Assembly: GCA_016190245.1 (NCBI GenBank)
Contig: JACPQY010000008.1
Location: 45,938 to 109,937, forward strand
DNA from: Nitrospirota bacterium
GTDB taxonomy: Bacteria; JACPQY01
Length of the DNA: 64,000 bases
Direction: 5' to 3'
Below are positions 1 to 64,000 of this stretch, one piece after another. Below the pieces are notes generated by a model. The model ran no database searches and was not told where the DNA came from. It saw only the letters and a program-made list of their open reading frames with translations. Position numbers and translations under genes: made by a program. The number at the start of each line of letters is the position of its first letter. Within the stretch, counting starts at the first letter, position 1.

Positions 1-311
1 CGGGACTGGATGTGGTGGCTTGGGCCAGAAAGGCGGAGAAGCTCGGAGCCGGGGAGATTCTCTTGACCAGCATGGACCGCGACGGAACGAAGGACGGCTA
101 CGACTTGGCCCTCACGCGCGCCGTGAGTCGCGCCGTGGGGATTCCTGTCATCGCCTCGGGTGGGGCCGGCGGCGCGCGACATTTCTACGATGCCTTCACG
201 CGGGGCGGGGCGGATGCCTGCCTTGCCGCCTCGATCTTTCACTACCGCGAGACAACGGTCCCGGCCGTGAAGGCCTACCTTCGGAGGCGGGGCGTGAGGG
301 TTAGGCCATGA
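1..311 (+). CDS. hisF: Imidazole glycerol phosphate synthase cyclase subunit HisF (C-terminal part; 5' end outside the window)
   Basis: The translation ([28 protein letters not shown]...[10 protein letters not shown]...FHYRE) matches the conserved HisF C-terminus. The reading frame is open from position 1. Confidence 0.85.
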
Positions 312-658
312 CGCCCTCTCGTGCGGCCGCCGCGAAAATCTTCCGAGCCGGACGGAGGCTCGTCCCGGCGGTTCTTCAGGACTCCCGCACCGGGAGAGTC
401 CTGATGCTTGCCTACATGAACCGGCAGGCCTTCGTCCGGACGCTCGAAACGGGTCTCGCACACTTCTACTCGCGCAGCCGCCGCCGGTTGTGGCTGAAGG
501 GAGAGACCTCCGGGCACACCCAGGCCGTGCGCGAGATCTACTACGACTGCGACGAGGACGCGCTGTTGCTCAAGGTGCAACCGGCGGGCCCGGCCTGCCA
601 CACCGGGGAGGTGAGTTGCTTCTTCCGGCGAATCCGCTATAAAAAAGGGCGGTCATGA
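308..658 (+). CDS. hisI: Phosphoribosyl-AMP cyclohydrolase HisI
   Basis: The translation ([42 protein letters not shown]...[13 protein letters not shown]) contains the HisI signature. Its start overlaps the hisF stop as ATGA. Confidence 0.85.
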
Positions 659-1005
659 CCTCGGATCTTGCCGGACTCCTCTTCCTGGCGGTTTTCGCGC
701 TCCTCATCCCAGGCGCAGCTCTGGCGATCCCGGCCCTCATCGCGCCAAAGGGCACGGTGGACCTGACGCCCTACGAGTCCGGGATGAAACCCGTGGGCTC
801 GGCGCGCCTCCGGTTCTCGGTGAAGTTCTACCTCGTCTCGTTGCTCTTCATCATCTTCGATGTGGAGGTGATCTACCTTTACCCGTGGGCCATTCGGCTT
901 CGCGATCTCGGCTGGCCGGGGTTCTTCGAGGTAGTGATGTTTGTGGTGATACTGGGCGTCGGCTACCTCTTTATCCTGAAGAAACGCGCTCTGGACTGGG
1001 ACTGA
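655..1005 (+). CDS. nuoA: NADH-quinone oxidoreductase subunit A (NuoA/ND3 family)
   Basis: The 116-aa product has three TM segments. The motif [40 protein letters not shown] is the NuoA hallmark. Its start overlaps the hisI stop as ATGA. Confidence 0.85.
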
Positions 1006-1022
1006 TCGGCCCGCGGCCCGAT

Positions 1023-1084
1023 GGGGTCAGGTCTTGCATTCACGCATTCCCTCGGTTTCGTGAGCAAATGCAAGACCTGACCCC
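1023..1084. terminator. Perfect 17-bp inverted repeat (GGGGTCAGGTCTTGCAT / ATGCAAGACCTGACCCC) with a 28-nt loop, lying between the convergent nuoA and lptD genes
   Basis: I read the repeat directly from the sequence. It sits in the 107-nt gap between two convergent stop codons. Confidence 0.5.
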
Positions 1085-1112
1085 ACCGATTGAGGTCGCT
1101 CTACGCCGGTCG

Positions 1113-3821
1113 TCAATCCTCCGGGTTCTGCCCGAGTTGGATCAGTCCGGTGAGATTGAGGCCGAATTGGAACAGCAACTCCTCCTGGAAAACCGGCCGC
1201 CCGTCCTCATCCACCACGGTTTGCAACGTGAAGGGCTCGCGCTCGCCGATCAGGTTCCGCCCGCCCATCACGAACGCGCTCCAGCACCCGCAGGGTGAGT
1301 AGTACTCCACCCGCCCGGCCTGCTCGTAGGGCCGCTGGTACGCGATGTCGAGGCTGAGGTCGTACCCCAGAACGATCTGCCGCGTGGCGTAGAACCGCGC
1401 CTGGGGCTGGAGGAACTGACCATTGCGGAAGAAGGGATTGTCGCGGTTCGCCTTCTCCGGATCCGGCCCGTTCTGCGGTTTCGTGGAGCGCGGCGTAAAC
1501 GTGTACTTGACCCCGAGGCGCCGGAACCGGAATCGCTCCTTCACCCCCACGAATGAACTGAACTCGTGGAGTTCCTGATCGTAGTAGGGGTCCACGTCCG
1601 CCCGCAGTTGAATATCCGCGCCGCGAATCGCGGTCGAGCGGACCTCCACCCGAAGCGGCAGGAGGGGCTGCCGTTCTTCCTTGTCCGGAACAATGTCCCC
1701 CACTTCCTGCGTGGGGAACCTCCTCGGGGAGAGGAGCCCGAGGCGCTCAGCCTGCTTCTGTCGCTGGTAGCCGCTCAGGTTGTATTTGTAGTGCGACTCG
1801 AAGGAGTTGCGCAGGCCGCTCTTTCTTGCATCGTTGCGCTTGATCTCGTAGACATCGATCGGCTGCGTGAGCTTGAGCTCAAAGGGGGAGGCACGGCCCA
1901 CCTCCCGCCCGAGGGAATCCCGGTACTTGAACGGGAAGTAGTTGAGGAGTTCGATCTCGATCCGCTCGTCCTCGCCGGCGCCGTCGCGGCCGTCGAAGCT
2001 GAGCAGACCGACAAAGATCCGTTCGGGCCCCCCCCCTTCCTCGGGAGGCAGATCGGGCGGCAGCGGGGGCTCGAGGAGCTGGCGATCCTCAACGGGATCG
2101 TGCGAGATGCCCGTCACGGTGAACGGCTGGATGAGTTTGTACCGAACGGTGGGATGAACTTCGTGGCGGACCTTGAGCAGACGGCCGAAGGGGGGCTCGA
2201 AGTCGCGGATGAGAGCCGTCTTGAGCTCCACGGTGGGCCGGAGGACGCTGAAGGTTTGTGTGCGGCCCGTAATGAAAACGGGGATGTAGTAGGCGAACTG
2301 GTCCGCTTCGAGGCGGAGGGACCCGTTGACGTAGCCGCCGAGATCGAACGGGAGCCCGGTCCCGGGAGTCAGGATCATCCGATAGCCGCGCCGGGGCTGA
2401 CTGGCCTGGCTCATGAACTGCTCGGGCAGGGGCTCGTCCGCGAAGCGATAGAAGTGGGTTACCGTCGAGTTGAGGCTCAGCCCCACGGGGGCCTGGTCGC
2501 GGTCGTAGAGGCTCGTCCCGAACTGGACCTCGGGGAACCGTTGGTACGTAACGGCCCGTTCGGTCTGATAGATGCGTTCGCAGGAGCCGTGTGAGCGGTC
2601 CACGGGGACCGTGCGTTTGTCCACCTCCTCCTCCGAGCTGGTGGAACATCGGGGGGGGAGCGGGGGGACGAGGTCCTGGTAGTATTGGACCGACACGCTG
2701 GTCGAGGTGGCCCGCCAGGACTTGCCGGTGGACACGGTTGATCTTGTGAAGGGCTTGCGCTCCTCCAGTCTCTTGGAGGCGAGCTCGCGATACAACTCGT
2801 CGCTCAGGAGGTGGATGCTGGCCGAGCTGCCGAACGTCGGGTCCCACTGCTGCGCGTGGTTCGCGCGGAACTCCCACCGTTGGAGGCTGGCCGGCTCCGT
2901 GAGGGCCTGGACGGAGGGCGCGGCCACCTGCTCGCCCAGCTTTCGGCGGCGCCGGGCGGTCACGTCCTCCGGCGGCAGCCTCTCGAAGAGGAATTCGTTC
3001 ATGTAGGAGAGATGGGCCTCGCCGCGGCCCCGGCGGCTGAGGATATATCGAACCTCGAGGTCTCCTCCCACCCCGCGCTTTTGCATGTAGCGCGGGCCGA
3101 GGGTTACGTCCACGTTCTTCGCCGTGGCCCAGTAGAACGGGGCGGAGAGCACGAAACCCTTTCGCGAGGTCCAAAGAACGTCGGGGAAGAGGAAGCCGGA
3201 CTGCCGCTCGCGGGGCGCCGGGAAGTAGATCGCCGGCGCGTAGAACACGGGGATCCCCTTCGCCTTCAGGCGCGCGTTGCTGACGCTCCCGTGCTCGCCC
3301 ACACTCACTTTCATGTTCGACCCCTCGAGCGTCCAGCTCGGTTTCTTGCCGGGCGGGCAGACGCACGTCGTGTACGACCCGTCCTCCACGTTGTAGGACT
3401 CCCCACCCAGTTTCTCCACGCGCGAGCCGCAGATCTGGAAATTCCCGGGCTCGAGGATGACTTCGCCGTTGACCAGGACGCCGGTCTCTTTCTCCGTGTC
3501 GAAAACCATCCGATCCGCGCGGTACTCGCTCTCCCACTCGCGCATCACAACGTGGCCGATACCCTCCAGCCGCCCGGCGGTGTCGTCGTAGATGATCTCG
3601 TCCGCCTCCATGGAGAAGTCCGCCTGCCAGGCGCGGGCATGGCCGATGGCGCGGACCAGATGTTTTCCCTTTTCGTACTCGACGTTGTCCGCGGTAATCT
3701 CGACGGGCCCCTTCTTCTGGCGCACCTTCTCGAAGGGATCCATCTGCGCGGTTGCCGTTCCCCCCATGCCGGCCACGAGGATCAGGAGGAGGCACGCTGC
3801 GATCAGGGGTCGGAGGCTCAT
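1113..3821 (-). CDS. lptD: LPS-assembly outer-membrane protein LptD (OstA family)
   Basis: The product is about 900 aa. It has the OstA-like N-domain (VEITADNVEYEKGKHLVRAIGHARAWQADFSMEADEIIYD) and a C-terminal beta-barrel. I chose the start at MSLRPLIAACLLLILVAGMGGTATA (signal peptide, ATG at 3821) rather than the ORF-track start at 3926. Confidence 0.8.
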   Translation of the reverse strand: MSLRPLIAACLLLILVAGMGGTATAQMDPFEKVRQKKGPVEITADNVEYEKGKHLVRAIGHARAWQADFSMEADEIIYDDTAGRLEGIGHVVMREWESEYRADRMVFDTEKETGVLVNGEVILEPGNFQICGSRVEKLGGESYNVEDGSYTTCVCPPGKKPSWTLEGSNMKVSVGEHGSVSNARLKAKGIPVFYAPAIYFPAPRERQSGFLFPDVLWTSRKGFVLSAPFYWATAKNVDVTLGPRYMQKRGVGGDLEVRYILSRRGRGEAHLSYMNEFLFERLPPEDVTARRRRKLGEQVAAPSVQALTEPASLQRWEFRANHAQQWDPTFGSSASIHLLSDELYRELASKRLEERKPFTRSTVSTGKSWRATSTSVSVQYYQDLVPPLPPRCSTSSEEEVDKRTVPVDRSHGSCERIYQTERAVTYQRFPEVQFGTSLYDRDQAPVGLSLNSTVTHFYRFADEPLPEQFMSQASQPRRGYRMILTPGTGLPFDLGGYVNGSLRLEADQFAYYIPVFITGRTQTFSVLRPTVELKTALIRDFEPPFGRLLKVRHEVHPTVRYKLIQPFTVTGISHDPVEDRQLLEPPLPPDLPPEEGGGPERIFVGLLSFDGRDGAGEDERIEIELLNYFPFKYRDSLGREVGRASPFELKLTQPIDVYEIKRNDARKSGLRNSFESHYKYNLSGYQRQKQAERLGLLSPRRFPTQEVGDIVPDKEERQPLLPLRVEVRSTAIRGADIQLRADVDPYYDQELHEFSSFVGVKERFRFRRLGVKYTFTPRSTKPQNGPDPEKANRDNPFFRNGQFLQPQARFYATRQIVLGYDLSLDIAYQRPYEQAGRVEYYSPCGCWSAFVMGGRNLIGEREPFTLQTVVDEDGRPVFQEELLFQFGLNLTGLIQLGQNPED

Positions 3822-4039
3822 TCGGGAGGAGAAGTATAGCACGGTCGTCATTCTGCTATTCACTTGAAATCCCGTGGAGTGTGTGGCATACTGAATTCTC
3901 GATCGGTGCCGGGATGGCCTTCCCACTCGCGCCGGTCGGCAGGTTCAGGGAGTGAACCTAGGAGGGCATACAATGCGGTCGGAGAAGATCCGCATTTTGA
4001 TTCTGGTTGTACTCACAACGATTGTTTTGGCCGCCTGAG

Positions 4040-6487
4040 ATGTTCGGCGTCACATTGGCGCGCCTGGCTGGGCGTGGGTTGCGGCGCGACCTCCCCCCGC
4101 TCGCGATGGCGCTGGCCTTGGCGGGGCTTTCGGTCTACGCGTGCGAAGAGGTGGACGTCTCGGACCGCGCGAAGGTGTACGGCACCGTCACCGATGCGGA
4201 CGGAACCCCGCTCGGAAACGTCAAGGTCGAGGCCTGGCTCGGCGCCGAATCCAAGGCCGGCACGCGGTCGAAGGATGCGGACGATCCGAAAACGAGCGAA
4301 AACGAGAAGGGGACCTACAACCTTTCGGGCGTGCCGACCGGGGATCTTCGGATCCGCTTCAGCGCGGATGGAGTTGCCACGAAGCACTATGATCTCACCC
4401 TGGCCGAGGCCAACGTGAGGCTCGACGCCGTCCTCGTGCCGCCCTCGGCGACGCTCAAGGTTTTCGTGCTCAACCCGGCCGCGGGGCAGGCGTCGCCCTC
4501 GCCGGTGCAGGGCGCCCGCGCGGCGCTCAGCCATTCCAACTACGTGCTCGCCTCGCCCGCGGCGGCGCCGCGTCGCGCCGCCTCCCGGCTCGTGGGGACG
4601 GCGATCGCGACCACGGGTGCGGACGGGGCGGCGACCTTCGAGGGGTTGGCGGAAGACGACGGGTTCGAGGTCTCCATCGCGGGGTTCGATCTGAACAACG
4701 ACGGAGAGAGCGATCTTGAGGGCGAGCGGAGAAAGGTGGATCTGTCCAAGAACGCCGCTCTCGTGGAACGCACGATTTCATTCCTCCTCGCCAAGCGGCT
4801 CGCCAACACGGGGTCTCTTACCGTGAAGGTCTACGGCGTGGACGAGGCCCTGGCCAACGCCTCGGTCACCCTCGCAAACGTACAACACAATCTCGAAATT
4901 AGCGCCACGACGGATTCGAACGGCCAGGTCGCGTTCAGCGGCTTGCCGACCGTCCAGGGCTATCAGATCTACGTGAAGCCGTTCGACAAGGACGGAGACG
5001 GCACGCCGGACTTCGAAAGCTACCTCTACCCCGTCGCCGACTCCGATCGAAGCGGAGGGGTGCTCTCCACGTTCGCCCTCAACACGTACACGGACTCCAC
5101 CCTCAACCTCCGCCTCTCCCGCGCCACGGGTTTCCGCATCCTCACGACGAATATCGGCGCGGACCGGACCATCGGTCCCAGCGAATCCATCGAGATCGTG
5201 TTCACGCACGAGGTGGACCCGCTCACGGTGGACGATCCAAATGTGGACTTCTTCCTCGCGGTTGACGCAGATCGGGACAACGATTTCGAATGCTCCGGTG
5301 ACGCTACCTCGTCGGCCGGCGAGTGCGTCGCCTTCACGGCGTCTCTCACCGATCCGGGCACGAAGATGACGATCCGCTACGTGCAGCCTTGGAAGGAAGG
5401 TTTTCGCTACGCCCTTCTCCTCTGCGGGCTCTCGGCCGCGGACGTGGCGGGAGGATCTTCCACCACCGCGATGGTGGGCGGCGTGCGCTCCACCTCCGGC
5501 CTGGGCCTTGCGGGCGAGGACTGTCTCATCGCGTACTGGGTCCGCAGCACGGCGACGCGCTCGACGATCACCGATGTAATCATACCCAGCTTGTGCGGCA
5601 CGACGACCAGCGCGGACTGCGACAGCTTCTCCAGCCAGGTGGACTACAACTCGTCCGTGGACATCCAGTGGTCCACTCCGGCCAATGTCACGCCCTCCGG
5701 CTACCGCCTACACGCGAAGAACAACGCGAATGTTCCCTACTGGGTGCGGCTCCAGACCATCCGGCCTTCGGGCCAGGCCACGAACTACGTCCTGGATGTC
5801 TCGCTCCCCTCGGTGTTTAACCAGTTGCCCCAAGTCGGCACGAGTCCGTTCGGCAAGGGCACACAGGTCCACTTCGCGGTAGTGCCGGTGAGTGCCGACG
5901 GCTGGGAGAGCGACATTTCCTCGGACGACACCAAATGGCTCAAGGTTTCGGATCAGTACTTCGCCGAGGCGCCGCTCGCCAGCAGCTCCTTTTCCTTGAG
6001 TTTCACCCAGCAGGCGGCGCCGGGGCAGGACACGAGCAAGGTCAGCTCCGGGAGCACCGCGGACAACCAGAACGCCGGCACCACCGGCACGACGGCGACC
6101 GCGAGCAAGACCATCCACGTCCGCGTCTCAGGCTTCGCCGAGCCGATGGATACGGGCGTCAGCCCCGAGATCTCCGGAATCGAGGAGGGCGCGGGTCCCG
6201 TCACCGAGGCGGTTCTGGGCGGCACGGCAACCTACACGTGCAGTACGTCGGGCACGGCGAACCCGACGGCGGTCCCCTCGTTCACATGGTCGTGGGATCC
6301 CACGGGAACGGAGGGCGTCATCTCCTTATCTGTCACCGCGGGAGGGAACAACGCGGATGACTGCGTCCTCATCAAGCTGGGGGGGGGCAAGGACGCGTCG
6401 GGGAACGTCGAGCCTGCCGAAACTCAGTCGGGCTCGCTCGCCCTCGGCTCCTGTGCGCGTGACCGCTGCTTCATCCGCCTGAACTGA
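4040..6487 (+). CDS. Large secreted/surface protein, probably a lipoprotein, with carboxypeptidase-regulatory-like (CarbopepD_reg) beta-sandwich repeats and a Ser/Thr-rich C-terminus
   Basis: The N-terminus (MFGVTLARLAGRGLRR...LAMALALAGLSVYAC) looks like a signal peptide with a lipobox-like Cys. Repeated motifs of the form G.V.D..G.PL..V.V suggest CarbopepD_reg repeats. The start is ambiguous (4007, 4040 or 4106). Confidence 0.5.
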   Translation: MFGVTLARLAGRGLRRDLPPLAMALALAGLSVYACEEVDVSDRAKVYGTVTDADGTPLGNVKVEAWLGAESKAGTRSKDADDPKTSENEKGTYNLSGVPTGDLRIRFSADGVATKHYDLTLAEANVRLDAVLVPPSATLKVFVLNPAAGQASPSPVQGARAALSHSNYVLASPAAAPRRAASRLVGTAIATTGADGAATFEGLAEDDGFEVSIAGFDLNNDGESDLEGERRKVDLSKNAALVERTISFLLAKRLANTGSLTVKVYGVDEALANASVTLANVQHNLEISATTDSNGQVAFSGLPTVQGYQIYVKPFDKDGDGTPDFESYLYPVADSDRSGGVLSTFALNTYTDSTLNLRLSRATGFRILTTNIGADRTIGPSESIEIVFTHEVDPLTVDDPNVDFFLAVDADRDNDFECSGDATSSAGECVAFTASLTDPGTKMTIRYVQPWKEGFRYALLLCGLSAADVAGGSSTTAMVGGVRSTSGLGLAGEDCLIAYWVRSTATRSTITDVIIPSLCGTTTSADCDSFSSQVDYNSSVDIQWSTPANVTPSGYRLHAKNNANVPYWVRLQTIRPSGQATNYVLDVSLPSVFNQLPQVGTSPFGKGTQVHFAVVPVSADGWESDISSDDTKWLKVSDQYFAEAPLASSSFSLSFTQQAAPGQDTSKVSSGSTADNQNAGTTGTTATASKTIHVRVSGFAEPMDTGVSPEISGIEEGAGPVTEAVLGGTATYTCSTSGTANPTAVPSFTWSWDPTGTEGVISLSVTAGGNNADDCVLIKLGGGKDASGNVEPAETQSGSLALGSCARDRCFIRLN

Positions 6488-6494
6488 CGCCGTC

Positions 6495-7475
6495 TCAGGA
6501 GCGCGAGCCGTTGCGGGGGGCGCCGTTCGTGGTGTCTTCGACTACCGCCCCACCCTCGCTCAGGGCGAGAGCCACCGCGCAGTCCCGGACCTGGCGATAG
6601 AGCGGATCGAGGAAGCCGGCGAACGTCACAGGTTCTTTCCAGTTCGGAGGATCGCCGAGCCGCCGCAGGAGCGCGCACGGCACCGGCGGCTTCTCCAGCG
6701 TGACTTCGATTTCCTTGAGGGGTGCCAAGGGCTCCCAGAAGCGATCGAGCGTGTCCTCCACGGGAAGCGCCGGGGGGGGGGCCGGTGGGAAAAAATCCGG
6801 CGGCTCGGTCGGGGCCGCGGGCTTCTCCACCGGGGCGCTCTCCCGGACGGGCCCACCGAAAGGGGCGAGACGCCTCACCCTCAGCGCCTCCAGAATCTGC
6901 TCCTTCGTCCGCCCGCGCAGGACGAAGAGCATGAAGGGATCCTTGTCGAACCGCTCTGCGAGCACGTAGTAGACCGCCGCGATGTGTTTGCACGGATTCG
7001 CCCAATCGGGGCAGGTGCACGCGGTCTGGAGGTCCCGGCCGCTCCGCGGGAAGAGCGGGATCCTCGCCGCCCTGAACGCCCCCTCGATGTCGCGTGGCAT
7101 CTCGCCGGCCAGGAGCTTGGCCGCGAAGATGGCCTGCGTGGCCATCGGGTCGAGCACCCTGTCCCACTCCCGGTCGCCCAGCGGCCTGAGCCGGATCTCG
7201 ACGTCGTAGGGCTGCGGCCGTGAGCCCTGCACCCTCGCCGTCACGAGTCCCGGCAGGAGGTCGAACCCGACCACCTGCCCGCCGCGGGCATAGGTGCGGC
7301 CTCTGAGGAGGCGGTTGTGCCAGCCGAAGGACTCGAGGACGCCGATCCACCGTTCCGACCACCACGTCTCCCCGATCCTCCCCCTGCGGCTCTCGAGACG
7401 CGCCCCCCCCCGCACGCGGCGCGGCGCGCGCGATCGGCGGCGTTCCCACCACTCGGACCTGCGCCGGCGATCCAT
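6495..7475 (-). CDS. SWIM zinc-finger domain protein
   Basis: The CxCx(n)CxH motif (ACTCPDWANPCKHIAAV) is typical of SWIM. Its start codon lies immediately after the stop of the upstream SNF2 helicase, so the two genes form a pair. Confidence 0.7.
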   Translation of the reverse strand: MDRRRRSEWWERRRSRAPRRVRGGARLESRRGRIGETWWSERWIGVLESFGWHNRLLRGRTYARGGQVVGFDLLPGLVTARVQGSRPQPYDVEIRLRPLGDREWDRVLDPMATQAIFAAKLLAGEMPRDIEGAFRAARIPLFPRSGRDLQTACTCPDWANPCKHIAAVYYVLAERFDKDPFMLFVLRGRTKEQILEALRVRRLAPFGGPVRESAPVEKPAAPTEPPDFFPPAPPPALPVEDTLDRFWEPLAPLKEIEVTLEKPPVPCALLRRLGDPPNWKEPVTFAGFLDPLYRQVRDCAVALALSEGGAVVEDTTNGAPRNGSRS

Positions 7476-10400
7476 CTACTCCTCCACCACGGCCTCTTCG
7501 CGAAGGGCGAACAGTTCCTTGATCTCGTTCGTGGAGAGCTCCGTGATCCACGCCTCGCCCGCCCCGATGATGTTCTCGGCCAGCGATTTCTTCCTCTCGA
7601 TCATCTCGTCGATCCGCTCCTCCAACGTCCCCCGGCAGAGGAACTTGTGCACGAGGACGTTCTGCGTCTGGCCGATCCGGTACGCCCGGTCCGTGGCCTG
7701 GTTCTCGACGGCGGGGTTCCACCACCGGTCGAAATGGAACACCCGGTTCGCGCGGGTGAGGTTGAGCCCGAATCCGCCCGCCTTGAGGGAGAGCACAAAA
7801 AGGGGCGGGCCCTTCGCTCCGTCCTCCGCCTGGAAGCGCGCGATCATCCTCTCTCGGGTCGGTCTCGGGACGCCCCCGTGGAGGAAGAGGACCTCGCCAC
7901 CGAAGGCGCGTTCCAGCGCCTCCACCAAAAGCGCCCCCATCTCGGCGAACTGGGTGAAGATCAGCGAGCGATCGCCCTCCGAGAGGGCCTCCTCGATCAT
8001 CTCGATGAGGCGAGCGAGCTTGCCGGACCGGCGATCGGCCGCCTCGCGCCGCAGCTTGTCTTTCAAGAACTGGGCGGGGTGGTTGCAGACCTGCTTGAGC
8101 TTCGTGATCGCGGCGAGCACGAGCCCCTTCCTCTTGATCCCCTCCGCGTCCTGGATCTGCTCGATCATGTCCTTCACCACCGCGCGGTACAGTGTGGCCT
8201 GTTCGCGCGTGAGCGTGCAGTAGACCTTCATCTCGGTCTTGGTGGGGAGGTCCGCGATGATCGTGGGATCGGTCTTGAGGCGTCGGAGGACGAAGGGGCG
8301 CACGAGGCGGCGGAGTCGGTCGCCCGCCTCGCGGTTCTGGTAGCGTTCGATCGGCACGGCGAAGCGGCTCCGGAACTCCTTCTCGCCCCCGAGGTAGGCG
8401 GGGTTGAGGAAGTTCATGATGGACCACAGTTCGGCCAGCCGGTTCTCGACCGGCGTGCCGGTGAGCGCCACGCGGAAGCGGCCCTGGAGGCTGCGGGCGG
8501 CCTGCGACTGCTTGGCCCACGGGTTCTTGATGTTCTGCGCCTCGTCCAAAACGAGCATCGACCACTCGATGCCTTTCAAAAACCCCTCGTCCCGGTGGAG
8601 GAGGGAGTAGCTGGTCACCACCAGATCGTGCCGGCTGGCCTCGGCGGTGAACTCTTCGTCCTTCTTCCGGCCGGCGCCGTGGTGGAGAAGGACCTTGAGC
8701 GAGGGGGCGAACTTCGTGATTTCCTTTTCCCAGTTTCCCAGGACCGACGTGGGACACACCACGAGTACGGGTGCGCGTGTCCCGTCTTTCTCCCGTTCCC
8801 GAAGCACGAGCGTGATGAGTTGGACGGTCTTCCCGAGCCCCATGTCGTCCGCGAGGCACGCCCCCAGGGCCCACTCCTTGAGAAATGCGAGCCAGGAATA
8901 GCCGCGGAGTTGGTAGGGCCGGAGTTGGCCCTGCAGCGACGCGGGCGCGCCCAATTCGACGACCCGAGCCTCGTCGCGAAGGCCGTCCATCAGCTCCTTG
9001 AGGTGTCCCTCGGCCTCGAAACCGGCGACGGCCATGCCCACGCCCTCCCGCTGGAGCTCCGCTTGGCCGAGCCCTAGACGGAGGAACTCTCGGAGCGTCA
9101 TCTCTCCGCGCGCGGAGCGGCTGCTCCAGAACCTGAGCGCGGCCTGGACCTCATCCGGTCTCATCTCCACCCACTGGCCGCGAACGCGCACAAGGGGGAC
9201 CTTGAGCTCCGCCAGGGCCTCGAAATCCTGCTTGGTGATCGGCTCGCCGCCGAGGACGAGTTGCCAGTCGAACTCCACGATCGAGTCCAGCCCGAGCGTG
9301 GCGTCGGCGGCGCCGCGGGCCGATTGCATCACCCGCAGCCGGACGCCGGGGCGCGGCCCATGCATCCCGATGGGATCCCACCAGGAGGGGACCAACACGC
9401 CGAATCCGCTCTGCTGAAGGAGCCAGGCCGCCTCGCGCAGGAAGGTGTATGCCTCACCCGTCCTGAGATAAACGAACACGGGTCGCGGCAGGCGCAACCC
9501 CCGCTCGATCGGGGGGAACATGCGGGAGGCGCGGCCGAGGTCGCCCAGGAGTTTCTCCTGCGGCTGCTCGATCCTGCGGTCGAAATAGGTGAGCGCGGAG
9601 CCCGCGGCCCGCCAGATCGCCCCGCCCGGGACCAGGAGACTGGGGTCGTCCGCCGCCTGCATGAAAAACCGCAGGGTCCACGGTGGCTCCGTTCCCCTCG
9701 TGCGCCGCCCCCTGCGCCGAGGCGCGCGATACTCCTCGGGCGGCTCCAGGCGGAGGCACGTTCGAAAAGGTGCGCCGCCCCCCCCCGGCGCGAGGGACGA
9801 GGCCCAGGCGAACAGTTCTCCGGAGTCGGATCCCGCGGGTTCGCCATCCCGACCCTCATCCGCCGTCGGCCGAAGCAGAGAAGAAAGCCAGGCGTGGGCT
9901 GGATTCTGGGGGTCGGACAACTCCCGCTGCAACGGCATCCCCACCATCGCCCGCCGGATGAACGAGTCCGTCACAGTCTCGAAAAAATGTCTCAGGATTT
10001 CGCCGGGGTTCGGCCAGGCTTGTTCCGATCCGCGGCCGGTGTCACGGCTGGTTGCAAGGCCGGGTGTCGCGTTCTCGCGCTCGGCCGTTTCGGGCAGGTA
10101 GGTCCTGCACAGCGGCGGCATCGCCTGCGCCAGCGCGGCAAAGCGCCTCCGATCCCCTTCCTCATCCAAAACAGGCCGCCATGCCGCCCTGAGGTGTCCG
10201 TTGCCCTGCGTGATCTTCGAGACGAAGGGGAGAAATCGCTCGCGGGCGAGCAGCTCCACGGCGAGTTTGCCGGCGGAACTCCAGTAGAGCATGTCTGCTC
10301 CGAACGACACCTGTCCGCCGGCGTCGCCCGTGCCGGGAAGGGAAACAAGGAAGCCGAGCGCGTCCAGGCGCCCCAGGCCGAGGCCTTCGACGCGGTAGGG

Positions 10401-10742
10401 GGAAAGAGCCATCCCGTGTTTCCTTCGCCCGCGTTCCGCGGGGTCCTCGAAGGAGGCACAGGGGCCTGCCGCGTCCGCCGGGAGCGCGACGCGGGCGGCT
10501 TCCATCAGGGGCCTCACCCCCTCTTCCGAGAAGAGCAGGGCCATGAGCCGCGCTTGCAACTCGTCGGACGGGAGCGAGAACGGGTGCCTCTGCGGGGCCA
10601 TCGTGGACCTGACGGGCCGCCGCTCGGGGCTTTTCGACTCGGCCCACACGAAGAAGCGCGCCCGATCCACGAGCCAATTCCCGTGGACGACGATCGGCCT
10701 GATCTCCGCGCTTTCGTCGGGTTCAGTCTCAGCTTGGGCCAT
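7476..10742 (-). CDS. SNF2-family (Swi2/Snf2) DNA-dependent ATPase/helicase with a large N-terminal domain
   Basis: It carries the DEXH box ([12 protein letters not shown]), a Walker A motif (ADDMGLGKT), SNF2_N and HELICc motifs ([66 protein letters not shown]). Confidence 0.85.
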   Translation of the reverse strand: [1088 protein letters not shown]

Positions 10743-11020
10743 TCACTCGTACCTGCCTTTGGAACGGTCGGCGGGCTCCGCGCGTCCTCTCGGGGGCCGG
10801 TCAAGGCCCGCTGAGCCGTCGCGATCCTCGCCGCTCGAAGCCTGGTGGGGCGAAGCTACCGGCGCGGTCTTGCTCGCCCGCCGCCGCTCGTCCCCATCCG
10901 ACTCCGTGCCGTCTCCGACGAACCCCTTCGCCAGGAGCGGCTACAGGTAGAGCACACCACGAATCGCTTTTTTGTGCAAGTGGGGTGAGGGGGCTCTGTG
11001 GCCCGGTCTTGAGACCCGCT

Positions 11021-12163
11021 CTACGGCTCCGCAGATTGCCCCGGCCGCTCAAATCGCTCCGCCAGGAACTCCTTGAACGCGCGACCGTTCGCTCGAAGCG
11101 CACCGTCCTCGGCCACCAGCGCGCGGGCGCCGCCGAAGCCCGGGACGTCAATGCTGAACCAGACGGCCAGCGGGAGCTTGAGGTCCAACACCTGTTTCAT
11201 CAGCGCGCGGACTTCGGCGGGATCCTCGGAAAGCTGCCGGCCCATCTCGTTGGTGAGAGCGGGCAGACCCGTCACGCGGGTCAAGTAAGCAACCGCTTGC
11301 GCCATCCACTCCGGGCGGGGCACGTACCAGTGGAAATTCACGTAGTCGGCCCCGGCATCCCGGTAGCCCGCCAGCAACGCCCTGCCCTTCGTGAGCTGCT
11401 GGTGCGCGCGCTCCGTGCGCAGGAGCGCCGTGCCATGGATCTTGCCCTTGCCGAGTTTCTCCAGGGCCTTCTTGCCCAGCCCCTCATCCATCACGCGCCC
11501 CGCCTCGTCCTTCTGCCCGCGCATCTCCAGGTCCTCCGCGAGGAGGAAGAGGACAAGGTTGCTGACCAGTCCCCCGTTTGTGCAGGGGATGCCTCGCTCG
11601 TGCGCGGCCGCGCAGGCTGCGGAGAGCTCCCGATGATATTCCTCCGGTGTCCCCGTGTAGAACAGCGCCTCCGAATTCTCCTCGTTCTCGACGACCAGGA
11701 GGACCGGACGGCACGCCGCGAGGATCTCGGCTACAACGCGTCGAAACCGATCGAGGTCTTTCGGCGGGGACGTGGGCTTTCGCCCGCCGTCGTTGCGGAT
11801 CGTGAGGACGAGGTCGAGCCCTTGGGCATGCGCGAGTTCGCATTCCCCACTCTTCCCGTTCCACTGATCAACGAACACGGCATTGGGGCGGTAGAACCTC
11901 ACCCCTAACTGCCTTGCGACCTCCGCGTGCTTCCTCGGGAGCATCACGCCAAACGGGTTCCCGTCCGAAGACGCGCGGATCGCCGTCGGGGCGCGGGCGG
12001 GTCTTTTCCCACTCTCAGCGAGGACCTCCTCTGTTCCCATCGAGCCTTGGAACCCGATCAGGAGCGCCAAGAAGAAGAGAGAGATCCCCTTTGTCCAATC
12101 TTTGCCAGCGGCCGGGTTGCCCCTCACGGCCAGCAGATTGGCTGAGATTCCACCTTCTGGCAA
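11021..12163 (-). CDS. Hypothetical secreted protein, possibly a TIM-barrel glycoside-hydrolase-like enzyme
   Basis: It has a signal-peptide-like hydrophobic segment (ISLFFLALLIGFQG). The motif LLVVENEENSE resembles a GH catalytic NEP region. The assignment is weak. Confidence 0.4.
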   Translation of the reverse strand: MPEGGISANLLAVRGNPAAGKDWTKGISLFFLALLIGFQGSMGTEEVLAESGKRPARAPTAIRASSDGNPFGVMLPRKHAEVARQLGVRFYRPNAVFVDQWNGKSGECELAHAQGLDLVLTIRNDGGRKPTSPPKDLDRFRRVVAEILAACRPVLLVVENEENSEALFYTGTPEEYHRELSAACAAAHERGIPCTNGGLVSNLVLFLLAEDLEMRGQKDEAGRVMDEGLGKKALEKLGKGKIHGTALLRTERAHQQLTKGRALLAGYRDAGADYVNFHWYVPRPEWMAQAVAYLTRVTGLPALTNEMGRQLSEDPAEVRALMKQVLDLKLPLAVWFSIDVPGFGGARALVAEDGALRANGRAFKEFLAERFERPGQSAEP

Positions 12164-12613
12164 GAGCTTCTACCTCGGCAGGCGCGTGACAGCGAGGGTT
12201 CTTGGCACTCAGCCCACCGTGTCGTGCCAATTTGGCGCGCTGAAGGGGTGACATGGAAAGTCGTCAATCCCCGTTTCATCAAAATTCAGGAGCTTTGGAA
12301 CAAAACGCGGGTCTCAGGAGTCTAATTAAAGTGTGAGGGTATTTTCTCTCAAGAGCGTGGATCGGACGTCGGCTGGGTGGCCGGCCTCGGCGGTGTCCCG
12401 CGCATGGTCCCGCACCCGCCTGCCCCGCCGCAGCGGGTGTGACCGAATGCGCGGCCGAAATCAGACCTCCTCAACACCAAGCGAAACGGGGCGAGAAGTG
12501 TTTGGCGTGGAAACCACCGGAGAGGCGATCGCGCCGTCCTGGCGTGATCCCGGGCACGTCGACCCGCCCGCCCCGTTTCTTCTTCCCAACCGTCTCTGTC
12601 GGAGGTGGGGCTT

Positions 12614-12889
12614 ATGTTGACCGAACCTGAAATCTACTCGAGGGTGGAACGCGTCTTTCATCAGTTCCTACCGGAGGAGACCCGCGCGCAGATCTCTCGC
12701 GAGGCTTCGTTGATCATGGATCTGCGGATCGACTCGCTCAAAGTGGCCGAGCTCTCGATCCTCCTCGAAGAGGCGTTCGGGCAGCCGGTCTACTTGCCGG
12801 ACATGCTTGCCGAGGAAGACGACCCCAACGATCTCACGGTGGCCTCTCTCGTAGGTTTCCTTCAGAGGTGCCTTGGAGCGATTCAATGA
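12614..12889 (+). CDS. Acyl carrier protein (phosphopantetheine-binding)
   Basis: The 91-aa acidic protein has a DSL motif (LIMDLRIDSLKVAELSILLEEAFG). The ATG is at 12614. The ORF track starts at the upstream GTG at 12605. Confidence 0.75.
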   Translation: MLTEPEIYSRVERVFHQFLPEETRAQISREASLIMDLRIDSLKVAELSILLEEAFGQPVYLPDMLAEEDDPNDLTVASLVGFLQRCLGAIQ

Positions 12890-14625
12890 CGCGCCCCTTC
12901 CTAGTCTCCCGTCGGGGCCCCGTCCTCTACCTTGACATGGACGGTCCCGGATCTTCCGTCAATGTTCTGACGCGCGCCGCCGCCGAGCAGCTTGGAGAGG
13001 TGCTGGATGATGTGGAGCGCCGCGAACTGGGGCTCATCGTGTTTCGCTCGCTCAAGCCGTACAGCTTCATCAACGGAGCGGAGCTTCTCGTGGCCAAGAG
13101 TGTGAAGACGATGGAGGATCTTCCGCGGCTCACGGAGGTCCTTCGTTCCGCTTACGAACGAGTGGCCTCGTTGCCGGTTCCAACGCTGGCCGCGATCCGT
13201 GGCAACTGTTTCGGGTGCGGGATGGAATTCACGCTGGGGTGCGACTACCGCGTCGCGGCGGACTCCTACGACACGTTTTTCTACATGACGGAGTTGAGGG
13301 ACTACCACTGCCTCCCTGTTTTTGGCGGACTCAGCCGTCTGCCGCGGCTGGTGGGTCTCAAGCCCGCCGTGGATCTGCTCCTGTGGGGCGAGAAGTGGTG
13401 GGCGCCCACGGCCTTCGAGCGGGGACTGATTTCGGGCGTCCTCGGGGCGGCTCGCTTCGAGGCCGAGCTCGATGAGCTGGTTGAGGCCTTGTTGGGGAAC
13501 GGGCTGCACAAGCGGGTTCTTCCCGAGCGCGCGGAAGCGTGCGCGGGCGCAGGTCTGGACTGGCCCGCCTACCGGCAGCACGTGGAGGGGCGAATCAAGG
13601 CATCGCCGCCTGACCGGCAAGGGCTCTACCGATTGTGCCTCGATATCCTCGGTGAGACGGCGTCCCCCCGCAACGGCGTCGTGCAGACCACGCGCGGATC
13701 AGACGTGGCCCGTCCCCTCGGAAGTCCGGCCAACCGCGCGGCGGCCTCGTTTTTCTTCATCCGCACCATGGCGAAGGTGGCGAGCGCGGGGACGTCGTCC
13801 ACCGTGCCCGCCCGTCACGTCACGTTGGAGATCGCGCCTTCGGCCGCGGGCCACCCATTCGTGGATGTTCTGCGGCGCAGGCCCATCGCGGGTCTCATGC
13901 TACGGCCGGGCATGCCTAGGGGCAATGGGCGACCGGCGCCACCACTCCGGGTGGTGGACGATCAAACCGCCCGCGCCGTGAATCTCGAGATCGCCTGGGG
14001 CTACCAGGAAGTCGAGAAGCCACAGGGGCGAGGGCTTCTGTATTTTCCCGGCGCGGCTCGCGTGGATCTGTGCGAGCTCATGATCGACGCGGAGGACCGC
14101 GACCTTCTCCAGCCGTTCCTGGTGCTCCTGCCACACCTGGGTTGGCACCCGATCGTCCTCACCGGGGCCGGCGATAGCGCGGTCAACCGATTGATCCGAG
14201 CCTACTTCGGCGCCATCGAATCCACCTTGGACGCCGGAGGCCGGATGGGGGATGTGACGCATTCGCTGTGGGCCTTCGGTTTTGACCACACTCCGGCCGA
14301 GCTGGCGGCGGACCTGTTCGGTTCGGATGCGCCGCCGACGGCCGATTCTGCGCCCCCCGGCCGATCGGACCCCGAGGCCCTGACCAGCCTTCTCCTCGCC
14401 TTGTACCGCGAGGGACTCTATCTCGAACGGGAGCGGCGCTTGCGCCACGCCTCGCAAGTGGACGTCATCGTCCGCTCTCTATCCGGGTTTCCCCTCTCCC
14501 GCGGCGCGTTCACCGGCTACATGAAGCAGATGATGACGGGCGTTTTTGTGTCAGAGCCGACGTCCGCCCCCGTGGCCGTTCAGGAGAGCCATGCGGAGGC
14601 TGTGCGCGAGGCGGCGCTCCAGTAG
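12886..14625 (+). CDS. Enoyl-CoA hydratase/isomerase (crotonase) family protein with an approximately 300-aa uncharacterised C-terminal extension
   Basis: The N-terminal ~260 aa show the crotonase fold (AAIRGNCFGCGMEFTLGCDYRVAA oxyanion-hole region). The start overlaps the ACP stop as ATGA. The C-terminal half has no motif I recognise. Confidence 0.75.
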   Translation: MTRPFLVSRRGPVLYLDMDGPGSSVNVLTRAAAEQLGEVLDDVERRELGLIVFRSLKPYSFINGAELLVAKSVKTMEDLPRLTEVLRSAYERVASLPVPTLAAIRGNCFGCGMEFTLGCDYRVAADSYDTFFYMTELRDYHCLPVFGGLSRLPRLVGLKPAVDLLLWGEKWWAPTAFERGLISGVLGAARFEAELDELVEALLGNGLHKRVLPERAEACAGAGLDWPAYRQHVEGRIKASPPDRQGLYRLCLDILGETASPRNGVVQTTRGSDVARPLGSPANRAAASFFFIRTMAKVASAGTSSTVPARHVTLEIAPSAAGHPFVDVLRRRPIAGLMLRPGMPRGNGRPAPPLRVVDDQTARAVNLEIAWGYQEVEKPQGRGLLYFPGAARVDLCELMIDAEDRDLLQPFLVLLPHLGWHPIVLTGAGDSAVNRLIRAYFGAIESTLDAGGRMGDVTHSLWAFGFDHTPAELAADLFGSDAPPTADSAPPGRSDPEALTSLLLALYREGLYLERERRLRHASQVDVIVRSLSGFPLSRGAFTGYMKQMMTGVFVSEPTSAPVAVQESHAEAVREAALQ

Positions 14626-14654
14626 GGAGGAGAGGAGGTGCCATCCAGCCGGAC

Positions 14655-15404
14655 ATGAACAGCAACGGTCGCACGGCGCTCGTCACGGGTGCGGCGGGCG
14701 GGATCGGCGCCGCCGTGGCGCACAGCCTCCTCGCGGCCGGCCTGCGCGTGTGCCTGACGGACCGCGACGAGGCGGGTTTGGAGCGCGAGGCCGCGCGCCT
14801 TCGCGCCCTCCACGGGGAGCGACCCGTCTTGTTTGCCCGAATGGACGTGGACCGCCCCGATGAGGTCGAGGATGTCCACCGCACCCTCGGCGAGGCCTGG
14901 GGGGCGGTGGACGTGCTCGTGAACAACGCGGGGATCTTCGACGAGCGGCCCTTCCTCGAGATCGAGGAGGAAGGTTTCAGGCGCGTGCTCGAAACCAACC
15001 TGCTCGGCGCCGTGCGCTGCTGCCGGGTGTTCGGGCGGGACATGGTGGAACGGGGCTCGGGCAAGATCGTGAATATCGCCTCGATCTCGGCGTGGAGGGG
15101 AGCCCCGCGCGCCGCGCACTATGCCGCGAGCAAGGCCGGTCTTGTCGCGCTGACGCTCACGCTCGCGCGCGAGTTTGCCGAGCGAAATGTTCAAGTCAAC
15201 GTCGTCCTCCCCGGCTACATCGACACCGGAATGATGGGGCACCGGCGGGGAGTGATGCTGAAATATGCGGCGTGGCGCGTGCCCGCGGGGCGGCTGGGCC
15301 GGCCGGAAGACGTGGCGGAGGCGGTCCGCCTCCTCGTCGTGGCCGACACGAGCTACCTCACGGGCGCCCAACTCGTCGTGGATGGGGGGTGCAGCCTTGG
15401 ATGA
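14655..15404 (+). CDS. SDR-family oxidoreductase (FabG-like 3-oxoacyl-ACP reductase)
   Basis: It has the TGAAGGIG Rossmann motif, an NNAG motif, and the YAASKAG catalytic Y-x3-K. Confidence 0.85.
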   Translation: MNSNGRTALVTGAAGGIGAAVAHSLLAAGLRVCLTDRDEAGLEREAARLRALHGERPVLFARMDVDRPDEVEDVHRTLGEAWGAVDVLVNNAGIFDERPFLEIEEEGFRRVLETNLLGAVRCCRVFGRDMVERGSGKIVNIASISAWRGAPRAAHYAASKAGLVALTLTLAREFAERNVQVNVVLPGYIDTGMMGHRRGVMLKYAAWRVPAGRLGRPEDVAEAVRLLVVADTSYLTGAQLVVDGGCSLG

Positions 15405-15423
15405 ACAAAAAGCCTCTAGCACA

Positions 15424-17277
15424 ATGGCGCGGGCTGCCTGCCCGCCGAAGTCCGTCCGCCGTGGCGGACTGGACAGGCGGGAAGCCCGCGGCTACCCGGA
15501 AGGAGAATCCGAGGTAGGCGCACCCGTGGAACGGGGCACAGCAGGCTTTGAGCCTGCGACGCCGTCGCATCGGGGGTCCGTTCCGCTGGACGCTCAAGGG
15601 TCTACGGACGGCTTCCTGTTGGCCAAAATGCTCCGAGAGCAGGAGGACAACCCGCGCCGCGTTTGCGGCCATCTGCTCAACTCGCAGGGCGAGATCGTGA
15701 GCACACTCACCCTTGGTGGGTGGATCGAGAAGGCCGCCGCCTTGGCGGGCGTGATGGCGCGCCGGGGGCTGACCGAGGGCGATCGCGTCATCCTTTCCCT
15801 GCCCACGTCTGAGGAGTTTCTGGTGACGTTCGTCGGTCTCTGGTGGCTGGGCGCCGTGCCGGTGCCCGCGCCGGAGGTCTCCGCCCACACGAAAAAAGGC
15901 AGTCTCCACGAGCGGCTTCTCCAGATGGTCCTCGACTGCTCGCCCCGCGCGATCATCACGAACCAAAGCTCTGCCGCGTCTCCCACCCTGCCGGGCGTCG
16001 AGGTCTGGACGAGCGACGACCTGGTGGGCAACGGAATCGGGGACGAAGGGTCCCCCCCCCCGCTCGTTCGACCGGCCCGGGACGCCTGCGCGTTCGTCCA
16101 ATACACCTCGGGGAGCACGGGAGCGCCCAAGGGCGTCGTCGTCACCCACGCCAGCCTCATGGCCAACATGGACGCCACGGGACGGGCCTGCGGCGCCTCG
16201 CCCGCCGACAGCTTCCTGTCCTGGCTTCCGATCTACCACGACATGGGACTGATCGGGGCCGCGTTGTGGACGACGTACTGGGGCATGCCCTTCCACCTCA
16301 TGTCCCCCGCCGCGTTTCTCTCGAACCCCTCGGTGTGGCTGCGAACCATCTCGCGGCTCGGCATCACGCTCTCGATTGCGCCCAACTTCGCCTACCATCT
16401 GTGCGCCCGGCGGGTCCGTCCCGAGGAGATCGAAAACCTCGACCTCTCGCGCTGGCGGCTGGCCTTCAACGGCTCGGAGCCGATCGATCCGGCCAGCCTC
16501 GATCTGTTCCAGAGGAGGTTCGAGCCGTACGGTTTCGCGCGCACGGCATTCTACCCCGTGTACGGAATGGCCGAGGCCACGCTTGCCATCTCGTTCCCGC
16601 GCCCGGGCGAGGCGGTTTACGTGGACCGCGTGAGCCGTCGCGCCCTGACGGAGCGGGGTCGGGCTGAGCCAGCGGCCGCCGACGGGAACGATACGGTGGA
16701 ATTCGTCTCCTGCGGCTCTCCCATCCCGGGGCACGCCGTGGTGATCCGGGACCCTGCCTCGGGCAAAGCCTTGGGCGAAAGGGAAGTCGGGGAGCTCTGT
16801 TTCCAGGGTCCGTCCGTCACGCCGTACTACTTTCACCAGTCGGGCCAGGGGTCGCCCCGCTCCGAACTCCGGACGGGGGATCTCGGCTACATCGCGGAGG
16901 GCCGTCTCTTCGTGGTGGATCGAATCAAGGACCTTATCCAGATCGCCGGCGTGAACTACTACCCCAGCGATATCGAGAAACTCCTTCAGCAGATCCCTGG
17001 CGTCCGGACGGGGCGCGTGGTGGCCCTCGGGGCATCCAACGCCGAGACCGGCACGAGCGATCTCGTCATTGTGAGTGAGATCACCAAAGATGCCGACCTC
17101 GAGGCGCTCATCAAACAGATTCGAGAGAAACTCTACCGCGCGCTGGATCTCGTTCCGCGCGATGTCGTCCTCGCGGCGGATCGGGCGATCCCCATCACGA
17201 CGAGCGGCAAGGTCCAGCGGCGAAAATGCCTGGAGATGTACCTTCATGACAGCCTACCCAGTGCCCGCAACATCTGA
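15424..17277 (+). CDS. Fatty acyl-AMP ligase / AMP-dependent synthetase (FadD32-like FAAL)
   Basis: It carries the YTSGSTGAPKGV adenylation motif and the GDLGY and SGKVQRR C-terminal motifs. The start is uncertain. I chose the first in-frame ATG after the SDR stop, at 15424. Confidence 0.75.
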   Translation: MARAACPPKSVRRGGLDRREARGYPEGESEVGAPVERGTAGFEPATPSHRGSVPLDAQGSTDGFLLAKMLREQEDNPRRVCGHLLNSQGEIVSTLTLGGWIEKAAALAGVMARRGLTEGDRVILSLPTSEEFLVTFVGLWWLGAVPVPAPEVSAHTKKGSLHERLLQMVLDCSPRAIITNQSSAASPTLPGVEVWTSDDLVGNGIGDEGSPPPLVRPARDACAFVQYTSGSTGAPKGVVVTHASLMANMDATGRACGASPADSFLSWLPIYHDMGLIGAALWTTYWGMPFHLMSPAAFLSNPSVWLRTISRLGITLSIAPNFAYHLCARRVRPEEIENLDLSRWRLAFNGSEPIDPASLDLFQRRFEPYGFARTAFYPVYGMAEATLAISFPRPGEAVYVDRVSRRALTERGRAEPAAADGNDTVEFVSCGSPIPGHAVVIRDPASGKALGEREVGELCFQGPSVTPYYFHQSGQGSPRSELRTGDLGYIAEGRLFVVDRIKDLIQIAGVNYYPSDIEKLLQQIPGVRTGRVVALGASNAETGTSDLVIVSEITKDADLEALIKQIREKLYRALDLVPRDVVLAADRAIPITTSGKVQRRKCLEMYLHDSLPSARNI

Positions 17278-18163
17278 CCGACAGCCCGAGGGGGCGGACC
17301 ACCTTCCCTTCGAGGTGCCGGAACGTCTGTATCCGTTCCGTCATCGCTTCCGCTCGATCCGCGGGATCCGGGTTCACTACGTGGACGAGGGAGAGGGACC
17401 GCCCATTCTCTTCCTTCACGGCAATCCGACGTGGTCGTTTGTCTACCGCGACATCATCAGGGGGCTCAGGGGGCGCGGCTTCCGCTGCGTCGCGCTCGAC
17501 TATCCCGGTTTCGGGATGTCCGAGAAACCGCCCCACTATGGCTACACGCCCTTGGAGCAGGCGCGTGTGGTGGAGGGCCTCGTGCAGAACCTGGATCTGA
17601 AGAACATCACGCTTTTCGTGCACGACTGGGGCGGGCCGATCGGGCTGTGGGTGGCGGGGCGGCATCCGGAGCGCATCCGGCGACTTGCCATCGGCAACAC
17701 CTGGGCATGGCCGGTGCCGGGCCATCCCCGGGCGCGGCGATGGATCGCGTTCATCTCCGGTCCCGTGGGCCGGTTCCTCGTCACGCGTCTCAACTTCATG
17801 ATCAATGTCCTCCTGCGCTCCGGCTCCGTGCGGCACCGCGAGAGGTTCTCCCCGGAGGTCATGGCGGCCTACCGGAGCCCGTTTTCGCGGCCGCAGGACC
17901 GCGCGCCCATGCACATCTTCCCCGCGCAGATCTTCGCGGCGGAGGCGTTCCTGACCGAGACGGAAGCGGGCCTGGCGAGCCTCGCCGAAAAACCGGTTCT
18001 CATCCTGTGGGGTGAGCGGGACGTGGCATTCAAGGAGGAGGAACTTGCGCGCTGGATGAAGATCTTCCCTGCGGCCTCCCTTCAACGCTTCCCCCGCGCG
18101 GGACACTTCCTCCAGGAAGATGTGCCGGACGAAATCGTCGAGCGGATCGCGGCATGGGGCTGA
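17246..18163 (+). CDS. Alpha/beta hydrolase, haloalkane-dehalogenase/epoxide-hydrolase-like (Asp nucleophile)
   Basis: Motifs are LFLHGNPTWSFVYR and the VHDWGGPIG nucleophile elbow. The start (MTAYPV) overlaps the FAAL 3' end by 32 nt. Confidence 0.8.
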   Translation: MTAYPVPATSDRQPEGADHLPFEVPERLYPFRHRFRSIRGIRVHYVDEGEGPPILFLHGNPTWSFVYRDIIRGLRGRGFRCVALDYPGFGMSEKPPHYGYTPLEQARVVEGLVQNLDLKNITLFVHDWGGPIGLWVAGRHPERIRRLAIGNTWAWPVPGHPRARRWIAFISGPVGRFLVTRLNFMINVLLRSGSVRHRERFSPEVMAAYRSPFSRPQDRAPMHIFPAQIFAAEAFLTETEAGLASLAEKPVLILWGERDVAFKEEELARWMKIFPAASLQRFPRAGHFLQEDVPDEIVERIAAWG

Positions 18164-20892
18164 GCCGGAACGGAGGCGGAGAAGTGCCGGACGCGGGACG
18201 GACTCCAATCCCCTGGCAGCAGGCAACGGCGGCCCACCGGCTTGCCGAGGCGCTGGGCTTGCTCTGGCGTGGCGAGCCTTTGAGCCCGCGCCTGAAGGAA
18301 GAGCACCGCCGCCTCCTTCTCCAGCGCGCCGCCACGCTCTGCTATGTCGGCCCCCCCATCTACCTTTTCACCATTCTCATCTACGACTACCTGTACCACC
18401 CGGCTGTTGTTTTCTCCGGAGGACTCCTGGCCAGCGTTCCTCCTTCTGCCGCCCTTCTCCTCCTTCGGCTGACCCTCCGCACCCGGTTCATGCAGCGTCA
18501 CTACAACCTTCCTCTCTTCCTCATCCTCGGTGTCTTCTCGAACTACGCGGAGACGATGAACCTCCAGCTCACGGGCGGCGGCGAGGGCGGGTTCTTCTTC
18601 CCCTACTTCCTCATCTACTTCACCCTGGCGGTCTACTACCAGGGCTCCTTCCCATGGGTTCTGGCCGCCGCCGCGCTCCTCATGTTCGGCTACGCGGGAT
18701 CGGAGTGGGCCCTCGGACGCGACTTCGCCTCCTCCCGTGTGACCTCGCACGTCATCTATCTGGCCGACGCCGCGGTGATCAGCCTGGTCGGCCAGCGGAT
18801 TGTCTACACGTGGTTCCTGCGCGACAAAAAGAGCCAGATCGAACTCGAAGAGGCCAACGCGCGTCTCAAGGACCTTGACCAGGCCAAGTCCACCTTCTTT
18901 GCCAACGTCTCACACGAGTTCAAGACACCGATGACGCTCATCTTGGGCCCGCTCGAGATGGCCCACGGCGACGCCCCGCCCGACACCGAGTCGGTGCCGT
19001 TTCCTCGCCGGACGTTCCTCTCGATCCTTCAGAACTCCTACCGGCTTTCCGGACTGATCAGCGACCTCCTGGACCTGACGCGCAGCGAGATGAAAAAGAC
19101 ACGCCTGCGCGCGGTGATCGTCTCGCGCCCGGCCGAGTATTTCCGGGGTGTCCTCACCTCGCTGGGTGCTCTGATGGAAGAGAAGGAGCTCTCCTATGAG
19201 TTGGAGGTACCGCCGCACCTCCTGTCCCACCGATTGGACGTGGAAAAAATCGACAAGGTCCTGGTCAATCTGGTGTCCAACGCCGCCAAGTTCACACCCA
19301 AAGGCGGCATGGTGCAGGCCCGTTTGTGGGACGAGCCGGCGCCCGTCGCCCCGGGGCCACCCACACTCATGATCAGCGTGCGCGACACCGGCATCGGCAT
19401 TCCCGCGGACAAGCTGCCGCACATTTTCGAGCGCTTCATGCAGGTGGATCCCTCCTCGACACGGGCCTATGGCGGCATGGGGATTGGGCTTTCGCTGGTG
19501 AAGGACTTTGTGGAGCTCCATGGGGGAACTGTGCAGGTGGAGAGCAGGGTTCGCTCCACGATCGCGGCGCGGTCCGCGCCATCGGCGGGCGCTTCCGGCA
19601 TCGCGCCCGGCCCCGAATTCAACCCGGGCCCGTCCGTGGCGCACGGCACGGAAGTGACGGTCGCGCTCCCTCGGCGTTCCGAGGACTTGGTGACGGCCTC
19701 AACCGTCCGAGCCGCCCCCGGAGCCGAGGACAACAAGCTCCAGCGGCAGGTCTGGGCCTTGCGGCCCTCGGTGGTAGCGGGCATGCCCGCCGCCGCGGCC
19801 GGCCCCTCGGGTGCCCGTACGCTCCTCCTTGTGGACGACAGTCCCCAGATGCTCGCCATGCTCCAGGATGTTCTCCACGAATACCGGACGGTCGTTGCCG
19901 GCGACGGCGAAGAGGCCCTCCGCGTCGCGCGCGAGACACCGCCCGATTTGATCGTGAGCGACATCATGATGCCGAAAGTGGACGGCTACACCCTCGTCCG
20001 CGAGCTTCGCGGCGACCCGGTGCTGAAGGGGATCCCGATCCTCCTCCTGACGGCAAAATCGGGTGAAGAGGATTTGTGTATGGGCTTCTCGTCGGGCGCG
20101 GACGACTACGTCATGAAGCCCTTCGGCCCCCGCGAACTGCGCGTGCGCGTCGGCAACCTCTTGCGCATCCAGGCCCAGAAGCGCGCCCTCGAGGAGGCAA
20201 ATCAGAAACTCCGAGAGACACAGGGTGAGCTGGTGCTGGCGGAGAAGCTCTCGGCGGTGGGCATTCTGGCGGGGGGAATGGCTCATGAGCTCAACAACCC
20301 CGTGGGCGCCGTCCGCAACTACGTCCAGGATCTTCTCGAAGACACGTCCCCGGAGGATCCGCGCTGGGAGCGCCTGAAAAAGATGGAAATGGCGACGGCG
20401 CGGTGCCGCCGCCTCGTCAGCGATCTCCTGACCTTTGCGCGGCAGAACCAGCAGCTTGAGCAGGCGGATGTCAACGAGGTGGTGGCGGCGACGCTGGCGG
20501 ACGCCCGTCGGGAATCCGCCAAAGAAGGCGTGAGCCTCAGCGCCCACTTCGGGCGCGATCTGCCCAAGATCCGGATGGACCGGGCCCAGATCCGACAGGT
20601 CCTCATGAACCTGATCATGAACGCCCAGGACGCCATTCAGGGCAAAGGCGAGATCGCCGTCCGGACGCGGCACGAGGGCCCGCGCGTGCTCATCCAGGTT
20701 TCCGACACCGGCGCGGGCATCCCGCCCGACATCCGGAGCAAGGTCTTCGATCCCTTCTTCACCACGAAAATCAACGGCCGCGGCCTCGGCCTCGCCATGA
20801 GCTATGACCTCGTGAAGCGGCATAACGGCGACATTTCGGTGGAAAGCCGGCCGGGACGAGGCAGCACGTTCTGCGTCTCGCTGCCGACATGA
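18154..20892 (+). CDS. Membrane-bound hybrid sensor histidine kinase with two kinase cores (TM sensor - HisKA/HATPase - REC - HisKA/HATPase)
   Basis: There are about 6 N-terminal TM helices. The first H-box is ANVSHEFKTPM with G-box GGMGIGLSLV. The REC domain is LLVDDSPQML...DIMMPKVDG. The second H-box is MAHELNNPVGAV with G-box GRGLGLAMSY. The start overlaps the upstream hydrolase gene by 10 nt. Confidence 0.85.
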   Translation: MGLSRNGGGEVPDAGRTPIPWQQATAAHRLAEALGLLWRGEPLSPRLKEEHRRLLLQRAATLCYVGPPIYLFTILIYDYLYHPAVVFSGGLLASVPPSAALLLLRLTLRTRFMQRHYNLPLFLILGVFSNYAETMNLQLTGGGEGGFFFPYFLIYFTLAVYYQGSFPWVLAAAALLMFGYAGSEWALGRDFASSRVTSHVIYLADAAVISLVGQRIVYTWFLRDKKSQIELEEANARLKDLDQAKSTFFANVSHEFKTPMTLILGPLEMAHGDAPPDTESVPFPRRTFLSILQNSYRLSGLISDLLDLTRSEMKKTRLRAVIVSRPAEYFRGVLTSLGALMEEKELSYELEVPPHLLSHRLDVEKIDKVLVNLVSNAAKFTPKGGMVQARLWDEPAPVAPGPPTLMISVRDTGIGIPADKLPHIFERFMQVDPSSTRAYGGMGIGLSLVKDFVELHGGTVQVESRVRSTIAARSAPSAGASGIAPGPEFNPGPSVAHGTEVTVALPRRSEDLVTASTVRAAPGAEDNKLQRQVWALRPSVVAGMPAAAAGPSGARTLLLVDDSPQMLAMLQDVLHEYRTVVAGDGEEALRVARETPPDLIVSDIMMPKVDGYTLVRELRGDPVLKGIPILLLTAKSGEEDLCMGFSSGADDYVMKPFGPRELRVRVGNLLRIQAQKRALEEANQKLRETQGELVLAEKLSAVGILAGGMAHELNNPVGAVRNYVQDLLEDTSPEDPRWERLKKMEMATARCRRLVSDLLTFARQNQQLEQADVNEVVAATLADARRESAKEGVSLSAHFGRDLPKIRMDRAQIRQVLMNLIMNAQDAIQGKGEIAVRTRHEGPRVLIQVSDTGAGIPPDIRSKVFDPFFTTKINGRGLGLAMSYDLVKRHNGDISVESRPGRGSTFCVSLPT

Positions 20893-23765
20893 AAAGCATG
20901 AAAAGCACACCACCCGTTCCCCGCTTGGAGCCCGAGGTGACCGGTCCGATCCGGGTGCTCCTGCTCGAGGACGACGAGGACTTCCGCGTGTCCCTCGCGC
21001 TGCGCCTGCGCAAGAAAAACCTTACCGTGGTCGAAACCGCCGTGGCACCCGAGGCGATCGAACAGCTCGGTAAGGTGGAGTTCGACGTCGTCATCTCCGA
21101 CATCCGCCTGGGGGAAATGGACGGGATCGCGTTCCTGCGCGCGGTGAGGCGCGTGGTCCCCCGGCTGCCGGTCATCTTCCTGACCGGCTACCCCAGCGTG
21201 GAAACGGCCAAGGATGCCGTGGAGCTTCGCGCCCAGGCCTATCTCCTCAAGCCCCTCGACGATCTCGACGAGCTGGTGGAACCTCTCCACCGCGCCGTCC
21301 GCCAGTACCGCCTCCAGATCGAGAACGAGAGGCTCGTTCGGGAACTGAAGGAATCGGAGGAGCGGTACCGCCAACTCTTCGAGGGGGCGCGGGACATCAT
21401 CTACCTGGCGGGCCCCGACGGGCGGCTCAAGCTCGTCAATCGGAGGGTGGAAGACGTGACCGGCTTCGCGGTGTCCGAGTTGGTGGGACAGCCGGTCGAA
21501 AGGCTCCTGACCGCGGCCGAAGGGCAAACCGAGCTCTCCCGACCCAATCCGGACGGCCTCGTGGAGGTGGTGCTGATGACTCGGAACGGAGCGCGATTCG
21601 ACTGCGAGTTGAGCGTCACGGAGGTCCGGAACGGCTCGACACTCGTGGGCGTTCATGGCATCCTCCGCGACGTGACCGAGCGCCGGGCCCTGGAGGAGAC
21701 CTGGAAGCGGTACGCCTTCATCGTGGACGCCTCGAGGGACATCATGGCGCTCGTGGACCGCGGATTCCTCTGCGTGGCGGCCAACGAGGCCTACTGTCGC
21801 GCCCACGGCAAGCCCCGAGAGGAGATCGTCGGCCGTTCCCTGGTGGACGCCTGGAACCAGAATGGCGTGGCCCACACCCTCCGGCGCCATTTGGACGCCT
21901 GTTTCGAAGGCCGCTCCTCGGAGTGCGAGATCGCGTACCGCTTCGAGGGGTTCGGCCTCCGGCAGCTCAGCGTGAACTGCTACCCTTACACGTCCGCCGC
22001 CGGGGTCACTCACGCCGCGGTCATGATGCACGACATCACGGAGCGGAAGCAGGCGGAGGGTGCCTTGCGCGAGAGCGAAGAGCGCTACGCCCTGGCCGTC
22101 CGGGGGGCGAACGACGGGCTGTGGGATTGGGATCTCAGAACCGAGGCCATGTATTTCTCTCCCCGCTGGAAGACGATGCTGGGGTATGCCGAAGAAGAAA
22201 TCGGCAGCCGGCCGGACGAGTGGTTCAGGCGTGTGCACCCGACGGAGCTTGAACACGTCCGCGTGGCCCTCAGCACGCATCTGAAAGGCTACACCCCTCA
22301 CTTCGAGAGCGAACACCGCATTCGCCACAAGGACGGCACCTACCGCTGGGTGCTCAGCCGGGGGCTCGCCGTTCGCGACGGCAAGGACAAGGCCTACCGT
22401 GTCTGTGGCTCGCAGACGGACATCACCCCCCGCAAGCAAGTGGAGCAGCAGCTCGTCCACGACGCCTTCCACGACGCCCTCACCGGCATGCCCAACCGCG
22501 CGCTCTTCCTGGATCGCCTGAGCCAGTCGTGCAAGCGGCTCAAGCGGCGGCGGGATTACATGTTTGCCGTCGTCTTCCTCGATCTCGACAGATTCAAAGT
22601 CGTCAACGACAGCCTCGGTCACATGGTGGGGGACCAGCTCCTCGTGGCCGTCGCGCGGCGCCTCGAGCGCTGCCTCCGGCCCGGTGATACCGTCGCGCGC
22701 CTGGGCGGCGACGAATTCGGCATCCTCCTCGACGACATCGGAGACGTGAAGGACGCCACCCGCGTGGTGGAACGGATCCAAAACCAGCTCGCCCATCCGC
22801 TGCGCCTCAAAGAGCAGGAGGTCTTCACGAGCGCAAGCATCGGGATCGCGCTCAGTGCCGGAGGCTACGAGCGGCCCGAGGAACTCCTGCGCGACGCCGA
22901 TACGGCCATGTACCGCGCCAAGGCCCTCGGCAAGGCGCGCCACGAGGTATTCGACAAGGGGATGCACGAGCACGCCGTGGCCCAGCTCGAGTTGGAAACG
23001 GATCTGCGCCGCGCCCTGGAGCGCGAGGAACTCAGGCTCGAATACCAGCCCATCGTCGCCCTCCCCTCGGGCCGCCTCGTCGGGTTCGAGGCGCTGGCGA
23101 GGTGGAGACACCCGACGCGCGGGAGCATTCCACCGGCACATTTCATCCCCGTGGCGGAAGAGACCGGCCTCATCGTGCCCATCGGCCGATGGGTCCTGCG
23201 CGAGGCCTGCCGCCGCATGCGCGAGTGGCAATCGGCCGCACAGGCGCGCGAGCGGCTCTCCATCAGCGTCAACCTCTCCAGCAAGCAATTCCCGCGCACC
23301 AATCTTGGGGGGGAGATCAAGCGGATTCTGGAGGAAACAGGACTCGATCCGCGCTGCCTGAAACTGGAGATTACCGAGAGCGTGATCATGGAAAACGAGG
23401 AATCGGCGACCCGGACGCTCCTGGAGTTGCGCGACATGGACATCGACCTGTGCATTGACGACTTCGGAACGGGCTATTCCTCTCTAAGCAACCTCCACCG
23501 GCTTCCTATCACCACGCTCAAGATCGATCGCTCCTTCGTGGGCCGAATGGGGCCGACAGGCGAGAACTCCGAGATCGTGCGCGCGATCGTCACGCTGGCC
23601 CACAACCTGGGCATGAAGGTCGTGGCGGAAGGGATCGAGACCCGGGAGCAGGCCTCGTTGCTGGCGCGCCTCGAGTGCGAATACGGCCAGGGCTACTTCG
23701 TCTCGAAGCCGCTCGAGCAGCAGGGAGTTGAGGCGCTGCTCGCGCTGGGTGGCTGGTCCGCCTAG
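20889..23765 (+). CDS. Response-regulator receiver + PAS/PAC + GGDEF + EAL protein (c-di-GMP cyclase/phosphodiesterase)
   Basis: It has a REC domain (VLLLEDDEDF...DIRLGEMDG), PAS/PAC repeats, an intact GGDEF motif (RLGGDEFGIL), an intact EAL motif (GFEALARW), and a DDFGTGYSSL region. The start overlaps the HK stop as ATGA. Confidence 0.85.
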   Translation: MKSMKSTPPVPRLEPEVTGPIRVLLLEDDEDFRVSLALRLRKKNLTVVETAVAPEAIEQLGKVEFDVVISDIRLGEMDGIAFLRAVRRVVPRLPVIFLTGYPSVETAKDAVELRAQAYLLKPLDDLDELVEPLHRAVRQYRLQIENERLVRELKESEERYRQLFEGARDIIYLAGPDGRLKLVNRRVEDVTGFAVSELVGQPVERLLTAAEGQTELSRPNPDGLVEVVLMTRNGARFDCELSVTEVRNGSTLVGVHGILRDVTERRALEETWKRYAFIVDASRDIMALVDRGFLCVAANEAYCRAHGKPREEIVGRSLVDAWNQNGVAHTLRRHLDACFEGRSSECEIAYRFEGFGLRQLSVNCYPYTSAAGVTHAAVMMHDITERKQAEGALRESEERYALAVRGANDGLWDWDLRTEAMYFSPRWKTMLGYAEEEIGSRPDEWFRRVHPTELEHVRVALSTHLKGYTPHFESEHRIRHKDGTYRWVLSRGLAVRDGKDKAYRVCGSQTDITPRKQVEQQLVHDAFHDALTGMPNRALFLDRLSQSCKRLKRRRDYMFAVVFLDLDRFKVVNDSLGHMVGDQLLVAVARRLERCLRPGDTVARLGGDEFGILLDDIGDVKDATRVVERIQNQLAHPLRLKEQEVFTSASIGIALSAGGYERPEELLRDADTAMYRAKALGKARHEVFDKGMHEHAVAQLELETDLRRALEREELRLEYQPIVALPSGRLVGFEALARWRHPTRGSIPPAHFIPVAEETGLIVPIGRWVLREACRRMREWQSAAQARERLSISVNLSSKQFPRTNLGGEIKRILEETGLDPRCLKLEITESVIMENEESATRTLLELRDMDIDLCIDDFGTGYSSLSNLHRLPITTLKIDRSFVGRMGPTGENSEIVRAIVTLAHNLGMKVVAEGIETREQASLLARLECEYGQGYFVSKPLEQQGVEALLALGGWSA

Positions 23766-23821
23766 GCGGACTGGTCCTGAGCGATTCGGCGCGGTAGACT
23801 GCGCTCAAGAATGGTGACGCT

Positions 23822-24886
23822 GTGACCCGCGAAGGCCTCCTCATCTATGGGGCCTACGGCTACACGGGCGAGCTGGTGGCCCGGTGGGCGGTACGCAAGG
23901 GACTTCGTCCGCTCCTTGCCGGACGCGATGGCGCGAAGGTGCGACTGCTTGCCGAGACCCTCGGCCTGGAGAGCCTCGCGTTCCCTCTCGATGATGCCGC
24001 GGCGCTCTCGGACGCCGTGGCGAAGGTCCGCGTTGTTGTCCACTGCGCCGGCCCCTTCATCCACACCTCGGAGCTTGTGGCGGGGGCCTGTCTCAAACAG
24101 GGCGCGCACTATCTCGACATCACCGGGGAGGTGGACGTGTTCGAGGCTCTGGCCGCGAGGGATGCGGAGGCGCGCGAGGCCGGCGTGATGCTCATGCCGG
24201 GGGTTGGTTTCGACGTCGTGCCCTCGGATTGCCTCGCGGTTCATCTCCGCAACCGTCTCCCCTCTGCCACCCACTTGGCCCTCGCGTTCAGCGGCCTCGG
24301 CGCCGGGTTCTCGCGTGGCACGCTCACGACGATGGTGGAGCACATGCATCGCGGCGGTCTCGCGCGGCAGCGCGGCGCTCTCGTGCCCGTGCCGCCCGCG
24401 TGGAAAACGCGGCGGATCGACTTCGGATTGAGCTCGCCCCTGGAGGCTGTCACGCTGCCATGGGGGGATCTCTCCGCGGCCTTCGTCAGCACGGGGATCC
24501 CGAACATCGAGACCTACGCGGTGCTCCCCGGCCCCATGCGCCTCGCCCTGCAGGCGGGCCGCCTGGCGGGACCGTTGCTCAAGTCGAACACCCTGCGCGA
24601 GGTCCTCAAGATGGGCGTCCGCGCCGGCCAGGCCGGGCCGACCGAGGCCGAGCGGGCGCGCGGATTCAGCGTCCTGTGGGGAGAGGCCTCCGACGAACAC
24701 ACGGGCCTGCGCGTGGTCTCCCGCCTGCGCACCCCGGAGGGCTACACGCTCACGGCGATGACGGCGGTCCTGATCGCGCAGAAGGTTGTGGCGGGCGAGG
24801 CCCCCGCGGGTTTCCAGACCCCCGCGAAAGCCTACGGTCCGGACCTGATCCTCGAATTCGAAGGCATCGAACGCACCGACGTGTAG
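23822..24886 (+). CDS. Saccharopine dehydrogenase-family NAD(P)-binding protein
   Basis: The N-terminal Rossmann motif is LLIYGAYGYTGELV, and the family fold is conserved. It lies 57 nt downstream of the GGDEF/EAL gene. Confidence 0.7.
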   Translation: MTREGLLIYGAYGYTGELVARWAVRKGLRPLLAGRDGAKVRLLAETLGLESLAFPLDDAAALSDAVAKVRVVVHCAGPFIHTSELVAGACLKQGAHYLDITGEVDVFEALAARDAEAREAGVMLMPGVGFDVVPSDCLAVHLRNRLPSATHLALAFSGLGAGFSRGTLTTMVEHMHRGGLARQRGALVPVPPAWKTRRIDFGLSSPLEAVTLPWGDLSAAFVSTGIPNIETYAVLPGPMRLALQAGRLAGPLLKSNTLREVLKMGVRAGQAGPTEAERARGFSVLWGEASDEHTGLRVVSRLRTPEGYTLTAMTAVLIAQKVVAGEAPAGFQTPAKAYGPDLILEFEGIERTDV

Positions 24887-24980
24887 CCGTCAAGCGCCTG
24901 AACTCTCTCGCCCCACTCGGAAGTCTCGTCCAAGCGACCCGAAGAAGCTCCGCGGGGCCTCTGCGGTGACGGGCCGGATC

Positions 24981-25841
24981 CTACGAGATGGGCTTGCGCC
25001 CGGAAACCACTCGGACGGCCATCGGCAGCGCCAGATGACCGTTCCTGCGGAACTTCGAGACGGCTTGCTTGATCTCGGCCTCGGCCCCGGCCTTCTGCTC
25101 CGTGCTCAACTTCGCAAAGAGCGTCTGAAGGGGCGCCGCGATCTCCATCAGGGCCTCGAAGTACTCATCGGCCGAGGCGTAGAATGACTCTCCCACAGTT
25201 TCGTCCTCCACGATCGTGTCGAGTCCGGCGGATTCCATGGTTCCGCGCAGATCGCCGGGTTTCGCGAGCCGGAAGATGCCGGGCTGGTCCGGATCGGGCG
25301 TTGGAAGGGAGAGCATCTTCTTCAAAACGCCCATGGGAGCGGATGTCATGGGGTTCTTCTCGGGGGCGGACCACACGGCCGCCGCGAGATAGCCGCCGGG
25401 TTTCAGAACACGGGCGATGTCGCGCACGGCCTTCTGAATGTCGGGGAGGAACATGAGACAGAACCGGCTGGTGACGGCGTCGAAAGAAGCGTCGCCCAAG
25501 TCAATCGCACATGCGTCGGCTGCCATGAACTCCACGTTCGAGAGACCTTGTTCCTTCGCTTTCCTCCGGGCAACCGTCAGCATTGCCTCCGAAAGGTCGA
25601 GTCCGACGACAGACCCCTCGGGTGTCACGGCCTGGGCAGCGAGAAGCGCCGGGTAGCCCGTGCCCGATCCCAAGTCCAACACACGAAAGCCGGGCCGCAG
25701 TCGTGCTTCGGCGACGAGCCGATAGTTGATGAACGATAGGTTCCTGTCGAAGACAGCGTCCCATTTCTCCCATCCCGGCGCCACGCGGGTCCACTCTTCC
25801 CTTTGCGTTGAAATCACATCTTGCGCAGTCATGTTCGCCAT
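24981..25841 (-). CDS. Class I SAM-dependent methyltransferase (UbiE/COQ5-like)
   Basis: Motif I is VLDLGSGTGY, and the post-I motif is GLDLSEAML. Confidence 0.75.
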   Translation of the reverse strand: MANMTAQDVISTQREEWTRVAPGWEKWDAVFDRNLSFINYRLVAEARLRPGFRVLDLGSGTGYPALLAAQAVTPEGSVVGLDLSEAMLTVARRKAKEQGLSNVEFMAADACAIDLGDASFDAVTSRFCLMFLPDIQKAVRDIARVLKPGGYLAAAVWSAPEKNPMTSAPMGVLKKMLSLPTPDPDQPGIFRLAKPGDLRGTMESAGLDTIVEDETVGESFYASADEYFEALMEIAAPLQTLFAKLSTEQKAGAEAEIKQAVSKFRRNGHLALPMAVRVVSGRKPIS

Positions 25842-25968
25842 GAATGACCTCCCCGGGGCCATTTGATGACCTCGTGAGGCTACATTACCGGCTCACCGCC
25901 CCGTGTCAAGTCAGGGCCTGCTCAGAGGCACTATCTGTGAGGACCCGTCAAAGTGGGGGCCGGCCCGG

Positions 25969-26730
25969 CTACCAGCGGGAGAGCGCAGCGGCCATGAGGT
26001 TGAGGGCCGCGGGCGTGCGCTCGGCGGCATCGAGGCCCACGTGCGCCATGGCGCCCCAGTGGCGCGTGAAGAAGCGTTGACCGCGCAGGAGCCCGTGGCC
26101 GTTCTTCCTCAACTCGGTCTCGGGCCCCGAACCGAGGAGGATCACCTGCCGCCCCCAGCCGCCGGAGACCTCCACGAAGTTTTCCGCATCCTCCATGACG
26201 TACCGCACCGCCAGGACTCCGAGGAATCCCAGTTCGCCGTGGCTCGGAACGAAAAAGACGCGCTCGCGCAGGTACCAGTTCCCAAGGTACTGCCCTGGCG
26301 AGAGCCCGATGAGGTGAACTGTGTCGTCGGCATAGCGCATGTTCCGATAGCTCATCGAAAATTCCCAACTTCGCGGGAGACCTTGGAAGATCTCCGCCAA
26401 CGCATCGGTGGTTGGCATCACGTCGGGGTCGGCGACCGCTTGGAAGCGTAGATTCCCGTAGGCCCTCGGCCAGAGGTCCAAGTAGCCGTCCAGCGCCACC
26501 CCCTGGTCCCAGCGATCGAATCGAGTGAGGCGGAATCCCTCGAGGGCGAGGGAGCCCCGATCCCATCGGCGTTCGGCGGAAAGGGTGGCGGCATGCCAGT
26601 CATCGCGGTCCCTTTCGAACCGGGAGTACTCGTATCGGGCGGAGGCTTTCCAGGGAAATTCGTCGGCGTCCGCTTCAGGGATCGCGAAGTGGAGGGCCAG
26701 GAGTGCGAACCAGAGCTGAAGCCGGGTCAT
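25969..26730 (-). CDS. Hypothetical secreted protein, possibly an outer-membrane beta-barrel (YaiO-like)
   Basis: It has a signal peptide (MTRLQLWFALLALHFAIPEA) and alternating aromatic/hydrophobic strands, and it ends in an aromatic residue. Confidence 0.4.
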   Translation of the reverse strand: MTRLQLWFALLALHFAIPEADADEFPWKASARYEYSRFERDRDDWHAATLSAERRWDRGSLALEGFRLTRFDRWDQGVALDGYLDLWPRAYGNLRFQAVADPDVMPTTDALAEIFQGLPRSWEFSMSYRNMRYADDTVHLIGLSPGQYLGNWYLRERVFFVPSHGELGFLGVLAVRYVMEDAENFVEVSGGWGRQVILLGSGPETELRKNGHGLLRGQRFFTRHWGAMAHVGLDAAERTPAALNLMAAALSRW

Positions 26731-26853
26731 GCCTCGCGGGACGTGACGGCTTTCACCGGGGCCATGGCATCAACCCTCTGGGGCACTGGTTCTCGACTCC
26801 GCTCCGCTTCGCTCGAACCACAGTCTTCGAGCGTGTCGAGAAGTTCATTCCGC

Positions 26854-27609
26854 TCAGGGCTTGCCGCCGTTGCCGGCGAGTTCGAGCACCTTCTTGAGAT
26901 CGGTCCGCGCCTCCCACTGGCTCCTCGGGTTTCGCAGGAGATAGGCCGGATGGAACGCGGGCACGAGCTTCGTGCCCTCGAAATCGAACGCCTTCCCCCG
27001 CAGCTTCGTGATGGGATCGGTTGTGCGCAGCAGCGTATGGGCCGCGTGCTTGCCCAGCGCGCAGACGACCTTCGGGCGGATCGCGCGGATCTGACGCAGC
27101 ATAAACGGCGAGCACGTTTGTGCCTCGACCGGATCGGGGTCGCGGTTTTCCGGGGGGCGGCACTTGAGCACGTTGCAGATGTAAACGTCGCTGCGGTTGA
27201 GCCCGAACGCCTTGAGCATGTTCGTGAGCAACTGGCCCGCGCGCCCCACGAAGGGCTCCCCCTTGGCATCTTCATCCGCGCCCGGGGCTTCTCCGACGAA
27301 CACGATCCGAGCCTTGGGGTTACCCACGCCGAAGACGATGTTCCTGCGAGTCTGGTGGAGCCGGCAGCGCGTGCAGTCGCCGAGGTCGTCGCGGATCTTC
27401 TCAAGGGTATCGGCGGTGGCCTGCGGCGCGGGCGGGGCGGGCGCGGGGTCGCCTGGTGATGTGGCGAGGATGGTTGCGGCCTTGGCCGAGGCCGGGGGGG
27501 GGGCGCCGGGGATAGGGAAGAGGACGCCCGAACGGCCCAGATAGGCGAAGTAGTCGCGCAGGGCGCGGACCGACTCGGCCAGATCGGCCGCGTGCCCGCG
27601 CCTACTCAA
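26854..27609 (-). CDS. Uracil-DNA glycosylase, family 4
   Basis: It has the GEAPG(A)DED motif (IVFVGEAPGADEDAKGEPFVGRAG) and the HPAYLLR motif. Confidence 0.8.
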   Translation of the reverse strand: MSRRGHAADLAESVRALRDYFAYLGRSGVLFPIPGAPPPASAKAATILATSPGDPAPAPPAPQATADTLEKIRDDLGDCTRCRLHQTRRNIVFGVGNPKARIVFVGEAPGADEDAKGEPFVGRAGQLLTNMLKAFGLNRSDVYICNVLKCRPPENRDPDPVEAQTCSPFMLRQIRAIRPKVVCALGKHAAHTLLRTTDPITKLRGKAFDFEGTKLVPAFHPAYLLRNPRSQWEARTDLKKVLELAGNGGKP

Positions 27610-28477
27610 TGTTCTGGACCTGCTGGCGCATCTGCTCCGTCGTGCCCTTCAGGTCGAGCGCCACGCGCGTCCACTCGGGCGTCTCGCACTTGGCCACGAG
27701 GGTGGAAATCTCTCGCTGCATTTCCTGGAGGAGGAAATCCAGCTTCCGGCCGGCGTCCGCCTCGCGCTTGAGCAGGTTCTCGAACTGCTCCATGTGGCTG
27801 CCCAGGCGCGTGATCTCCTCGGCGACGTCGCTCCGTTCGAGGATGAAGGCCAACTCCGATTGGAAGCGTTTCGTGTCGATCTCCTCCCCGGCGATGGCGT
27901 GGAGGCGGGCCTTGAGCTTGGCCGCGCGTTGGGACCGGTCCTGTTCGAGCCCGGCTTCGATCGCCCGGAGATCGGCGCGCATCTTTCGGAGGCGCGCCAG
28001 GAAGTCGCGCTCGAGCGTGTCTCCTTCGCGGCGGCGCATGGCCAGGAAGCCGCGCAGGGCCTTGTCGAACCCGCGCAGGAGCGCGGGCTTCAGCGATTCG
28101 GGGCCGGCGTGATTGGCGGAGACAGACCGGATCACGCCGGGAAGGGAGAGAATCTGGGCGAGACCCACATCAGGCTTCAGCCCCAGCGCGCGGGCGGTCT
28201 GCCGGATCCGGTCGCGGTAGGTCCGGGCCAGCTTCGCGTCGATGTTGACGTTCGGCGCCGCCGGCAGCGTCACGAGACGAAGGATGACGTCCACGCGCCC
28301 CCGCCGGCAGTGCGGCTTGATGCGTTCGAGGATGTCCTGTTCCAAGTCCTCGAGGCCGTCGGGCAGACGCATCGAGACATCGAGGAAGCGGTGGTTGACG
28401 CCGCGGATGCTCCACTCGAAGCGGTACGATCCCTCCCGGCTCTGGTGCCGACCGAACCCCGTCATGCTGACCGGCAT
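27602..28477 (-). CDS. yicC: YicC/YloC family stress-induced protein
   Basis: The N-terminal MTGFGR and the C-terminal REIST.KCETP..DLK signature motifs are conserved. Confidence 0.8.
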   Translation of the reverse strand: MPVSMTGFGRHQSREGSYRFEWSIRGVNHRFLDVSMRLPDGLEDLEQDILERIKPHCRRGRVDVILRLVTLPAAPNVNIDAKLARTYRDRIRQTARALGLKPDVGLAQILSLPGVIRSVSANHAGPESLKPALLRGFDKALRGFLAMRRREGDTLERDFLARLRKMRADLRAIEAGLEQDRSQRAAKLKARLHAIAGEEIDTKRFQSELAFILERSDVAEEITRLGSHMEQFENLLKREADAGRKLDFLLQEMQREISTLVAKCETPEWTRVALDLKGTTEQMRQQVQNIE

Positions 28478-28484
28478 GGCGCAC

Positions 28485-30542
28485 CTATAGCATGTTCACC
28501 GGATCGAGGTCCAGACGCACCTCGAAGCCGGTGCGGCGGGGGCCGCGCGCATCCAGCAACTCCTCGAGCAGGGCGTGGAGGTCCTTCGATCCTGAGGCCT
28601 TGAGGAGGATATGCCACCGATAGAAACGGCGGAGCCGGTACAGCGGCGCGGGCGCGGGGCCGAGGAGCTCGACGCCGTGGCGGCGGGCCAGTTCTCCTGC
28701 GCGCCGGGCCGTCTCAAGAGCCGCCTCGCTGCCGCGCGTTTCGTCGGCCGCCTGGATCCGCAGCAGCGCGAGCCGCGCATAGGGTGGGTAGCCGAACTGC
28801 CGTCGGAACCGGAGTTCCTGCGCGTAGAACCGGTCCTCGTCGTACGCGCTCGCGGCGCGGATGGCATGGTGCTCCGGCGACATCGTCTGCACGATGACCC
28901 GTCCTCGCTGCTCCCCGCGGCCCGCGCGCCCCGCGGCCTGGAGGATCTGCTGATAGGTCCGCTCGGCGGCCCGGAAGTCGGGCCAGCGCAGCCCAAGGTC
29001 CGCATCCACCACGCCCACGAGGGTGATCTGCGGATAGTGATGCCCTTTGGTGATCATCTGCGTGCCCACGGCGATCTGCAGGGCGCCGGTTTCGAGTCCG
29101 TGGAGGATCTCGAAGCGGCGGCCCTTGGCCTGGGCGGTGTCCGTATCCAGCCGCGCGATCCCCGAGGCCGGGAAGAGTCGGCGCAGGTCCTCCTCGAGCT
29201 TCTGAGTGCCCGCGCCGATCAGGGCCACGTTCGCGCCGTTGCACTTGGAGCAGACCTGCGGGGGATCCTGCCGGCGGTCGCAGTAGTGGCAGTGCAGGAG
29301 CCGGTCCACCTTGTGAAACGTCATGGCGACGTCGCAGTGCGGGCACTGGGTGCCCGTGCCGCAGTCCTCGCAACGCAACACGGGCGCGAAGCCGCGACGG
29401 TTGAGGAAGAGGACCACCTGCCCGCCGCGGCCCAGTGTGTCCTCCATCGCCACCCGGAGCTGGGGCGAGAGCCAGGCGAGCGCGCGGTCCGGGTTCCGGT
29501 GGACCCGCATGTCCACCACGCTCATCTCCGGCAGCGGCCGATCGCCCACGCGCCGCGCCAGGCGGATGTGTTCGTACTTGCCGCTCCGGGCATGGGCGTA
29601 GCTCTCGAGGCACGGCGTGGCCGAGCCGAGCACGACGGGGATCCCGCGCTCGCGGCCGATCACGAGGGCGACGTCGCGCCCGTGGTAGGTCACGCCGTCG
29701 TCCTGCTTGTAGGCGCCGTCGTGCTCCTCGTCCACCACGATGAGTCCCGGACGCGCGAGGGGCGCGAAGAGGGCGGAACGCGGCCCCACGACGATGTCCG
29801 CCTGCCCGGAGCGGATGCGCTCCCATTCGTCCCACCGCTGGCGCGGCGTGAGGCGGCTGTGGAGGAGCGCCACGCGGCCCTCGAAGACCGAGAGGAAATG
29901 CCGAGCCACATGCGAGGTGAGGCCGATCTCCGGCACGAGGACGATCGATCCGCGCCCCTCGGCCGCCGCCACCCTGGCCAGCTCCACGTACACGGCGGTC
30001 TTTCCGCTGCCGGTGATCCCGTGCAGGAGAACCGGACGGAACGATGGGCCGCGGACGTAGGGGAGGATCCGGTCCAGCGCGGCCCTCTGCTCCAATGTCA
30101 GCTCGCGGGGAATGTCCACGGGCTGAAGGCGCAACTCGTCGGGAGTCTTGGAGGCGCGCGCCGAGCGCCGCCCCGAACCTTTCTTCCACCCGCCCCTGAG
30201 CGCGGACGGAAGGAAGAGGTCCAACGTTTCCCCGAGCGACCGCACGTAGTAGGCGGCCATCCATTCGGCGATCTTCCACTCTCCTTCGCCGAGGAGGGGA
30301 TCGGAATCGAGGATCTCGCGGACGTCCTTGGTCTCTCCCTCGAATGGACCGCTGTGGAGGCCGACGAGGTAACCGATCACCGTGCCGGTACGGAAAGGGA
30401 CGAGGACTCGGCGGCCGCGCAGCGTGCTTGTGTCCCCTCTCAACGCGGAGGGGAGCCTGTAGGTGAACGGGTGGCGAACCGCGATGGGGACCACGACATC
30501 CACGAGCCCGGACGGCGCCTCGGTTCCCTCCCTGGTGTCCAT
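28485..30542 (-). CDS. priA: Primosomal protein N' (PriA helicase)
   Basis: It has Walker A (GITGSGKT), a DEEHD box, and the Cys-rich zinc-binding motif (CEDCGTGTQCPHCDVAMTFH...CHYCD). I chose the start at MDTREG (ATG at 30542), not the ORF-track start at 30857. Confidence 0.85.
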   Translation of the reverse strand: MDTREGTEAPSGLVDVVVPIAVRHPFTYRLPSALRGDTSTLRGRRVLVPFRTGTVIGYLVGLHSGPFEGETKDVREILDSDPLLGEGEWKIAEWMAAYYVRSLGETLDLFLPSALRGGWKKGSGRRSARASKTPDELRLQPVDIPRELTLEQRAALDRILPYVRGPSFRPVLLHGITGSGKTAVYVELARVAAAEGRGSIVLVPEIGLTSHVARHFLSVFEGRVALLHSRLTPRQRWDEWERIRSGQADIVVGPRSALFAPLARPGLIVVDEEHDGAYKQDDGVTYHGRDVALVIGRERGIPVVLGSATPCLESYAHARSGKYEHIRLARRVGDRPLPEMSVVDMRVHRNPDRALAWLSPQLRVAMEDTLGRGGQVVLFLNRRGFAPVLRCEDCGTGTQCPHCDVAMTFHKVDRLLHCHYCDRRQDPPQVCSKCNGANVALIGAGTQKLEEDLRRLFPASGIARLDTDTAQAKGRRFEILHGLETGALQIAVGTQMITKGHHYPQITLVGVVDADLGLRWPDFRAAERTYQQILQAAGRAGRGEQRGRVIVQTMSPEHHAIRAASAYDEDRFYAQELRFRRQFGYPPYARLALLRIQAADETRGSEAALETARRAGELARRHGVELLGPAPAPLYRLRRFYRWHILLKASGSKDLHALLEELLDARGPRRTGFEVRLDLDPVNML

Positions 30543-30678
30543 GCGCTCCTTATATCGTCGGACGCCCTGTATGACAAAGCGGGCTGCGCGGCGTTCCCGA
30601 GATGCACCGGCCGGGCGGCCCGCAGGTCTCCTTGAAACGCTTGAGTGCCGGACGGGATCGGAGTAGGAGAAGAAGGCC

Positions 30679-31233
30679 ATGGCGGGTGCGAAGCTGTCGA
30701 AGCGTTTGAGAGCCCCGGTGATCTTGCGCCTCGTGTGCGGCCTTGCGGTCGCCGCCCTCTTCCCGGCCGGGGGCGCGTGGGCCCAAACGTGCGATTTCAT
30801 CATGCTGGACATTGACCACAAGTCGCTGGTTCGTGCGGGTGAGGACCATCCCTTCAATGAACTCTACGAGGCAGGGGATCGCTCCCTCGCCCATCTCGTG
30901 ATGGGTGTCCCCGAAGCGGGCGATTCGGCGGAGATGTCCCTCCGCTGGCGGAATACGCTGCGGGGCTACTCCTGGTGGATGGCGGCCGCCGGCGTGGCGA
31001 CCCTCGGCGCGGCAGGTCTCACCCTCGCGATGCAGGACCGCGGGGGGGCCCAGGAGTTCGGGGCCGGGATCGGCCTGGGCATCTTCTTGGGGATTGACGG
31101 GTTCCTTGCCTACAAGGCCAGCCGCGCGAACATGTGGTCGTTTCACTACATGGTCGAGGCCGTCAACCGCTTCAACGCGCAGCGCTGCTGCCCGGACGCC
31201 AGCACGATCTACCCCGAGCACCCCGTCGAGTAG
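30679..31233 (+). CDS. Hypothetical secreted/membrane protein
   Basis: It has a signal peptide (LVCGLAVAALFPAGGAWAQ) and a C-terminal Gly-rich hydrophobic segment. No family is recognisable to me. Confidence 0.4.
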   Translation: MAGAKLSKRLRAPVILRLVCGLAVAALFPAGGAWAQTCDFIMLDIDHKSLVRAGEDHPFNELYEAGDRSLAHLVMGVPEAGDSAEMSLRWRNTLRGYSWWMAAAGVATLGAAGLTLAMQDRGGAQEFGAGIGLGIFLGIDGFLAYKASRANMWSFHYMVEAVNRFNAQRCCPDASTIYPEHPVE

Positions 31234-31259
31234 CCCGCTCCAGCACGAGCGGGACTTGG

Positions 31260-31335
31260 TGGTGGAGCTGAGGGGATTCGAACCCCTGGCCTCGTCGTTG
31301 CGAACGACGCGCTCTCCCAACTGAGCTACAGCCCC
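31260..31335 (-). tRNA. tRNA-Ala (anticodon CGC)
   Basis: The 76-nt sequence GGGGCTGTAGCTCAGTTGGGAGAGCGCGTCGTTCGCAACGACGAGGCCAGGGGTTCGAATCCCCTCAGCTCCACCA folds as a cloverleaf. It has the G3:U70 Ala identity pair, the anticodon loop TTCGCAA, and an encoded CCA. Confidence 0.9.
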
Positions 31336-31343
31336 ACGGGTGG

Positions 31344-31377
31344 GTAAAGAGTAAAGGGTAAAGGGTGAAGTGTAAAG
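31344..31377. repeat. Tandem imperfect hexamer repeat (GTAAAG x4-5 on the + strand, CTTTAC on the - strand) immediately upstream of tRNA-Ala
   Basis: I read it directly from the sequence. The region is AT-rich in a GC-rich genome. Its TTTACA-like units resemble stacked -35/UP elements. Confidence 0.4.
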
Positions 31378-31399
31378 TGGGGCCGACAGCCGCCGAGCG

Positions 31400-32602
31400 T
31401 CACGGCTGCAGATCCTTGAGCTGCCTCATCAGGAAGACATCCAGGATGGGGTTGCCGGTTCCGCTCCCGTTGCCGCCGACGATGGTGGTGGGCACCTTGA
31501 TGTCTTTGAGCGCGTTGGCCACGCCGATGAGCGTCTCCTTCTTCATTTGCAGCTTCAACTCCAGCGAGTTGTCCGCCCTCGCCAGCGCCGCGCGCCCCTC
31601 CGCTTCCTTGATGGCCGCAATCTTCTTCCCCTCCGCCTCCTCCACGCGCTGCCGCTTTTCGAGCTGGGCTTGCTCGAAACGGATCGCCGCGACCTCTCGT
31701 TCCTTCTCCGCCCCGATCCTCGCCACCTCCTTTTCCGTCTCCGCCCGGATTCTGGCCTCCAGCTTCTTGTGCTCCTCCTGCGCTTTGGCCTCCGCCAACA
31801 GCTTCTCCTCCTCGGCGCGAGCCGTGAGTGTTTCCTGCTTCAGCTTCTCCGCGGCCAGCGACGCATTGTTCCGCTGCTGTTCGAGGAGCCGGTGCTCGTC
31901 GAGCTTGGCCTGGGTCTGGCCATCGTACTCGATCGACTTGAGCGTGAACTCGCCGATGGTGATGCCGAACTTGCTGTTCAGGCCGGGTAGCCGCCTGGGT
32001 GTTTCACCGTCGGAGGCGGGAAGCATGGCCACGTTCCCGTCCACGATCTTCCTCTCGAACGCAACGGGACCGTTCTGGAGCGAGTCCAGAACGTCACGGA
32101 TGAGCCGTCCCCTCTCCCGCACGCTGTCGCCGCTCTCGTAGGAAGAGGCCACGAGGTTCAGGACACTGTTCACGTGCGCCCTAATCATCCTCTTCAGGAC
32201 GGCCTCGCTGCGGGCCGTCTGGACGATGCGTTTCATGTTCTCGTCGTCGGCGGGGAGGGTGTAGCGCACGCTGCCGTTGATGGCGCCTTCGCCGTTGTCC
32301 TTGAAGATCACCGCGATGGCTTCTTCAACCTTCTTCTTGTCCTTCTTGCGCTCCACGTAGGTGTCCGTGAAACCGACCGTGTCCGAAACCTGAAACTCGG
32401 TGACCTTTCCGAACGGACCCTTCCAGTACAGGCCCGGGGTGGAGACGACCTCCAGGTTGCCGCTCGGCCACTTCTGAAGGACATGGTGGTAGCCGGCGGT
32501 GTTGTTGCCGAACAGCCAGAAGGCCGACAGGAGCGCCACCACCAGGGCGACCCCGAGCCTGAGCACGGGTTGTTTGCTGAGCGCGATTCGTTCCGAGTTC
32601 AT
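31400..32602 (-). CDS. SPFH/band-7 (flotillin/prohibitin-like) membrane protein
   Basis: It has an N-terminal TM segment, an SPFH core, and a C-terminal Glu/Ala/Lys-rich coiled coil (EAKAQEEHKKLEARIRAETEKE). Confidence 0.75.
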   Translation of the reverse strand: MNSERIALSKQPVLRLGVALVVALLSAFWLFGNNTAGYHHVLQKWPSGNLEVVSTPGLYWKGPFGKVTEFQVSDTVGFTDTYVERKKDKKKVEEAIAVIFKDNGEGAINGSVRYTLPADDENMKRIVQTARSEAVLKRMIRAHVNSVLNLVASSYESGDSVRERGRLIRDVLDSLQNGPVAFERKIVDGNVAMLPASDGETPRRLPGLNSKFGITIGEFTLKSIEYDGQTQAKLDEHRLLEQQRNNASLAAEKLKQETLTARAEEEKLLAEAKAQEEHKKLEARIRAETEKEVARIGAEKEREVAAIRFEQAQLEKRQRVEEAEGKKIAAIKEAEGRAALARADNSLELKLQMKKETLIGVANALKDIKVPTTIVGGNGSGTGNPILDVFLMRQLKDLQP

Positions 32603-32628
32603 CTCAACCTCCTCTCACACTTCGATCT

Positions 32629-33510
32629 TCACGGCCCGGCGGATACGCAGCGAAATCCCAGATCGTCCCGGGTCGCGTTCGGCGCGAGCCGTTGCCTGGC
32701 GGAAACGCGCAGCTCGTGATCCGCACTTTTCCAGGATCCCCCCCGGACGACCTTCAGATGACGGTTGATACGAACGTGAGGATTGTCCTCGTCCGCTTCC
32801 CGGTAGAGTTCGTAGCCGTCCGCCGTCCATTCCGAAACATTTCCCGCCATGTCATTGACGCCGAACCCGTTCATGGCGTAGCTGCCGATGCGTATGGCGC
32901 CCGGCGGGATATGCCCTTCCGCTCCCCCCCCCCGCACGAGGTGGGGCTGGAAGACCGGCCCCCAGGGATAGTCCATGGCGTCCGCCCCGCCACGGCCCGC
33001 ATATTCCCATTGTGCCTCGGTGGGGAGCGCCCGACGGGCCCACTCCGCGTACGCCGCCGCCGCGTGCCAGCTCACGTACACGACCGGGTGGCTTCCCTTC
33101 CCGGCGGGGAACTCAAGGCCGTCCCAGTCCGCGAGATAGTCAAGGTCGGCCAGATCGGTTTCGACGCTGCCCTTTCTCCAGGCCGGAGTCTCTTCCACGA
33201 AGCGGCGATACTGCTCGTACGTGACTTCGTAGCGCGCCATCTCGAACGGGCGGAGGGTGACGGCATGGACGGGCCTCTCGTCGAAGAAACCGCCGTCGCT
33301 CCCCATCAGAAAACGACCGCCGGGGATCTCGACCATCTCCGAGTCGTCCGATGCGGGTGTGGGGGCGAGCGGCGCGTGAAGGCGCTTGATCGCGACCACC
33401 GCCGCAATCAGCAGGAGGGCGCCCGCAGGTATGACCAGGCGCCTCTTCGCGAACAAGGCCGCGATCTCCCGCAGCCCGGCTCGATCCGCCGCTTGGGCCA
33501 TCGTCGTCAT
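32629..33510 (-). CDS. FGE-sulfatase (formylglycine-generating-enzyme/NirV-like) domain protein with an N-terminal membrane anchor
   Basis: Motifs are MVEIPGGRFLMGS, YEVTYEQYRRF, and VVRGGSWKSADHELRVSARQ. The start overlaps the stop of the upstream octaheme cytochrome gene as ATGA. Confidence 0.8.
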   Translation of the reverse strand: MTTMAQAADRAGLREIAALFAKRRLVIPAGALLLIAAVVAIKRLHAPLAPTPASDDSEMVEIPGGRFLMGSDGGFFDERPVHAVTLRPFEMARYEVTYEQYRRFVEETPAWRKGSVETDLADLDYLADWDGLEFPAGKGSHPVVYVSWHAAAAYAEWARRALPTEAQWEYAGRGGADAMDYPWGPVFQPHLVRGGGAEGHIPPGAIRIGSYAMNGFGVNDMAGNVSEWTADGYELYREADEDNPHVRINRHLKVVRGGSWKSADHELRVSARQRLAPNATRDDLGFRCVSAGP

Positions 33511-34772
33511 TTCTCGGCAAACCTGGTCCTGTCCTTTTGTTCGCGCAGCTCGCGCATCATGTGTTCCAGCTCGAGGCGATGCTTGGCGAGCTCATAGAAG
33601 CCGTGCCACTGGGTGAAATCCGGCCCCATCATGGAAGCGCCCATTCGGGCCCGGCGCCCCTCGTGGTGCCAGAACTCGAAGAACTTGAACTCGATCTCCT
33701 CGTCGAACTTCTCCTCCGTCAAGTATCCCCCCTTGTACAACTGATCCATCGCCTCCTTGATCGGTTTGAAGTAGTCGTCGTTGTAAAGGCCGATGACGTT
33801 GTCGAATTGGACATAGTGGTTCTCCACCCAGTTTTTCGAGTGGCACGAGAGGCACACCTTCTTCATCCGCGTTCGCTTGCCTTCCCAGTCATCCGTCTTG
33901 ATGGTGAGAGGATGTTCCAGTTCCCAGGAGAGGCGGTCACTTACGTTGTGGGTGGTCTCCAGTTCGCCGAGGCCCGACATGTGGCACGTGGCGCACGTGG
34001 GCGCCCGGTAGTGTTGGGTGTCCCACGCCTTCCCGGCGACCTCCATGTCCCAGGACCGGCCTTCCGACGCGTAAATGACCCCGTGCTTCGATTCCATGTA
34101 GATCTCGTACTGCGGATGGTCGGGGCCCATGTGGCAGGTGCCGCACGTTTCCGGTTTCCTCGCTTCGGCCACGGAGAACCGATGGCGGGTGTGACAAGCG
34201 GAGCACGACCCGCGGCTGCCGTCCGGGTTGATGCGGCCGATACCGCCGTTCGGCCACGTCTGGGGATCGAGCTTCCCGTTCTCGGCCTTGACGAGCGAAC
34301 CGTGGCACTTCTCGCATCCCATGACGGCGGCGGCTTTGCCTTCCACTTTGTAGGCGAGGGCATCGTCGCCGGCTCTGTCTCCCTCGAGGTTCAGGAGGAA
34401 TGAAACCGCCTTGGCGTGGAGCGACTGATTGAACTCGGCCACCTGCCTCGGATGGCAGCGGGAACAGTCCTTGGGACTGACCACGGCCGAGATGTAGGCC
34501 CCTTCGTGCGCCCTGGCGTCCGGGTCGGAAGGCGCCGCCTCGTGGCAGTCGATGCATGTGACCTCGGCCTTCGCATGAAGGCTTCTCTCCCAATCGTGGA
34601 CGATGCCGGGGGACGAGCGCTCGTGGCAGACCTCGCATTTCTCCGACACGATCTTCTGGTGTGCGAACCGGTCGCGACTGTCCGCCGAGGCGGACCGCAA
34701 GGGAGTCGCCAGGGCCGCGAGGAGGGCGAGCAGAAGTTGCGACAAGACAATGAGTGCGGTTCGGGTCGGCAT
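33507..34772 (-). CDS. Octaheme c-type cytochrome, hydroxylamine-oxidoreductase (HAO/ONR) family
   Basis: There are eight CxxCH motifs (CEVCH, CIDCH, CSRCH, CEKCH, CSACH, CGTCH, CATCH, CLSCH). The signal peptide is MPTRTALIVLSQLLLALLAALATP. I chose the start at that Met (34772). The ORF-track N-terminal extension is low-complexity. Confidence 0.8.
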   Translation of the reverse strand: MPTRTALIVLSQLLLALLAALATPLRSASADSRDRFAHQKIVSEKCEVCHERSSPGIVHDWERSLHAKAEVTCIDCHEAAPSDPDARAHEGAYISAVVSPKDCSRCHPRQVAEFNQSLHAKAVSFLLNLEGDRAGDDALAYKVEGKAAAVMGCEKCHGSLVKAENGKLDPQTWPNGGIGRINPDGSRGSCSACHTRHRFSVAEARKPETCGTCHMGPDHPQYEIYMESKHGVIYASEGRSWDMEVAGKAWDTQHYRAPTCATCHMSGLGELETTHNVSDRLSWELEHPLTIKTDDWEGKRTRMKKVCLSCHSKNWVENHYVQFDNVIGLYNDDYFKPIKEAMDQLYKGGYLTEEKFDEEIEFKFFEFWHHEGRRARMGASMMGPDFTQWHGFYELAKHRLELEHMMRELREQKDRTRFAEK

Positions 34773-35032
34773 CCAGCCTTCGCAGCCGGAGCTGCTCCCG
34801 CCTTCGCGACTCGTGCTACGCAGCGAGCCTACTCCGCCGACCCCTGCGCGTACCTTGGCCCAGGAGGGCCTGGTCCCGCGCGGTGTGGCCCTGTCCGCCG
34901 CGGCGGAGAAGGCAGGGCAATGTGACCGTGGCCCGCCTGCCGGGGCGGCGCGGGCAGGTAGGGGCGGCCTGGGCCGCCCGGTTGACAGGATAGGCACGCC
35001 TATTCCGTCACACCGCCCACGTACGAAGGCAC

Positions 35033-35563
35033 TCATGTCCGGTCCCCCTTGTCCACGTGGACGAGGTTCTCGTGGCAGTCCAGGCACGTGGAGTTCGCTC
35101 GACCGTTCAGGAACGCGCGGTGGGCGATCAGGCCGCCCTTGGGCAGCGCCGGAGGAAGGAGATCCTTGTGGCATTCCCGACAGGAATCGGGGTGAATGTT
35201 CCGCACGGCCTGCCGCCTCCATTCCTCGCGATCCATTTCGGCGGGGTCCGACAGGACGTGCACGACCGAGTCTTTCACGCCCTGCATGATCTTGGCTCTC
35301 CACCGGTCGACCGTGCCCGGCGGAAGATGGCAGTCGGCGCACTCCGCCACGACGCCGCGGTCGTTCACCGCATGGGATGACTCCCGGTACTGCCGGTAGG
35401 ATTCGCCCATTTCGTGGCACGAGACGCAGAAACGCGTCGTGGACGAATAGTGGAAGGACCAGAGGGTGACCCCGTAGGAGCCGGCGACAAAAGCGGTCGT
35501 GGCCGCTGCGATCACGGCGACTTGTCGCTTGCCGGGCCACAATTTCGGCGAGATCGTCTTCAT
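35033..35563 (-). CDS. nrfH: NapC/NirT/NrfH-family membrane-anchored tetraheme cytochrome c (quinol dehydrogenase)
   Basis: It has an N-terminal TM anchor and four CxxCH motifs (CVSCH, CADCH, CRECH, CLDCH). The start overlaps the amt stop as ATGA. Confidence 0.85.
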   Translation of the reverse strand: MKTISPKLWPGKRQVAVIAAATTAFVAGSYGVTLWSFHYSSTTRFCVSCHEMGESYRQYRESSHAVNDRGVVAECADCHLPPGTVDRWRAKIMQGVKDSVVHVLSDPAEMDREEWRRQAVRNIHPDSCRECHKDLLPPALPKGGLIAHRAFLNGRANSTCLDCHENLVHVDKGDRT

Positions 35564-36885
35564 TGATACTTGGTCGTTTGCAATGGGAATTCGGGGTAGG
35601 CGGAAGCGGAGTGCTCCGAGTAGTCCAACCCCGCGAGTTCGTTTTCCCTGTCGACTCTCAGCCCGATGGCCATCGCAATCAGCCTGAAGACAAAGTAGGA
35701 AAGGCCGAAAGCCCAGATGAAGGCGAGGGCGGAGCCGAGGAGTTGGATCAGGATGTTCTTGGGGCTGAAGAGCTCGCCCGTCTTGAAGAACCCGACGGCG
35801 ATCGTCCCCCAGACGCCACAGACGCCGTGGACGGATACGGCGCCAACCGGATCATCCATGCGTCGCCTCTCGAGGAACAGCACCGAATGAACCACCACGA
35901 TGCCGGCCGCGATGCCGATGACCACCGCCCACACGGGTTCCACGGTGGCGCAACCAGCCGTGATGCCCACGAGCCCGCCGAGCGTGCCGTTCAGTGTCAT
36001 CCCGACGTCGGGCTTTCCGAACTTGAACCAGGAGGTGACCATGCTGGACACGGCGGCGGCCGCGCCGGCCAGGGTGGTGTTGATGAGCACCTGCGCGATC
36101 TTCCCGTCCCCGGAGAGCGTGTTGCCCGCGTTGAATCCGTACCAGCCGAACCACAGGATCAGGGTTCCGAGCGCCGCGAGGGGGAGGTTGTGGCCGGGAA
36201 GCGGGGATGCCCTCCCGTCGTCTCTGAATTTCCCGATTCTCGGCCCGAGCACGAGCGCACCGGCGAGTCCGGCCCAGCCTCCAATGGCGTGAATCACGGT
36301 CGAGCCGGCGAAATCCACGAAACCCAGGTTGGAAAGCCATCCGTCCCCGTTGTAACTCCCGCCCCACACCCAACTGCCGAAGACCGGGTAGATGAACGTG
36401 GACATGGCGACCGTGAAAAGGAGCGAACCGACAAAGCGCGTCCGCTCCGCCATCGCGCCTGAAACGATCGCGGCAACGGAGGACACAAACACAAGCTGGT
36501 ACATCCAGAACGCGAACAGCCAGGGGTCCTGGTTCTGGGCGTAGTCGTGCAGAAAGAAACCGTCCGTGCCGAAGAGCCCGTTCGTCGTTCCGAACATCAG
36601 GCCGAACCCGAATGCCCAGAAGGCGATGGCACTCACGGCGAAGTCCATGATGTTTTTCATGATCGCGTTGACGGCGCTTTTCGCCCGCGTGAATCCGATC
36701 TCGACCAGGCTGAAGCCCGCCTTCATGAAGAAGACCAGCACGGTGGCCACGCAGATCCACACGATGTCGAGGTTGGCCTGGACGTCTTCCGATGTGGTGG
36801 GGTTGGCCGCGCGGGCGGCATGGGCTGCATCCGCCGCGAGGAGCCATGCGGCAAGAATCCACCCGAAGACGGCGGGACGACTCAT
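35560..36885 (-). CDS. amt: Ammonium transporter (Amt/MEP family)
   Basis: It has a signal peptide and 11 TM segments, with the signature DFAGSTVIHAIGGWAGL...AVSVHGVCGVWGTIAVG. I chose the start at MSRPAVFGWILAAWLLA (ATG at 36885), not the ORF-track start at 37251. Confidence 0.85.
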   Translation of the reverse strand: MSRPAVFGWILAAWLLAADAAHAARAANPTTSEDVQANLDIVWICVATVLVFFMKAGFSLVEIGFTRAKSAVNAIMKNIMDFAVSAIAFWAFGFGLMFGTTNGLFGTDGFFLHDYAQNQDPWLFAFWMYQLVFVSSVAAIVSGAMAERTRFVGSLLFTVAMSTFIYPVFGSWVWGGSYNGDGWLSNLGFVDFAGSTVIHAIGGWAGLAGALVLGPRIGKFRDDGRASPLPGHNLPLAALGTLILWFGWYGFNAGNTLSGDGKIAQVLINTTLAGAAAAVSSMVTSWFKFGKPDVGMTLNGTLGGLVGITAGCATVEPVWAVVIGIAAGIVVVHSVLFLERRRMDDPVGAVSVHGVCGVWGTIAVGFFKTGELFSPKNILIQLLGSALAFIWAFGLSYFVFRLIAMAIGLRVDRENELAGLDYSEHSASAYPEFPLQTTKYQ

Positions 36886-37188
36886 CGCCCCGAGTCGCCC
36901 AAGCACGATGCCCTTGGGGTTCTTGATTCCGTCCCCGCCGGTCGGCGGGGACTTCGCTCGAACAATACCGCGCTGTGTGCAGGCCACGCCGCTCCGCCGC
37001 ACTCGGAGTGTGCAGGCTTCGGGCACTCGAAGACGTGTCCTGGCCTGCTTTCCTTTCGTGGCACGTGGACCTTGCTCTCGAAGCCGCAAGGTCCACGGGC
37101 TTCTTGCCCAGGTGTCGAGAAGCTCATTGTCCTGGGTGTTCGATGGGTTGGGCATCGTGCAATCCGAATCATCATCGACAATGGTGCG

Positions 37189-37205
37189 TTGCAAGGCCCG
37201 TGCCA
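37189..37205 (-). promoter_or_regulatory. Sigma-54 (-24/-12) promoter candidate: TGGCACgggccTTGCA
   Basis: It matches the TGGCAC-N5-TTGC consensus exactly with correct GG/GC spacing. It points toward amt and lies about 300 nt upstream of the amt start codon. Confidence 0.55.
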
Positions 37206-37244
37206 GCCGTTTTGACCACGTGGGAGCGCCCCCGCGCAACAATC

Positions 37245-37261
37245 CTGTCACGGGGTGACAG
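37245..37261. promoter_or_regulatory. Perfect palindrome CTGTCAC-GGG-GTGACAG (NifA-UAS-like TGT...ACA) upstream of the sigma-54 promoter
   Basis: I read it directly from the sequence. It lies about 50 bp upstream of the -24 element. It is a candidate enhancer-binding site for the adjacent GAF-sigma54 activator. Confidence 0.3.
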
Positions 37262-37304
37262 ACATGAGGCGGCCTGACGCAGACCGACCTCGCGCGGAGG
37301 AGAG

Positions 37305-39269
37305 CTATGCGACCGAAACGTCGCGCACGGCTACGTGGTACCGTCGGATCCGATAGCGGAGCTGGCGCGGAGACATGCCGAGTTTCCTGGCCGCGGCCGC
37401 CTGGTTCCCCTTCGTTTCGCGTAGCGCCTCCGCGATGACCCGGCGCTCGTAGGACTGGATGGGTGGGAGGGCCGCGCCCTCACCACCCTGCTCGGCGGCC
37501 GTTTCGCCTGGGGGAACCGAGGCAGGGTTTGAAAGCGGGGCCGCACTCGGCCCCGGCATCAGCCGCCCGTCCGTGGGACGGTCTGGTGGGCCGAGTACGT
37601 ACGCCCTGCAAGGCTCCGCGCAAAGCGTACGGCCTTCCTGCGTCGGCAGGAGGAGTCGCTCGGCCTCGATCGAGCCCCCCGGCAGGAGCACGGCGAGTCG
37701 CTCGGCCAGGTTTTCGAGTTCGCGGATGTTGCCCGGCCAGGCGTGCGCCTCGAGCTTGCGAAGGGCCGCCGGTGTCCACCTGAGATTCTTGCCGTACTCC
37801 TTCGCGAAATGGCGCAGGAAGTGCTCCGCAAGCAGCGGGATGTCCTCCCGGCGGTCGCGCAGCGGCGGGAGGACGATGGGGACCACGTTGAGCCGATAGT
37901 AGAGGTCCTCGCGGAACTCACTCCGCGCGACCATCTGCTCGAGATTCCGGTTCGTGGCCGCGATGATGCGGACGTCCACACGCACCCCGTTTGTTCCGCC
38001 GACCCGCTCGAAGGCGCGCTCTTGGAGGAACCGGAGAAGCTTGACCTGCGTGGCCGGTGGGATTTCGGCGATCTCGTCGAGGAAGAGCGTGCCCCCGTTC
38101 GCCTCTTCGAGAAAACCCCGCTTGCGCTCGTGGGCGCCGGTGAAGGCGCCCTTCTCGTGCCCGAACAGGCCGGTCTCCAGGAGCGTCTCGGGAATGGCGG
38201 CGCAGACGACTTTCACGAAGGGCCGGGTGGAGCGATGGCCGTCCGCATGGAGGGCGCGCGCGACCAACTCCTTCCCGGTTCCGCTCTCGCCCCGGATGAG
38301 GACCGTCGCCCGGCTGTTCCGAGCCCGCTCGATGGCCTCGAAGACGGGGGCCATGCTGGGGCTGTCGCCCAGCATGTCTTCGGCACTGCGGCGGCGAGTC
38401 CGTCCTCGCCCGGACACGCGGGGGGGGGGCGAGACCCCGTTGGCGACGGAAGGGAGTTCGCCCGCGTTCAACCACGCATGACCGAGAAACCGGGCAAGCG
38501 TTCGCAAAACCCGCATTTCGTCCCGCAGCGGGCCGTGACGCTCGACCATTCGATCCACGCCGAGCGCACCGACCACTTCACTCCCCGCCCGAATCGGCAC
38601 GCTGAGGATGGCCATCCTCGTGCCGGGGTCCCATCCGCTCGCACGCGCGACCCGGCACAAGTCCGGCTCTTGCGAGAGATCGGGCACTACAAACGGACAC
38701 CCCGTCTTCACAACCGTCTCCATGATCTGCCGGCCGACGGGACAGGCCGGGTCGCCGCCCGCCCCCAGAGGACTCAGCCCGCAGGAGCAACGGACTCGAA
38801 CGATTTCATCCGTGTCCGATTTCGACGCGTAGCAGGCCCGGCTGAAACCGAGAAAATCCACGAGGACGCCGAGAAAAAGATTGAGTCGTCGGTCGAACGG
38901 CTCAGGCCCGAGAAGGATTCCAGCCGCCTCGTGGAGGGTGGAAACCTCCCGGGCTCTTCGATCCAACTCCCGACGTAGCTCAAGCACTCCGAAAACACTA
39001 CACCGCAACTGCCGTGCCACACGCGCGAGAGGCTTCGGGTGTAACTCCAGGTGATGTTTTGGGATTGGCAACGGCCGCTCGAGACAAAGGGCCTGGCCCG
39101 CGGACAGATGCACCCGCTTGGTGCATGGCGCACAAACCTGCGGCAAGCGATTCGCCTCGGGGGGGGGGTGAACGCGCAGGCCGATAAACGCCCCAGTTCT
39201 CCGAACTGCTGCTTCCTTGGATTGCTTCTCCGCCGGCTGGTCCGCCACGGCGGACTGGCGGATCGCCAT
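37305..39269 (-). CDS. Sigma-54-dependent transcriptional activator, NifA-like (GAF - AAA+ sigma54 activation domain - HTH)
   Basis: The GAF region is upstream. The AAA+ domain has GESGTGKE (Walker A) and the GAFTGA motif (EKGAFTGAHE). It also has DVRIIAATNRNL and a C-terminal Fis-type HTH (AARKLGMSPRQLRYRIRRY). Confidence 0.85.
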   Translation of the reverse strand: MAIRQSAVADQPAEKQSKEAAVRRTGAFIGLRVHPPPEANRLPQVCAPCTKRVHLSAGQALCLERPLPIPKHHLELHPKPLARVARQLRCSVFGVLELRRELDRRAREVSTLHEAAGILLGPEPFDRRLNLFLGVLVDFLGFSRACYASKSDTDEIVRVRCSCGLSPLGAGGDPACPVGRQIMETVVKTGCPFVVPDLSQEPDLCRVARASGWDPGTRMAILSVPIRAGSEVVGALGVDRMVERHGPLRDEMRVLRTLARFLGHAWLNAGELPSVANGVSPPPRVSGRGRTRRRSAEDMLGDSPSMAPVFEAIERARNSRATVLIRGESGTGKELVARALHADGHRSTRPFVKVVCAAIPETLLETGLFGHEKGAFTGAHERKRGFLEEANGGTLFLDEIAEIPPATQVKLLRFLQERAFERVGGTNGVRVDVRIIAATNRNLEQMVARSEFREDLYYRLNVVPIVLPPLRDRREDIPLLAEHFLRHFAKEYGKNLRWTPAALRKLEAHAWPGNIRELENLAERLAVLLPGGSIEAERLLLPTQEGRTLCAEPCRAYVLGPPDRPTDGRLMPGPSAAPLSNPASVPPGETAAEQGGEGAALPPIQSYERRVIAEALRETKGNQAAAARKLGMSPRQLRYRIRRYHVAVRDVSVA

Positions 39270-39383
39270 GTGACGCCCCTCTCCTGTCGTCGCGAGCCCC
39301 GACTGGGCGCGGCGATCTCGCGTCAGGGCATTCCGGGCATCCGTCTTCGAGAACTTCCGGAATCCGGGCTACAATCGGATGAG

Positions 39384-40373
39384 ATGGAGATCAAGGTCAG
39401 GGTGCTTGGGAGCCGGGATCTTCGCCAAGTGGCACGGATGCGAGAGGTGATGGAAGCGGTGGAGGGTGCCTTCCGGGCGTTAGCGAAGGGCGAGGCGCAG
39501 ATGCCGTCCAAGTTGTACGTGAGCCTCCCCGAGCACGAGGGCGATTTCCGAGCGATGCCCGCCCACCTGCGCCATCTAAACGCCGCCGGGTTGAAATGGG
39601 TGACGTCCTACGCGCGCAACACGAGCGTCCCGGCGGTGATGGGCGTGTACATCCTGAGCCGTGCCGACGACGGCCGTCCGCTCGCGATCATGGATGGGAC
39701 GTATCTCACCGGTCTGCGCACCGGCGCCGCTGCGGGCGTTGCGAGTCGCGCGCTCGCTCGGCCGGAGTCGGCCGTGTTCAGCTTTGTCGGTTGCGGTCAC
39801 CAGGCGCGCACGGCCTGGGAGGCCCTGCGAGGGGTGTTTCGTCCCGCCGAGGTCCGGCTGTTCGACCTGAATCCTCAGAAGGCCGAGGAGATGGTGGGCA
39901 TTCTCAAGGACGCCGGACTCACGATCAAGATGTGCCGCTCGGTGACCGAGTGCGCGAAGGGTGCGGACGTGCTCACCACCACCACGCCGTCCCGGAGGCC
40001 GGTCGTGGCCGAGGTCGACATCTTGCCGGGCACACACATCAACGCGATGGGAGCCGATGCGAAAGGCAAGCAGGAGCTCGATGCGGCCATTCTGAAGCGG
40101 GCTGTCGTTGTGATTGACGACTGGGACCAGGCACTCCACAGCGGCGAAGTGAACGTCCCGCTTTCGGAAAGGCGTCTCACGCGCGACGACATCCGGGCCT
40201 CGCTCGGGGAGATTCTAATCGGGCACCGCCCCGGCCGCCGCGATCCCAGCGACGTGACGGTTTTCGACTCGACCGGCCTGGCCGTCCAGGACCTCGCCGT
40301 GGCCCACCTCCTCTACACGCTCTGCGTGGAAGCCGGCCTGGGTGCCCAGGTGGAGCTCTACTCGGAGCCGTAG
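39384..40373 (+). CDS. Ornithine cyclodeaminase / mu-crystallin family protein
   Basis: The Rossmann motif is SFVGCGHQART, and the OCD-family core is conserved. I chose the start at MEIKVRVLG (ATG at 39384). Confidence 0.7.
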   Translation: MEIKVRVLGSRDLRQVARMREVMEAVEGAFRALAKGEAQMPSKLYVSLPEHEGDFRAMPAHLRHLNAAGLKWVTSYARNTSVPAVMGVYILSRADDGRPLAIMDGTYLTGLRTGAAAGVASRALARPESAVFSFVGCGHQARTAWEALRGVFRPAEVRLFDLNPQKAEEMVGILKDAGLTIKMCRSVTECAKGADVLTTTTPSRRPVVAEVDILPGTHINAMGADAKGKQELDAAILKRAVVVIDDWDQALHSGEVNVPLSERRLTRDDIRASLGEILIGHRPGRRDPSDVTVFDSTGLAVQDLAVAHLLYTLCVEAGLGAQVELYSEP

Positions 40374-40432
40374 GCCACCGCTCGGGCGTTTTCAGCCATC
40401 AGCGACCGCCCCTCTCCCGCGCGACCGAAGCC

Positions 40433-42406
40433 CTACGGCTCGGTCAGGCGATTGGTGGCGAGGAGGTAGTTCGAGAGCCGGTAGATGGTCCAGAGGCGGT
40501 CCCGCATGGGCGCGATTGCTTCTTCGGCGTCGGTGACCGGTTCTTCCGAGAACCCGCCCGTGAAGGTGGTGCGATACTCATCCGTGCCGAACGTGTAGGT
40601 GAGTTTTCGGTCGGCCTCCACGAGTGCGATCGGGGCCTCGCCAAAGGGTGTGCTGAAATAGGCGAAGCGGTCAGAGGCTGAGGTCAGCAGGGAACGTCCC
40701 CACCACGGTGTGTCGGTCTCGAGCCCGAGCAGATCGGCGAGGGTCGGCGCGATGTCGATCTGGCCGCCGAGCGTGTCGTCCGGCGTCGCTTGCAGGGATT
40801 CGTCGCCGGCATAGAGCAGGAAGGGGATGCGCATGTTCTCTTCACCCAGTCCGGCGAGGACGCCGGCACCCTCGGCATCGAAGGACATCCCGTGATCGGC
40901 AAAGATCGCAAAAAGCGTATGTCGGAAGAACGGGCGCTCCCGTACACGTTCGAAGAACCGCCGGAGGGTGTCGTCTGTGTAGCGCACGGTGGAGCGGTAG
41001 CGTTCTTCGATGGATTCGGCGTCCACGCGGAAAGGCGCCGGGGCCTCGTAGGGGGAGTGGTTCGAAAGCGTGAGCGTAATCCCCACGAACGGCTCGTTGA
41101 GGCCGTCGAGCACGCCCGCAAACGCCCCGAGCGTGGCCTCGTCGTGCACGCCCCAGGAGAATCTCGGCGCGCTGCGGGGGAAGGACTCGTAGCCGCTGAA
41201 CCGGCGGATTCCCTGCCGGGAGAAGAAGGCGTACATGTTGTCATAGCTGATGTCGCCCCCGTACACGAAGGCCGTGTCGTATCCTCGCGCGATGAGGAGT
41301 TCAGGCAGGCACGTGAGCCGCGTGTGAGGCGCAATCTTGAGGAGGCGCTCGCCATGGAAGTCGGGTGTGGAACAGAAAGAGGAGACGAGGCCGCGGATCG
41401 TCTGGACGCTGCTGGCATAAAAGCGGCTGAAGAGAACGCCCCTCTGCGCGAGTTGATCGAGGAAGGGAGTGGGGCTGGGTCCGGACCGATCCCAGAGCGC
41501 GCCGATTTCCCTCGCCCGAACGCCCTCCAGGATGAGGAAGACCAGATTGTAGGTCTTATAGCGACCGCGGATCCTGCTCGCGACGCCGGCCGGCGTGTGA
41601 AGGATCCCCTCCCCGGCAACCTGCACCGACTCCACGCCGAGCCAGCTAAGAACCTTGTCGCGGTCACCGGGCTCGGGTGTGGGATAGTTCCTGAGGTCTC
41701 GCGTCTGGTGAGCCACTCGGACGAAACGGATCAGGAGGTTGTCCGACAGATGGATGAACGCCTTGGGTGTGCGGACGATATCGGCGACGTGAAGGGCGTG
41801 GGCGACGGCGAGGTAGGCTACGATCGCCGCGCCCGCCCCTGCGAATGCGCGAGCTAAGCGCCGCTCGCCGATCCGTGCCGCGAGGCGCGACTGGAGCGGC
41901 GCGGCCAGGGGCGCCAGGCCGATCGTCACGAGCCACAGGCCGAGCAGCGTCCACTCGGTGGGATGGAAATGCGCCTCCTTCCAGAGCATGTCCCCGATCT
42001 GACCGAGCTCGCCCGCGTACCAGAGGAACCTCTGGTCCAGGTGAAGGCGGAAGCCCCTGTACACGGGGAGATCAACGACGTACAGGAGGGCGGTCGCGAG
42101 GGGGATCGCGAGGACCGTGAAGGCGAGAGCGCCTGCGAACCGGCGGGCGAGGCCGTGGGACTGAAACCGCCCGGCGGCGAAGCGAAGCGCCGCCAGGAAC
42201 CCGAAGGCGGCAAGAAGGAGCGAGCCTTCGATGCGGACGTGTCTCAGGAGGGAGAGCGCCGTCTCCCGGGCCGTGAGCCCCTGTTCGACGAAGAGCGCGA
42301 GGCGGGCCAGCGAACTGAGGATGAGGCACGAGCCGAGGATGGCGGCATCCGCCCGGAGCCGCCCCGCCGTGTGAGTTAAGGTGTAACCTGACACGCTTTT
42401 CGGCAT
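40433..42406 (-). CDS. Membrane-anchored sulfatase-fold (alkaline phosphatase superfamily) enzyme, LtaS/phosphoglycerol-transferase-like
   Basis: It has multiple N-terminal TM helices and a C-terminal PF00884-like domain (LVFLILEGVRAREIG...). There is no C/S-x-P-x-R FGly motif. The start is ambiguous (between 42406 and 42448). Confidence 0.65.
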   Translation of the reverse strand: MPKSVSGYTLTHTAGRLRADAAILGSCLILSSLARLALFVEQGLTARETALSLLRHVRIEGSLLLAAFGFLAALRFAAGRFQSHGLARRFAGALAFTVLAIPLATALLYVVDLPVYRGFRLHLDQRFLWYAGELGQIGDMLWKEAHFHPTEWTLLGLWLVTIGLAPLAAPLQSRLAARIGERRLARAFAGAGAAIVAYLAVAHALHVADIVRTPKAFIHLSDNLLIRFVRVAHQTRDLRNYPTPEPGDRDKVLSWLGVESVQVAGEGILHTPAGVASRIRGRYKTYNLVFLILEGVRAREIGALWDRSGPSPTPFLDQLAQRGVLFSRFYASSVQTIRGLVSSFCSTPDFHGERLLKIAPHTRLTCLPELLIARGYDTAFVYGGDISYDNMYAFFSRQGIRRFSGYESFPRSAPRFSWGVHDEATLGAFAGVLDGLNEPFVGITLTLSNHSPYEAPAPFRVDAESIEERYRSTVRYTDDTLRRFFERVRERPFFRHTLFAIFADHGMSFDAEGAGVLAGLGEENMRIPFLLYAGDESLQATPDDTLGGQIDIAPTLADLLGLETDTPWWGRSLLTSASDRFAYFSTPFGEAPIALVEADRKLTYTFGTDEYRTTFTGGFSEEPVTDAEEAIAPMRDRLWTIYRLSNYLLATNRLTEP

Positions 42407-42428
42407 CATGTCTCGGCAGGATTCTGCC

Positions 42429-44549
42429 ATGGCTGTTTCGGAACGCACGCGGTTTGTCCGCTGGGCCCTGTTCGTGGGCCTACTGGCCTTTGCCGCCCAG
42501 TTCGCTTTCTCGCTCGCGTTCCTGACGAGTCAGGCGATCATGGGAGTCCAGGACCCCCGACTGGGGGAGTTGTTCAGGAAGTACTTCCTCGTGTCCGCCG
42601 GGCTGATGCAACTGCGGATCCTGGCGGCCTATTCCGCCGTGGGTCTCGCGCTCTCCGCGGTGGCCGTGCTGCCCTTCTCTGTCTTTCGCCCGGGGTCGCG
42701 ATGGCCCTTGCCGGTGCGATGGCTCGGTTTCTCTCTGGTTCTCATGTGCCTCCATTTCGGGTTCGTCTGCGCCGACATCCAGTCTCACCCCCAGAACTAC
42801 GCCGAGTTTCTCTACGATCGGGGGGGGGGATGGCGAAGCCTGCAAGTCCTGCTCACGGACGGCGGCGTCGGGATATGGGCGCGACGCTGCTCATGGGTTT
42901 TGACAGGGGCCTGCGTCCTGCCGGCGGCGGCCGCGGCCCTTTTCCGATGGCCTCGGCGGACGCTCGTTTTGGGAGGGGTCGTGCTCGTGCTCGCGTGGAG
43001 CGTGCAGCTATCCCCTGTGATCTCCGGTAACACGGGGCCCAATGTGATCGTGATCGCCGTTGATTCCTTCCGGTCCGATCGGCTCTTTTCCCCCATCACG
43101 CCGCGAATCAGCCGCCTCGCCGAGACCGGCGTGACCTTCCTTCGCGCCTATCCCGATGTCGCCCGCACCTTCCCCTCCATGGTGACCATCCACACGGGTC
43201 GCTACGCCCTTCGACACGGCATCCGGCACATGTTCCCTACGATCGAGCAGCGGGCGGCCATCGGCCAGACCCTGCCCCGCTTCCTCCGCGATCGTGGATA
43301 CGAGACGGCGGTGGTGGCCGACTACGCGGGGGACATCTTCCCCCGCGTGGACTTGGGGTTCAGCCGAGTGGACTGTCCGGACTTCACTGCCGGCACCCTC
43401 ATGGAGCAACGAGCGCTCGAAACCCATCCATTCCTTCTCCCGTATGTGAGCAACCGGTGGGGGATGCGGATCTTCCCGGCCCTTCGGGAATTCACCAGCC
43501 TCAGCGAACCGGCCGAGCTGGCCGCTCGCGGCAAGGAGATGATCGGGACACTCTCGCGCGCCCCGCGCTTCTTCCTGACGATCTTCTTCTCGTCAGCCCA
43601 TTTCCCCTACGCTGCCCCACACCCGTACTACGGACGGTTCACCGATCCCTCCTATCGCGGCCCGTACAAGTATCACAAGGCCAACCGGATAGACCTCGCG
43701 GAGGAAACACTCACGCCCGAGGATCGAGCCCAGGTACGCGGACTCTACCACGGGGCGCTCTACGCCGCCGATGAAGCCGCGGGCGATCTCATCCGCATGA
43801 TTCAGGAGTCCCCGCTCCGATCCAATACCTCGATCGTGGTGACGGCGGATCACGGAGAGAACTTGTACGAACCGGCCCGGTTTTGCACTCGACCCGTCGC
43901 GCCGAGCCGGGAGGGTGAGGTCGCCTCGGTCGAGTGCGAACACGGCTGGATGGGACACGGCGATGAACTCTGGAACGAAGAGGGTCTGCGCGTGCCGATG
44001 GTCTTCATCGGTCCCGGTCTCAACCCGCGGCGAGTCGAGGATGTGCCGATCTCGTTGGCGAGCCTTGCTCCCACGCTGGTGGAATGGCTTGGATTCCGAC
44101 TGGAAGACTACGGGCTCACGGATGGCGAGAGCCTCTCCGCGGCGCTGCGAGGCGGCCCTCCGCCGGAGACGCCGATCTACCTGGAAACGGGAGCGTGGTT
44201 CGTCCCGAGGGGACCGGCAAGGTTTCATCGGGAGCGGATTCCCTACGCGAGTCTCCTCGACTTCACGGAATTGGACGTGGATCACAACTTCGAGGTCGTG
44301 GCGCGTCCCGAATACGAACCGATCATCAACGGGAGCAAGCATCGCGCGGTCATGGAAGGGGATCGCCGACTCGTCTACATCCCGCTCCGGGATCGTCCGC
44401 GCTATGAACTTCTGCGCATTCGGGGCTACGAAACCGCGCCGATGGAGGACGAGAAGGAACTCGCTCGTCTGAAGCGGGAACTGGAGCGGATGATCACGGA
44501 GATCGGGACGGAAACGCTATCCAGCGGCTATTTCGTTGGGCCACACTGA
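42429..44549 (+). CDS. Membrane-anchored sulfatase-fold enzyme (alkaline phosphatase superfamily; Thr at the nucleophile position, EptA/LtaS-like)
   Basis: It has about 6 N-terminal TM helices, then NVIVIAVDSFRSDRL and ARTFPSMVTIHTGRY. The latter aligns to the sulfatase CTPSRAALLTGRY motif with T in place of C. The start is ambiguous (42408 or 42429). Confidence 0.65.
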   Translation: MAVSERTRFVRWALFVGLLAFAAQFAFSLAFLTSQAIMGVQDPRLGELFRKYFLVSAGLMQLRILAAYSAVGLALSAVAVLPFSVFRPGSRWPLPVRWLGFSLVLMCLHFGFVCADIQSHPQNYAEFLYDRGGGWRSLQVLLTDGGVGIWARRCSWVLTGACVLPAAAAALFRWPRRTLVLGGVVLVLAWSVQLSPVISGNTGPNVIVIAVDSFRSDRLFSPITPRISRLAETGVTFLRAYPDVARTFPSMVTIHTGRYALRHGIRHMFPTIEQRAAIGQTLPRFLRDRGYETAVVADYAGDIFPRVDLGFSRVDCPDFTAGTLMEQRALETHPFLLPYVSNRWGMRIFPALREFTSLSEPAELAARGKEMIGTLSRAPRFFLTIFFSSAHFPYAAPHPYYGRFTDPSYRGPYKYHKANRIDLAEETLTPEDRAQVRGLYHGALYAADEAAGDLIRMIQESPLRSNTSIVVTADHGENLYEPARFCTRPVAPSREGEVASVECEHGWMGHGDELWNEEGLRVPMVFIGPGLNPRRVEDVPISLASLAPTLVEWLGFRLEDYGLTDGESLSAALRGGPPPETPIYLETGAWFVPRGPARFHRERIPYASLLDFTELDVDHNFEVVARPEYEPIINGSKHRAVMEGDRRLVYIPLRDRPRYELLRIRGYETAPMEDEKELARLKRELERMITEIGTETLSSGYFVGPH

Positions 44550-46948
44550 TGGTTCGCAAGACGATCCGGCTGCTTCTCCTGTTCCTCGCGCTCGTCGCGC
44601 TGAGGAAAATCCTTTTCGAGCCGCCTCACTGGGCGCCGGACGTCCTGGGCGCCCTGCCGAGGGGCGAGGTGCTGAACCGCGGAAGCCATGAAGTGGTGGA
44701 GCGGTTGGCGGAGAAGAGGCCCGACCTCACGAACTACGACGAGGTGAGCGACCCCCGCATCCAATCGGTCTTCAGGGAGGGAACCGCTTTCCAAAAGTCG
44801 GGCCCGCGCGCCGGTCAGACTTGGGCCGCGGTAGGGCGCCTTGGGTTCGCCCTCGAATCCATGCCGGTGGTGATCGTGCCCGCGGGAGGCACGGTCGAGT
44901 ACCGTGTCACACTCCCGGAAGGCGCGGATTTCGAGACGCATGTGGCCGGGTGGTTTTCTCGGGAGGGCACACCCCGCCCCCTTCGTTTCACGGTGGACGT
45001 GGTCTCGGAACACCAGGTGACGCGCGTGGTGGACCGGACGGCTCCTCCCGCGCAGCCGCCAGGGACGACCCTTCTCCACCGAGCGGCGGCCACGCTTGAA
45101 AGGTGGACTCTTCGCGGTGCGCGCCCAAAGCGGTGGCTGCTCAAACAAGTGGAGGCGGACCTGTCCGAGTGGAGTGGCCGTTCAGTCGCGCTGCGCCTTC
45201 GTGTGGAGGACGAGGCGGGCGCGCCGTCCGCAGGGGTCGGCCTTTGGGGCGCGCCGACAATCCTGGGGGCGCCTGAAGGGGCGAAACCTAACCTGCTCTT
45301 CCTCGTGATCGACGGGCTCAGCCCGTATTTCACTGACTGCCTGGAGGATCGGGCGTGGACCGATACGCCGGTCATCGCCGACCTTTGCCGGAAAGGGGAG
45401 GTGGTGCGCCGAATGTACACCGCCGCGAACGGAACTCGGGCGAGCATTGCAGCGTTGGCGCACTCGTCCCGCGCCTCGGACTTGCTCCTGCCGATCTACG
45501 ACCGCGAGATCCCCGAGCGGGTGCGTCTCCTGCGCGCGTGGGGTCCGCCGTCACTCTTCGAGCGACTGGCCGGGCGCGGCTATCGCACCGCGGGCATTCA
45601 CGACAACATCTTTGCGATCGAAACCCACGAGGCTGGGTACGATCTCGGGATCGAGGAATCCTACGTTGTGCACGGCACGATGCAGGACACACCGAACATC
45701 GTCCGCCTCGCCTCGAACTGGCTCCAGAATCACCGCGGGGTCCACTTCGCCCTCTACGTGCACGTGGACGTCACGCACGATCTGTTCAAGGTGCCGCCCC
45801 TTCGCGACATGGCGGCGACACTTGTCCATGCGCCCGCCGCCGTCCCGAAGGCGTTTCGCTACGCCTCGGGCGCTCACTACGCAGACCGTGTGACGGGCTG
45901 GTTCCGGGATCTCCTGCGCACGGAGGGGCTCGATGGTCGAACCGTCTTCATTGTTTTGTCCGATCACGGCAACGTGTTCAGCCGGGACAAGCCACGCGCG
46001 TACTACTCCAAGCGCAACGGGAGGTGGCAGTGGAGCCGTCCCTACGGCCGGCACGGGGGAACCGCCTACGAGGATGACCTGAGGGTCTTGTGGGTGGCGA
46101 ACGGTCCTGGCGTTCGGCCAGGCGTCAAGGAATTCGGGTGGCTGCCCGATGAGGCGGCGAGATGGGCGGAGGCTGTATTCGAAGGTGTTGAAGACGCTTC
46201 CAAGGACTCTATCGGCGCCTGCCGCCCCGTGGACATGCAAATGGGCGAGGCCTGGGTCTGCCCGGATGGACTGAAGTACCTCCGATTCCTGAAGGGTGTA
46301 CGCGTCCGTGGGGATGGTCCCGAGCGGCCTGCGGAGGACGAGGTGTGGCGCGTTGGAAGCGGCTATGAAGAGCACGTGCTTTCCGGCCCCGAACTGGCCG
46401 AAGCACGAAGGCACGGACCTCCACCGGAGAATCCCCCCCCCCGAGGATGGGTGCTCAGGATCCCGCCCGATTCTTCAATCCAAGGAGAGGCCACCACGCA
46501 AGGTCGAGCCCAGCGGTTCGAGGGGGATGCTGCGAGGCGGGCGCCCCCCGCCGTCGCCTCGGACGAGGGCCTCGGATGCCGCTTCCGTGAGGTCGGAGCT
46601 GATCGGGTTTCGTTTGAAGGGCGGACGCAGGGGGACTGGTGCGAATTCTACTTCGAACTGCCAGGCCCAGCCCTCCGGTTGGACCTGAGGGATGGTGGGC
46701 GGAGCGTCGCGGCTGTTTCTCTCGGCCCACTCGGTATCAAGGCAACCGGGCCGGGTTTCCAGCTTGACGTGTCCAAGGCACCCCTACTGCGAGCGGACGC
46801 CGGCATGCCTTCTGTGTTCCTGTCGGAGTACCCCATGCTCTACACCACCTCGCGTCGGGCTTGGGCCTATTCGGATCTCCCCACCGCCCTGAGCCGCCAG
46901 ACCCCCGAAGTGGTCCAGATCATGAAGGACTGGGGCTACCTCAAGTAG
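44549..46948 (+). CDS. Sulfatase-like / alkaline-phosphatase-superfamily protein (third paralog)
   Basis: It has an N-terminal TM segment and the motif PNLLFLVIDGLSPYFTDCL, which is family-like. The start overlaps the upstream gene stop as TGATG. The assignment is weaker than for the previous two. Confidence 0.55.
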   Translation: MVRKTIRLLLLFLALVALRKILFEPPHWAPDVLGALPRGEVLNRGSHEVVERLAEKRPDLTNYDEVSDPRIQSVFREGTAFQKSGPRAGQTWAAVGRLGFALESMPVVIVPAGGTVEYRVTLPEGADFETHVAGWFSREGTPRPLRFTVDVVSEHQVTRVVDRTAPPAQPPGTTLLHRAAATLERWTLRGARPKRWLLKQVEADLSEWSGRSVALRLRVEDEAGAPSAGVGLWGAPTILGAPEGAKPNLLFLVIDGLSPYFTDCLEDRAWTDTPVIADLCRKGEVVRRMYTAANGTRASIAALAHSSRASDLLLPIYDREIPERVRLLRAWGPPSLFERLAGRGYRTAGIHDNIFAIETHEAGYDLGIEESYVVHGTMQDTPNIVRLASNWLQNHRGVHFALYVHVDVTHDLFKVPPLRDMAATLVHAPAAVPKAFRYASGAHYADRVTGWFRDLLRTEGLDGRTVFIVLSDHGNVFSRDKPRAYYSKRNGRWQWSRPYGRHGGTAYEDDLRVLWVANGPGVRPGVKEFGWLPDEAARWAEAVFEGVEDASKDSIGACRPVDMQMGEAWVCPDGLKYLRFLKGVRVRGDGPERPAEDEVWRVGSGYEEHVLSGPELAEARRHGPPPENPPPRGWVLRIPPDSSIQGEATTQGRAQRFEGDAARRAPPAVASDEGLGCRFREVGADRVSFEGRTQGDWCEFYFELPGPALRLDLRDGGRSVAAVSLGPLGIKATGPGFQLDVSKAPLLRADAGMPSVFLSEYPMLYTTSRRAWAYSDLPTALSRQTPEVVQIMKDWGYLK

Positions 46949-46966
46949 CATGCCCACAGTGTCAGC

Positions 46967-48106
46967 ATGAAGATCGCCGTCAACCTGAAAACAGTGGCTC
47001 GTGAAACGATGGGGATCGGCGTCTACGCCATGGAGTTGGCGCGACGGTTTCCCGCGCACGCCCCCTCCCACCAGTTCACCTATCTCGTCCGATCGGACGA
47101 TGTTTTCGAGCCCGCCGACCGGGATCATCGCGTCCGGTACCTGGCTGTTCCCCCGTCTCTCCGGAGCAAGCAAGGGCTCATTCTATGGGAGCACCTGGGG
47201 ATGCCACACCGTTTTGATCGGGACGGCGCCGATGTGGTGTTTCTCCCGGAGACGGTGGTGCCTCTCCGCCGTTTCGATGCGCCTGCCGTCGTCACCGTAC
47301 ACGATCTGGCCTATGCCGAAGCCGGAGAGACGATGACCGTGGCCAAGAGGCTCTACAAAGGGTGGTCGGCCCGCCACGCGGCCGGCCGGGCGGCCCATTT
47401 TGTTGCGGACTCGGACTACACCGCCGAAAGCATGAACCGGATACTGGGTGTGCCTCGATCGAAAACGACAACGGTGCCGCTGGGCGTGGACGGCGAGATC
47501 TTCCGACCGATACCCGATCCGGATCGCCGGCAGCCCCTCTGGAGCCGACTGGGGATCGGCACGGCGCCCTATCTACTGTACGCGGGAAACATCAATCCCA
47601 AGAAGAACATCGGCATGCTGATCGAGGCGTATCGCGAGGTCAGGCGCCAATGGGGGAACGATCTTCGGCTCGTATTTTCGGGCAAGATCGGATGGAAACT
47701 GAACGAGTTGTCGGCCTGGATAGCGGGCGAATGGCGGGACGGCATCCGGCACGTCGGATTCCTCTCGCGCGAGGATCTGGTGATGCTCTACTCCGAGGCC
47801 GCCATGCTGGTGTATCCGAGCAGCCACGAAGGATTCGGTCTTCCCCTTGCCGAGGCGATGGCCTGCGGGTGTCCGGTGGTCTCCACTCGGCGCACTTCAA
47901 TCCCGGAGGTGGTGGGCGATGCCGGAATCCTGGTCGAGGATATTTCCCCGGCCACGCTCGGCGACGCCATTCTTCGGCTTCTCCGAGAGCCGGGACTTCG
48001 AACCGATCTCGTCGGACGCGGATTGGAACGCGCCCGCCTCTTTTCCTGGGACCGCGCGGCACGGTTGACCTTGGAGGTGATCGAAACCATCGGCCGGCAG
48101 CGTTAG
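46967..48106 (+). CDS. Glycosyltransferase family 4 (GT-B, group 1)
   Basis: It has the EGFGLPLAEAMACGCPVVSTRRTSIPEVVGDAG motif (E-x7-E region). Confidence 0.8.
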   Translation: MKIAVNLKTVARETMGIGVYAMELARRFPAHAPSHQFTYLVRSDDVFEPADRDHRVRYLAVPPSLRSKQGLILWEHLGMPHRFDRDGADVVFLPETVVPLRRFDAPAVVTVHDLAYAEAGETMTVAKRLYKGWSARHAAGRAAHFVADSDYTAESMNRILGVPRSKTTTVPLGVDGEIFRPIPDPDRRQPLWSRLGIGTAPYLLYAGNINPKKNIGMLIEAYREVRRQWGNDLRLVFSGKIGWKLNELSAWIAGEWRDGIRHVGFLSREDLVMLYSEAAMLVYPSSHEGFGLPLAEAMACGCPVVSTRRTSIPEVVGDAGILVEDISPATLGDAILRLLREPGLRTDLVGRGLERARLFSWDRAARLTLEVIETIGRQR

Positions 48107-48159
48107 GCTCTTCATCCGTGTTTGGCAGAAGAATCATCGAAGGGTAATATCCTGCCAAC

Positions 48160-48645
48160 GTGTCTTCCGAGTCGCTTGAAGCCTGGCAGATCAACACTGA
48201 ACGGATGGCCGAGCAGATCCGGGAAGCTCGCGCCCCCTGCCGCACGGAGGAAGACCTCAAGATGAGGGTCGATCCGATCCTTCGGTCCGCATTTGAAAAG
48301 ATCGGCCTCGACGTCGAGAGCGTGAGATACGAACACGCCACCGGTTACCACGGCCGCATTGACGCATTGTACGGCTTTATGATCATCGAGTACGAAGCCC
48401 CGGGGAAGCTGAAGACTCGTCAAGGTTACAACGAGAGCATCGGCCAACTTCAGGCATACCTTGACGAGACGGCCTCCACGTTGGGGCAGGATCGGAAGGC
48501 AATCTTTTCGATCTTGGTGGGCGTCGAACGGAATCGAATGCTCGAATCCGTCGTCTTGCGCTGCGGCCTTATAGTATGGCAGGATCGCCGCATGGCTGAG
48601 CATCATGAGGAAGGCGGTTTGGACCGGAGCGTTGGGAGCCGATAA
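48160..48645 (+). CDS. Hypothetical protein (island gene 1)
   Basis: The 161-aa ORF has acceptable codon bias. Its stop overlaps the next start as TAATG. No motif is recognisable to me. Confidence 0.4.
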   Translation: MSSESLEAWQINTERMAEQIREARAPCRTEEDLKMRVDPILRSAFEKIGLDVESVRYEHATGYHGRIDALYGFMIIEYEAPGKLKTRQGYNESIGQLQAYLDETASTLGQDRKAIFSILVGVERNRMLESVVLRCGLIVWQDRRMAEHHEEGGLDRSVGSR

Positions 48646-49349
48646 TGCCGCCTCTTCGGCCCATGCCGCCTATTTCACTGCCTGTCGCCAAGCTGGCGCC
48701 TATTGGAACACATTGGAATGCTGGCGCGCTGACCCTTCCAAAATCATGGGGTGAGAGGGTGGGCGATCTGTGCGATCGGGTGGTAGGGGAGTGTCTTGCC
48801 AAGATGCTTGGCGACATCCCCGTGATGAAACCGGTCAAGTCGACAGCACTACTTCCTCCCGCGCCGGACTGCGTTGAAGTTGGACCCGCCCGCGTCATCG
48901 GTGGGATTCGGCCGCAGAACTTTGATGTGGCGTATCGTCCGGATGGTGTGCGATTCGCTTTTGACAGCAAGACGCTCAATACGAGGAAAAGCCTGTCGAA
49001 AAACTACCAGAACATGATAAACGATCTGGGTACCGAAGCAGCTACGGTGCATACGCGCTTTCCTTCCGCTATTGTCGCCTTTGTCGTGGCAGTGCCTGAA
49101 CCTTGTCTTTCGACTCACCGCAAGAACTTGACCACGGCATTGACCCGGCTCGCCGGTCGCAGGAGCAGTAGCGGGGATGTTCACAAGGCTGAGGCGATTT
49201 CACTCTTGGTTTGGAATCCGCACGATGGGTCCGCTGACAAGGATTGGCCGCCAAGAAGCTCTCCGCTGAGAATCGAGGAATTCTCCGCTCAGATTGAGCT
49301 GTGCTACATGGACCGTTTTGCCGGGTTGCCCCCTCACAACGTTGGTTGA
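48645..49349 (+). CDS. Hypothetical protein (island gene 2), a candidate restriction-endonuclease/specificity partner of the adjacent methyltransferase
   Basis: The 234-aa product has a weak PD...DxK-like string (YRPDGVRFAFDSK). It is translationally linked to genes 1 and 3. Confidence 0.35.
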   Translation: MPPLRPMPPISLPVAKLAPIGTHWNAGALTLPKSWGERVGDLCDRVVGECLAKMLGDIPVMKPVKSTALLPPAPDCVEVGPARVIGGIRPQNFDVAYRPDGVRFAFDSKTLNTRKSLSKNYQNMINDLGTEAATVHTRFPSAIVAFVVAVPEPCLSTHRKNLTTALTRLAGRRSSSGDVHKAEAISLLVWNPHDGSADKDWPPRSSPLRIEEFSAQIELCYMDRFAGLPPHNVG

Positions 49350-51144
49350 GCGGGACCACCATCCAGTAAAGAACGGCGCCAAGGTGCTGGCGTCCAGGAA
49401 GTTCAGCACGCCAAGGTACTCACGCAAGAAGTCCGTGGAGTACGCCCAGGGTGCTGGACCGGTGATCCCCCTTGCGATTGCGGAGGAGCAGCAGATCTCT
49501 CTCATTGAGGGCATAGGCAAAGCCCGGCAGGGTGGGGCTGTCCCATCAAAGATTCCGGGTCGCTATCATCGGAATGGTACAGAAGAAAAGATTCGCGGGG
49601 CGGTCTACACTCCGCCTCGCGTGGCGGCCTCACTGACTCGCTGGGCGGTTCGTTCACGCGTGGACAAGGTCTTGGATCCATCCTGTGGAGAAGGAGTCTT
49701 CCTCTCGGCGGCGCGGACTCGACTAGCCGACTTGGGAGCACGCAAGCCGGAATGCTTGGGGGTGGACATTGATTCAGAGGCGGCGGCTCAGTCCGGAGCC
49801 ATTTGTGCCGACTTTTTCCGTTGGATTGGGATCGCCTCGAAATTCGATGCTATCATCGGCAATCCGCCATTTGTGCGTTCGCATCTTTTCCCGGAGGATA
49901 GCCGGGCGTTGGCTTTCGATGAGATGGCGAAAATGGGCCTGCGCGGGTCGCGCCTCATGAGTACATGGGCGCCTTTTCTTGCTCTATGCTGCAAGACCCT
50001 TGGTGAACAGGGAAGGTTGGCCATGGTTATCCCTGAGGAGTTGCTTGCCGTCGGTTATGCTGAAGGATTGCGGAAGTATCTGCTCAACCGATTCCGGCGG
50101 GTGATTGTTTGTTTCCCTGCTGAAGGAATCTTTCCGGAAGTCCAGCAGGCCGTCATCCTGCTATTGTGTGATAACGATTCCAGCGGCAAGAGCGGATTAC
50201 TGACGATGGAGTATTCTTCGCTGGAGGAAGGAGATTTCGAGGCTGTGAATCCTGCGGCGCCATGGGAATGGAATGGGAAATGGACACATCTTTTCTTGTC
50301 CCCATGGGACAGACGCCGTGTTGTCGAATGGTGGCTGCAGTCGGATTGGCAGCCATTCTACTCTTATGGCCGGGTCGAGGTCGGTATCGTGACGGGTGAC
50401 AACAGCTTCTTCATCCTCAACCGAGAGGAAGCTCGGCGATTTGACGGGAAGCATCTGGTTCCGATTGTGACCAGCGCCAAAGATCTTCGCGGGATCAAGT
50501 TCGGCGCTGATGATTTCAAGAGAGTGCTCAGAGAAAGTCGTCCTGCCTTCCTGATCAATCTGGCAGAATCCAAGGGGAGATTGTCCGCATCAGAGCGTTC
50601 GTACTTGGAATTGGGAGAACGGGAGCAGATCCCTGAACGCTACAAATGCCGGGTCCGGGAGCCTTGGTACGCCGTGCCGAGCGTTTGGGCACCTGACGGC
50701 CTACTCCTGCGGCAGGCGGGGGAAATGCCGCGATTGGTGCACCTTACGAAGAAATGCACCGCAACGGACACTATACACAGAGTAACCTGGCGCTCACCTA
50801 AGTTGGGCCGACGTCATTCGGTAAGCTTCATGAACACCTGGACGCTCATGGCTGGGGAGTTGATGGGACGGAGCTACGGCGGCGGCGTATTGGAGTTGAT
50901 GCCAAGCGAGGCCAATCGGCTGCCCATGCCGGGACCGAGCCAAGCCCTCGACGAGGCGTTCGATGCGGTGGACGAGAGAGTGCGATCTCGCAACTTCCAC
51001 GATGCAGTGTCCATCGTTGACGACTTGGTTATGCCGTGTTGGATGTCGAAGGAAGATAGAAGCGCCGCCGGAGGGATACTTAGCAAACTCATTTCTCGTC
51101 GGAAGGTACGCAGCGCGGCACAGGTGGATGTTGTTGGCCATTGA
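49294..51144 (+). CDS. N6-adenine-specific DNA methyltransferase, gamma class (M.TaqI/Eco57I-like), with a C-terminal target-recognition region
   Basis: Motif X is VYTPPRVAASL. Motif I is VLDPSCGEGVFL. Motif IV is IIGNPPFVRS. The start is uncertain: ATG at 49294 overlaps the upstream gene by 56 nt, and TTG at 49342 is an alternative. Confidence 0.8.
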   Translation: MSCATWTVLPGCPLTTLVERDHHPVKNGAKVLASRKFSTPRYSRKKSVEYAQGAGPVIPLAIAEEQQISLIEGIGKARQGGAVPSKIPGRYHRNGTEEKIRGAVYTPPRVAASLTRWAVRSRVDKVLDPSCGEGVFLSAARTRLADLGARKPECLGVDIDSEAAAQSGAICADFFRWIGIASKFDAIIGNPPFVRSHLFPEDSRALAFDEMAKMGLRGSRLMSTWAPFLALCCKTLGEQGRLAMVIPEELLAVGYAEGLRKYLLNRFRRVIVCFPAEGIFPEVQQAVILLLCDNDSSGKSGLLTMEYSSLEEGDFEAVNPAAPWEWNGKWTHLFLSPWDRRRVVEWWLQSDWQPFYSYGRVEVGIVTGDNSFFILNREEARRFDGKHLVPIVTSAKDLRGIKFGADDFKRVLRESRPAFLINLAESKGRLSASERSYLELGEREQIPERYKCRVREPWYAVPSVWAPDGLLLRQAGEMPRLVHLTKKCTATDTIHRVTWRSPKLGRRHSVSFMNTWTLMAGELMGRSYGGGVLELMPSEANRLPMPGPSQALDEAFDAVDERVRSRNFHDAVSIVDDLVMPCWMSKEDRSAAGGILSKLISRRKVRSAAQVDVVGH

Positions 51145-51349
51145 GCGATGATCGAGCATACGAGGTTTGGCATCCGGGGACCTTGATGATCCGTTCACAT
51201 AGGTTCCCCCTCCGCCACCCGAAGTTCGATCCCCGACACCGCTCCCACATTCGCCTTTGCGAACTTTCGGAAAAAGCGCACGAGAAGGTGAAACGCGGGA
51301 CGACCATTGATGACATTGACGGGGAAATAGACGAAAATGTGAGGAAGCT

Positions 51350-52237
51350 GTGGAATATCGGGTCTTGAATCCCAAGGATGGCGACTACCCGCGGCGTCTG
51401 AGAGAGCGCCTGGGCAGGGAAGCCCCCACGCTGTACGCCCTCGGACCCCTCGAACACCTGTCGAGATGGACACTCGCCTTTCTGACAGCCGACCAGGAGC
51501 CTGGATTCGTAATCCGCGCTGCATGGGATATGTTCTTCCCGGTCTTGGAATACGAAATGAACGCCATCGGCCCATGGCAGTCCGTCAATGAGGGGGTCTT
51601 TCTGAGATCCGCCCTCGAAAAGCCGTGGATTTCGATGACGCTTTTCACAGCGAAGGGATTGGAGCGCGAAACGTACACAAGCTTTCTCGATGCCCGCCAT
51701 CCGGGGCGCTTTCACGATTTCCTCCAGCGGCCGGAGTACGAGCGTCGTGCTGCCGCGGGGGAACTCCTTTTGCTGTCGATTTCTCCTCCACGGCACGGCC
51801 GTCAGTCGCGCGCGGTCATCCTCGAACGTAACTGGATTGCGTGCCATCTGGCCGATGTCGTTTTCATCGGCGGGGCGGAAAAGATCACCAAGGTGTGGGA
51901 TGCCGAACGGCGGAAATACAACGAGAAACCCCAAAAGACGTTCGCACTGGCCCGACGCCTTGTGAAAACGGGCGTGCCTATTTTCACCGTGGATCACGAG
52001 GACAACAAGGAACTCCTCGCCCTGGGCGTTCCGGGGTACAATCCGAAGACGATCCGCCCGCTTCTTGAATCCCTTGGCGCCCGGAAAGGTCGTGCGCCGG
52101 AATTGCCGGTCTTGACGACCAACGACGAAGAAGTCCCGTCCAATGAATCTGCGTCCGCCTCCGTTCCAGCCAAGTCCCGCCCGGCGGAGCAACTCAAACT
52201 GCTCCATCTGTCCCCCAACCCCCGAAAGCCCGGTTGA
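51350..52237 (+). CDS. DprA/Smf-family (SLOG-fold) protein, divergent
   Basis: The N-terminal YPRRLRERLGREAPTLYALG matches the DprA motif YP.LL.EI.DPP.VLY..G. The segment ILERNWIACHLADVVFIGGAEK matches the DprA motif ERNRIIAGLSDATLVVEAAEKSG. The start is GTG at 51350 and is uncertain. Confidence 0.5.
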   Translation: MEYRVLNPKDGDYPRRLRERLGREAPTLYALGPLEHLSRWTLAFLTADQEPGFVIRAAWDMFFPVLEYEMNAIGPWQSVNEGVFLRSALEKPWISMTLFTAKGLERETYTSFLDARHPGRFHDFLQRPEYERRAAAGELLLLSISPPRHGRQSRAVILERNWIACHLADVVFIGGAEKITKVWDAERRKYNEKPQKTFALARRLVKTGVPIFTVDHEDNKELLALGVPGYNPKTIRPLLESLGARKGRAPELPVLTTNDEEVPSNESASASVPAKSRPAEQLKLLHLSPNPRKPG

Positions 52238-52992
52238 GTGTGAAAACGGTGGATGCCAACTCTCGTCAGGAACGGGCTGAAATCGAGGTTTTTGGTCAGT
52301 TCGTGCAGGCGGCAATGTTGCGTGTGGAACAGGGATCGATTCAGAAACGGAACCCGCCGGAACCGGACATCCTCTGCCACGTGGAGGGGGAGGGACCCGT
52401 AGCATTCGAACTTGTTGAACTCATCGACCGGGATTTTGCGCGCAAAATAAATACCGCCATTGATCTGAAAGGGCGATTGGAGGAATTATTCAATCAATTG
52501 CCGCAGAACGAACGTGACGAGATTTCTCACAGGTTCGGAAATGCGGTAGTTGAGGTCGTTCCGAGAAATGGGGCATCCTCCCGTCGGGTGGAGTCTGATC
52601 TGCCGAATGTGCTGCGCGCCTTGCAGACGGCTCCCTTCGGATTGGAGGACATGGTTTCAGCGACTGCATTGGGCCTTGAAGCGACTGAGATCAATCATCT
52701 GCTTGTTGCCCGTGGGGAATTGAATGGTCCGTGTTTCGACTTGGACACCACCCTTACTTGCAGCGACCCGACGGTCGAGAGAATTGCCGCGAAATTCAAG
52801 AAGAATTACAAGACTACCGCCCCGATCGAACTCTTGGCGTACTCGGAACTGCAACCCCCAGCCCCTGGGAACACTTGGAAGCCTTCACTTCTCGAGTATT
52901 GCCAGTCCAACTTGGGCCAGAGTCCCTTCCGTCGCATCTGGATTTTCTGCATAAGGTCAAGGGAAATACTGTTAACATTTCCGGAGACATAG
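52234..52992 (+). CDS. Hypothetical protein (island gene 5), lowest-GC gene in the window
   Basis: The 252-aa ORF starts at a TTG that overlaps the upstream stop as TTGA. No family is recognisable to me. Confidence 0.4.
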   Translation: MSVKTVDANSRQERAEIEVFGQFVQAAMLRVEQGSIQKRNPPEPDILCHVEGEGPVAFELVELIDRDFARKINTAIDLKGRLEELFNQLPQNERDEISHRFGNAVVEVVPRNGASSRRVESDLPNVLRALQTAPFGLEDMVSATALGLEATEINHLLVARGELNGPCFDLDTTLTCSDPTVERIAAKFKKNYKTTAPIELLAYSELQPPAPGNTWKPSLLEYCQSNLGQSPFRRIWIFCIRSREILLTFPET

Positions 52993-53203
52993 GGATTTGG
53001 TGAGGATCGTCCAGCGATCCTTCGCTCTACACATTTTCTTTCCCCTGACTGGCTCAGCTTTCCAATGCGTGGGTTCTCTTGCGAACCGGCTCCGAGAGCT
53101 TGATCGTACCCAAGCCGGGCAGCGATGGTTGCCTTACGAGTGGCAGCCCAGCCCTGCTGTTGACTGGCTACCCTCAACTCCTACGGCCTGAATCATCAAC
53201 TTG

Positions 53204-54709
53204 TCAGCCGCGGCCGAGGGTTTTGACGCTGCGGAGGAAATCGCGCGTCCAGGCCTTCGTGAGGAACGCGAGGGCGACAAACAACAGAAGCGAAGCCAGC
53301 GTGCCGGTGATGTTCAGAGAGATTTCCTTCTGACCGAGCGAGAACCAGAGCCCCGCAACCAGGGGGGCCCCCGCCAGCAGGATCTTCCCGATGCCGGCCG
53401 GCTCCAGGAGCCGGAGCGCGGAGACCTCGATCGCGCGCGCCACGAGGACCAGAGTCAAGACCGCCATCACTCCATAGGAGATCAGGCCTGCCGCTGCGGA
53501 ACCAGTCAACCCCCACAGCGGGATGAGGGCGATGTTGAGCGCCACGTTCACGAGCGAACCCACACCTATCGGAATTGAAGCGCCGAAGGGCCGGTTCGTC
53601 GCCAGCAGGATGTTCCCCGTGAGTTGCGCCACGCTGTGCAGGAGACATCCTGCGAGCAGAATTCGCAGGGCCGGCGTCGCCTGGCGGAAATCCTCGCCGA
53701 ACCATCCCATGATCATGTCGGCCGCCCCGATCCCGGCGAGCATGATGGGCCAGCCGAGGAGGACGAGATAGCGGTGGGTGGTGCGATACGTCTTGAGCAT
53801 CTGCTCGTTCTCCCCGCGGTGCCACAATCCAGAAAGAGAGGAGAAAAGCATCTGCGCGGGGAGGCGCGTGATCATGTCGAACACCTTGAAGACCGAGTAG
53901 GCGCTGGCGTAGTAGCCGAGCTGTTCGACGGTGAGGAAGAGAGGGATGATGAGGCGGTCCGCGTACTCGATCACGATTTCCGAGAGCTGCTGTGGCAGGG
54001 CGCGGGCGTTGTAGCCGATCACGGCGCGCGAGGAAGGACCCGGCCCGGGCGGCTCCGCCGTCCGCCGCCGGTATTCCCTGAGAACGAAAAGTCCACCGGC
54101 GAGGAACGCGCAGAGCGGAAAGAAGACCTTGTAGAGGGAAGCCGACTGGGCCGAGCGCCCGAACAGAGAGGGAAGGAGAAGCACGAATCCCAATGTGAGA
54201 TATTGCGCCACCGTCTCGGCGCGGAAAAAGAACTTCATCCGCTGAGTCGCGCGGAACCGGCATTGCGCGAACTGCCAACTGTGTTCCAGGAAGGCGGCGG
54301 CGAAGACGAGAGGGATCAGCGCCGTCCACAGGCCCCCCTGGCCATAGGCCCGGTCGAGAACAACTGCCGAGATCGGGATCACGACGGCCGCGGAGAGAGT
54401 CATCATCCAGATCGAGGTTCGATAGGTCTTCCAGAAGAGCGACCAGCCACGGGAGCTGTCCGGAGAGTGCGCGGTGAGTGCGTGCGCGAGGCCGGCCCCC
54501 CCGGTCAGCCGGGAGACGTAGGCGAGGAGGCCTGAGAAGAAGAGGAGGAGCGCCACCTGCCCCACGACCTCGGCGCCGAAGAGCCGGGCCAGCGCGATGT
54601 TGATTCCAACGACGGCGGGGAAGGGCACGATGCGCGCCAGCGTGTTGTAAACGACGGCGGAGACGAGCTGCCGGGACACAGCGGTGGGCGGCTGCACGTT
54701 CGAACTCAA
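53204..54709 (-). CDS. Polysaccharide biosynthesis protein / oligosaccharide flippase (Wzx-like, MOP superfamily)
   Basis: It has about 12-14 TM helices. I chose a TTG start at 54709, which is preceded by GAGGAG-N5 and overlaps the upstream GT4 stop as TTGA. The ORF-track start is 54799. Confidence 0.7.
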   Translation of the reverse strand: MSSNVQPPTAVSRQLVSAVVYNTLARIVPFPAVVGINIALARLFGAEVVGQVALLLFFSGLLAYVSRLTGGAGLAHALTAHSPDSSRGWSLFWKTYRTSIWMMTLSAAVVIPISAVVLDRAYGQGGLWTALIPLVFAAAFLEHSWQFAQCRFRATQRMKFFFRAETVAQYLTLGFVLLLPSLFGRSAQSASLYKVFFPLCAFLAGGLFVLREYRRRTAEPPGPGPSSRAVIGYNARALPQQLSEIVIEYADRLIIPLFLTVEQLGYYASAYSVFKVFDMITRLPAQMLFSSLSGLWHRGENEQMLKTYRTTHRYLVLLGWPIMLAGIGAADMIMGWFGEDFRQATPALRILLAGCLLHSVAQLTGNILLATNRPFGASIPIGVGSLVNVALNIALIPLWGLTGSAAAGLISYGVMAVLTLVLVARAIEVSALRLLEPAGIGKILLAGAPLVAGLWFSLGQKEISLNITGTLASLLLFVALAFLTKAWTRDFLRSVKTLGRG

Positions 54710-55833
54710 CGAATCTCCTCGTAGACGGCCAGTGTTTCGCGTGCGAACCGGTCGAGGGGGAACCGGCTGAGCGCGCGCTGTCGGCCGGCTCGGCCCCATC
54801 GGCGCGCCTCGTCCCGGTTCGACAGGATCCGGATGATCGCCGAAGCAAGGTGCTCGGGATGGTCGTGGGGCACGACGATGCCGCTCTTCTCGTGTTCGAC
54901 CACTTCAGGAAGACCGCCCGTATCGGAGACGACGACCGGAACTCCCTCCACCATCGCCTCGGCCACGGAGAGGCCGAACCCTTCGATGAATGCTCCGGAG
55001 GGGAGGCTGAATTGGACGAGGACGTCCGCGATGGCGTGGAACGAGCGCGCATCGACGGCATCGCCGCAGAAGCGGACCGCATCGTCCACCCCTTTCGCCC
55101 GGGCTTCCCACCTGAGCTCCTCCAGCGCATCCCCGGACCCCACCATCACGTACACCGCATCGGGCACGCGGCGCAGAACGTCCGGAAGGGCGTGGAGGAC
55201 CTCCGCCTGTCCTTTCCTCGGGTGCAGATGCGCGATGGTGAGGATGATCTTCTTCCCGAAGAGATCGAAGCGGGATCGGAGGTCGGACAGGTCTTCCGGG
55301 GGATGGTAATGGGGCGACGTATCAACGCCGTTGTAGATAACCGCCAGTTTGTCTTGAGGAAGGCCCCGATCTTCTGCCAGCGAGCGCGTGAACCGACTCA
55401 CGCAGATGATCCGGTTGGTCGCCAAGTAGGACGGCCGGAAGATCCGATCTCGCAGGTGACGACGACCCGCCACACACAGGTTCCGCCGGATCTCCGTCCC
55501 GTGAACGGTCATGATCTTCGGGATCCCCCCGCACTCCACCCGGCCGAGGGCCAGATGAGCCATCGAGCTTGTGGCGTGCACGACATCGGGCCGGACTCGG
55601 TCTACCGCTTCTTCAAGCGCCCCGCACCCTCTGAGATAGCGCCGGAGGTTCGAGCCCGTCGCGTCGAAGCGGTACAGGTGCAAGCCCGGCAGTCCGGGAT
55701 CCGATGGCGAGCCCGGGCATACCCCATGTACCTCGTGTCCCTGGCGGGCAAACTCGGCACCGAGGCTTGTCGTATACGTCGCGATGCCTCCAAGCTTTGG
55801 CGGGAAATCGTAGGAGAAGAGAAGGATTTTCAT
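54706..55833 (-). CDS. Glycosyltransferase family 4
   Basis: The N-terminal MKILLFSYDFPPKLGGIATYT and the C-terminal EGFGLSVAEAMVEGVPVVVSDTGGLPEVV motifs are conserved. Confidence 0.8.
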   Translation of the reverse strand: MKILLFSYDFPPKLGGIATYTTSLGAEFARQGHEVHGVCPGSPSDPGLPGLHLYRFDATGSNLRRYLRGCGALEEAVDRVRPDVVHATSSMAHLALGRVECGGIPKIMTVHGTEIRRNLCVAGRRHLRDRIFRPSYLATNRIICVSRFTRSLAEDRGLPQDKLAVIYNGVDTSPHYHPPEDLSDLRSRFDLFGKKIILTIAHLHPRKGQAEVLHALPDVLRRVPDAVYVMVGSGDALEELRWEARAKGVDDAVRFCGDAVDARSFHAIADVLVQFSLPSGAFIEGFGLSVAEAMVEGVPVVVSDTGGLPEVVEHEKSGIVVPHDHPEHLASAIIRILSNRDEARRWGRAGRQRALSRFPLDRFARETLAVYEEIR

Positions 55834-55879
55834 CGAAGGCGTTCACCCCCACCCTGGTTCTCGGAACTCCTCACCCTGG

Positions 55880-55903
55880 CCCTCTCCTCGTTGAGGAGAG
55901 GGG
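55880..55903. other. Perfect 10-bp stem / 4-nt loop hairpin (CCCTCTCCTC gttg GAGGAGAGGG) in the GT4-flippase intergenic region, followed by a G-rich tract (55990-56040)
   Basis: I read it directly from the sequence. Confidence 0.4.
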
Positions 55904-56044
55904 AACTCCCTCTCCCTAACACGTGGACAAGGAGTCCAGGTGCCACGAAAGGAAAGCAGTCCGCCGCGGCGGAGACGGCCTGCGAATAGCGTGGCAGGGA
56001 GAGGGGTGGGGTGAGGGTTGGCGCGGATGGGGGGGGCTGAGCGG

Positions 56045-57514
56045 CTAGCATTCGGGCCTCAGCAGTTTCTTTCGCCACAGCCATCCGGCGTAGGCGGCCA
56101 CGAACAGGGTGGAGAGGCCGAGCACCTCGGCCGGGCCGGTGCCGGGGAGAAGCGCGGCGGCTCCCCAGGTGCCTGCCCCGAGCGCGAGGCCGGCGGCGAG
56201 AACCCGCGCCTGTCGCCGACTGAACCCGTGCACGCCGATTCGCCGCCAGGTCATCCAGGCCTGGGGCACTTTGGATAGAGCGTTCCCCCCCCCCGCAAGG
56301 GCCCCCGCCGCCCAAGTCCCCGCCACTGGGATGCACAACGGGCCGAGCGCCGCCACCATGGCGATGGGAATGCTATTGAACAGCGTGTAGGCGAAGGGGC
56401 GTCCGGTCGCGGCGAGGACCTCACCCGTCGGACCCGCCGCGAGATTCAGGAAGCTGCCGGCGGACAGGAGGACCAGCGCGGTGTAGCCTACTTTTCCGTC
56501 CATCCCGAACAGCTCGATCAACCACGCGCCGAAAATGACATAGAGGACAAGTGCCGGCAGCGCCCCAGCGGTGCCCCAGAGCGTGGAGAGACGGGTCGAA
56601 CGGCGCAGGCGATCCAAGTCGCCCGACGAGGATGCTTCGGCCATCAGCGGCGTGACGATGGGCGTGAAAGCGGCGCGGATCTTGGCCAGCAAGTAGGCCA
56701 ACTCCGTCGCGAGATTGTAGGCGGCCACCTGCGCAACAGGGAGATAACGGCCCACCAGGAAAATGTCAACACGCCTCGCCAGGAGCGCGGAGACATTTAC
56801 CCCCCCGAGGGCCACGGCGAAGCGGAGGGTTTCCCCGTCGAGGCAGCCCCCCCCCCGGAGGGAAAGCGTGCGGAGGCTGAAGTGTCGCGCGAAAAACGCG
56901 AGGCCGACCAGGAGAACGACGGCCTCGGCCGCGAGGTGCGCGGCGTAAGGACCGGCCGAGGCCCAGGGGGCCGAGCCGGCGAGCCCCAGTACGGCCAGTG
57001 AGACGATCAGCATGACGACCGGTTCGAGAAACTCAATCCCGATCACGAAGTAGGCCATGATCTTCAGCCCGCGCGTGGCGGCGTAGAGCATCCGGGCCGT
57101 CACGGCCGGCGGCAGGATCACCGCCATCCAGCGCAGCCCCGCGGCGACCTCCGGCTTGCGGAAAAACGAATCCGCGATGAAGGGCGCGGAAACGAACAGC
57201 GCCGCGCCCAGCACGAGGCTCGCGATCAGCGGAAGACCGAGGGCCGTCCTCAGGCAGGCCCTTTCCTGCTCCGGATCCCTTCCGCGGTACCGCGGGATGA
57301 AGTTCCACAGGGCATTGTCGAATCCCGCAAGGCATACGAAAAGAAGGAAATCGAAAACGGCGAAGCTGAGGGTGTAGTGGGCATACACCGTCGTGCCGTA
57401 GAGAGAGGCCACCACCCAGAGGAATCCCACGCGCGTGCACCGGAGGAGGATGCCGAAGAGATTGGTGGCCGACCCCTGCGCCAGGATGCGGGCGTCGGCC
57501 GCGGGGGGGCTCAC
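56045..57514 (-). CDS. Polytopic membrane protein, MOP-type flippase / polysaccharide biosynthesis protein (second copy)
   Basis: It is 489 aa with about 12 TM helices. It lies in the polysaccharide locus and overlaps the next GT4 gene by 4 nt. Confidence 0.55.
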   Translation of the reverse strand: MSPPAADARILAQGSATNLFGILLRCTRVGFLWVVASLYGTTVYAHYTLSFAVFDFLLFVCLAGFDNALWNFIPRYRGRDPEQERACLRTALGLPLIASLVLGAALFVSAPFIADSFFRKPEVAAGLRWMAVILPPAVTARMLYAATRGLKIMAYFVIGIEFLEPVVMLIVSLAVLGLAGSAPWASAGPYAAHLAAEAVVLLVGLAFFARHFSLRTLSLRGGGCLDGETLRFAVALGGVNVSALLARRVDIFLVGRYLPVAQVAAYNLATELAYLLAKIRAAFTPIVTPLMAEASSSGDLDRLRRSTRLSTLWGTAGALPALVLYVIFGAWLIELFGMDGKVGYTALVLLSAGSFLNLAAGPTGEVLAATGRPFAYTLFNSIPIAMVAALGPLCIPVAGTWAAGALAGGGNALSKVPQAWMTWRRIGVHGFSRRQARVLAAGLALGAGTWGAAALLPGTGPAEVLGLSTLFVAAYAGWLWRKKLLRPEC

Positions 57515-58680
57515 GCGGCCGGGGCGGATTCGAGTACGTCGAGAACGACCCGCTCCACCTGACGCGCGATGGTGGGCGCCGCGAAGCGCCGTCGCACCGT
57601 TTCCCGCCCCGCCCGGGCGAGGCGTTGGCGCAGGGTGGGGTCATCGAGCAGTGCGCACACGGCCTCGGCGATCTTCTCGGGGTTCGCCGGGGGGACGAGG
57701 AGCCCGTTCTCACCGTCGGTCACGATTTCCGGGATTCCTCCCACGCGCGTGGCCACCACCGGCACCCCCGCGGCCATGGCCTCGATCAGCACCCGCCCGA
57801 AGGGCTCCTGTTCCGAGGGCACGACCGCCACGGCGGTTCTACTGAGGTAGGGCCCGATGTCCGGTACCGCGCCGATGAACCTCACGGCAGGTCCGAGACT
57901 GAGTTCGGCTGCGCGATGCTGAAGGCGGCGGCGGTAATCGCCGGGGTCTCCCACCGGTGCGTCGCCCACGATGAACACCCGTGCCTCGGGGTGACGGCGC
58001 AGGATGTGCGGCGCCGCCTCCACCAGATGGAGCGCGCCCTTGCGCGGGATCAGGTTGCCGAAGTATGCGACCGCGGGTGCCTCCTTGGAGAACCCGTGTG
58101 AGATTCGCAGTCCACCTCCTCGCCGGCCAGTCCGTTCCGCGGGCAGGTCCACGCCGTTGTAAATCACGAGGGTTTTGCCGGGAACGACCCGCGAGTAGGG
58201 TTCGGCGGATGCCTCGGAGTTGCACACGACGCAGCGGACCCACGGGGACCGGGCGAGGCCGGGATAGAAGGCCGCACCCAGGGGCGAGTCGTGAATATTG
58301 CGGCAGTGGAAGACGACGGGACGGCCTGCGATCGCGCCGGCGACCCAGCCGATCGGTTTCGTGAGCATGTTGTTGCAGTAGATGAGATCGATGCCCTCGG
58401 CGCGGGCGAGCCGGGCGGCCCCGATGGCGGCGCGGCCCAGCCCCGCGAGGCGCGCGGGTGCAGCGGAGTCCGCCGGGAGCCGTTCAGGCATGCCCGGCAG
58501 AATCACGTAACGAATCCCGAGTTTCTCGAAGGAGTCGGCGAAGATGCCGGGGGTCGGAACGCCGACGACGGCTTCGAAGCGCCACCCGTCCAAGTGTTCC
58601 AGCAGCCGCAGGAGACTCCAGCCTGCCCCTCCCCCGCGAACGCAGGTGGAGAGGAAGAGGATGCGATGACGCCTGGCCAT
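57511..58680 (-). CDS. Glycosyltransferase family 4
   Basis: The EQEPFGRVLIEAMAAGVPVVATRVGGIPEIV motif is conserved. Confidence 0.8.
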   Translation of the reverse strand: MARRHRILFLSTCVRGGGAGWSLLRLLEHLDGWRFEAVVGVPTPGIFADSFEKLGIRYVILPGMPERLPADSAAPARLAGLGRAAIGAARLARAEGIDLIYCNNMLTKPIGWVAGAIAGRPVVFHCRNIHDSPLGAAFYPGLARSPWVRCVVCNSEASAEPYSRVVPGKTLVIYNGVDLPAERTGRRGGGLRISHGFSKEAPAVAYFGNLIPRKGALHLVEAAPHILRRHPEARVFIVGDAPVGDPGDYRRRLQHRAAELSLGPAVRFIGAVPDIGPYLSRTAVAVVPSEQEPFGRVLIEAMAAGVPVVATRVGGIPEIVTDGENGLLVPPANPEKIAEAVCALLDDPTLRQRLARAGRETVRRRFAAPTIARQVERVVLDVLESAPAA

Positions 58681-58739
58681 CAGCTCGTCCCTTCAGCCTC
58701 GGAGCGTACCGCTGACCGCTGAATGCCGATATATGACGG

Positions 58740-59261
58740 CTATTTCTTCAGGTTCGCGATGCGGTGCAGCTCGTCGTAGGTGTAGCTGGTCAGCTCCCGA
58801 TCCGTGAGCCGGAACTGCTTGACGAGGCTCTCGACGCGGCGCCGCGAGTCGTGCACGGAGTTGTCGGCGTCCACCTTTGCTTCGATCTTGACGAACTTGC
58901 CCACGCCGCGCACGTCGTCCAGGTACACGTGGAGGCCGTCCACCGTGTAGCGCGTGCGCCGCTTCTGGACCTCCACCCCCTGGCCGAAGTTGGCCTGGAG
59001 GAACCGGCCCATCCTGCCCTTCTCCTTCAGCTTGAGTTGCTCGCAAACGCACAGCTTGGGCCCCTTCACCCCGTCTTTGAAATAGTACAGGAGAACCGAC
59101 GTGCCGCTGTCCTCCGTCTTCAGCTTGTACTTTCCGCGCTTGACCTTGAAGTAGGTGTCCGACTCTTCCCACTCGCCGGCGCGGCGGGCACCCATGTCGC
59201 GCAGGGTCGTCTGAAGAGGCGTGAAATCGTCGATGCGCGCCTTGACTTCGATCGTTCGCAC
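58740..59261 (-). CDS. CYTH-domain protein (class IV adenylate cyclase / triphosphatase family)
   Basis: The N-terminal IEVKARI (the ExExK-like motif of CYTH) and the overall CyaB-like pattern are conserved. Confidence 0.65.
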   Translation of the reverse strand: MRTIEVKARIDDFTPLQTTLRDMGARRAGEWEESDTYFKVKRGKYKLKTEDSGTSVLLYYFKDGVKGPKLCVCEQLKLKEKGRMGRFLQANFGQGVEVQKRRTRYTVDGLHVYLDDVRGVGKFVKIEAKVDADNSVHDSRRRVESLVKQFRLTDRELTSYTYDELHRIANLKK

Positions 59262-59319
59262 GGTTTTCCCCTACCGGGCCGTTATGTACCAGACATGGAC
59301 GCCATAAAGCAAGCGACCT

Positions 59320-60720
59320 CTACAGCGCCTGCACGACTTGCTCCATCACCTTCTGGAGGTGGCGGGGGGTGGAGCACTCGGCGGCGATCTGGCAGTAGTG
59401 GCCGTAAAGGTGCATGAGGCTGTCCCCGGTGCCCCAGATGAGCGGGTTCTCCGGGTTCAGCCAGACCAGGATGCGCGAGCGTCGGCGGATCTCGTGCAGC
59501 ACCCAGTCCTGCGCGGGCCCGTAGTTATTGCGCCCGTCGCCGAGGAGGAGCACGGCCGTGGAGGGTCGGATGTGCTGCATGTAGTCACGATGAAACGTGG
59601 CGAGGGCGTGACCGTAATCCGTGTACATGTGGGGATTGATGACCTTGCCTCCGAGCGCGAGGTTCACAGCGTCGTTCAGATCGTGCGTCTTGAAAAGGTC
59701 CGTGCTCTCGCCCAGCTCTCCCGCGAAGAGGAAGCTGTGGACGCGCCTGAAGGCCCTCTGGAGTTGGTGCACGAACATGAGCATGAAACGCGCCGCGTGG
59801 CGGACCGAGCTCGAGACATCGCAGATCACCACCAACTCCGGCTGATTGTAGCGCTTGCTCCGCATGAAGAGCTGGATTGGGATGAGGTCGTGGGGGGCGT
59901 TGACCCGCATGATCCGCCGCAGGTCGGGCACGCCCGTCCGGGCGCGGTATTTCTTCCGGGATAGGACATCCGCGAAGTACTGGCCGAGCTGTCGCAGGAT
60001 CTCGCGCACCTCGCGCGTCTCCGCCTCGGAGATATTGAAGAACGGCCGGTCCCACAGATAATGCTCGCCCGTCTTTCGTTCGGCGCGGGCAGTGGGCTCC
60101 GTCTTGAACGCCCCTTCAAGCTTCTGGGCCATCTCGAGGAGCAGTCGCCGCAGTTCGTCTTGCACCGCTTGGATGGCTTGGGGCGAGAGGCCGGCCTCGC
60201 GCATCGCGTCCTCGATCCGCCGCAGGTCGTCGAAAAGATAGCCTTTCACCTTCATGGGCCGCCGGAAGACGCGGAACAGCGCGCTGTCGGCCATCTCGGT
60301 TTGCGTGGATTGAAGATCCTCGAGCAGTTCGCGCAACTCCTCCAGCTTGCGGGGGTCGGTCGAAAGGAGGTAGCGGCCCATGGGCGAGAGCTGGGTGAGC
60401 AGCTTCTGGAGCAGGCGTTTCACCTTTTCCCGATCCTCGGCCGCGAGATCGAGCTGATCGAGGAAGCCGTCAAGCCCGGGGATGTTCTCGTGCAGTCCGG
60501 ACGGTTTCCCGTATAGGAAGAACAGATTGTAGAGCTTGCGGAAGGCCGGGAGATCGGCCTCGCGTTTGACGAGCGTCGTCTCGAGGGCGGCGCCGACGGC
60601 GACCGGGCTGAGGAGGTCCACCTGCGTGAGCGCCCGCATGGCGTCCATCAGTTCGGAGGCCGAGACCTGCACCCCCTCCTCCCGGAGCTTCTGGATGAAA
60701 TCGAGCAACCGGTCGATCAC
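59320..60720 (-). CDS. VWA-domain protein (CoxE-like)
   Basis: The C-terminal VWA domain carries a MIDAS motif (VVICDVSSSV). Confidence 0.75.
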   Translation of the reverse strand: MIDRLLDFIQKLREEGVQVSASELMDAMRALTQVDLLSPVAVGAALETTLVKREADLPAFRKLYNLFFLYGKPSGLHENIPGLDGFLDQLDLAAEDREKVKRLLQKLLTQLSPMGRYLLSTDPRKLEELRELLEDLQSTQTEMADSALFRVFRRPMKVKGYLFDDLRRIEDAMREAGLSPQAIQAVQDELRRLLLEMAQKLEGAFKTEPTARAERKTGEHYLWDRPFFNISEAETREVREILRQLGQYFADVLSRKKYRARTGVPDLRRIMRVNAPHDLIPIQLFMRSKRYNQPELVVICDVSSSVRHAARFMLMFVHQLQRAFRRVHSFLFAGELGESTDLFKTHDLNDAVNLALGGKVINPHMYTDYGHALATFHRDYMQHIRPSTAVLLLGDGRNNYGPAQDWVLHEIRRRSRILVWLNPENPLIWGTGDSLMHLYGHYCQIAAECSTPRHLQKVMEQVVQAL

Positions 60721-60829
60721 TTGGCGCTCATTCTACTCTGCGGGGAAACCACGTGTCATGGACGCACTTGAGTGGGGGTCTTGCGGAGGTAGGGAACCTG
60801 TGCCATGGTTCGCCCAGAGGGGATTCCAG

Positions 60830-61042
60830 ATGATGTGGGATACGGTGAAGGTGCGCGCCGACGGTTTTCGCGAGGCGGCGCGGCGCGTGGCGGCCGTTCT
60901 GGGCCGGCCGGTGGAGCCGGGCGACTTGGCGGTGAGATCGAGCGGATGCCGCGAGTGCGGGTGCCACACCTTTGCCTACGACGACCTGCCCAAACCGAAG
61001 CCGCTGCCGGAGATCCCGGTCGAGTTGCTGAGGATGGACTGA
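60830..61042 (+). CDS. Small hypothetical Cys-containing protein (possible zinc ribbon, CRECGCH) encoded on the opposite strand in the MoxR-VWA gap
   Basis: The ORF has high GC3 codon bias and a GAGGGG RBS-like sequence 8 nt upstream. Alternative starts are at 60758 and 60833. Confidence 0.25.
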   Translation: MMWDTVKVRADGFREAARRVAAVLGRPVEPGDLAVRSSGCRECGCHTFAYDDLPKPKPLPEIPVELLRMD

Positions 61043-61049
61043 GCTTCTT

Positions 61050-62012
61050 TCAGTTGAGCGTGGTTCGCCCGACCTGACTCCCGGGCGCCGGTGCCGCGGG
61101 GCCCGTCTCGGTGAGGAGTTCCTCGACCCTCATGTGCACCTTGCGAATGTCCTGCTCGTACTTGAGGAGCACATTGAGCGTGTCGCGCACCATCGCCGGC
61201 TCCAGGTCGCGGGCGCTCATCAGCACGAACACCTTGGCCCAATCGAGTGTCTCGCTCACACCCGGCATCTTCTTCAGATCCATCCGGCGGATCCGCTGCA
61301 CCGTCTCCACCAGGCGCCCCGCGAGATGGTCGGGGAGCTCCGGCACCCGCGTTCGCACGATGTTGAGCTCCCGTTCCTTCTCGGGGTACTGGATGAAGAG
61401 GTGAAGGCAGCGGCGGCGGAGCGCGTCGGAGAGGTCGCGCTGGCGGTTGTTCGTGAGGACGACGAGCGGGATGTGCACGGCCTTCACGGTTCCGATCTCG
61501 GGAAGGCTCACCTGCATGTCGCTCAGGATCTCGAGGAGGAAGGCCTCGAACTCCGCCTCGGCCCGGTCGATCTCGTCGATGAGGAGGACGGTCTTCTTCG
61601 GGCTGAGGATGGCCTTGAGCAGGGGGCGGGGTTGGAGGAAGTCCCTCGAAAAAAACAGCTCGTCCTCGCGGGTGAGAAGCTTCACGGCCTCTTTGAGTGT
61701 GGGGGCCTGGTTCAGATGATCGCGCAGGCGGTCGCGAAGGATCTGGGTGTAGAGGAGCTGCTTGGAGTACTCCCACTCGTAGAGCGCCTTGGACTCGTCG
61801 AGCCCTTCGTAGCATTGGAGGCGGACCATCTCGCACCCGAGTACGCCCGCCAGGCACTTGGCGAGCTCGGTCTTCCCCACCCCCGAGGGGCCTTCGACGA
61901 GGAGCGGTTTCTCCATGCGCACGGCCAGGTAGACCGAGGTGGCGATTTTCGAGTCCGCGACGTAGCCCGCTTGGAGGAGGCGCCGCGAAACGTCGTCTAC
62001 GCTGTCAAACAT
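61050..62012 (-). CDS. MoxR-family AAA+ ATPase (CoxD-like)
   Basis: It has Walker A (VEGPSGVGKT), Walker B (LLIDEIDRA), and the MoxR topology. Confidence 0.85.
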   Translation of the reverse strand: MFDSVDDVSRRLLQAGYVADSKIATSVYLAVRMEKPLLVEGPSGVGKTELAKCLAGVLGCEMVRLQCYEGLDESKALYEWEYSKQLLYTQILRDRLRDHLNQAPTLKEAVKLLTREDELFFSRDFLQPRPLLKAILSPKKTVLLIDEIDRAEAEFEAFLLEILSDMQVSLPEIGTVKAVHIPLVVLTNNRQRDLSDALRRRCLHLFIQYPEKERELNIVRTRVPELPDHLAGRLVETVQRIRRMDLKKMPGVSETLDWAKVFVLMSARDLEPAMVRDTLNVLLKYEQDIRKVHMRVEELLTETGPAAPAPGSQVGRTTLN

Positions 62013-62040
62013 GGGGGCCTTCCTTTATCATTACCGGCCG

Positions 62041-62739
62041 ATGGCCGTGCGTCACTTGCTACGCGGCCTGCTCGTGGTCTTGGGATTGGCTTCGCCGGCA
62101 CTGGCCGAGAAACCGGCTGGTGGACCGGCCGCCGACCCAGCCCAGACGGGGCGCATCGTGGACGGAATCGTCGCGAAAGTCAACGGCGAGCCCGTTTTTC
62201 TTCGGGACCTGCGTGTGGAGTACTGGTTGAGGGAAGACTCGGCGGACCGTGCGGCCGAGGGCCAGGCATTGCTGGACGCGGTAGTAGACCGTCGGATTCT
62301 TGTGCATGAGGCCCGCCGCCTCAAGTACGGCCCGGCGGATCCGGATGCCGGCGAGGCTGAGGCGGAACGGCTTCGGCGACGTTTGGCCACCCGATCGCCC
62401 AAGGCCGGCGCCGCCATCGAGCCGTCTGAAGTCCTTGCCTGGGTTCGTGCGGAGATGGCCATCCGCGAACTCATCGATTGGCGGGTGGAAGCGCTCATTT
62501 CCGCGTCCGAATTCGAGATCGAGGAGTACCATGCCGCCCACCGGACCGAGATCGGGGAGAAGCTGACCGCGGAGGCGAGGGAGAAGGTCCGTCGGAATGT
62601 GCGCGCGCTCAAGTTCGATCGCCAGTACCGCGAGTGGTTCAACGGCCTTAAGCGGCGGAGCCGCGTCGAGAAGTACCTTCAGGAAGCGCCATGGGATCGC
62701 TTCGATTTCCGCTCCTTTGTATGGGCCACCGCGCCGTGA
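62041..62739 (+). CDS. SurA N-terminal-domain-like periplasmic chaperone
   Basis: It has a signal peptide (MAVRHLLRGLLVVLGLASPALA). The motifs IVAKVNGEPVFLRDL and ILVHEARR are typical of SurA_N. I chose the start at M11 of the track ORF. Confidence 0.5.
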   Translation: MAVRHLLRGLLVVLGLASPALAEKPAGGPAADPAQTGRIVDGIVAKVNGEPVFLRDLRVEYWLREDSADRAAEGQALLDAVVDRRILVHEARRLKYGPADPDAGEAEAERLRRRLATRSPKAGAAIEPSEVLAWVRAEMAIRELIDWRVEALISASEFEIEEYHAAHRTEIGEKLTAEAREKVRRNVRALKFDRQYREWFNGLKRRSRVEKYLQEAPWDRFDFRSFVWATAP

Positions 62740-62798
62740 CGGCGACGCGAGAAAGTTGACTTTCGTGGAGTTTCGAGGGATAAGAACCGCCGTCGCGC

Positions 62799-63113
62799 AT
62801 GCAAAACGTATCCGACGGCGAATTCGAGCAGGAGGTACTCCAATCCAGCCTTCCCGTGCTCGTGGACTTCTGGGCCGAGTGGTGCGGCCCGTGCAAAGCA
62901 GTGGCCCCGGTGGTGCAAGAGGTGGCCACCGAGTACTCGGGCAAGCTCAAAGTGGTCAAGGTGAACGTGGACGACAACCCCGGCACGCCGTCGAAATACC
63001 AGGTGATGGGCATCCCGACGCTGATGCTCTTCAAGGGCGGCAAGCCGGTCAATCAGATCGTGGGAGCCGTCCCGAAATCGCGTATCGTCCAGCTCCTGCA
63101 GGGCAACCTGTAG
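62799..63113 (+). CDS. trxA: Thioredoxin
   Basis: It has the WCGPC active site ([18 protein letters not shown]) and [12 protein letters not shown]. Confidence 0.9.
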
Positions 63114-63150
63114 ACCGCACGCGAAACCGATCGGCCGTCTGGTGCGGGGC

Positions 63151-64000
63151 GATGCTCCTCTGCACTCTGTCCGCCTGCGGGGACGGCGAGCCGCCGGTCA
63201 CCGAGTGCCGAAACGAGATCCGCCTGGACGTGGCCCAGGTCGTCTGCCCGCATCTGCGTGTCGTCTACGACTTCGAGGAGGCCCGCACGAGTTTCTACGA
63301 TGGTGACGATCGCCCCGTCATCCAGAATGCGACCCCCACCTACCGGATCGGTGACGACGAGTTGGACGTATCGGACATGGACCCTAACGAACAGCGCGTG
63401 CCCAACGAACGGAGGCACGGTTCGAGCGTACGACTGCCCGAAGCCGTGAACACGGCCTGCGGCAGGAGCGCGTCCCTCGAAATCCGCACCGGCGGCACGT
63501 CCGGAACCGCGAAGGGAGAGTTCGTCCAGTTGTTCACCGCCTACACGGGGCACCCGGCCGTCATCGTCACCACCCAGTTCACGAACCCTTCCGAGGAGAC
63601 ACTCCTCTACACCCGCGTGAGCTTCCTCAAGACGGACGGGCTCAAGCATCCGTGGTCCGGCACGCGCAGCGCCGTTTTCGTCGGATCGGATGCTCGAGCG
63701 GTGGGTGTGGAGCGGTCTCCGGACGCCGGCCTTCCCCAGACGATGCAGGCCACAGGTGGGGGAAGATCGTTTTTCGTGGGCGAGTTCGCCGCCTCGATCG
63801 AGCCGCCTTTTCCCGGGGAGCAGACCGTGCGGCCGGGCACCACGTTCACCTGGGGAGATTTCGATCCCAACCGGATCGTGAAGAGCGGCGGACGCGTCGG
63901 TCAGGTGGATTGGTCCCTCGCACAGGAGTTCGGCGACGCCGGCGTTCTTCTGGTAACCCGAGCCGAGGGGGAGAAGCAGGTCAAGCGCCACTACCTCCGC
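63151..64000 (+). CDS. Hypothetical lipoprotein (3' end outside the window)
   Basis: The frame is open from ATG at 63151 to the window end, with GC3 above 85%. The lipobox is MLLCTLSACGD. This ORF is not in the supplied track because it has no in-window stop. Confidence 0.5.

Follow-up and report, generated by a model that had tools for sequence, protein, structure and literature searches.

The locus analyzed here raises the question of why the gene for an ammonium transporter should stand first in a row with genes for a membrane-anchored quinol dehydrogenase and a periplasmic octaheme cytochrome c. Within the 64,000-nt stretch of DNA from a Nitrospirota bacterium that was analyzed as a whole (the window), the minus strand carries in succession an activator gene, a sigma-54 promoter, amt, nrfH, an octaheme hao, an FGE-fold gene, and an SPFH gene (table 1). 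An earlier note on this stretch had read these genes as an operon for nitrogen assimilation, and the features it described are all present at the coordinates given: amt and nrfH overlap by ATGA (35560–35563), as do hao and the FGE-fold gene (33507–33510) and, at the start of the window, hisF/hisI/nuoA; an exact sigma-54 element points into amt; and an activator with GAF, AAA+, and HTH domains, assigned by Pfam, lies next to that promoter.

Table 1. Features of the amt–nrfH–hao locus (positions are those of the window)
Feature	Position	Strand	Basis
SPFH/Band_7 flotillin-like gene	31400..32602	-	N-terminal TM helix
FGE-sulfatase-fold gene	32629..33510	-	membrane-anchored; cassette-specific clade
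hao, periplasmic octaheme HAO-family cytochrome c	33507..34772	-	signal peptide; 8 CXXCH
nrfH–hao spacer, 260 nt, G+C-rich	34773..35032	-	hairpins present
nrfH, membrane-anchored tetraheme quinol dehydrogenase	35033..35563	-	PF03264; 4 CXXCH; N-terminal TM helix
amt, Amt-family ammonium transporter	35560..36885	-	signal peptide; start ATG 36885
amt leader, long and structured, ~294 nt	36886..37179	-	z = -3.5
sigma-54 promoter TGGCACGGGCCTTGC(A), reads into amt	37191..37205	-	exact TGGCAC-N5-TTGC
Perfect palindrome TGTCACCCCGTGACA	37246..37260	.	occurs once in window
NifA-like enhancer-binding protein gene	37305..38987	-	Pfam GAF, Sigma54_activat (GAFTGA present), HTH_8
Second exact sigma-54 -24/-12 element TGGCACGGCAGTTGC	39005..39019	-	directly 5' of the activator's probable start

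The window contains two exact matches to the TGGCAC-N5-TTGC element versus 0.10 expected, and the activator gene downstream of the second one probably starts at the GTG at 38987. The activator matches the NCBIfam NifA model TIGR01817 over its full length with 462 bits, which is under the 529-bit cutoff, and the NorR model with 314 bits. The palindrome TGTCACCCCGTGACA precedes the -24 element of the amt promoter by 41 nt and is a candidate binding site for this activator. Because ~306 nt separate the promoter from the downstream amt ATG, the transcript is predicted to have a long leader, which includes a 15-bp hairpin at 37061–37100; the leader did not match any Rfam family and is not conserved among relatives. 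A longer amt ORF that reaches 37251 was rejected as an artifact.

Relatives of the locus were binned by the identity of their Hao to that of the window, with one bin at 58% or more and a second at 40–58%. The cassette amt and nrfH are present in all 13 loci of the first bin that have sufficient upstream DNA, and the FGE and SPFH genes in all ten that have sufficient downstream DNA. In the second bin a cassette-type amt was found in none of 105 loci and FGE or SPFH genes in none of 99; taken together, the ~150 loci with Hao sequences more distant than those of the first bin lack all three. In the tree, Hao sequences from the cassette (18) form one monophyletic group, look-ups from the FGE side (four of four) and from the Amt side at 68% identity or more (two of two) fell in the cassette, and the gene order is identical in every close relative examined. 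The 260-nt spacer between nrfH and hao, the length of which we confirmed, is peculiar to this genome; relatives range from gene overlap up to a 157-nt gap, and 12 of 14 loci from overlap up to an 80-nt gap. A T-tract terminator was looked for in the spacer and none was found, and an unrecognized terminator or promoter 5' of hao could lie there, which counts against the operon reading. Nothing in these sequences points to a chance arrangement. The recurrence of the order in relatives, together with the ATGA overlaps at the locus, bears out the amt–nrfH–hao–FGE–SPFH operon of the earlier note and supports a conserved five-gene cassette, apparently operon-like, across several bacterial phyla.

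The cytochrome has all eight CXXCH motifs invariant and a conserved Asp-His pair that aligns with D267–H268 of NeHAO. NeHAO Tyr467 corresponds to Gln388, and tyrosine is absent at 386–389; the protein lacks the cross-linking tyrosine of HAO and is therefore predicted to be of the reductive type. NrfH has an invariant CXXCHXM motif at heme 1, and these comparisons support the assignment of the cytochrome, which is Tyr-less and paired with an NrfH-type protein, to the reductive type of octaheme HAO-family proteins. The best match among solved structures is IhOCC (PDB 4qo5; E = 4e-44 with the single protein and 2e-75 with a profile), followed by HAO, HOX, and HDH, and no OTR or ONR chains were matched; the cytochrome is neither an OTR nor an ONR. 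In vitro, both epsilon-Hao and IhOCC reportedly form ammonium from nitrite and from hydroxylamine. The missing tyrosine is not a guarantee of an ammonium product because HAOr from Kuenenia (Kustc0458) is said to yield NO.

A sigma-54 motif, counted when at least nine of ten positions matched, is found 5' of amt in 11 of the 13 cassette lineages versus a background of 0.025 per kb per strand, so that sigma-54 control of the cassette is backed by conservation. Furthermore, glnK-amtB-glnA adjoins the cassette in L009, L092, L170–L172, and L174, and the last of these has an ANTAR regulator (antiterminator), a leader terminator, and a sigma-54 motif, a form of control that resembles the nas operon. 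This repeated adjacency and the nas-like control lend weight to the assimilatory role that had been suggested, and we consider it probable that the cassette is a nitrogen-regulated operon that assimilates nitrite without importing it, through periplasmic reduction and dedicated uptake. The membrane-anchored NrfH would draw electrons from the quinol pool, the octaheme cytochrome would convert nitrite (and hydroxylamine) to ammonium, and the co-transcribed Amt would import the ammonium for GS/GOGAT. Transcription would start from the sigma-54 promoter, driven in this genome by the adjacent NifA-like GAF activator, the gene of which would itself be read from a sigma-54 promoter. Most likely, cells short of nitrogen could in this way make ammonium from nitrite on the outer side of the cytoplasmic membrane and then import it. 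The Nap-like genes next to the cassette in L173 also fit this reading. The absence of glnA, glnK, nap, and hcp from the 64-kb window and the location of hcp near the cassette in L001 are points against it.

Some neighborhoods would also fit a dissimilatory or protective function, in which NrfH-Hao serves, in a DNRA-like manner, to respire nitrite, NO, or hydroxylamine or to detoxify them, Amt recaptures or vents ammonium, and assimilation is a by-product. NapA/G/H-like genes are located directly 5' of the cassette in L173, and a NapH-like gene and hcp accompany it in L001. Desulfobacterota and Planctomycetota often have nrfH-hao pairs that lack an amt (47 of 92 loci), and in NrfAH the oxidation of quinol by an NrfH-type protein constitutes the respiratory module. 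However, sigma-54 promoters, a NifA-like activator, ANTAR, and glnK/glnA neighbors are hallmarks of assimilation and not of respiration, and an amt that heads the operon and is specific to the cassette also argues against this function, which we regard as unlikely.

The transporter has the Trp, the twin His, and a Phe gate with both of its residues, and the selectivity-filter Ser (EcAmtB S219/Ks-Amt5 S227; numbering from PMC5764959) is replaced by Asn. Asn or another residue occupies this position in every cassette with FGE and SPFH genes, and the Ser is kept in the basal cassette L009 and in the plain glnK-amt locus L175; in the Amt of the marine lineage the second Phe-gate residue is lost. 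The nearest solved structures are the ammonium receptors Ks-Amt5 (1e-93) and Sd-Amt1 (6e-88) versus Af-Amt1 (8e-58) and EcAmtB (3e-53), and four to five of the seven N1/N2 receptor-site residues are kept (PMC11152129). The filter Asn, the lost gate residue, and these receptor-like features speak against assimilatory uptake. Amt could instead be a sensor of ammonium or product (a transceptor) that tunes the enzyme complex and is not the chief uptake route; residues E31, N47, and D50 of the N1/N2 site have conserved equivalents, as do the bulky F27 and F34 (PMC5764959, PMC11152129). Such a role appears highly improbable: a transducer domain fusion is absent, the N1/N2 signature is incomplete with Q24 replaced by Lys and T109 by Ala, bona fide transporters fall in the same "cluster 2" (PMC11152129), and the closest non-cassette relatives (~60% identity) are ordinary glnK-linked Amts. 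This kinship also favors the assimilatory reading.

The replaced filter Ser could also point to a variant of the reverse-HURM model, in which the Tyr-less Hao reduces nitrite by four electrons and lets go of hydroxylamine, the Ser-to-Asn Amt imports it, and a cytoplasmic Hcp converts it to ammonium. The pathway, with AmtB to conduct hydroxylamine, was put forward for Nautilia profundicola and is backed there by transcripts (PMC2628731, PMC3701875). In L001, 1.3 kb separate the cassette from a gene for Hcp, and hcp adjoins nrfH-hao at 10 of 65 loci that are more distant, but L001 is the only one of ~14 cassette loci with hcp inside 8 kb, and the recurrent neighbors are glnK, amtB, and glnA rather than hcp. 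Given also the ammonium reportedly formed by the characterized epsilon-Hao and IhOCC, we find the hydroxylamine route doubtful.

The FGE-fold protein lacks the FGE catalytic cysteine pair and is nearest to the inactive human paralogue pFGE (SUMF2-like), and the NirV-like label of the earlier note finds no support here. The SPFH protein has a helix ~140 residues long. These pFGE-like and flotillin-like proteins may be dedicated membrane-associated accessory factors that serve in assembly or scaffolding.

The earlier note had taken the linkage to be undescribed, which goes too far. A Nitrospira octaheme cytochrome (OCC or "ONR") encoded beside amtB, glnK, and glnA is already in the literature as a putative periplasmic nitrite reductase that forms ammonium for assimilation (Koch 2015; Ushiki 2018, PMC5767232; Koch 2019, PMC6311188; PMC12342949), and the reverse-HURM model already sends the product of Hao through AmtB (PMC2628731, PMC3701875). 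The concept is not new, having been put forward for Nitrospira and Nautilia, and the cassette is a variant of it; our literature search found no description of the five-gene cassette, the Ser-to-Asn change in the Amt filter, or the two accessory genes.

The Nitrospira OCC is likewise an HAO-family octaheme cytochrome, represented by L088 and L083 that are 46–47% identical to the window Hao, and L088 (46%) adjoins amt and glnA, a precedent for the assimilatory reading. It differs in belonging to another Hao clade, in receiving electrons from a Rieske/cytochrome b complex instead of NrfH, in amt genes that are only ~32% identical and do not stand first in a common operon, and in the absence of the FGE-like and SPFH genes (0 of 83 loci) that the cassette has. 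The reverse-HURM system of Nautilia and Campylobacter, with epsilon-Hao, shares with the cassette a Hao without the cross-link tyrosine and a NapC/NrfH-type tetraheme redox partner, and its product, proposed to enter via AmtB, serves growth on nitrate or nitrite nitrogen (PMC2628731, PMC3701875). The route proposed in Nautilia is hydroxylamine plus Hcp, its genes for these steps (hao, cycB, amtB, and hcp) are dispersed, and neither sigma-54 control nor an FGE-like or SPFH gene has been reported for that system. The partner of epsilon-Hao is reportedly HaoC, and none of the best 120 database relatives of the window Hao is labelled Campylobacterota.

IhOCC from Ignicoccus hospitalis is archaeal and longer (521 aa), and although its alignment with Hao extends over most of the protein in three segments and takes in the C-terminal helical region, the likeness is distant and the C-terminal part is covered only with the profile. 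NrfAH also has an NrfH-type quinol dehydrogenase in the membrane, with CXXCHXM at heme 1, that feeds a periplasmic multiheme nitrite ammonifier, but its catalytic subunit is the pentaheme NrfA, a remote match to the window Hao (E ~1e-6 with a profile), and the system is respiratory and unlinked to amt. With nas control (NtrC/sigma-54 plus NasR/NasT antitermination) the cassette shares the sigma-54 promoter, to which L174 adds the ANTAR regulator and leader terminator; the nas enzyme is the cytoplasmic sirohaem NasB/NirA whereas that of the cassette is periplasmic and heme-based, and nas has an ANTAR protein where the window has a NifA-like GAF activator.

The genes amt, nrfH, hao (encoding Hao, an octaheme HAO-family cytochrome c), an FGE-fold gene, and an SPFH gene form a single run, here called the cassette, and a tRNA-Ala gene comes after the SPFH gene. 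The ATGA overlaps that had been claimed at amt/nrfH and hao/FGE are both seen in the sequence, those claimed for hisF/hisI/nuoA are real and lie at the start of the window, and the FGE and SPFH genes are separated by a 26-nt gap with a strong ribosome-binding site. The amt start is the ATG at 36885, which corrects the first reading and sets the length of the leader; the longer upstream extensions of the amt and hao reading frames are artefacts. The window is part of a contig in a Nitrospirota MAG, and its Hao, Amt, and FGE-like proteins exactly match the database entries MBI2889322.1, MBI2889324.1, and MBI2889321.1, respectively.

Features of the cassette and its upstream region (window positions)
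Feature	Position	Strand	Remarks
Second exact sigma-54 consensus, TGGCACGGCAGTTGC	39005-39019	-	Just upstream of the probable start of the activator
Activator	37305-~38987	-	GAF, sigma-54 AAA+ (GAFTGA), and HTH_8 domains
Palindrome TGTCACCCCGTGACA	37246-37260		Perfect; unique in the window; 41 nt 5' of the amt promoter's -24 element
amt promoter, TGGCAC-N5-TTGC	37191-37205	-	Exact match
amt leader	36886-37179	-	Long and structured; ~294 nt, z = -3.5; 15-bp hairpin at 37061-37100
amt	35560-36885	-	441-aa product
nrfH	35033-35563	-	Four CXXCH
nrfH-hao spacer	34773-35032	-	260 nt, G+C-rich
hao	33507-34772	-	Cytochrome with eight CXXCH
FGE-sulfatase-fold protein	32629-33510	-	
SPFH/Band_7 protein	31400-32602	-	

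The eight CXXCH motifs of the cytochrome are invariant and in conserved order in 35 relatives, and the protein matches PF13447 (1e-33). In a profile search against solved structures the closest match by sequence was IhOCC from Ignicoccus (4qo5, 2e-75), followed by the Kuenenia HAO-family cytochrome Kustc0458 (1e-39), NeHAO (1e-39), KsHOX (8e-35), and HDH (2e-28), with NrfA matching the family profile at about 1e-6. Only HAO-type and NrfA chains matched this profile at an E-value of 0.01 or less, and no chain named OTR or ONR was among them; the cytochrome is thus not a tetrathionate reductase, an identity that would have counted against the proposal of the earlier note. Residues D218-H219 are invariant and align with the active-site pair D267-H268 of NeHAO (SGVDHNNWE vs MGPDHPQYE in HMMER). 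Using an NeHAO sequence verified around Tyr467 against 4fas, the MAFFT alignment sets WTYTEGW of NeHAO opposite FTQWHGF, so that Tyr467 faces Gln388; no cross-linking Tyr occurs at positions 386-389 of the window cytochrome, and in the 35 relatives the residue opposite Tyr467 is Q, N, H, or W. Because no Tyr stands opposite Tyr467, Hao is best classified from its sequence as a Tyr-less, reductive-type member of the HAO family, as are epsilon-Hao, IhOCC, and Kustc0458. On the same verified alignment, F386, in the "GPDF/GPDY" column, was set aside as the cross-link position, and the Y/F interchange found there looks structural.

Epsilon-Hao combines an adjacent NrfH-type partner, HaoC, with nitrite-to-ammonium activity; an NrfH-type gene adjoins that of the window cytochrome, and none of the best 120 relatives of this cytochrome carries a Campylobacterota label. 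The NrfH protein has an N-terminal TM helix and the CXXCHXM motif at heme 1 that is typical of NrfH, and it matches PF03264 (3e-31). The NCBIfam NrfH equivalog TIGR03153 scores 78 bits, under its cutoff of 134, but is still the best-scoring family, and the CHEM motif is invariant across eight cassette NrfH proteins. In L009, the basal locus, and in the related loci L091 and L092, heme motif 1 of NrfH takes the form CX3CH (CTVNCH or CSTKCH), and it is CX2CH in the other lineages; the Met of CHEM follows in both forms alike.

We gathered 175 loci with a gene for a relative of Hao, the FGE-like protein, or Amt and searched them with six window proteins. Scans covering up to 600 candidate stretches of genome and metagenome contigs gave mostly distant Hao relatives, and close ones were reached by exact-protein look-ups.

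Occurrence of cassette genes in loci grouped by Hao identity to the window protein (cassette-type amt, at least 55% identical to the window amt; amt and nrfH counted in loci with at least 2.5 kb upstream, FGE and SPFH in loci with at least 2.5 kb downstream)
Hao identity	Cassette-type amt	nrfH	FGE + SPFH
At least 58%	13/13	13/13	10/10
50-58%	0/13	0/13	0/16
40-50%	0/92	47/92	0/83

An unrelated amt (~32% identity) was present in 5 of the 92 loci in the most distant class. In a neighbour-joining tree of cassette and non-cassette cytochromes, the 18 cassette cytochromes are monophyletic with no non-cassette members inside. The FGE-like protein falls in a distinct clade comprising about 43 clusters (E-values from 1e-98 to 5e-73, the next being 1e-57), and all four look-ups from this clade reached the same cassette, as did both look-ups of Amts that are 68-73% identical, whereas an Amt at 61% identity belonged to a plain glnK-amt pair. 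Basal L009 (59% Hao identity) reads glnK-glnK-amtB-amt-nrfH-hao and then porin, and because it has neither FGE nor SPFH, its layout indicates that amt-nrfH-hao is the core of the cassette and that FGE and SPFH joined it in a single gain. The MAGs that carry the cassette are labeled Nitrospirota, Nitrospinota, Planctomycetota, Kiritimatiellia, and marine "Deltaproteobacteria," every label being subject to the caveats of MAG binning, and the marine lineage is found on more than 150 contigs, Tara Oceans data among them. Directly 3' of the cassette, two Planctomycetota-labeled loci carry another hao copy, a paralogue with 46% identity (L007 6832-8175 and L008 8281-9624), and in the former a further NrfH-like gene lies beyond it (11081-11635).

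The exact sigma-54 element that the earlier note had reported as directed into amt is present, and it is one of two exact TGGCAC-N5-TTGC matches in the window (0.10 expected). Among 13 assessable lineages, 11 have a sigma-54 motif (at least 9 of 10 consensus positions) 5' of amt, the background of this motif being 0.025 per kb per strand in 3.8 Mb of collected loci; it is lacking upstream of amt in the marine lineage and L092, and in L009 it precedes the glnK-amtB-amt run. The window activator has TIGR01817 (NifA) as its best, full-length match (462 bits, cutoff 529; NorR, 314 bits), and its candidate starts are GTG 38987 and TTG 38966. The second sigma-54 match lies directly upstream of its probable start, suggesting that the NifA-like activator may itself be sigma-54-dependent, via a cascade or autoregulation. 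The UAS of NifA is TGT-N10-ACA; the palindrome upstream of the amt promoter has the form TGT-N9-ACA and is a candidate activator site.

Five amt leaders, each from a different lineage, share nothing on alignment besides the promoter, so a conserved cis-regulatory RNA in the leader was dropped from consideration. Against Rfam (E up to 1), the region 31000-39500 matched only tRNA; neither the amt 5' UTR nor the nrfH-hao spacer gave a known riboswitch or leader. This spacer, in which the earlier note had allowed for transcript termination, yielded no terminator on scanning, and its folding is only moderately stronger than that of shuffled sequences (z = -2.5). Its length is not conserved, as the nrfH-hao junctions of relatives range from gene overlap to a 157-nt gap.

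Regulators that adjoin the cassette elsewhere include an NtrB/NtrC-like pair in L001 and a response regulator of unassigned output in L170 and L171. In L174 (7025-8000), the ANTAR response regulator directly 5' of the cassette is accompanied by a leader in which a sigma-54 motif is combined with a strong hairpin and then a U-tract (z = -6.2), the same logic as the sigma-54-plus-antitermination control of nas operons. Nitrogen-assimilation genes recur around these cassettes: HTH, porin, P-II, amt, and glnA follow it in L170-L172, glnD/E, P-II, amt, glnA, and porin precede it in L174, glnA lies upstream in L092, and glnK lies upstream in L009. Within the 64-kb window itself there are no glnK/glnA, P-II, Nap, or hcp-type neighbours. 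Tn7-like genes (TnsA-like, Mu-type transposase, TniB, and TniQ) occupy L171 1-4488, immediately 5' of the response regulator, the cassette, and P-II-amt-glnA, and this island could be transposon cargo. Divergent from the window activator, an ornithine cyclodeaminase/mu-crystallin family gene lies at 39051-40373 (+); enzymes of this family liberate ammonia from amino acids. The segment 48000-54000, at and just upstream of a glycosyltransferase/polysaccharide-export cluster, has a G+C content of 0.57-0.59 (~0.65 elsewhere) and may have been horizontally acquired.

The architecture of the cassette, its conservation, its promoter type, the class of its enzyme, and its nitrogen-assimilation context are read directly from the loci; for the substrate, product, electron path, direction of transport, and regulatory signal, we infer a scheme that we consider reasonably probable, namely, that this is a nitrogen-limitation operon in which NrfH-fed octaheme reduction of nitrite to ammonium in the periplasm is joined to uptake by Amt. 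When nitrogen is limiting, the operon would be turned on by sigma-54 together with an enhancer-binding protein; NrfH would obtain its electrons from quinol, nitrite would be reduced to ammonium by the Tyr-less octaheme enzyme in the periplasm, and the co-expressed Amt would import the ammonium for GS/GOGAT. NrfH and Hao might instead serve respiration or detoxification, for which the presence of NrfH itself and a Nap context speak: the genes directly upstream of the cassette in L173 have NapA, NapG, and NapH as best matches (all under curated cutoffs), and L001 has a NapH-like gene together with hcp. The regulatory logic runs counter to such a role, and we regard it as unlikely.

The Amt protein matches PF00909 (3e-115) and TIGR00836 (414 bits, above the cutoff of 343), and it keeps the equivalents of the pore residues W144, F103, F223, H171, and H326 (Ks-Amt5 numbering), which marks it by sequence criteria as a bona fide member of the Amt family. 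The selectivity-filter Ser (S219 of EcAmtB, S227 of Ks-Amt5), however, is Asn in the window protein. Asn is found at this position in all cassettes with FGE and SPFH except those of the marine lineage, which have Ala, whereas Ser is found in basal L009 and in the non-cassette glnK-amt locus L175. The marine Amt, seen in five independent assemblies (L003-L006 and L090; e.g., L003 2784-2852), reads WYASSGSATL in place of WYGFNAGNTL and has neither the second residue of the Phe gate nor the filter residue.

These departures bear on the species that Amt carries. According to the reverse-HURM model of Nautilia type, in which Hao yields hydroxylamine that AmtB imports and Hcp reduces, the product of Hao passes through AmtB (PMC2628731, PMC3701875). 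A variant with hydroxylamine as the species carried by the cassette Amt would fit the Ser-to-Asn change in the filter and the hcp gene in L001, but hcp is rare near cassettes, and we think this variant improbable. In the class of 40-50% Hao identity, hcp adjoins hao in 10 of 65 loci, often with nrfH present too (e.g., L112, L105, L017, L019, L024, L070, and L077), and the Hcp-linked context of these distant loci differs from the amt-linked cassette.

The closest solved relatives of the window Amt are the ammonium receptors Ks-Amt5 and Sd-Amt1, and four to five of the seven residues of the N1/N2 receptor site are retained (PMC5764959, PMC11152129), the signature QX6EX15NX2D[F/T]...TX2[S/T] being partial and reading K, E, N, D, F, A, S. 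This kinship speaks for an Amt that acts as a sensor; however, the 441-aa protein has no fused transducer domain, the sequence cluster to which it belongs also holds true transporters (PMC11152129), and its nearest non-cassette relatives are ordinary glnK-linked Amts, making a sensing role very improbable. Uptake of ammonium remains the reading we prefer, and the Ser-to-Asn filter, the loss of one Phe-gate residue in the marine lineage, and the relationship to receptors each complicate a simple "ammonium importer."

The two accessory proteins are strictly specific to the cassette. The FGE-like protein (PF03781, 5e-55) has an N-terminal membrane anchor, and the solved structure that it matches best is that of pFGE/SUMF2, an inactive human paralogue (1y4j). 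No Cys is invariant in six cassette FGE-fold proteins, and therefore the FGE catalytic pair (C-terminal RGGS...C...C motif) is missing. The earlier note had likened it to NirV, a protein of unknown function (PMC4770552), and no nirK was seen among the annotated genes near the cassette. Three sulfatase-family (PF00884) genes lie at 40433-46948, some 7 kb away from the FGE-fold gene; the product of the one at 40433-42448 has a hydrophobic N-terminal half before the domain. A sulfatase gene also lies 3' of the cassette in one related locus (L169 11551-13194). It is unlikely that the FGE-like gene serves nearby sulfatases, since its product lacks the catalytic cysteines and the gene itself is invariably found with hao, and the proximity is probably coincidental. 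The SPFH protein (PF01145, 5e-13) has no match among solved structures by sequence; a single-sequence AF2 model gives a TM helix at 11-39 and a helix of ~140 residues at 228-366 with pLDDT mostly 85-92, the remainder being unreliable (overall pLDDT 53.5).

Such strict association argues for a dedicated function of the FGE-like and SPFH proteins in assembly, stabilization, or scaffolding. The genes for the pFGE-like and SPFH proteins co-occur only with this Hao clade and the Ser-to-Asn Amt, and, more speculatively, the two proteins might form a scaffold or cage in the membrane or periplasm, comparable to HflK/C, that holds NrfH, Hao, and Amt and, by preventing diffusive loss, channels reactive intermediates such as hydroxylamine or NO and the ammonium formed into an Amt retuned for its substrate. 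We hold this to be doubtful; if true, it would amount to a dedicated "nitrite-assimilation metabolon," which is undescribed for any nitrogen-cycle enzyme.

Metagenomes abound in Tyr-less HAO-like octaheme cytochromes, one search alone yielding more than 7,900 homologues, and what is said of their physiological role is mostly guesswork. With a transporter first in the operon, nitrogen-type promoters, and glnK/glnA neighbours, the cassette offers unusually clear genomic evidence that one Hao clade serves nitrogen assimilation. If this is confirmed, multiheme nitrite reductases would gain two new accessory proteins, the natural Ser-to-Asn change in the Amt filter would become a testable handle on the old question whether Hao products cross Amt, as in reverse-HURM, and the scoring of "hao" genes in metagenomic nitrogen-cycle inventories would change.

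The linkage had been thought undescribed, which stands only in part. A full-text literature search of incomplete coverage found no description of the amt-nrfH-hao-FGE-SPFH cassette, its conserved sigma-54 promoter, the substitution in the Amt filter, or the accessory genes. The cassette is solid, widespread, and directly testable, but the concept is not unprecedented: passage through AmtB is already part of the reverse-HURM model, and in Deferribacter an amt gene is "close to" a nap-hao-hcp cluster (PMC6896113). In Nitrospira, a periplasmic HAO-family octaheme cytochrome (OCC) encoded beside amtB, glnK, and glnA has been proposed, with expression support, to act in assimilation with a Rieske/cytochrome b partner (PMC5767232, PMC6311188, PMC12342949), and we confirmed this layout in the Nitrospira locus L088 (glnA-amt-amt-Rieske-cytb-OCC-nirA), whose OCC is 46% identical to the window protein. 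Both systems place the cytochrome with genes for ammonium uptake and assimilation, amt, glnK, and glnA being co-located with the Nitrospira OCC, and amt being part of the cassette operon with glnK and/or glnA beside it in L009, L092, L170-L172, and L174. They differ in the electron donor, since the Nitrospira module has Rieske and cytochrome b genes where the window has nrfH, and the cassette, if confirmed, would extend the idea of the Nitrospira OCC to a second, quinol/NrfH-driven system.

Follow-up and report, generated by a model that had tools for sequence, protein, structure and literature searches.

Positions 48107 to 53203 of the window (the whole 64,000-nucleotide stretch of Nitrospirota DNA analysed here) probably represent a horizontally acquired defence islet with a nested history and no mobility gene. 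The islet is a nested composite and not a simple five-gene unit: a type II restriction-modification (R-M) cassette is set into what is left of a type IIG gene, and after it come the DprA-like partner of that gene and an unrelated solitary gene. Its features are listed in Table 1.

Extent, composition and gene content

Over its 5097 bp the island has a GC content of 56.9%, compared with 65.8% in the remaining window and with 64.8% and 66.4% in the 5 kb flanking it on either side. It is the lowest-GC 5.1-kb stretch of the window, about 3.5 standard deviations under the mean of such stretches. The initial annotation had noticed this drop in GC, which holds, and had put its range at 38-60%, which does not hold except in very short windows: minima of 36%, 41% and 48.5% were obtained with windows of 50, 100 and 200 bp, respectively, and values lie between 52 and 61% across 400-bp windows. 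The anomaly extends to third codon positions, the GC3 of the five island genes (0.60-0.71; z from -2.6 to -5.1) being in each case below the minimum of the 31 non-island genes (0.733; mean 0.824, sd 0.043).

Gene calls agreed with the description of five island genes, all on the + strand, and a sixth reading frame of 60 codons, missed in that description, was found between ORF3 and ORF4. Minus-strand (shadow) ORFs within the island carried no domains. The limits first proposed were likewise recovered, with the GT4 gene ending at 48106 and the stop codon of the flippase occupying 53204-53206 (its end had been placed at 53204). The GT4 protein is intact, its 379 aa being equal in length to the orthologue of a sister metagenome-assembled genome (MAG), and the flippase gene call covers 53204-54697 (497 aa).

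Table 1. Features of the island and its flanks (positions in the window)
Feature	Position	Strand	Basis
GT4 glycosyltransferase, left flank	46967..48106	+	Pfam Glycos_transf_1 2.4e-30, Glyco_transf_4
Inserted island	48107..53203	+	GC, GC3, 8-bp spacer in its place in sister MAG
Left junction, non-coding, 47% GC	48107..48159	+	Sequence
ORF1, 161 aa, putative N-terminal type IIG remnant	48160..48645	+	PADLOC, tblastn, alignment
ORF2, 234 aa, predicted type II restriction endonuclease	48645..49349	+	Family, neighbours, invariant columns
ORF3, 600 aa (gene call), M.Eco57I-like gamma-class N6-adenine DNA methyltransferase	49342..51144	+	Pfam, PADLOC, motifs
60-codon ORF, putative C-terminal type IIG remnant	51186..51368	+	tblastn, alignment
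ORF4, 295 aa, DprA/ShosA-like protein, predicted SLOG fold	51350..52237	+	AF2, Foldseek, profile
ORF5, 247 aa, solitary protein, large unannotated family	52249..52992	+	Family conservation
Right junction, non-coding, 56% GC	52993..53203	.	Sequence; no RNA family
Polysaccharide flippase (Polysacc_synt_3), right flank, intact	53204..54799	-	Pfam 5.3e-15

Empty site in a sister genome and direction of the event

A sister Nitrospirae MAG (GCA_016180645.1), whose GT4 protein is 76% identical, was the only close relative found in the databases; GT4 scans of genome and metagenome contig collections gave no match above 41% identity. This MAG is collinear with positions 42457-62201 of the window (about 20 kb, 65-79% nucleotide identity by blastn), and in it the 5.1 kb are wholly absent, GT4 directly abutting the flippase. 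Because the GT4 and flippase stops are only 8 bp apart in the sister MAG, the island is read as an insertion. The presence or absence of the segment in relatives had been suggested as a check, and its outcome favours an insert; together with the composition and the defence-gene content, the empty site supports the island first proposed. The islet would thus have entered an 8-bp spacer between the converging GT4 and flippase stops, damaging neither gene.

Since a single close relative is available, the choice between insertion and precise deletion is beyond parsimony, and polarity rests on composition and content. Both favour an insertion in this genome over a deletion in the sister, the genes being defence genes and none of them polysaccharide-related, and it is on these grounds that we infer the direction of events. 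An island ancestral to the locus and lost from the sister lineage through precise deletion is improbable. Such a history could draw on the fact that the comparison has one relative only and that the locus differs in other ways, the sulfatase and GT4 genes of the sister being separated by an LplA-like gene which the window lacks. However, it does not fit with the GC3 values of all five genes, which fall below the range of the 31 host genes, nor with a gene content unconnected with polysaccharide synthesis. Moreover, in the sister the two converging genes are full length and meet cleanly across a spacer of 8 bp, and genes of other phyla share 74-86% identity with those of the cassette, which fits recent transfer.

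The window comes from a metagenome-assembled genome, and the empty-site sister species occurs in the same sample (SRR12113385), so that foreign reads might conceivably have been joined into the polysaccharide locus by the assembly. Chimeric junctions of this kind are nevertheless extremely unlikely: contigs independently assembled from two SRA runs were 100% identical to the window, one of them (16.7 kb) spanning both junctions and one the left junction. At the nucleotide level the flanks differ from the sister by 21-35%, so confusion of the two in assembly is impossible.

Island ends and mobility signals

The absence of tRNA and integrase genes from the junctions, stated earlier from inspection of the sequence, was confirmed: the nearest tRNA lies at 31260, Rfam gave no match, and no integrase or transposase domain was found on either strand. 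An 8-mer said to be shared by the two ends, GAATCATC, is indeed present near both (48131 and 53190), but as a signal it is at chance level. It has a third copy at 37166, and an 8-mer is shared between segments of such sizes in 10% of shuffles and in 22% of random real segment pairs; the match is therefore no evidence of target duplication. A repeat search of 47900-53400 (seed 8, minimum 12), corresponding to the terminal direct repeat search that had been recommended, yielded short imperfect matches only, none pairing the two ends, and no longer direct or inverted terminal repeats. The left junction contains a sigma-70-like match, TTGGCA-17-TAATAT, at 48122-48150, which is a consensus match only (3 found versus 1.8 expected), and a weak 7-bp inverted repeat; a hairpin at this place was rejected, its fold being no better than those of shuffles (z -1.8). 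Counts from promoter and terminator scans were near expectation. Mobility genes, tRNA and repeats do not account for the movement of either layer of the island.

Remains of a type IIG gene

ORF1 matches the PADLOC profile REase_MTase_IIG (PDLC03630, Eco57I/BpuSI-type single-chain enzymes) with an E-value of 7.7e-12 over profile positions 12-114 of 1100. Three intact type IIG proteins, which match the same profile at E<=1e-253, align by tblastn to the window at their two ends only, in the expected order and orientation: residues 6-122 correspond to 48175-48525 in ORF1 (45-49% identity) and residues ~1041-1106 to 51207-51359 in the 60-codon ORF and just beyond (38-51% identity). Within the 60-codon ORF the homology is placed at 51207-51353, and the IIG codons represented in the two ORFs are ~6-122 and ~1041-1089. 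The 120 bp between the end of the IIG homology at 48525 and the start of ORF2 matched nothing. Whereas type IIG enzymes are single chains of ~1100 aa uniting nuclease, methyltransferase and recognition domains, the window holds two separate ORFs, in which ~170 of the ~1100 residues are left. About 920 residues are missing, including the enzyme's own methyltransferase and recognition domains. The nuclease motif itself is altered, reading D68...E77-Y-E79 in ORF1: the EYK of the three intact homologues has become EYE, the catalytic lysine being replaced by glutamate. To judge from these homologies, ORF1 and the 60-codon ORF are the remnant of one type IIG gene and not a member of the family.

The stop of the 60-codon ORF overlaps the start of ORF4 by 19 nt, and the corresponding overlap in intact operons is 13-19 nt. 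A DprA-like gene follows an intact IIG gene, overlapping its end, in 3 of the 3 independent lineages for which long contigs were available. The older layer of the islet would accordingly have been a two-gene operon, still intact elsewhere, in which a gene for a ~1100-aa type IIG enzyme was followed by the DprA-like gene with overlapping stop and start. The younger layer, a portable type II cassette made of ORF2 and ORF3, would have replaced IIG codons ~123-1040, leaving a 161-codon N-terminal stub, with glutamate in place of the catalytic lysine, and the 60-codon tail.

Another way of reading these four frames is that ORF1, ORF2, ORF3 and the 60-aa ORF form a functional split restriction enzyme with ORF1 as its working nuclease subunit. 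No break interrupts the ORF1 frame over the entire stretch homologous to the nuclease domain; the stop of ORF1 and the start of ORF2 overlap by 1 nt (TAATG), an arrangement that would permit coupled translation; and the promoter-like match lies just upstream of ORF1. This reading is quite improbable, since the lysine of the D...ExK motif, present in all three intact homologues, is a glutamate in ORF1, since at least four other contexts have the cassette but no ORF1-like or tail-like gene, and since the lost IIG residues include the methyltransferase and recognition domains. The possibility that ORF2 is itself a diverged IIG piece was rejected, as BLASTP gave no similarity to the IIG protein.

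A portable, predicted type II restriction-modification cassette

The core of the younger layer (48645-51144) consists of two genes. ORF3 confirms the DNA methyltransferase of the initial annotation, with Pfam matches to M_Eco57I_C (6e-28), Eco57I (1.5e-12) and N6_Mtase (2.7e-11), a full-length match to PADLOC MTase_II (PDLC03267, 1.7e-121), and motif I (VLDPSCGEG) and motif IV (NPPF) in its translation. Its longest reading frame begins at 49294, upstream of the gene call at 49342. Homologues of ORF2 number 2081 and reach 86% identity across phyla; in the loci examined they always adjoin an Eco57I-type methyltransferase, and they are named 'hypothetical protein' in every source giving a name. 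No Pfam match and no PDB sequence match were found for ORF2, and its PADLOC REase_II match is weak (0.039), weak matches being obtained with 15 of 31 family members. Alignment of the family revealed the invariant residues E78, D94 and D107-S-K109. From these residues and its neighbours, ORF2 is predicted to be a restriction endonuclease of the PD-(D/E)xK type, and endonuclease activity would follow from that assignment.

The arrangement resembles type II R-M systems of the M.Eco57I type (Pfam PF07669/PF22837; PADLOC PDLC03267), ORF3 being a full-length match with N6-adenine motifs directly downstream of a small PD-(D/E)xK-type candidate endonuclease; it differs from them in its ORF2 family, which has neither a Pfam model nor a solved relative. 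The pairing of ORF2 with an M.Eco57I-like methyltransferase recurs at loci L175, L176, L177/L178 and L184, the cassette methyltransferases of L175-L178 being 59-63% identical to ORF3. Verrucomicrobial and other MAGs carry the two genes close together, with unrelated housekeeping genes as neighbours; the pair was found on one viral contig, and an ORF2 homologue adjoins Eco57I-type genes on the Mesorhizobium plasmid pM0123a. Homology of the cassette starts at the ORF2 ATG and stops at the ORF3 stop, and DNA alignments of four loci displayed no conservation outside coding sequence, either before ORF2 or after ORF3. A viral origin was considered and rejected, the DprA-like family being absent from IMG/VR and the ORF2 family occurring there on one viral contig. 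Two classes of GC3 are seen in the islet, ORF1 (0.71) and ORF4 (0.70) versus ORF2 (0.60) and ORF3 (0.64); they fit the two layers, the genes compared being short.

For any gene of the island, present-day expression and function are inferred, and the cassette is the part that would be expected to work today: ORF3 would mark a specific site of the host chromosome by adenine methylation, and incoming DNA without this mark would be cut by ORF2. Surface-polysaccharide loci are often variably expressed, and the island lies inside such a locus, so that ORF3 might instead be imagined as a host epigenetic regulator of the surrounding polysaccharide genes, its own neighbours being incidental. This role is very unlikely, given that the methyltransferase and ORF2 travel as a fixed pair in unrelated neighbourhoods, that the island contains no repeat tract or invertible element, and that the sister species manages this locus without the methyltransferase.

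The DprA-like protein ORF4

The earlier assignment of a DprA/SLOG protein to the island was upheld at the level of fold. The AF2 model of ORF4 (pLDDT 85; disordered C-terminal tail at 256-295) gave as top Foldseek match ShosA (8zva, 1.8e-9), followed by DprA (3uqz/3maj/4ljk, 4e-9 to 5e-7), all with probability 1.0, the next best being Moco-carrier and LOG proteins. The profile of its family reached E 0.005 against DprA of the PDB; ORF4 itself remains below the gathering score of Pfam PF02481 (DNA_processg_A), with weak or faint matches only among its relatives. On the strength of the predicted model, ORF4 has a DprA-type Rossmann/SLOG fold.

The family has 25 members. ORF4 shares with ShosA, the antitoxin of ShosTA (PDB 8zva; PMC11961720), the Rossmann/SLOG fold and a disordered C-terminal tail, and its family likewise has a DNA-damaging partner within a defence setting. 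Sequence identity with ShosA and canonical DprA (3uqz, 4ljk) is only 14-16%, however, ORF4 has no N-terminal SAM domain, and the partner of the family is a type IIG enzyme, whereas that of ShosA is the phosphoribosyltransferase ShosT. A ShosTA system was discarded as an identity for the pair, as no ShosT phosphoribosyltransferase gene is present in the island and the partner in relatives is type IIG. PsyrTA (RqlHI) was discarded as well, the match to PsyrA being limited to 42 residues (8.1e-5) and the island containing no helicase gene.

In Helicobacter pylori, type II restriction enzymes are inhibited by DprA and methyltransferases are stimulated by it (Dwivedi et al. 2013, PMC3597690), which sets a precedent for a DprA-like protein assisting alongside a restriction enzyme; the H. 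pylori protein is, however, a chromosomal competence protein encoded outside R-M operons. A literature search for a DprA-like and type IIG pairing found none, which is weak evidence of absence. The tail of ORF4 carries QLKLL at 281-285, and QLSLF, QLDLF, QLELF or QLKLF occurs in the tails of 8 of 10 close family members, with Q invariant, resembling the QLxLF-type beta-clamp-binding consensus (PMC4549789). It is conceivable, although rather unlikely, that the DprA-like gene is no leftover but a mobile accessory to restriction enzymes. Its product, DNA-binding and ShosA-like, would be held at the beta clamp by the QLxLF tail and would shield the host's new unmethylated DNA from the partner nuclease or help to repair it; the gene would have been kept intact, together with its coupling junction, to serve the incoming type II cassette. 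If so, type IIG enzyme and clamp-tethered DprA-like protein would make up an undescribed two-component R-M variant.

The solitary gene ORF5

ORF5, like the DprA-like gene, is an intact open reading frame, with an alternative TTG start at 52234. It belongs to a large unannotated family (>1000 clusters) with a near-invariant PPEPD...FELVE and an invariant K182, and this pattern of conservation tentatively suggests a restriction-endonuclease-like core, possibly making the protein nuclease-like. ORF5 was also considered as a partner of the DprA-like protein and rejected, since no other DprA-like locus contains it and since its own relatives stand alone.

Comparison with known R-M insertions and significance

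Among the cargo of small insertions without integrase, R-M genes rank with the commonest, and surface-polysaccharide loci are variable regions. The islet is a real but ordinary kind of anti-phage restriction-modification islet. The survey of R-M indels by Furuta, Abe & Kobayashi (2010, PMC2853133) likewise described R-M pairs present in one genome and missing from the corresponding site of a relative, with no mobility gene, as well as the substitution of one R-M system by another at a locus; 149 of its 158 indels were without long target duplication, and none is seen here beyond the chance 8-mer. Unlike those cases, the substitution is here internal to one type IIG gene, both ends of which were left, and the relatives compared are of species level (GT4 protein 76% identical), whereas the survey compared strains. 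The single unusual feature appears to be that one restriction system gutted an older one, with the DprA-like helper gene surviving.

In this nested event one R-M system would have taken over the central part of another, whose two ends and downstream partner gene stayed where they were; the event provides direct sequence evidence for turnover of, and competition between, defence genes within a 5-kb islet of a poorly sampled phylum. The islet also draws attention to three unannotated families that can be tested: the ORF2 family (>2000 homologues), a widespread candidate endonuclease, the large solitary ORF5 family, and the rare DprA/ShosA-like family, whose genes in the lineages seen would all be translationally coupled to a type IIG enzyme and whose tail is of a putative clamp-binding type. 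The last of these connects with recent work on ShosA and with the action on R-M enzymes reported for H. pylori DprA, and it suggests that some single-chain restriction enzymes may need a DNA-protection or repair helper.

Composition and bounds of the islet

The stretch between the GT4 glycosyltransferase gene (+ strand, ending at 48106) and the flippase gene (- strand, stop at 53204) had a GC content of 56.9% (48107-53203), as against 65.8% in the remaining window and 64.8% and 66.4% in the two 5-kb flanks. It was the lowest-GC 5.1-kb stretch of the 64 kb, about 3.5 standard deviations under the mean of such stretches, so that the drop reported in the initial annotation is real. The accompanying figure of 38-60% held for very short windows only: minima were 36%, 41% and 48.5% for windows of 50, 100 and 200 bp, respectively, but 400-bp windows ranged from 52 to 61%. 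GC content at third codon positions (GC3) was more telling than bulk GC. Among the 31 non-island genes of the window it averaged 0.824 (standard deviation 0.043, minimum 0.733), and all five islet genes fell under this minimum (0.71, 0.60, 0.64, 0.70 and 0.60 for ORF1 to ORF5). The islet is foreign in composition. Its five + strand genes and both bounding gene ends were as first described, and a sixth ORF, of 60 codons, was found in addition (see table).

Features of the islet (window coordinates)
Feature	Position	Strand	Assignment
ORF1	48160-48645	+	Positions 12-114 of the 1100-position PADLOC type IIG model, 7.7e-12
ORF2	48645-49349	+	Candidate endonuclease; conserved family with invariant residues
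ORF3	49342-51144	+	Full-length M.Eco57I-like gamma-class N6-adenine methyltransferase (Pfam, PADLOC, motifs)
60-codon tail ORF	51186-51368		Match to C-terminal end of IIG proteins
ORF4	51350-52237	+	DprA fold by predicted structure; intact ORF
ORF5	52249-52992	+	Intact ORF; member of a large unannotated family

An occupied and an empty site

The GT4 protein had no match above 41% identity among species-representative genomes and JGI metagenomes; in the protein database, it was found in the source MAG ('Nitrospirae bacterium') and in one relative (76% identity), also a Nitrospirae MAG. Presence or absence among relatives, a comparison suggested at the outset, could be read from a sister MAG (GCA_016180645.1, locus L163) that does not carry the islet. 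Its collinearity with the window extends over 42457-62201, with a nucleotide identity of 65-79%, and its genes run in the order sulfatases, GT4, flippase, GT4, flippase, GT4. In this MAG 8 bp, ACTTTCCG, lie between the GT4 stop (TGA) and the flippase stop (reverse TAG), as compared with 5097 bp in the window, both genes being full length in both genomes. An assembly chimera is unlikely, because two sequencing runs, assembled independently, gave contigs that agree with the window at 100% identity, one of which crosses both junctions. Insertion in the window genome is far more likely than precise deletion in the sister, a polarity judged by composition and content rather than by parsimony, with one relative at hand.

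No integrase or transposase domain was detected on either strand of the islet and the sole tRNA of the window lies at 31260, in agreement with the earlier statement that the junctions lack an integrase and a tRNA; an Rfam search of positions 47800-53500 returned zero matches. The 8-mer proposed to be shared by both ends, GAATCATC, is present at 48131 and 53190, but has little value as a signal: it also occurs at 37166, and segments of this size had an 8-mer in common in 10% of cases when shuffled and in 22% when real pairs were drawn at random. The suggested search for terminal direct repeats yielded nothing longer than this 8-mer. This pattern agrees with the catalogue of integrase-less restriction-modification (R-M) indels and allelic substitutions of Furuta et al. 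(PMC2853133), in which most R-M indels are without long target duplication.

Further differences and shared features were observed around this site. A second indel consists of an LplA-like lipoate-protein-ligase gene of the sister (L163:8958-10004), located between the gene for an 800-aa sulfatase and GT4, at a position where the window has 18 bp only (46948-46967). Upstream of GT4, sulfatase-family genes occupy 42408-44549 and 44549-46948 of the window, both on the + strand. The gene calls of a matching assembled contig (L081) contain a third such gene, which is on the - strand. Sulfatase-family genes upstream of GT4 are kept in the sister, and the polysaccharide locus therefore includes putative sulfatase/phosphoethanolamine-transferase-type enzymes. 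The sister also has genes for a NACHT-HEAT-repeat protein and a SLFN/AlbA_2-HATPase_c_4 protein, both with defence-associated domains, at L163:1-2232, where they precede the polysaccharide locus by a few kb.

A portable pair of predicted R-M genes

The DNA methyltransferase reported initially corresponds to ORF3, which matched Pfam M_Eco57I_C (6e-28), Eco57I and N6_Mtase as well as the entire PADLOC MTase_II profile (1.7e-121), and whose translation displays motifs VLDPSCGEG and NPPF. ORF2 had no match in Pfam or PDB. Its family comprised 2081 matches of up to 86% identity, from Verrucomicrobia, Phycisphaerae, Acidobacteria and Ktedonobacterales, with invariant residues E78, D94 and D107-S-K109, and half of the sampled members weakly matched the PADLOC type II endonuclease model. 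ORF2 is a conserved candidate endonuclease, always travelling with an ORF3-type methyltransferase. The tight pair recurs in other MAGs beside unrelated housekeeping genes, and on one viral contig; on a Mesorhizobium plasmid, a 52%-identical ORF2 homologue adjoins Eco57I-type genes. Similarity between cassettes extends from the ORF2 start codon to the ORF3 stop, and ORF2 bears no similarity to the type IIG restriction-methyltransferase (IIG) protein. Taken together, these findings show ORF2 and ORF3 to be a separate unit.

The plasmid homologue (M. amorphae pM0123a, record positions 85022-90682) is annotated as 'hypothetical protein' and is convergent with genes for an Eco57I-domain protein of 1022 aa and an N-6 methylase of 589 aa; association of the ORF2 family thus extends to larger Eco57I-type enzymes and is not confined to the 580-aa methyltransferase. 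In a Verrucomicrobia MAG (L176:3976-8639), the same cassette is flanked by full-length thrS and by a 59-aa fragment that matches the second half of an HGTP_anticodon domain and shares only 31% identity with the ThrS C-terminus. The fragment appears to be what the cassette has left of a further gene, a second one of class II aminoacyl-tRNA synthetase-like type, much as with the IIG gene of the window.

Remnants of a IIG gene on both sides of the pair

Among the lineages represented by long contigs (L167, from GCA_964590435.1; L170; L171-L174), the ORF4 homologue without exception directly follows a protein of 1091-1108 aa, overlapping its end by 13-19 nt, and these partners match the PADLOC IIG model (REase_MTase_IIG, PDLC03630) end to end (E<=1e-253). 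When three intact IIG proteins were compared with the islet, two matches only were obtained, in the correct order and strand: residues 6-122 with 48175-48525, in ORF1 (45-49% identity), and residues ~1041-1106 with 51207-51359, in the 60-codon ORF (38-51%). Between the latter and the start of ORF4 there is an overlap of 19 nt, of the kind seen in intact operons. About 920 IIG residues are missing, including the methyltransferase and recognition domains, and ORF2 and ORF3 occupy their place. Two GC3 classes, about 0.70 for ORF1 and ORF4 and 0.60-0.64 for ORF2 and ORF3, fit two layers. The most economical reading is that, in an operon of a IIG enzyme and a DprA-like protein, a portable type II R-M pair took the place of the interior of the IIG gene, and such a composite origin of the islet is probable. 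Where the intact enzymes have the catalytic D...EYK, ORF1 has D...EYE, and the stub is presumably dead; the remnants are not members of the IIG family (PDLC03630), showing neither of the two defining features tested.

Elsewhere, the intact pair was observed in wider assemblages. L171-L174 share a five-gene block (HNH protein, Mrr_N protein, IIG enzyme, DprA-like gene and Peptidase_M78 protein; core at about 2437-9891 in L171) in four different contexts, and in two of these the block is closely preceded by a large serine recombinase; it is possibly a larger mobile defence element around the IIG/DprA-like pair. At L167, the pair is immediately preceded by a CAP12-PCTIR TIR-domain gene (3451-4446), in a neighbourhood that is defence-island-like.

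The DprA-like protein ORF4

ORF4 had only 25 detectable homologues, no Pfam match and a PADLOC PsyrA match limited to 42 residues. Its AlphaFold model, based on an alignment of 17 sequences, was confident for residues 1-255 (mean pLDDT 85), the tail being disordered. Foldseek ranked first ShosA, the DprA-like antitoxin of ShosTA (8zva, 1.8e-9), then DprA of three species (4e-9 to 5e-7), followed by Moco-carrier and LOG proteins, other SLOG members, all with probability 1.0; the family profile also retrieved H. pylori DprA by sequence (E 0.005). In view of these ShosA and DprA matches, the initial 'DprA/SLOG' call is right at the level of fold. ORF4 does not pass the Pfam model. Unlike ShosA and DprA, ORF4 has no SAM domain; neither ShosT nor PsyrT lies beside it, and the islet is therefore neither a ShosTA nor a PsyrTA system.

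One glutamine in the disordered tail is invariant. In 8 of 10 close members it lies within QLSLF, QLDLF, QLELF or QLKLF; the window protein has QLKLL. The established consensus for beta-clamp binding is QLxLF (PMC4549789), and the tail carries a putative clamp-binding motif. ShosA binds DNA and counteracts DNA damage by its partner (PMC11961720), and H. pylori DprA inhibits type II restriction enzymes and stimulates methyltransferases (PMC3597690). By analogy with these precedents, a protective or repair helper is the most plausible role for the ORF4 family next to a IIG enzyme. Plasmids carry distant IIG homologues (27-29% identity) without such a companion and no ORF4 homologue was found on plasmids, so that the helper is specific to a sub-clade. 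A reading of the DprA-like protein as a portable factor that is tethered to the clamp and serves restriction enzymes in self-protection seems improbable. The recurrent coupling of a IIG enzyme with a DprA-like protein bearing a clamp motif is apparently undescribed, no account of a DprA-like/IIG coupling having been found in the literature searched.

ORF5

A full HMMER scan with ORF5 retrieved 1058 representatives of 50%-identity clusters (E<=1e-3), almost all of them with a single domain and a length of about 245 aa. ORF5 itself had no match in Pfam, PADLOC, PDB, PHROG, plasmid or phage sets, and its family, to which relatives P0267-P0415 belong, has no Pfam, NCBIfam, PADLOC or PHROG model; Foldseek found nothing significant in PDB, though the predicted fold was confident. 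A near-invariant PPEPD...FELVE and an invariant K182 tentatively fit a variant nuclease site. The relatives are solitary and surrounded by small unknown genes; a TIR gene lies near one of them and an HNH-WYL gene near another, and none adjoins a DprA-like gene.

Meaning of the islet

The islet holds a complete methyltransferase, a candidate endonuclease, both ends of a IIG gene, an intact DprA-fold gene and intact ORF5. As in ordinary type II restriction, ORF3 would methylate adenine within a defined site of the host's DNA, and incoming DNA without this mark would be cut by ORF2. A sigma-70-like match lies at 51310-51338 and the ORF5 start is 12 nt past the ORF4 stop; expression of both genes may thus persist. 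As a small carrier of R-M genes within a variable surface-polysaccharide locus, the islet is of a kind already known. Two features are less ordinary: the still readable overwriting of a restriction gene by another one, and the recurrent pairing of a IIG enzyme with a DprA-like protein bearing a putative clamp motif.

Follow-up and report, generated by a model that had tools for sequence, protein, structure and literature searches.

PsyrA of the PsyrTA system is a DprA-like protein which we take to be an antitoxin. ShosA, a DprA-like antitoxin of the ShosTA system, neutralises the damage of its DNA-damaging partner via ssDNA binding and RecA, and in H. pylori DprA (HpDprA) an ssDNA-binding arginine is R52, which belongs to the GSR motif (PMC12961424). 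A functional connection with restriction-modification (RM) was described for HpDprA by Dwivedi et al. 2013 (PMC3597690): this protein contacts type II restriction enzymes and methyltransferases directly, inhibiting the former and stimulating the latter. Proteins that bind the bacterial sliding clamp share the consensus QphixLF or QphixLxL, with QVELEF in Pol III alpha (bioRxiv 10.64898/2026.05.27.728225). In this work, a 64,000-nucleotide stretch of DNA from a Nitrospirota bacterium (the window) was analysed, and two adjacent genes in it, ORF A and ORF B, were studied. It is highly probable that ORF A encodes an RM-associated DprA-fold accessory and that ORF B is its unrelated neighbour.

ORF A (51350..52237, + strand, GTG start, 295 aa) was intact, and ORF B (52234..52992, + strand, 252 aa) followed it directly. 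Both genes, and the TTGA junction that the sequence-only reading had placed between them, were confirmed: at 52234-52237 the TTG start of ORF B overlaps the TGA stop of ORF A. Public gene calls for an identical protein (P0026) start at GTG 52249 and give 247 aa, and the N-termini of ORF B homologs are compatible with either start. Therefore, the 4-nt overlap is possible but not proven, and the alternative, an 11-nt gap, is compact all the same. The island suspected earlier was evident from its composition, since the GC content was 0.569 at 48110-53200 and 0.651 in the whole window. ORF B was indeed the low point, as had been claimed; its GC content was 0.531, and only 0.08% of the 759-nt stretches of the window were as low or lower. 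No tRNA was found in the 40-60 kb part of the window when island boundaries were searched for, no meaningful direct or inverted repeats flanked the island, and promoter-like and terminator-like sites were not above the shuffled expectation. The genes at 48160-52992 (+ strand) are best explained as a small operon that was acquired horizontally and has as its base a decayed cassette of two genes, in which a type IIG RM enzyme was followed by a DprA-like protein.

The AlphaFold model of ORF A (pLDDT 88) comprised a Rossmann fold at residues 1-245 and a disordered tail, with neither a SAM domain nor a C-terminal winged-helix domain. When this model was compared with the PDB by Foldseek, the top matches were the DprA structures 3uqz, 3maj, 4ljk and 5mll (E 9e-10 to 3e-7, and 1e-9 to 1e-8 for the first three); ShosA (8zva, E 2e-9), YpsA and LOG/MoCo-carrier SLOG folds were matched as well. 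ORF A had been regarded as an island-borne, divergent SLOG fold and not as a housekeeping competence gene, and the model, with its match to DprA at E 9e-10, confirmed the predicted divergent DprA/SLOG fold. The profile of the ORF A family reached an E-value of only 0.007 against DprA sequences in the PDB. In Pfam, ORF A of the window had no match at E<=1, which is below the PF02481 gathering score, whereas 12 of the 25 family members matched PF02481 (best E 6.5e-10). NCBIfam and PHROGs gave no match. The sole PADLOC match was a weak, N-terminal one to PsyrA (residues 3-44, E 8e-5); together with the Foldseek matches to DprA, it bore out the DprA N-terminal motif recognised earlier in the sequence. 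The word-indexed search of 5.8 billion proteins yielded only these 25 relatives, patchily distributed over at least six phyla, and no relative of ORF A was present in the plasmid records and viral contigs searched. The core domain of the family is mildly basic (median pI 8.8), and ORF A retains 15 of 15 invariant and 21 of 21 near-invariant family positions (alignment A1).

Upstream of ORF A, the type IIG gene was represented by two relics. The first one (48160..48645, + strand) corresponds to the N-terminal PD-(D/E)xK nuclease domain. Four intact IIG proteins matched 48175-48525 with 45-49% identity in tblastn, and the PADLOC model REase_MTase_IIG (PDLC03630) matched 48160..48645 at 7.7e-12. 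The similarity of its product to intact IIG proteins was lost after G121-V122, so that approximately the first 120 codons survive, and the catalytic EYK of all homologs was replaced by EYE, that is, the K of ExK by E (alignment A3). The second relic (51207..51368, + strand) contains the last ~50 codons of the gene; it was detected by tblastn in frame 3 with 38-50% identity to IIG residues ~1041-1106, supported by alignment A4, and its stop and the ORF A start share 19 nt, the same arrangement as in intact loci. A contiguous nuclease-methylase-TRD polypeptide with the catalytic D...ExK is missing from the window, where only residues ~1-122 and ~1041-1091 remain. The middle ~900 codons were replaced by an independent type II R+M pair, which left one relic on each side.

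The first gene of the inserted pair (48645..49349, + strand) encodes a candidate restriction endonuclease of 234 aa, in whose translation the motif FD..x12..DSK was read. The PADLOC model REase_II matched it weakly (E 0.039); its large, conserved family gave 2081 matches, with 56-100% identity among the 120 matches listed. Two of its homologs (P0324 and P0296) immediately precede an M.Eco57I_C methyltransferase gene, and both A and B are absent from their vicinity. The second gene (49294..51144, + strand) encodes an M.Eco57I-like gamma-class N6-adenine DNA methyltransferase, which was matched by PF22837 (6e-28), PF07669 (1.5e-12) and PF02384 (2.7e-11) in Pfam and, over the full model length, by MTase_II PDLC03267 (1.7e-121) in PADLOC. 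Homologous partner methyltransferases have ~575 aa, and the true start probably lies ~40 codons downstream of the first TTG. The 161-aa, 234-aa and 616-aa ORFs were also considered as one frameshifted type IIG gene; this was rejected because homology to the IIG clade is confined to the ends and the two ORFs in the middle occur elsewhere as a conserved R+M pair of their own.

In about a hundred other genomes, an RM gene stood immediately before the A-family gene, and the regular upstream neighbour was the type IIG gene. All four A homologs that were first looked up lay directly behind a 1091-1108-aa N6_Mtase/Eco57I gene with an overlap of 13-19 nt, and the overlap was 19 nt in most homologous loci. 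These upstream genes matched PDLC03630 end to end (E 1e-253 to 1e-273). A type IIG gene was found in the genome scan in every A locus that included 1 kb or more of DNA upstream, and in the metagenome scan in 61 of the 68 A loci. Some frameshifted RM genes come from long-read MAGs and may be assembly errors. In more than 100 A loci, only RM or DNA-modification genes were found upstream, and the downstream genes were variable. In nearly every case, the start of the A-family gene lies within the final codons of an Eco57I-class type IIG RM gene of ~1100 aa. The link between ORF A and RM noticed by the sequence-only reading was real and stronger than supposed.

Across lineages, the RM slot upstream of A was swapped or deleted, and A remained intact under strong purifying selection. 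In swapped slots, intact A was accompanied by an N6_N4 MTase with a BglII-like REase (L051-53 and L108), an N6_N4 MTase with an EcoO109I-like REase (L120), a D12 (Dam-like) MTase (L122) or an SspD/DndC-type PAPS-reductase (L100). In seven loci with a deleted slot, only IIG residues 1-59 and 1068-1100 remained before intact A. The dN/dS ratio of A was 0.054 between two BglII-type loci and 0.05-0.10 among RM-deleted loci (pS 0.20-0.72). One chromosomal slot (peptidase M16 x2 ... rubrerythrin) occurred in all three states (type IIG, swapped and deleted), and in one Thermodesulfobacteriota/Syntrophaceae slot A was a stable chromosomal gene under purifying selection. The retention of A after RM loss counts against an RM-specific role and equally fits any beneficial DNA-metabolism function. 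Additionally, the breakpoints 59/1068 that the deletions have in common need not be ancestral; in principle, they could have arisen repeatedly or been spread by recombination, and in that case the conclusion that selection continued after the loss would be weakened.

The near-universal adjacency of A to the IIG gene and the overlap of 13-19 nt suggest translational coupling, as if A were a subunit or specificity factor that the type IIG enzyme cannot do without, recruiting the enzyme, for example, to ssDNA or to replicating phage DNA. With the IIG partner destroyed in the window, the copy found there would then be a functionless orphan awaiting decay. However, A is full length, with a dN/dS as low as that given above, where the IIG gene was deleted or swapped for unrelated RM types, and ORF A of the window has kept every family-invariant residue. 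Moreover, plasmids carry more distant relatives of the type IIG enzymes (~30% identity), and these function in the absence of an A-like gene. An obligate subunit is an unlikely explanation.

A disordered tail forms the C-terminus of the A-family proteins and bears a beta-clamp-binding-like motif (QLxLF or QxxLxF). In ORF A, the pLDDT of the tail region is below 60, as expected for predicted disorder, and the motif is represented by QLKLL, a weaker variant (residues 281-285, codons at 52190..52204, + strand). Q281 and L284 are invariant or near-invariant, and the rest of the tail is unconserved. The loose motif was present in 37 of the 41 full-length relatives (7% of shuffled tails) and the strict motif in 15 of the 41 (1.1% of shuffled tails). 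As judged from its pattern, the putative tail motif fits the bacterial sliding-clamp-binding consensus; a motif so short could have a different docking partner, be it the RM enzyme, RecA or another target. No DprA-family or RM-associated protein with a clamp-type motif was found in the searchable literature, and literature searches for a DprA-type IIG link returned nothing relevant. The RM-linked DprA-like family of ORF A seems to be undescribed so far.

The central GxARGID region had been reported as missing from ORF A, and this was correct: SG.A.GID..AH..AL, which we take to be the DprA consensus, is replaced there by IGPWQSVNEGVFLRSAL. In the family, the GSR and SG.A.GID positions are occupied by 'ADxxPG' and 'WQSVNEGV', with the register inferred from secondary structure. 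Since the same register places T-A-D48 of ORF A at the position of the GSR arginine, DprA-style ssDNA binding may not be retained. In the HMM alignment, DprA 'ARNR' was paired with 'ERNW' of ORF A (R160-N161-W162), so that only R-N of the DprA 'RNR' appears to be kept; which arginine is equivalent to R143 of HpDprA, the RNR-motif residue for ssDNA binding, depends on chain numbering.

In place of the DprA DNA-binding signature, the family has a highly conserved set of its own in the pocket region (W76, S78, E81, R86 and D48). This set, and fold matches reaching YpsA, LOG and MoCo-carrier proteins, would be consistent with a SLOG domain that senses a small nucleotide as its bound ligand and serves as an allosteric on/off switch of neighbouring restriction enzymes. 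However, by far the best structural matches were the DNA-binding proteins DprA and ShosA, and the clamp-type tail points to DNA-bound action. In addition, no conserved nucleotide cyclase, TIR synthase or other nucleotide-signal generator was found beside A in more than 100 loci. The absence of a linked signal generator or dedicated effector from these loci also leaves the earlier proposal of SLOG nucleotide sensing by ORF A unsupported, and we consider a switch of this kind quite improbable.

ORF B belongs to a large family of ~245-aa proteins and has a putative PD-(D/E)xK-like N-terminal core, with E16, PPEPD45 and AFE59LVE62 as its features. It had no match in Pfam, NCBIfam, PHROGs or PADLOC; Foldseek against the PDB gave nothing below E 0.1, the ORF B profile gave only chance matches to PDB sequences, and in Pfam, 52 B-family members that were scanned had no more than single matches, all below threshold. 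PA4535/DUF1780 (1Y0K), XisH (2OKF) and CdiA-CT nucleases, which have the PD-(D/E)xK fold, showed no significant sequence or Foldseek match to ORF B. In comparison with proteins of this fold, which have an alpha-beta-beta-beta-alpha-beta core with acidic residues and a lysine at the catalytic positions, it lacks the canonical lysine of the strand motif and has an extra C-terminal alpha/beta domain.

With 1772 clusters at 50% identity against 25 A proteins in the word-indexed search, the B family exceeds the A family in size by approximately two orders of magnitude, and ORF B homologs are solo genes with different neighbours each time. No B homolog was located within 4-6 kb of A (0/116 A loci), no A homolog was found at B loci (0/8), and the two families were unrelated according to hhalign. 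The A+B pairing is unique to the window. ORF B is an unrelated gene of a large uncharacterised solo family and abuts ORF A here by chance. It may be a stand-alone gene for a PD-(D/E)xK-type nuclease, as is typical for mobile and defence islands, and would be co-transcribed with ORF A through an accident of insertion.

The sequence-only reading had taken ORF A and ORF B for a functional nucleotide-sensing defence pair, that is, for a two-gene conflict system with the SLOG domain of A as the sensor of a nucleotide-derived signal and B as the effector. Such a pair would agree with the tight junction, whichever start is used, with the location of both genes in the low-GC island, with the SLOG-superfamily fold of A and with the nuclease-like core of B. 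It is contradicted by the co-occurrence data given above and by the solo character of the B family, and no signal-generating enzyme is linked to A, the conserved neighbour of which is an RM gene. Its presence in other defence islands had been set beforehand as the test of this claim, and the pair was absent from them. Accordingly, a two-gene conflict system is very unlikely. The least credible explanation is that ORF A is the housekeeping DprA of the organism, a competence or recombination mediator, for although it has the DprA fold and is a stable chromosomal gene under purifying selection in one Thermodesulfobacteriota/Syntrophaceae slot, ORF A of the window is below the Pfam thresholds for PF02481, lacks the GSR and GxxxGID signatures and the SAM and C-terminal winged-helix domains, lies in a low-GC island, has few and patchy relatives and is always beside RM genes or remnants.

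ORF A is best read as an RM-associated and probably clamp-tethered DNA-binding factor of genome protection. The mechanism was modelled on the action of HpDprA on RM enzymes and on ShosA and PsyrA. A would not be an obligate subunit of one enzyme but would travel with RM systems. The Rossmann domain of the DprA type would be the DNA-binding part, and the tail would anchor the protein to beta-clamps remaining on newly replicated DNA. The tethered protein would limit self-restriction of not-yet-methylated sites, promote methylation and/or pass broken ends on to RecA. This specific clamp-tethered protection mechanism is tentative and less likely than not, and the combination of association and mechanism, taken as the overall best explanation, is believed slightly more than it is doubted. 

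In a related form, which we also find unlikely, A-family proteins would be clamp-tethered adaptors that couple RM systems to the replication fork; carried by beta-clamps that stay behind on nascent DNA, they would shield unmethylated sites or else recruit and stimulate the methyltransferase. An analogy is provided by DNMT1-PCNA, and the adaptors, if real, would give bacteria a counterpart of PCNA-coupled maintenance methylation. They would also explain how hosts survive with single-polypeptide R-M fusion enzymes, for which transcriptional timing of R versus M is impossible. Because protection by such an adaptor would be generic, the gene would still be useful after the adjacent RM module was swapped or lost. 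More generally, if A protects or repairs host DNA amid restriction enzymes, it would represent a new protein-level safeguard against RM autoimmunity and a testable link between RM and the replisome. For annotation, the locus is a caution that a tight operon junction in a defence island does not amount to a functional pair.

Compared with DprA/Smf (PF02481; 3UQZ, 4LJK), A shares a fold of the Rossmann type that extends across ~245 residues (Foldseek E 1e-9, with a TM to target of up to 0.74), the N-terminal 'YP..L....P.LY..G' and apparently the 'RN' of RNR, and its relatives score on PF02481. It differs in its identity of ~15%, in the replacement of GSR and GxxxGID, in having a disordered clamp-motif tail and no SAM or DML1/winged-helix domain, in its synteny with RM rather than housekeeping genes and in its tiny, patchy family. 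ShosA (8ZVA) and PsyrA/RqlI resemble A in being DprA-fold proteins encoded beside a potentially genotoxic partner. In the case of A, however, this partner is an RM enzyme and not a PRTase or RecQ-like helicase, and A persists after partner loss, unlike what is expected for a dedicated antitoxin. In contrast to ShosA, A has no SAM domain and apparently no first ssDNA-binding arginine. The regular upstream partner of A is a full-length member of the type IIG Eco57I-class R-M fusions (PDLC03630), of which the window copy was destroyed (catalytic K to E, ~900 codons replaced); the described enzymes act alone, and the plasmid relatives have no A-like gene. With the clamp-binding-motif proteins Pol IV, Hda, MutS and Pol III alpha, A shares the Q-x-x-L-F or Q-x-x-L-x-F peptide, a putative clamp-binding site placed at the end of its disordered tail. 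HpDprA is the closest experimental precedent for a functional DprA-RM link, although it is a housekeeping competence protein that is not encoded with RM genes and has no reported clamp motif. Relative to these systems, the A proteins form an apparently undescribed small DprA-fold family with a sliding-clamp-type tail, encoded by the second gene of a type IIG RM cassette and spread across phyla.

ORF A (51350-52237, plus strand; GTG start, 295 aa) had no match in Pfam, NCBIfam or PHROGs, and in PADLOC it resembled only the DprA-like antitoxin PsyrA, weakly and over residues 3-44 (8e-5); PADLOC 2.0 contained no model for A or for its downstream neighbour, ORF B. Only 25 relatives of A were found among the 5.8 billion proteins searched. 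PF02481 was carried by relatives with 41-47% identity, and when the 25 relatives were scanned one by one, it was matched by 12 of them (best E 6.5e-10). The AlphaFold model of A, built on the family alignment, had a pLDDT of 88, with residues 1-245 mostly above 90. Its top PDB matches were the DprA structures 3uqz, 3maj, 4ljk and 5mll (E 9e-10 to 3e-7); the DprA-like antitoxin ShosA matched at 2e-9, and YpsA and LOG/MoCo-carrier SLOG folds followed. By this model, A is a divergent DprA-fold protein. The DprA-type N-terminal start (YP..L....P.LY..G) and C-terminal strands recognized in the sequence-only reading were indeed present, and the central DprA signature was absent, as had been stated there, with the family-specific WQSVNEGV..R.AL in its place. 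The loop bearing the GSR arginine in DprA appears to read T-A-D in A, the register being taken from the order of the model strands. Window A was intact and retained all family-invariant residues.

In the A-family alignment A1, the clade including window A had an insertion of ~17 residues (columns ~190-206), forming a beta-hairpin in the model (strands 179-184 and 189-194) at the position of the DprA SGS loop; the PF02481-positive clade lacked it. An antisense open frame of 438 aa (51089-52405, minus strand) spans all of A and is most likely a high-GC by-product.

The genomic surroundings of A homologs were studied. Each of the first four homologs looked up lay directly 3' of a gene for a 1091-1108-aa N6_Mtase/Eco57I protein, with an overlap of 13-19 nt, and these proteins matched the PADLOC model PDLC03630 for type IIG restriction-modification (RM) fusions end to end (E 1e-253 to 1e-273). 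In species-representative genomes, 26 A loci were found (Thermodesulfobacteriota/Syntrophaceae, Verrucomicrobiota, Planctomycetota, Desantisbacteria, Chitinispirillaceae and others); wherever 1 kb or more of upstream sequence was available, the type IIG gene ended at the start of A. A metagenome scan added 80 loci, with a type IIG gene in 61 of the 68 that had at least 300 nt upstream. The true partner of A is an RM gene, not B. No A relatives were found in plasmid or viral collections, and the more distant plasmid type IIG relatives (~30% identity) had no A-like gene. In several loci (L005-L008), the IIG+A cassette was located within larger defence islands with HNH, Mrr_N, Peptidase_M78, MmeI-type and type I RM genes; in L001, it lay 3' of a CAP12-PCTIR TIR-domain gene.

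When intact type IIG proteins were compared with the window by tblastn, just two pieces were found, both on the plus strand. The N-terminal relic (48175-48525, within the 161-aa ORF 48160-48645) covered the first ~120 residues at 45-49% identity; the catalytic EYK of every homolog was EYE here, and similarity ended after residue 122. The C-terminal relic (51207-51359, in another frame) covered the last ~50 residues at 38-50% identity and stopped 19 nt inside A, as in intact loci. Two genes lay between the relics, one for a 234-aa protein with an FD...DSK motif, the other for a full-length M.Eco57I-like methyltransferase. The former protein is a member of a large and well-conserved family, whose genes elsewhere stand directly 5' of an M.Eco57I-like methyltransferase gene, forming a two-gene unit of their own without A or B in the vicinity. 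Because both ends of the type IIG gene survive as relics and the inserted unit is self-contained elsewhere, it was concluded that a type II R+M pair took the place of its middle ~900 codons. The relic nuclease domain was still an open frame, whose stop shared one base (48645) with the start of the inserted endonuclease gene. Window A is left as an orphan, its partner dead and a new RM pair inserted next to it, and the cassette is decayed.

The seven metagenome exceptions to the type IIG neighbour were non-random. An N6_N4 methylase and a BglII-like endonuclease preceded A in four (L051-53 and L108), with only IIG residues 1-49 remaining; the others had an N6_N4 methylase with an EcoO109I-like endonuclease (L120), a Dam-like methylase (L122), or a PAPS-reductase of the SspD/DndC/BrxP kind (L100). 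In seven further loci, only IIG residues 1-59 and 1068-1100 were left ahead of an intact A. Frameshifts, some of which may be assembly errors, an internal deletion and an IS21 insertion also damaged RM genes beside A. The last of these, an IS21-family element (rve and IstB) splitting the type IIG gene 5' of the A homolog in L046 (446-5896), is another route of RM inactivation with A remaining. In Thermodesulfobacteriota/Syntrophaceae, IIG+A, BglII-type RM+A and remnant+A were all found in one chromosomal slot, flanked by two peptidase M16 genes on one side and a rubrerythrin gene on the other. In the metagenome-assembled genomes with L004, L052, L081 and L097, this slot acts as a variable RM bay beside a constant A; L097 had additional HEPN-like and HNH genes 3' of A. 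The dN/dS of A was 0.054 between two BglII-type loci (pN 0.109, pS 0.71) and 0.05-0.10 among RM-deleted loci (pS 0.20-0.72). A is under strong purifying selection where the RM slot is altered. No locus had an intact RM gene and a broken A, but the numbers are small, and the RM gene is four times as large a target for mutation.

ORF B (52234-52992, plus strand; 252 aa) had been proposed to form a nucleotide-sensing defense pair with A. This proposal is not supported: in the co-occurrence check across genomes, no B homolog was found within 4-6 kb of A in 116 A loci and no A-family gene in 8 B loci, and comparison of the A and B profiles revealed no relationship. The B family is far larger than that of A (1772 clusters at 50% identity and E<=1e-3, 490 of these at E<=1e-30), and its genes stand alone in varying surroundings, namely an integrase/Prim-Pol island, IS1595 with type ISP debris, a PLD-nuclease gene or a PIN_12 gene; viral contigs carry two members. 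Very probably, A is a DprA-fold accessory associated with RM systems and B a neighbour unrelated to it; A might nevertheless modulate B in this single genome. Among the conserved residues of B, E16 lies on helix 1, PPEPD45 precedes a strand, and AFE59LVE62 is on the strand after it, a layout resembling that of a PD-(D/E)xK core but lacking the strand lysine. A family of ~150-aa proteins resembles B in the N-terminal region only (P0062, P0070 and P0074-P0138 share its first ~60 residues, PPEPD...AFELVE, at 45-60% identity), which suggests that the putative nuclease core moves as a module and is joined to different C-terminal halves. Tentatively, B may be a stand-alone nuclease-type gene of mobile/defence islands that came to be co-transcribed with A by an accident of insertion.

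The TTGA sequence of the A/B junction, read earlier as translational coupling, was confirmed. The 4-nt overlap itself is only possible, since public gene calls for the identical protein P0026 (247 aa) use the alternative GTG start at 52249 and the N-termini of B homologs are compatible with both starts. B was also correctly described as having the lowest GC in the window: its GC content of 0.531 is the minimum among window stretches of equal length. Both genes belong to a compact plus-strand ORF run (48160-52992) within a 5-kb lower-GC stretch (48110-53200; 0.569 versus 0.651 for the whole window). The flanks (46967-48106 and 53204-58680) were high in GC and, judged from translations, encode glycosyltransferase-like and flippase-like proteins. 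The stretch looks like an island inserted into a high-GC polysaccharide-biosynthesis cluster; no tRNA, integrase or flanking repeat was found at it.

Beyond residue ~245, A is disordered in the model, and the alignment is unconserved save for an invariant Q and a near-invariant L three residues on. The forms included QLDLF, QLSLF, QLELF, QGKLF, QGKLNF, QEKFNF, QTELNF and QMSLL, with QLKLL in the window. Qxx[LMF][FLW] or Qxx[LMF]x[FL] occurred in the last 55 residues of 37 of 41 full-length sequences versus 7% of shuffled tails, and the strict form in 15 of 41 versus 1.1% of shuffles. The bacterial sliding-clamp-binding consensus is QphixLF or QphixLxL (QVELEF in Pol III alpha), with positions 1, 4 and 5 counting most (bioRxiv 10.64898/2026.05.27.728225). 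The tail motif fits this consensus, and clamp binding is putative; the motif could also serve another partner.

A may be a DNA-binding factor that arrives with the RM cassette and guards the host genome against restriction. Its tail would tether it to clamps on newly replicated, not-yet-methylated DNA, where it could protect sites, promote methylation and/or pass breaks on to RecA. The mildly basic core of A (median pI 8.8) is compatible with such a role, although not decisive; against clamp-tethered protection, the DprA ssDNA-binding signature is largely replaced in A, and this mechanism, although the preferred one, carries low confidence. A generic protective role would account for A remaining useful after exchange or loss of the neighbouring RM module.

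The searchable literature yielded neither an account of a DprA-like gene connected with type IIG or other RM systems nor one of a clamp-motif protein tied to RM. Seen in the window is a decayed example of a cassette that joins an RM gene to a DprA-fold accessory gene. Precedents for the proposed role may be seen, by analogy, in two known systems: the DprA of H. pylori contacts type II endonucleases and methyltransferases directly, inhibiting the former and stimulating the latter (PMC3597690), and the DprA-like ShosA neutralises its DNA-damaging partner through ssDNA binding and RecA (PMC12961424).
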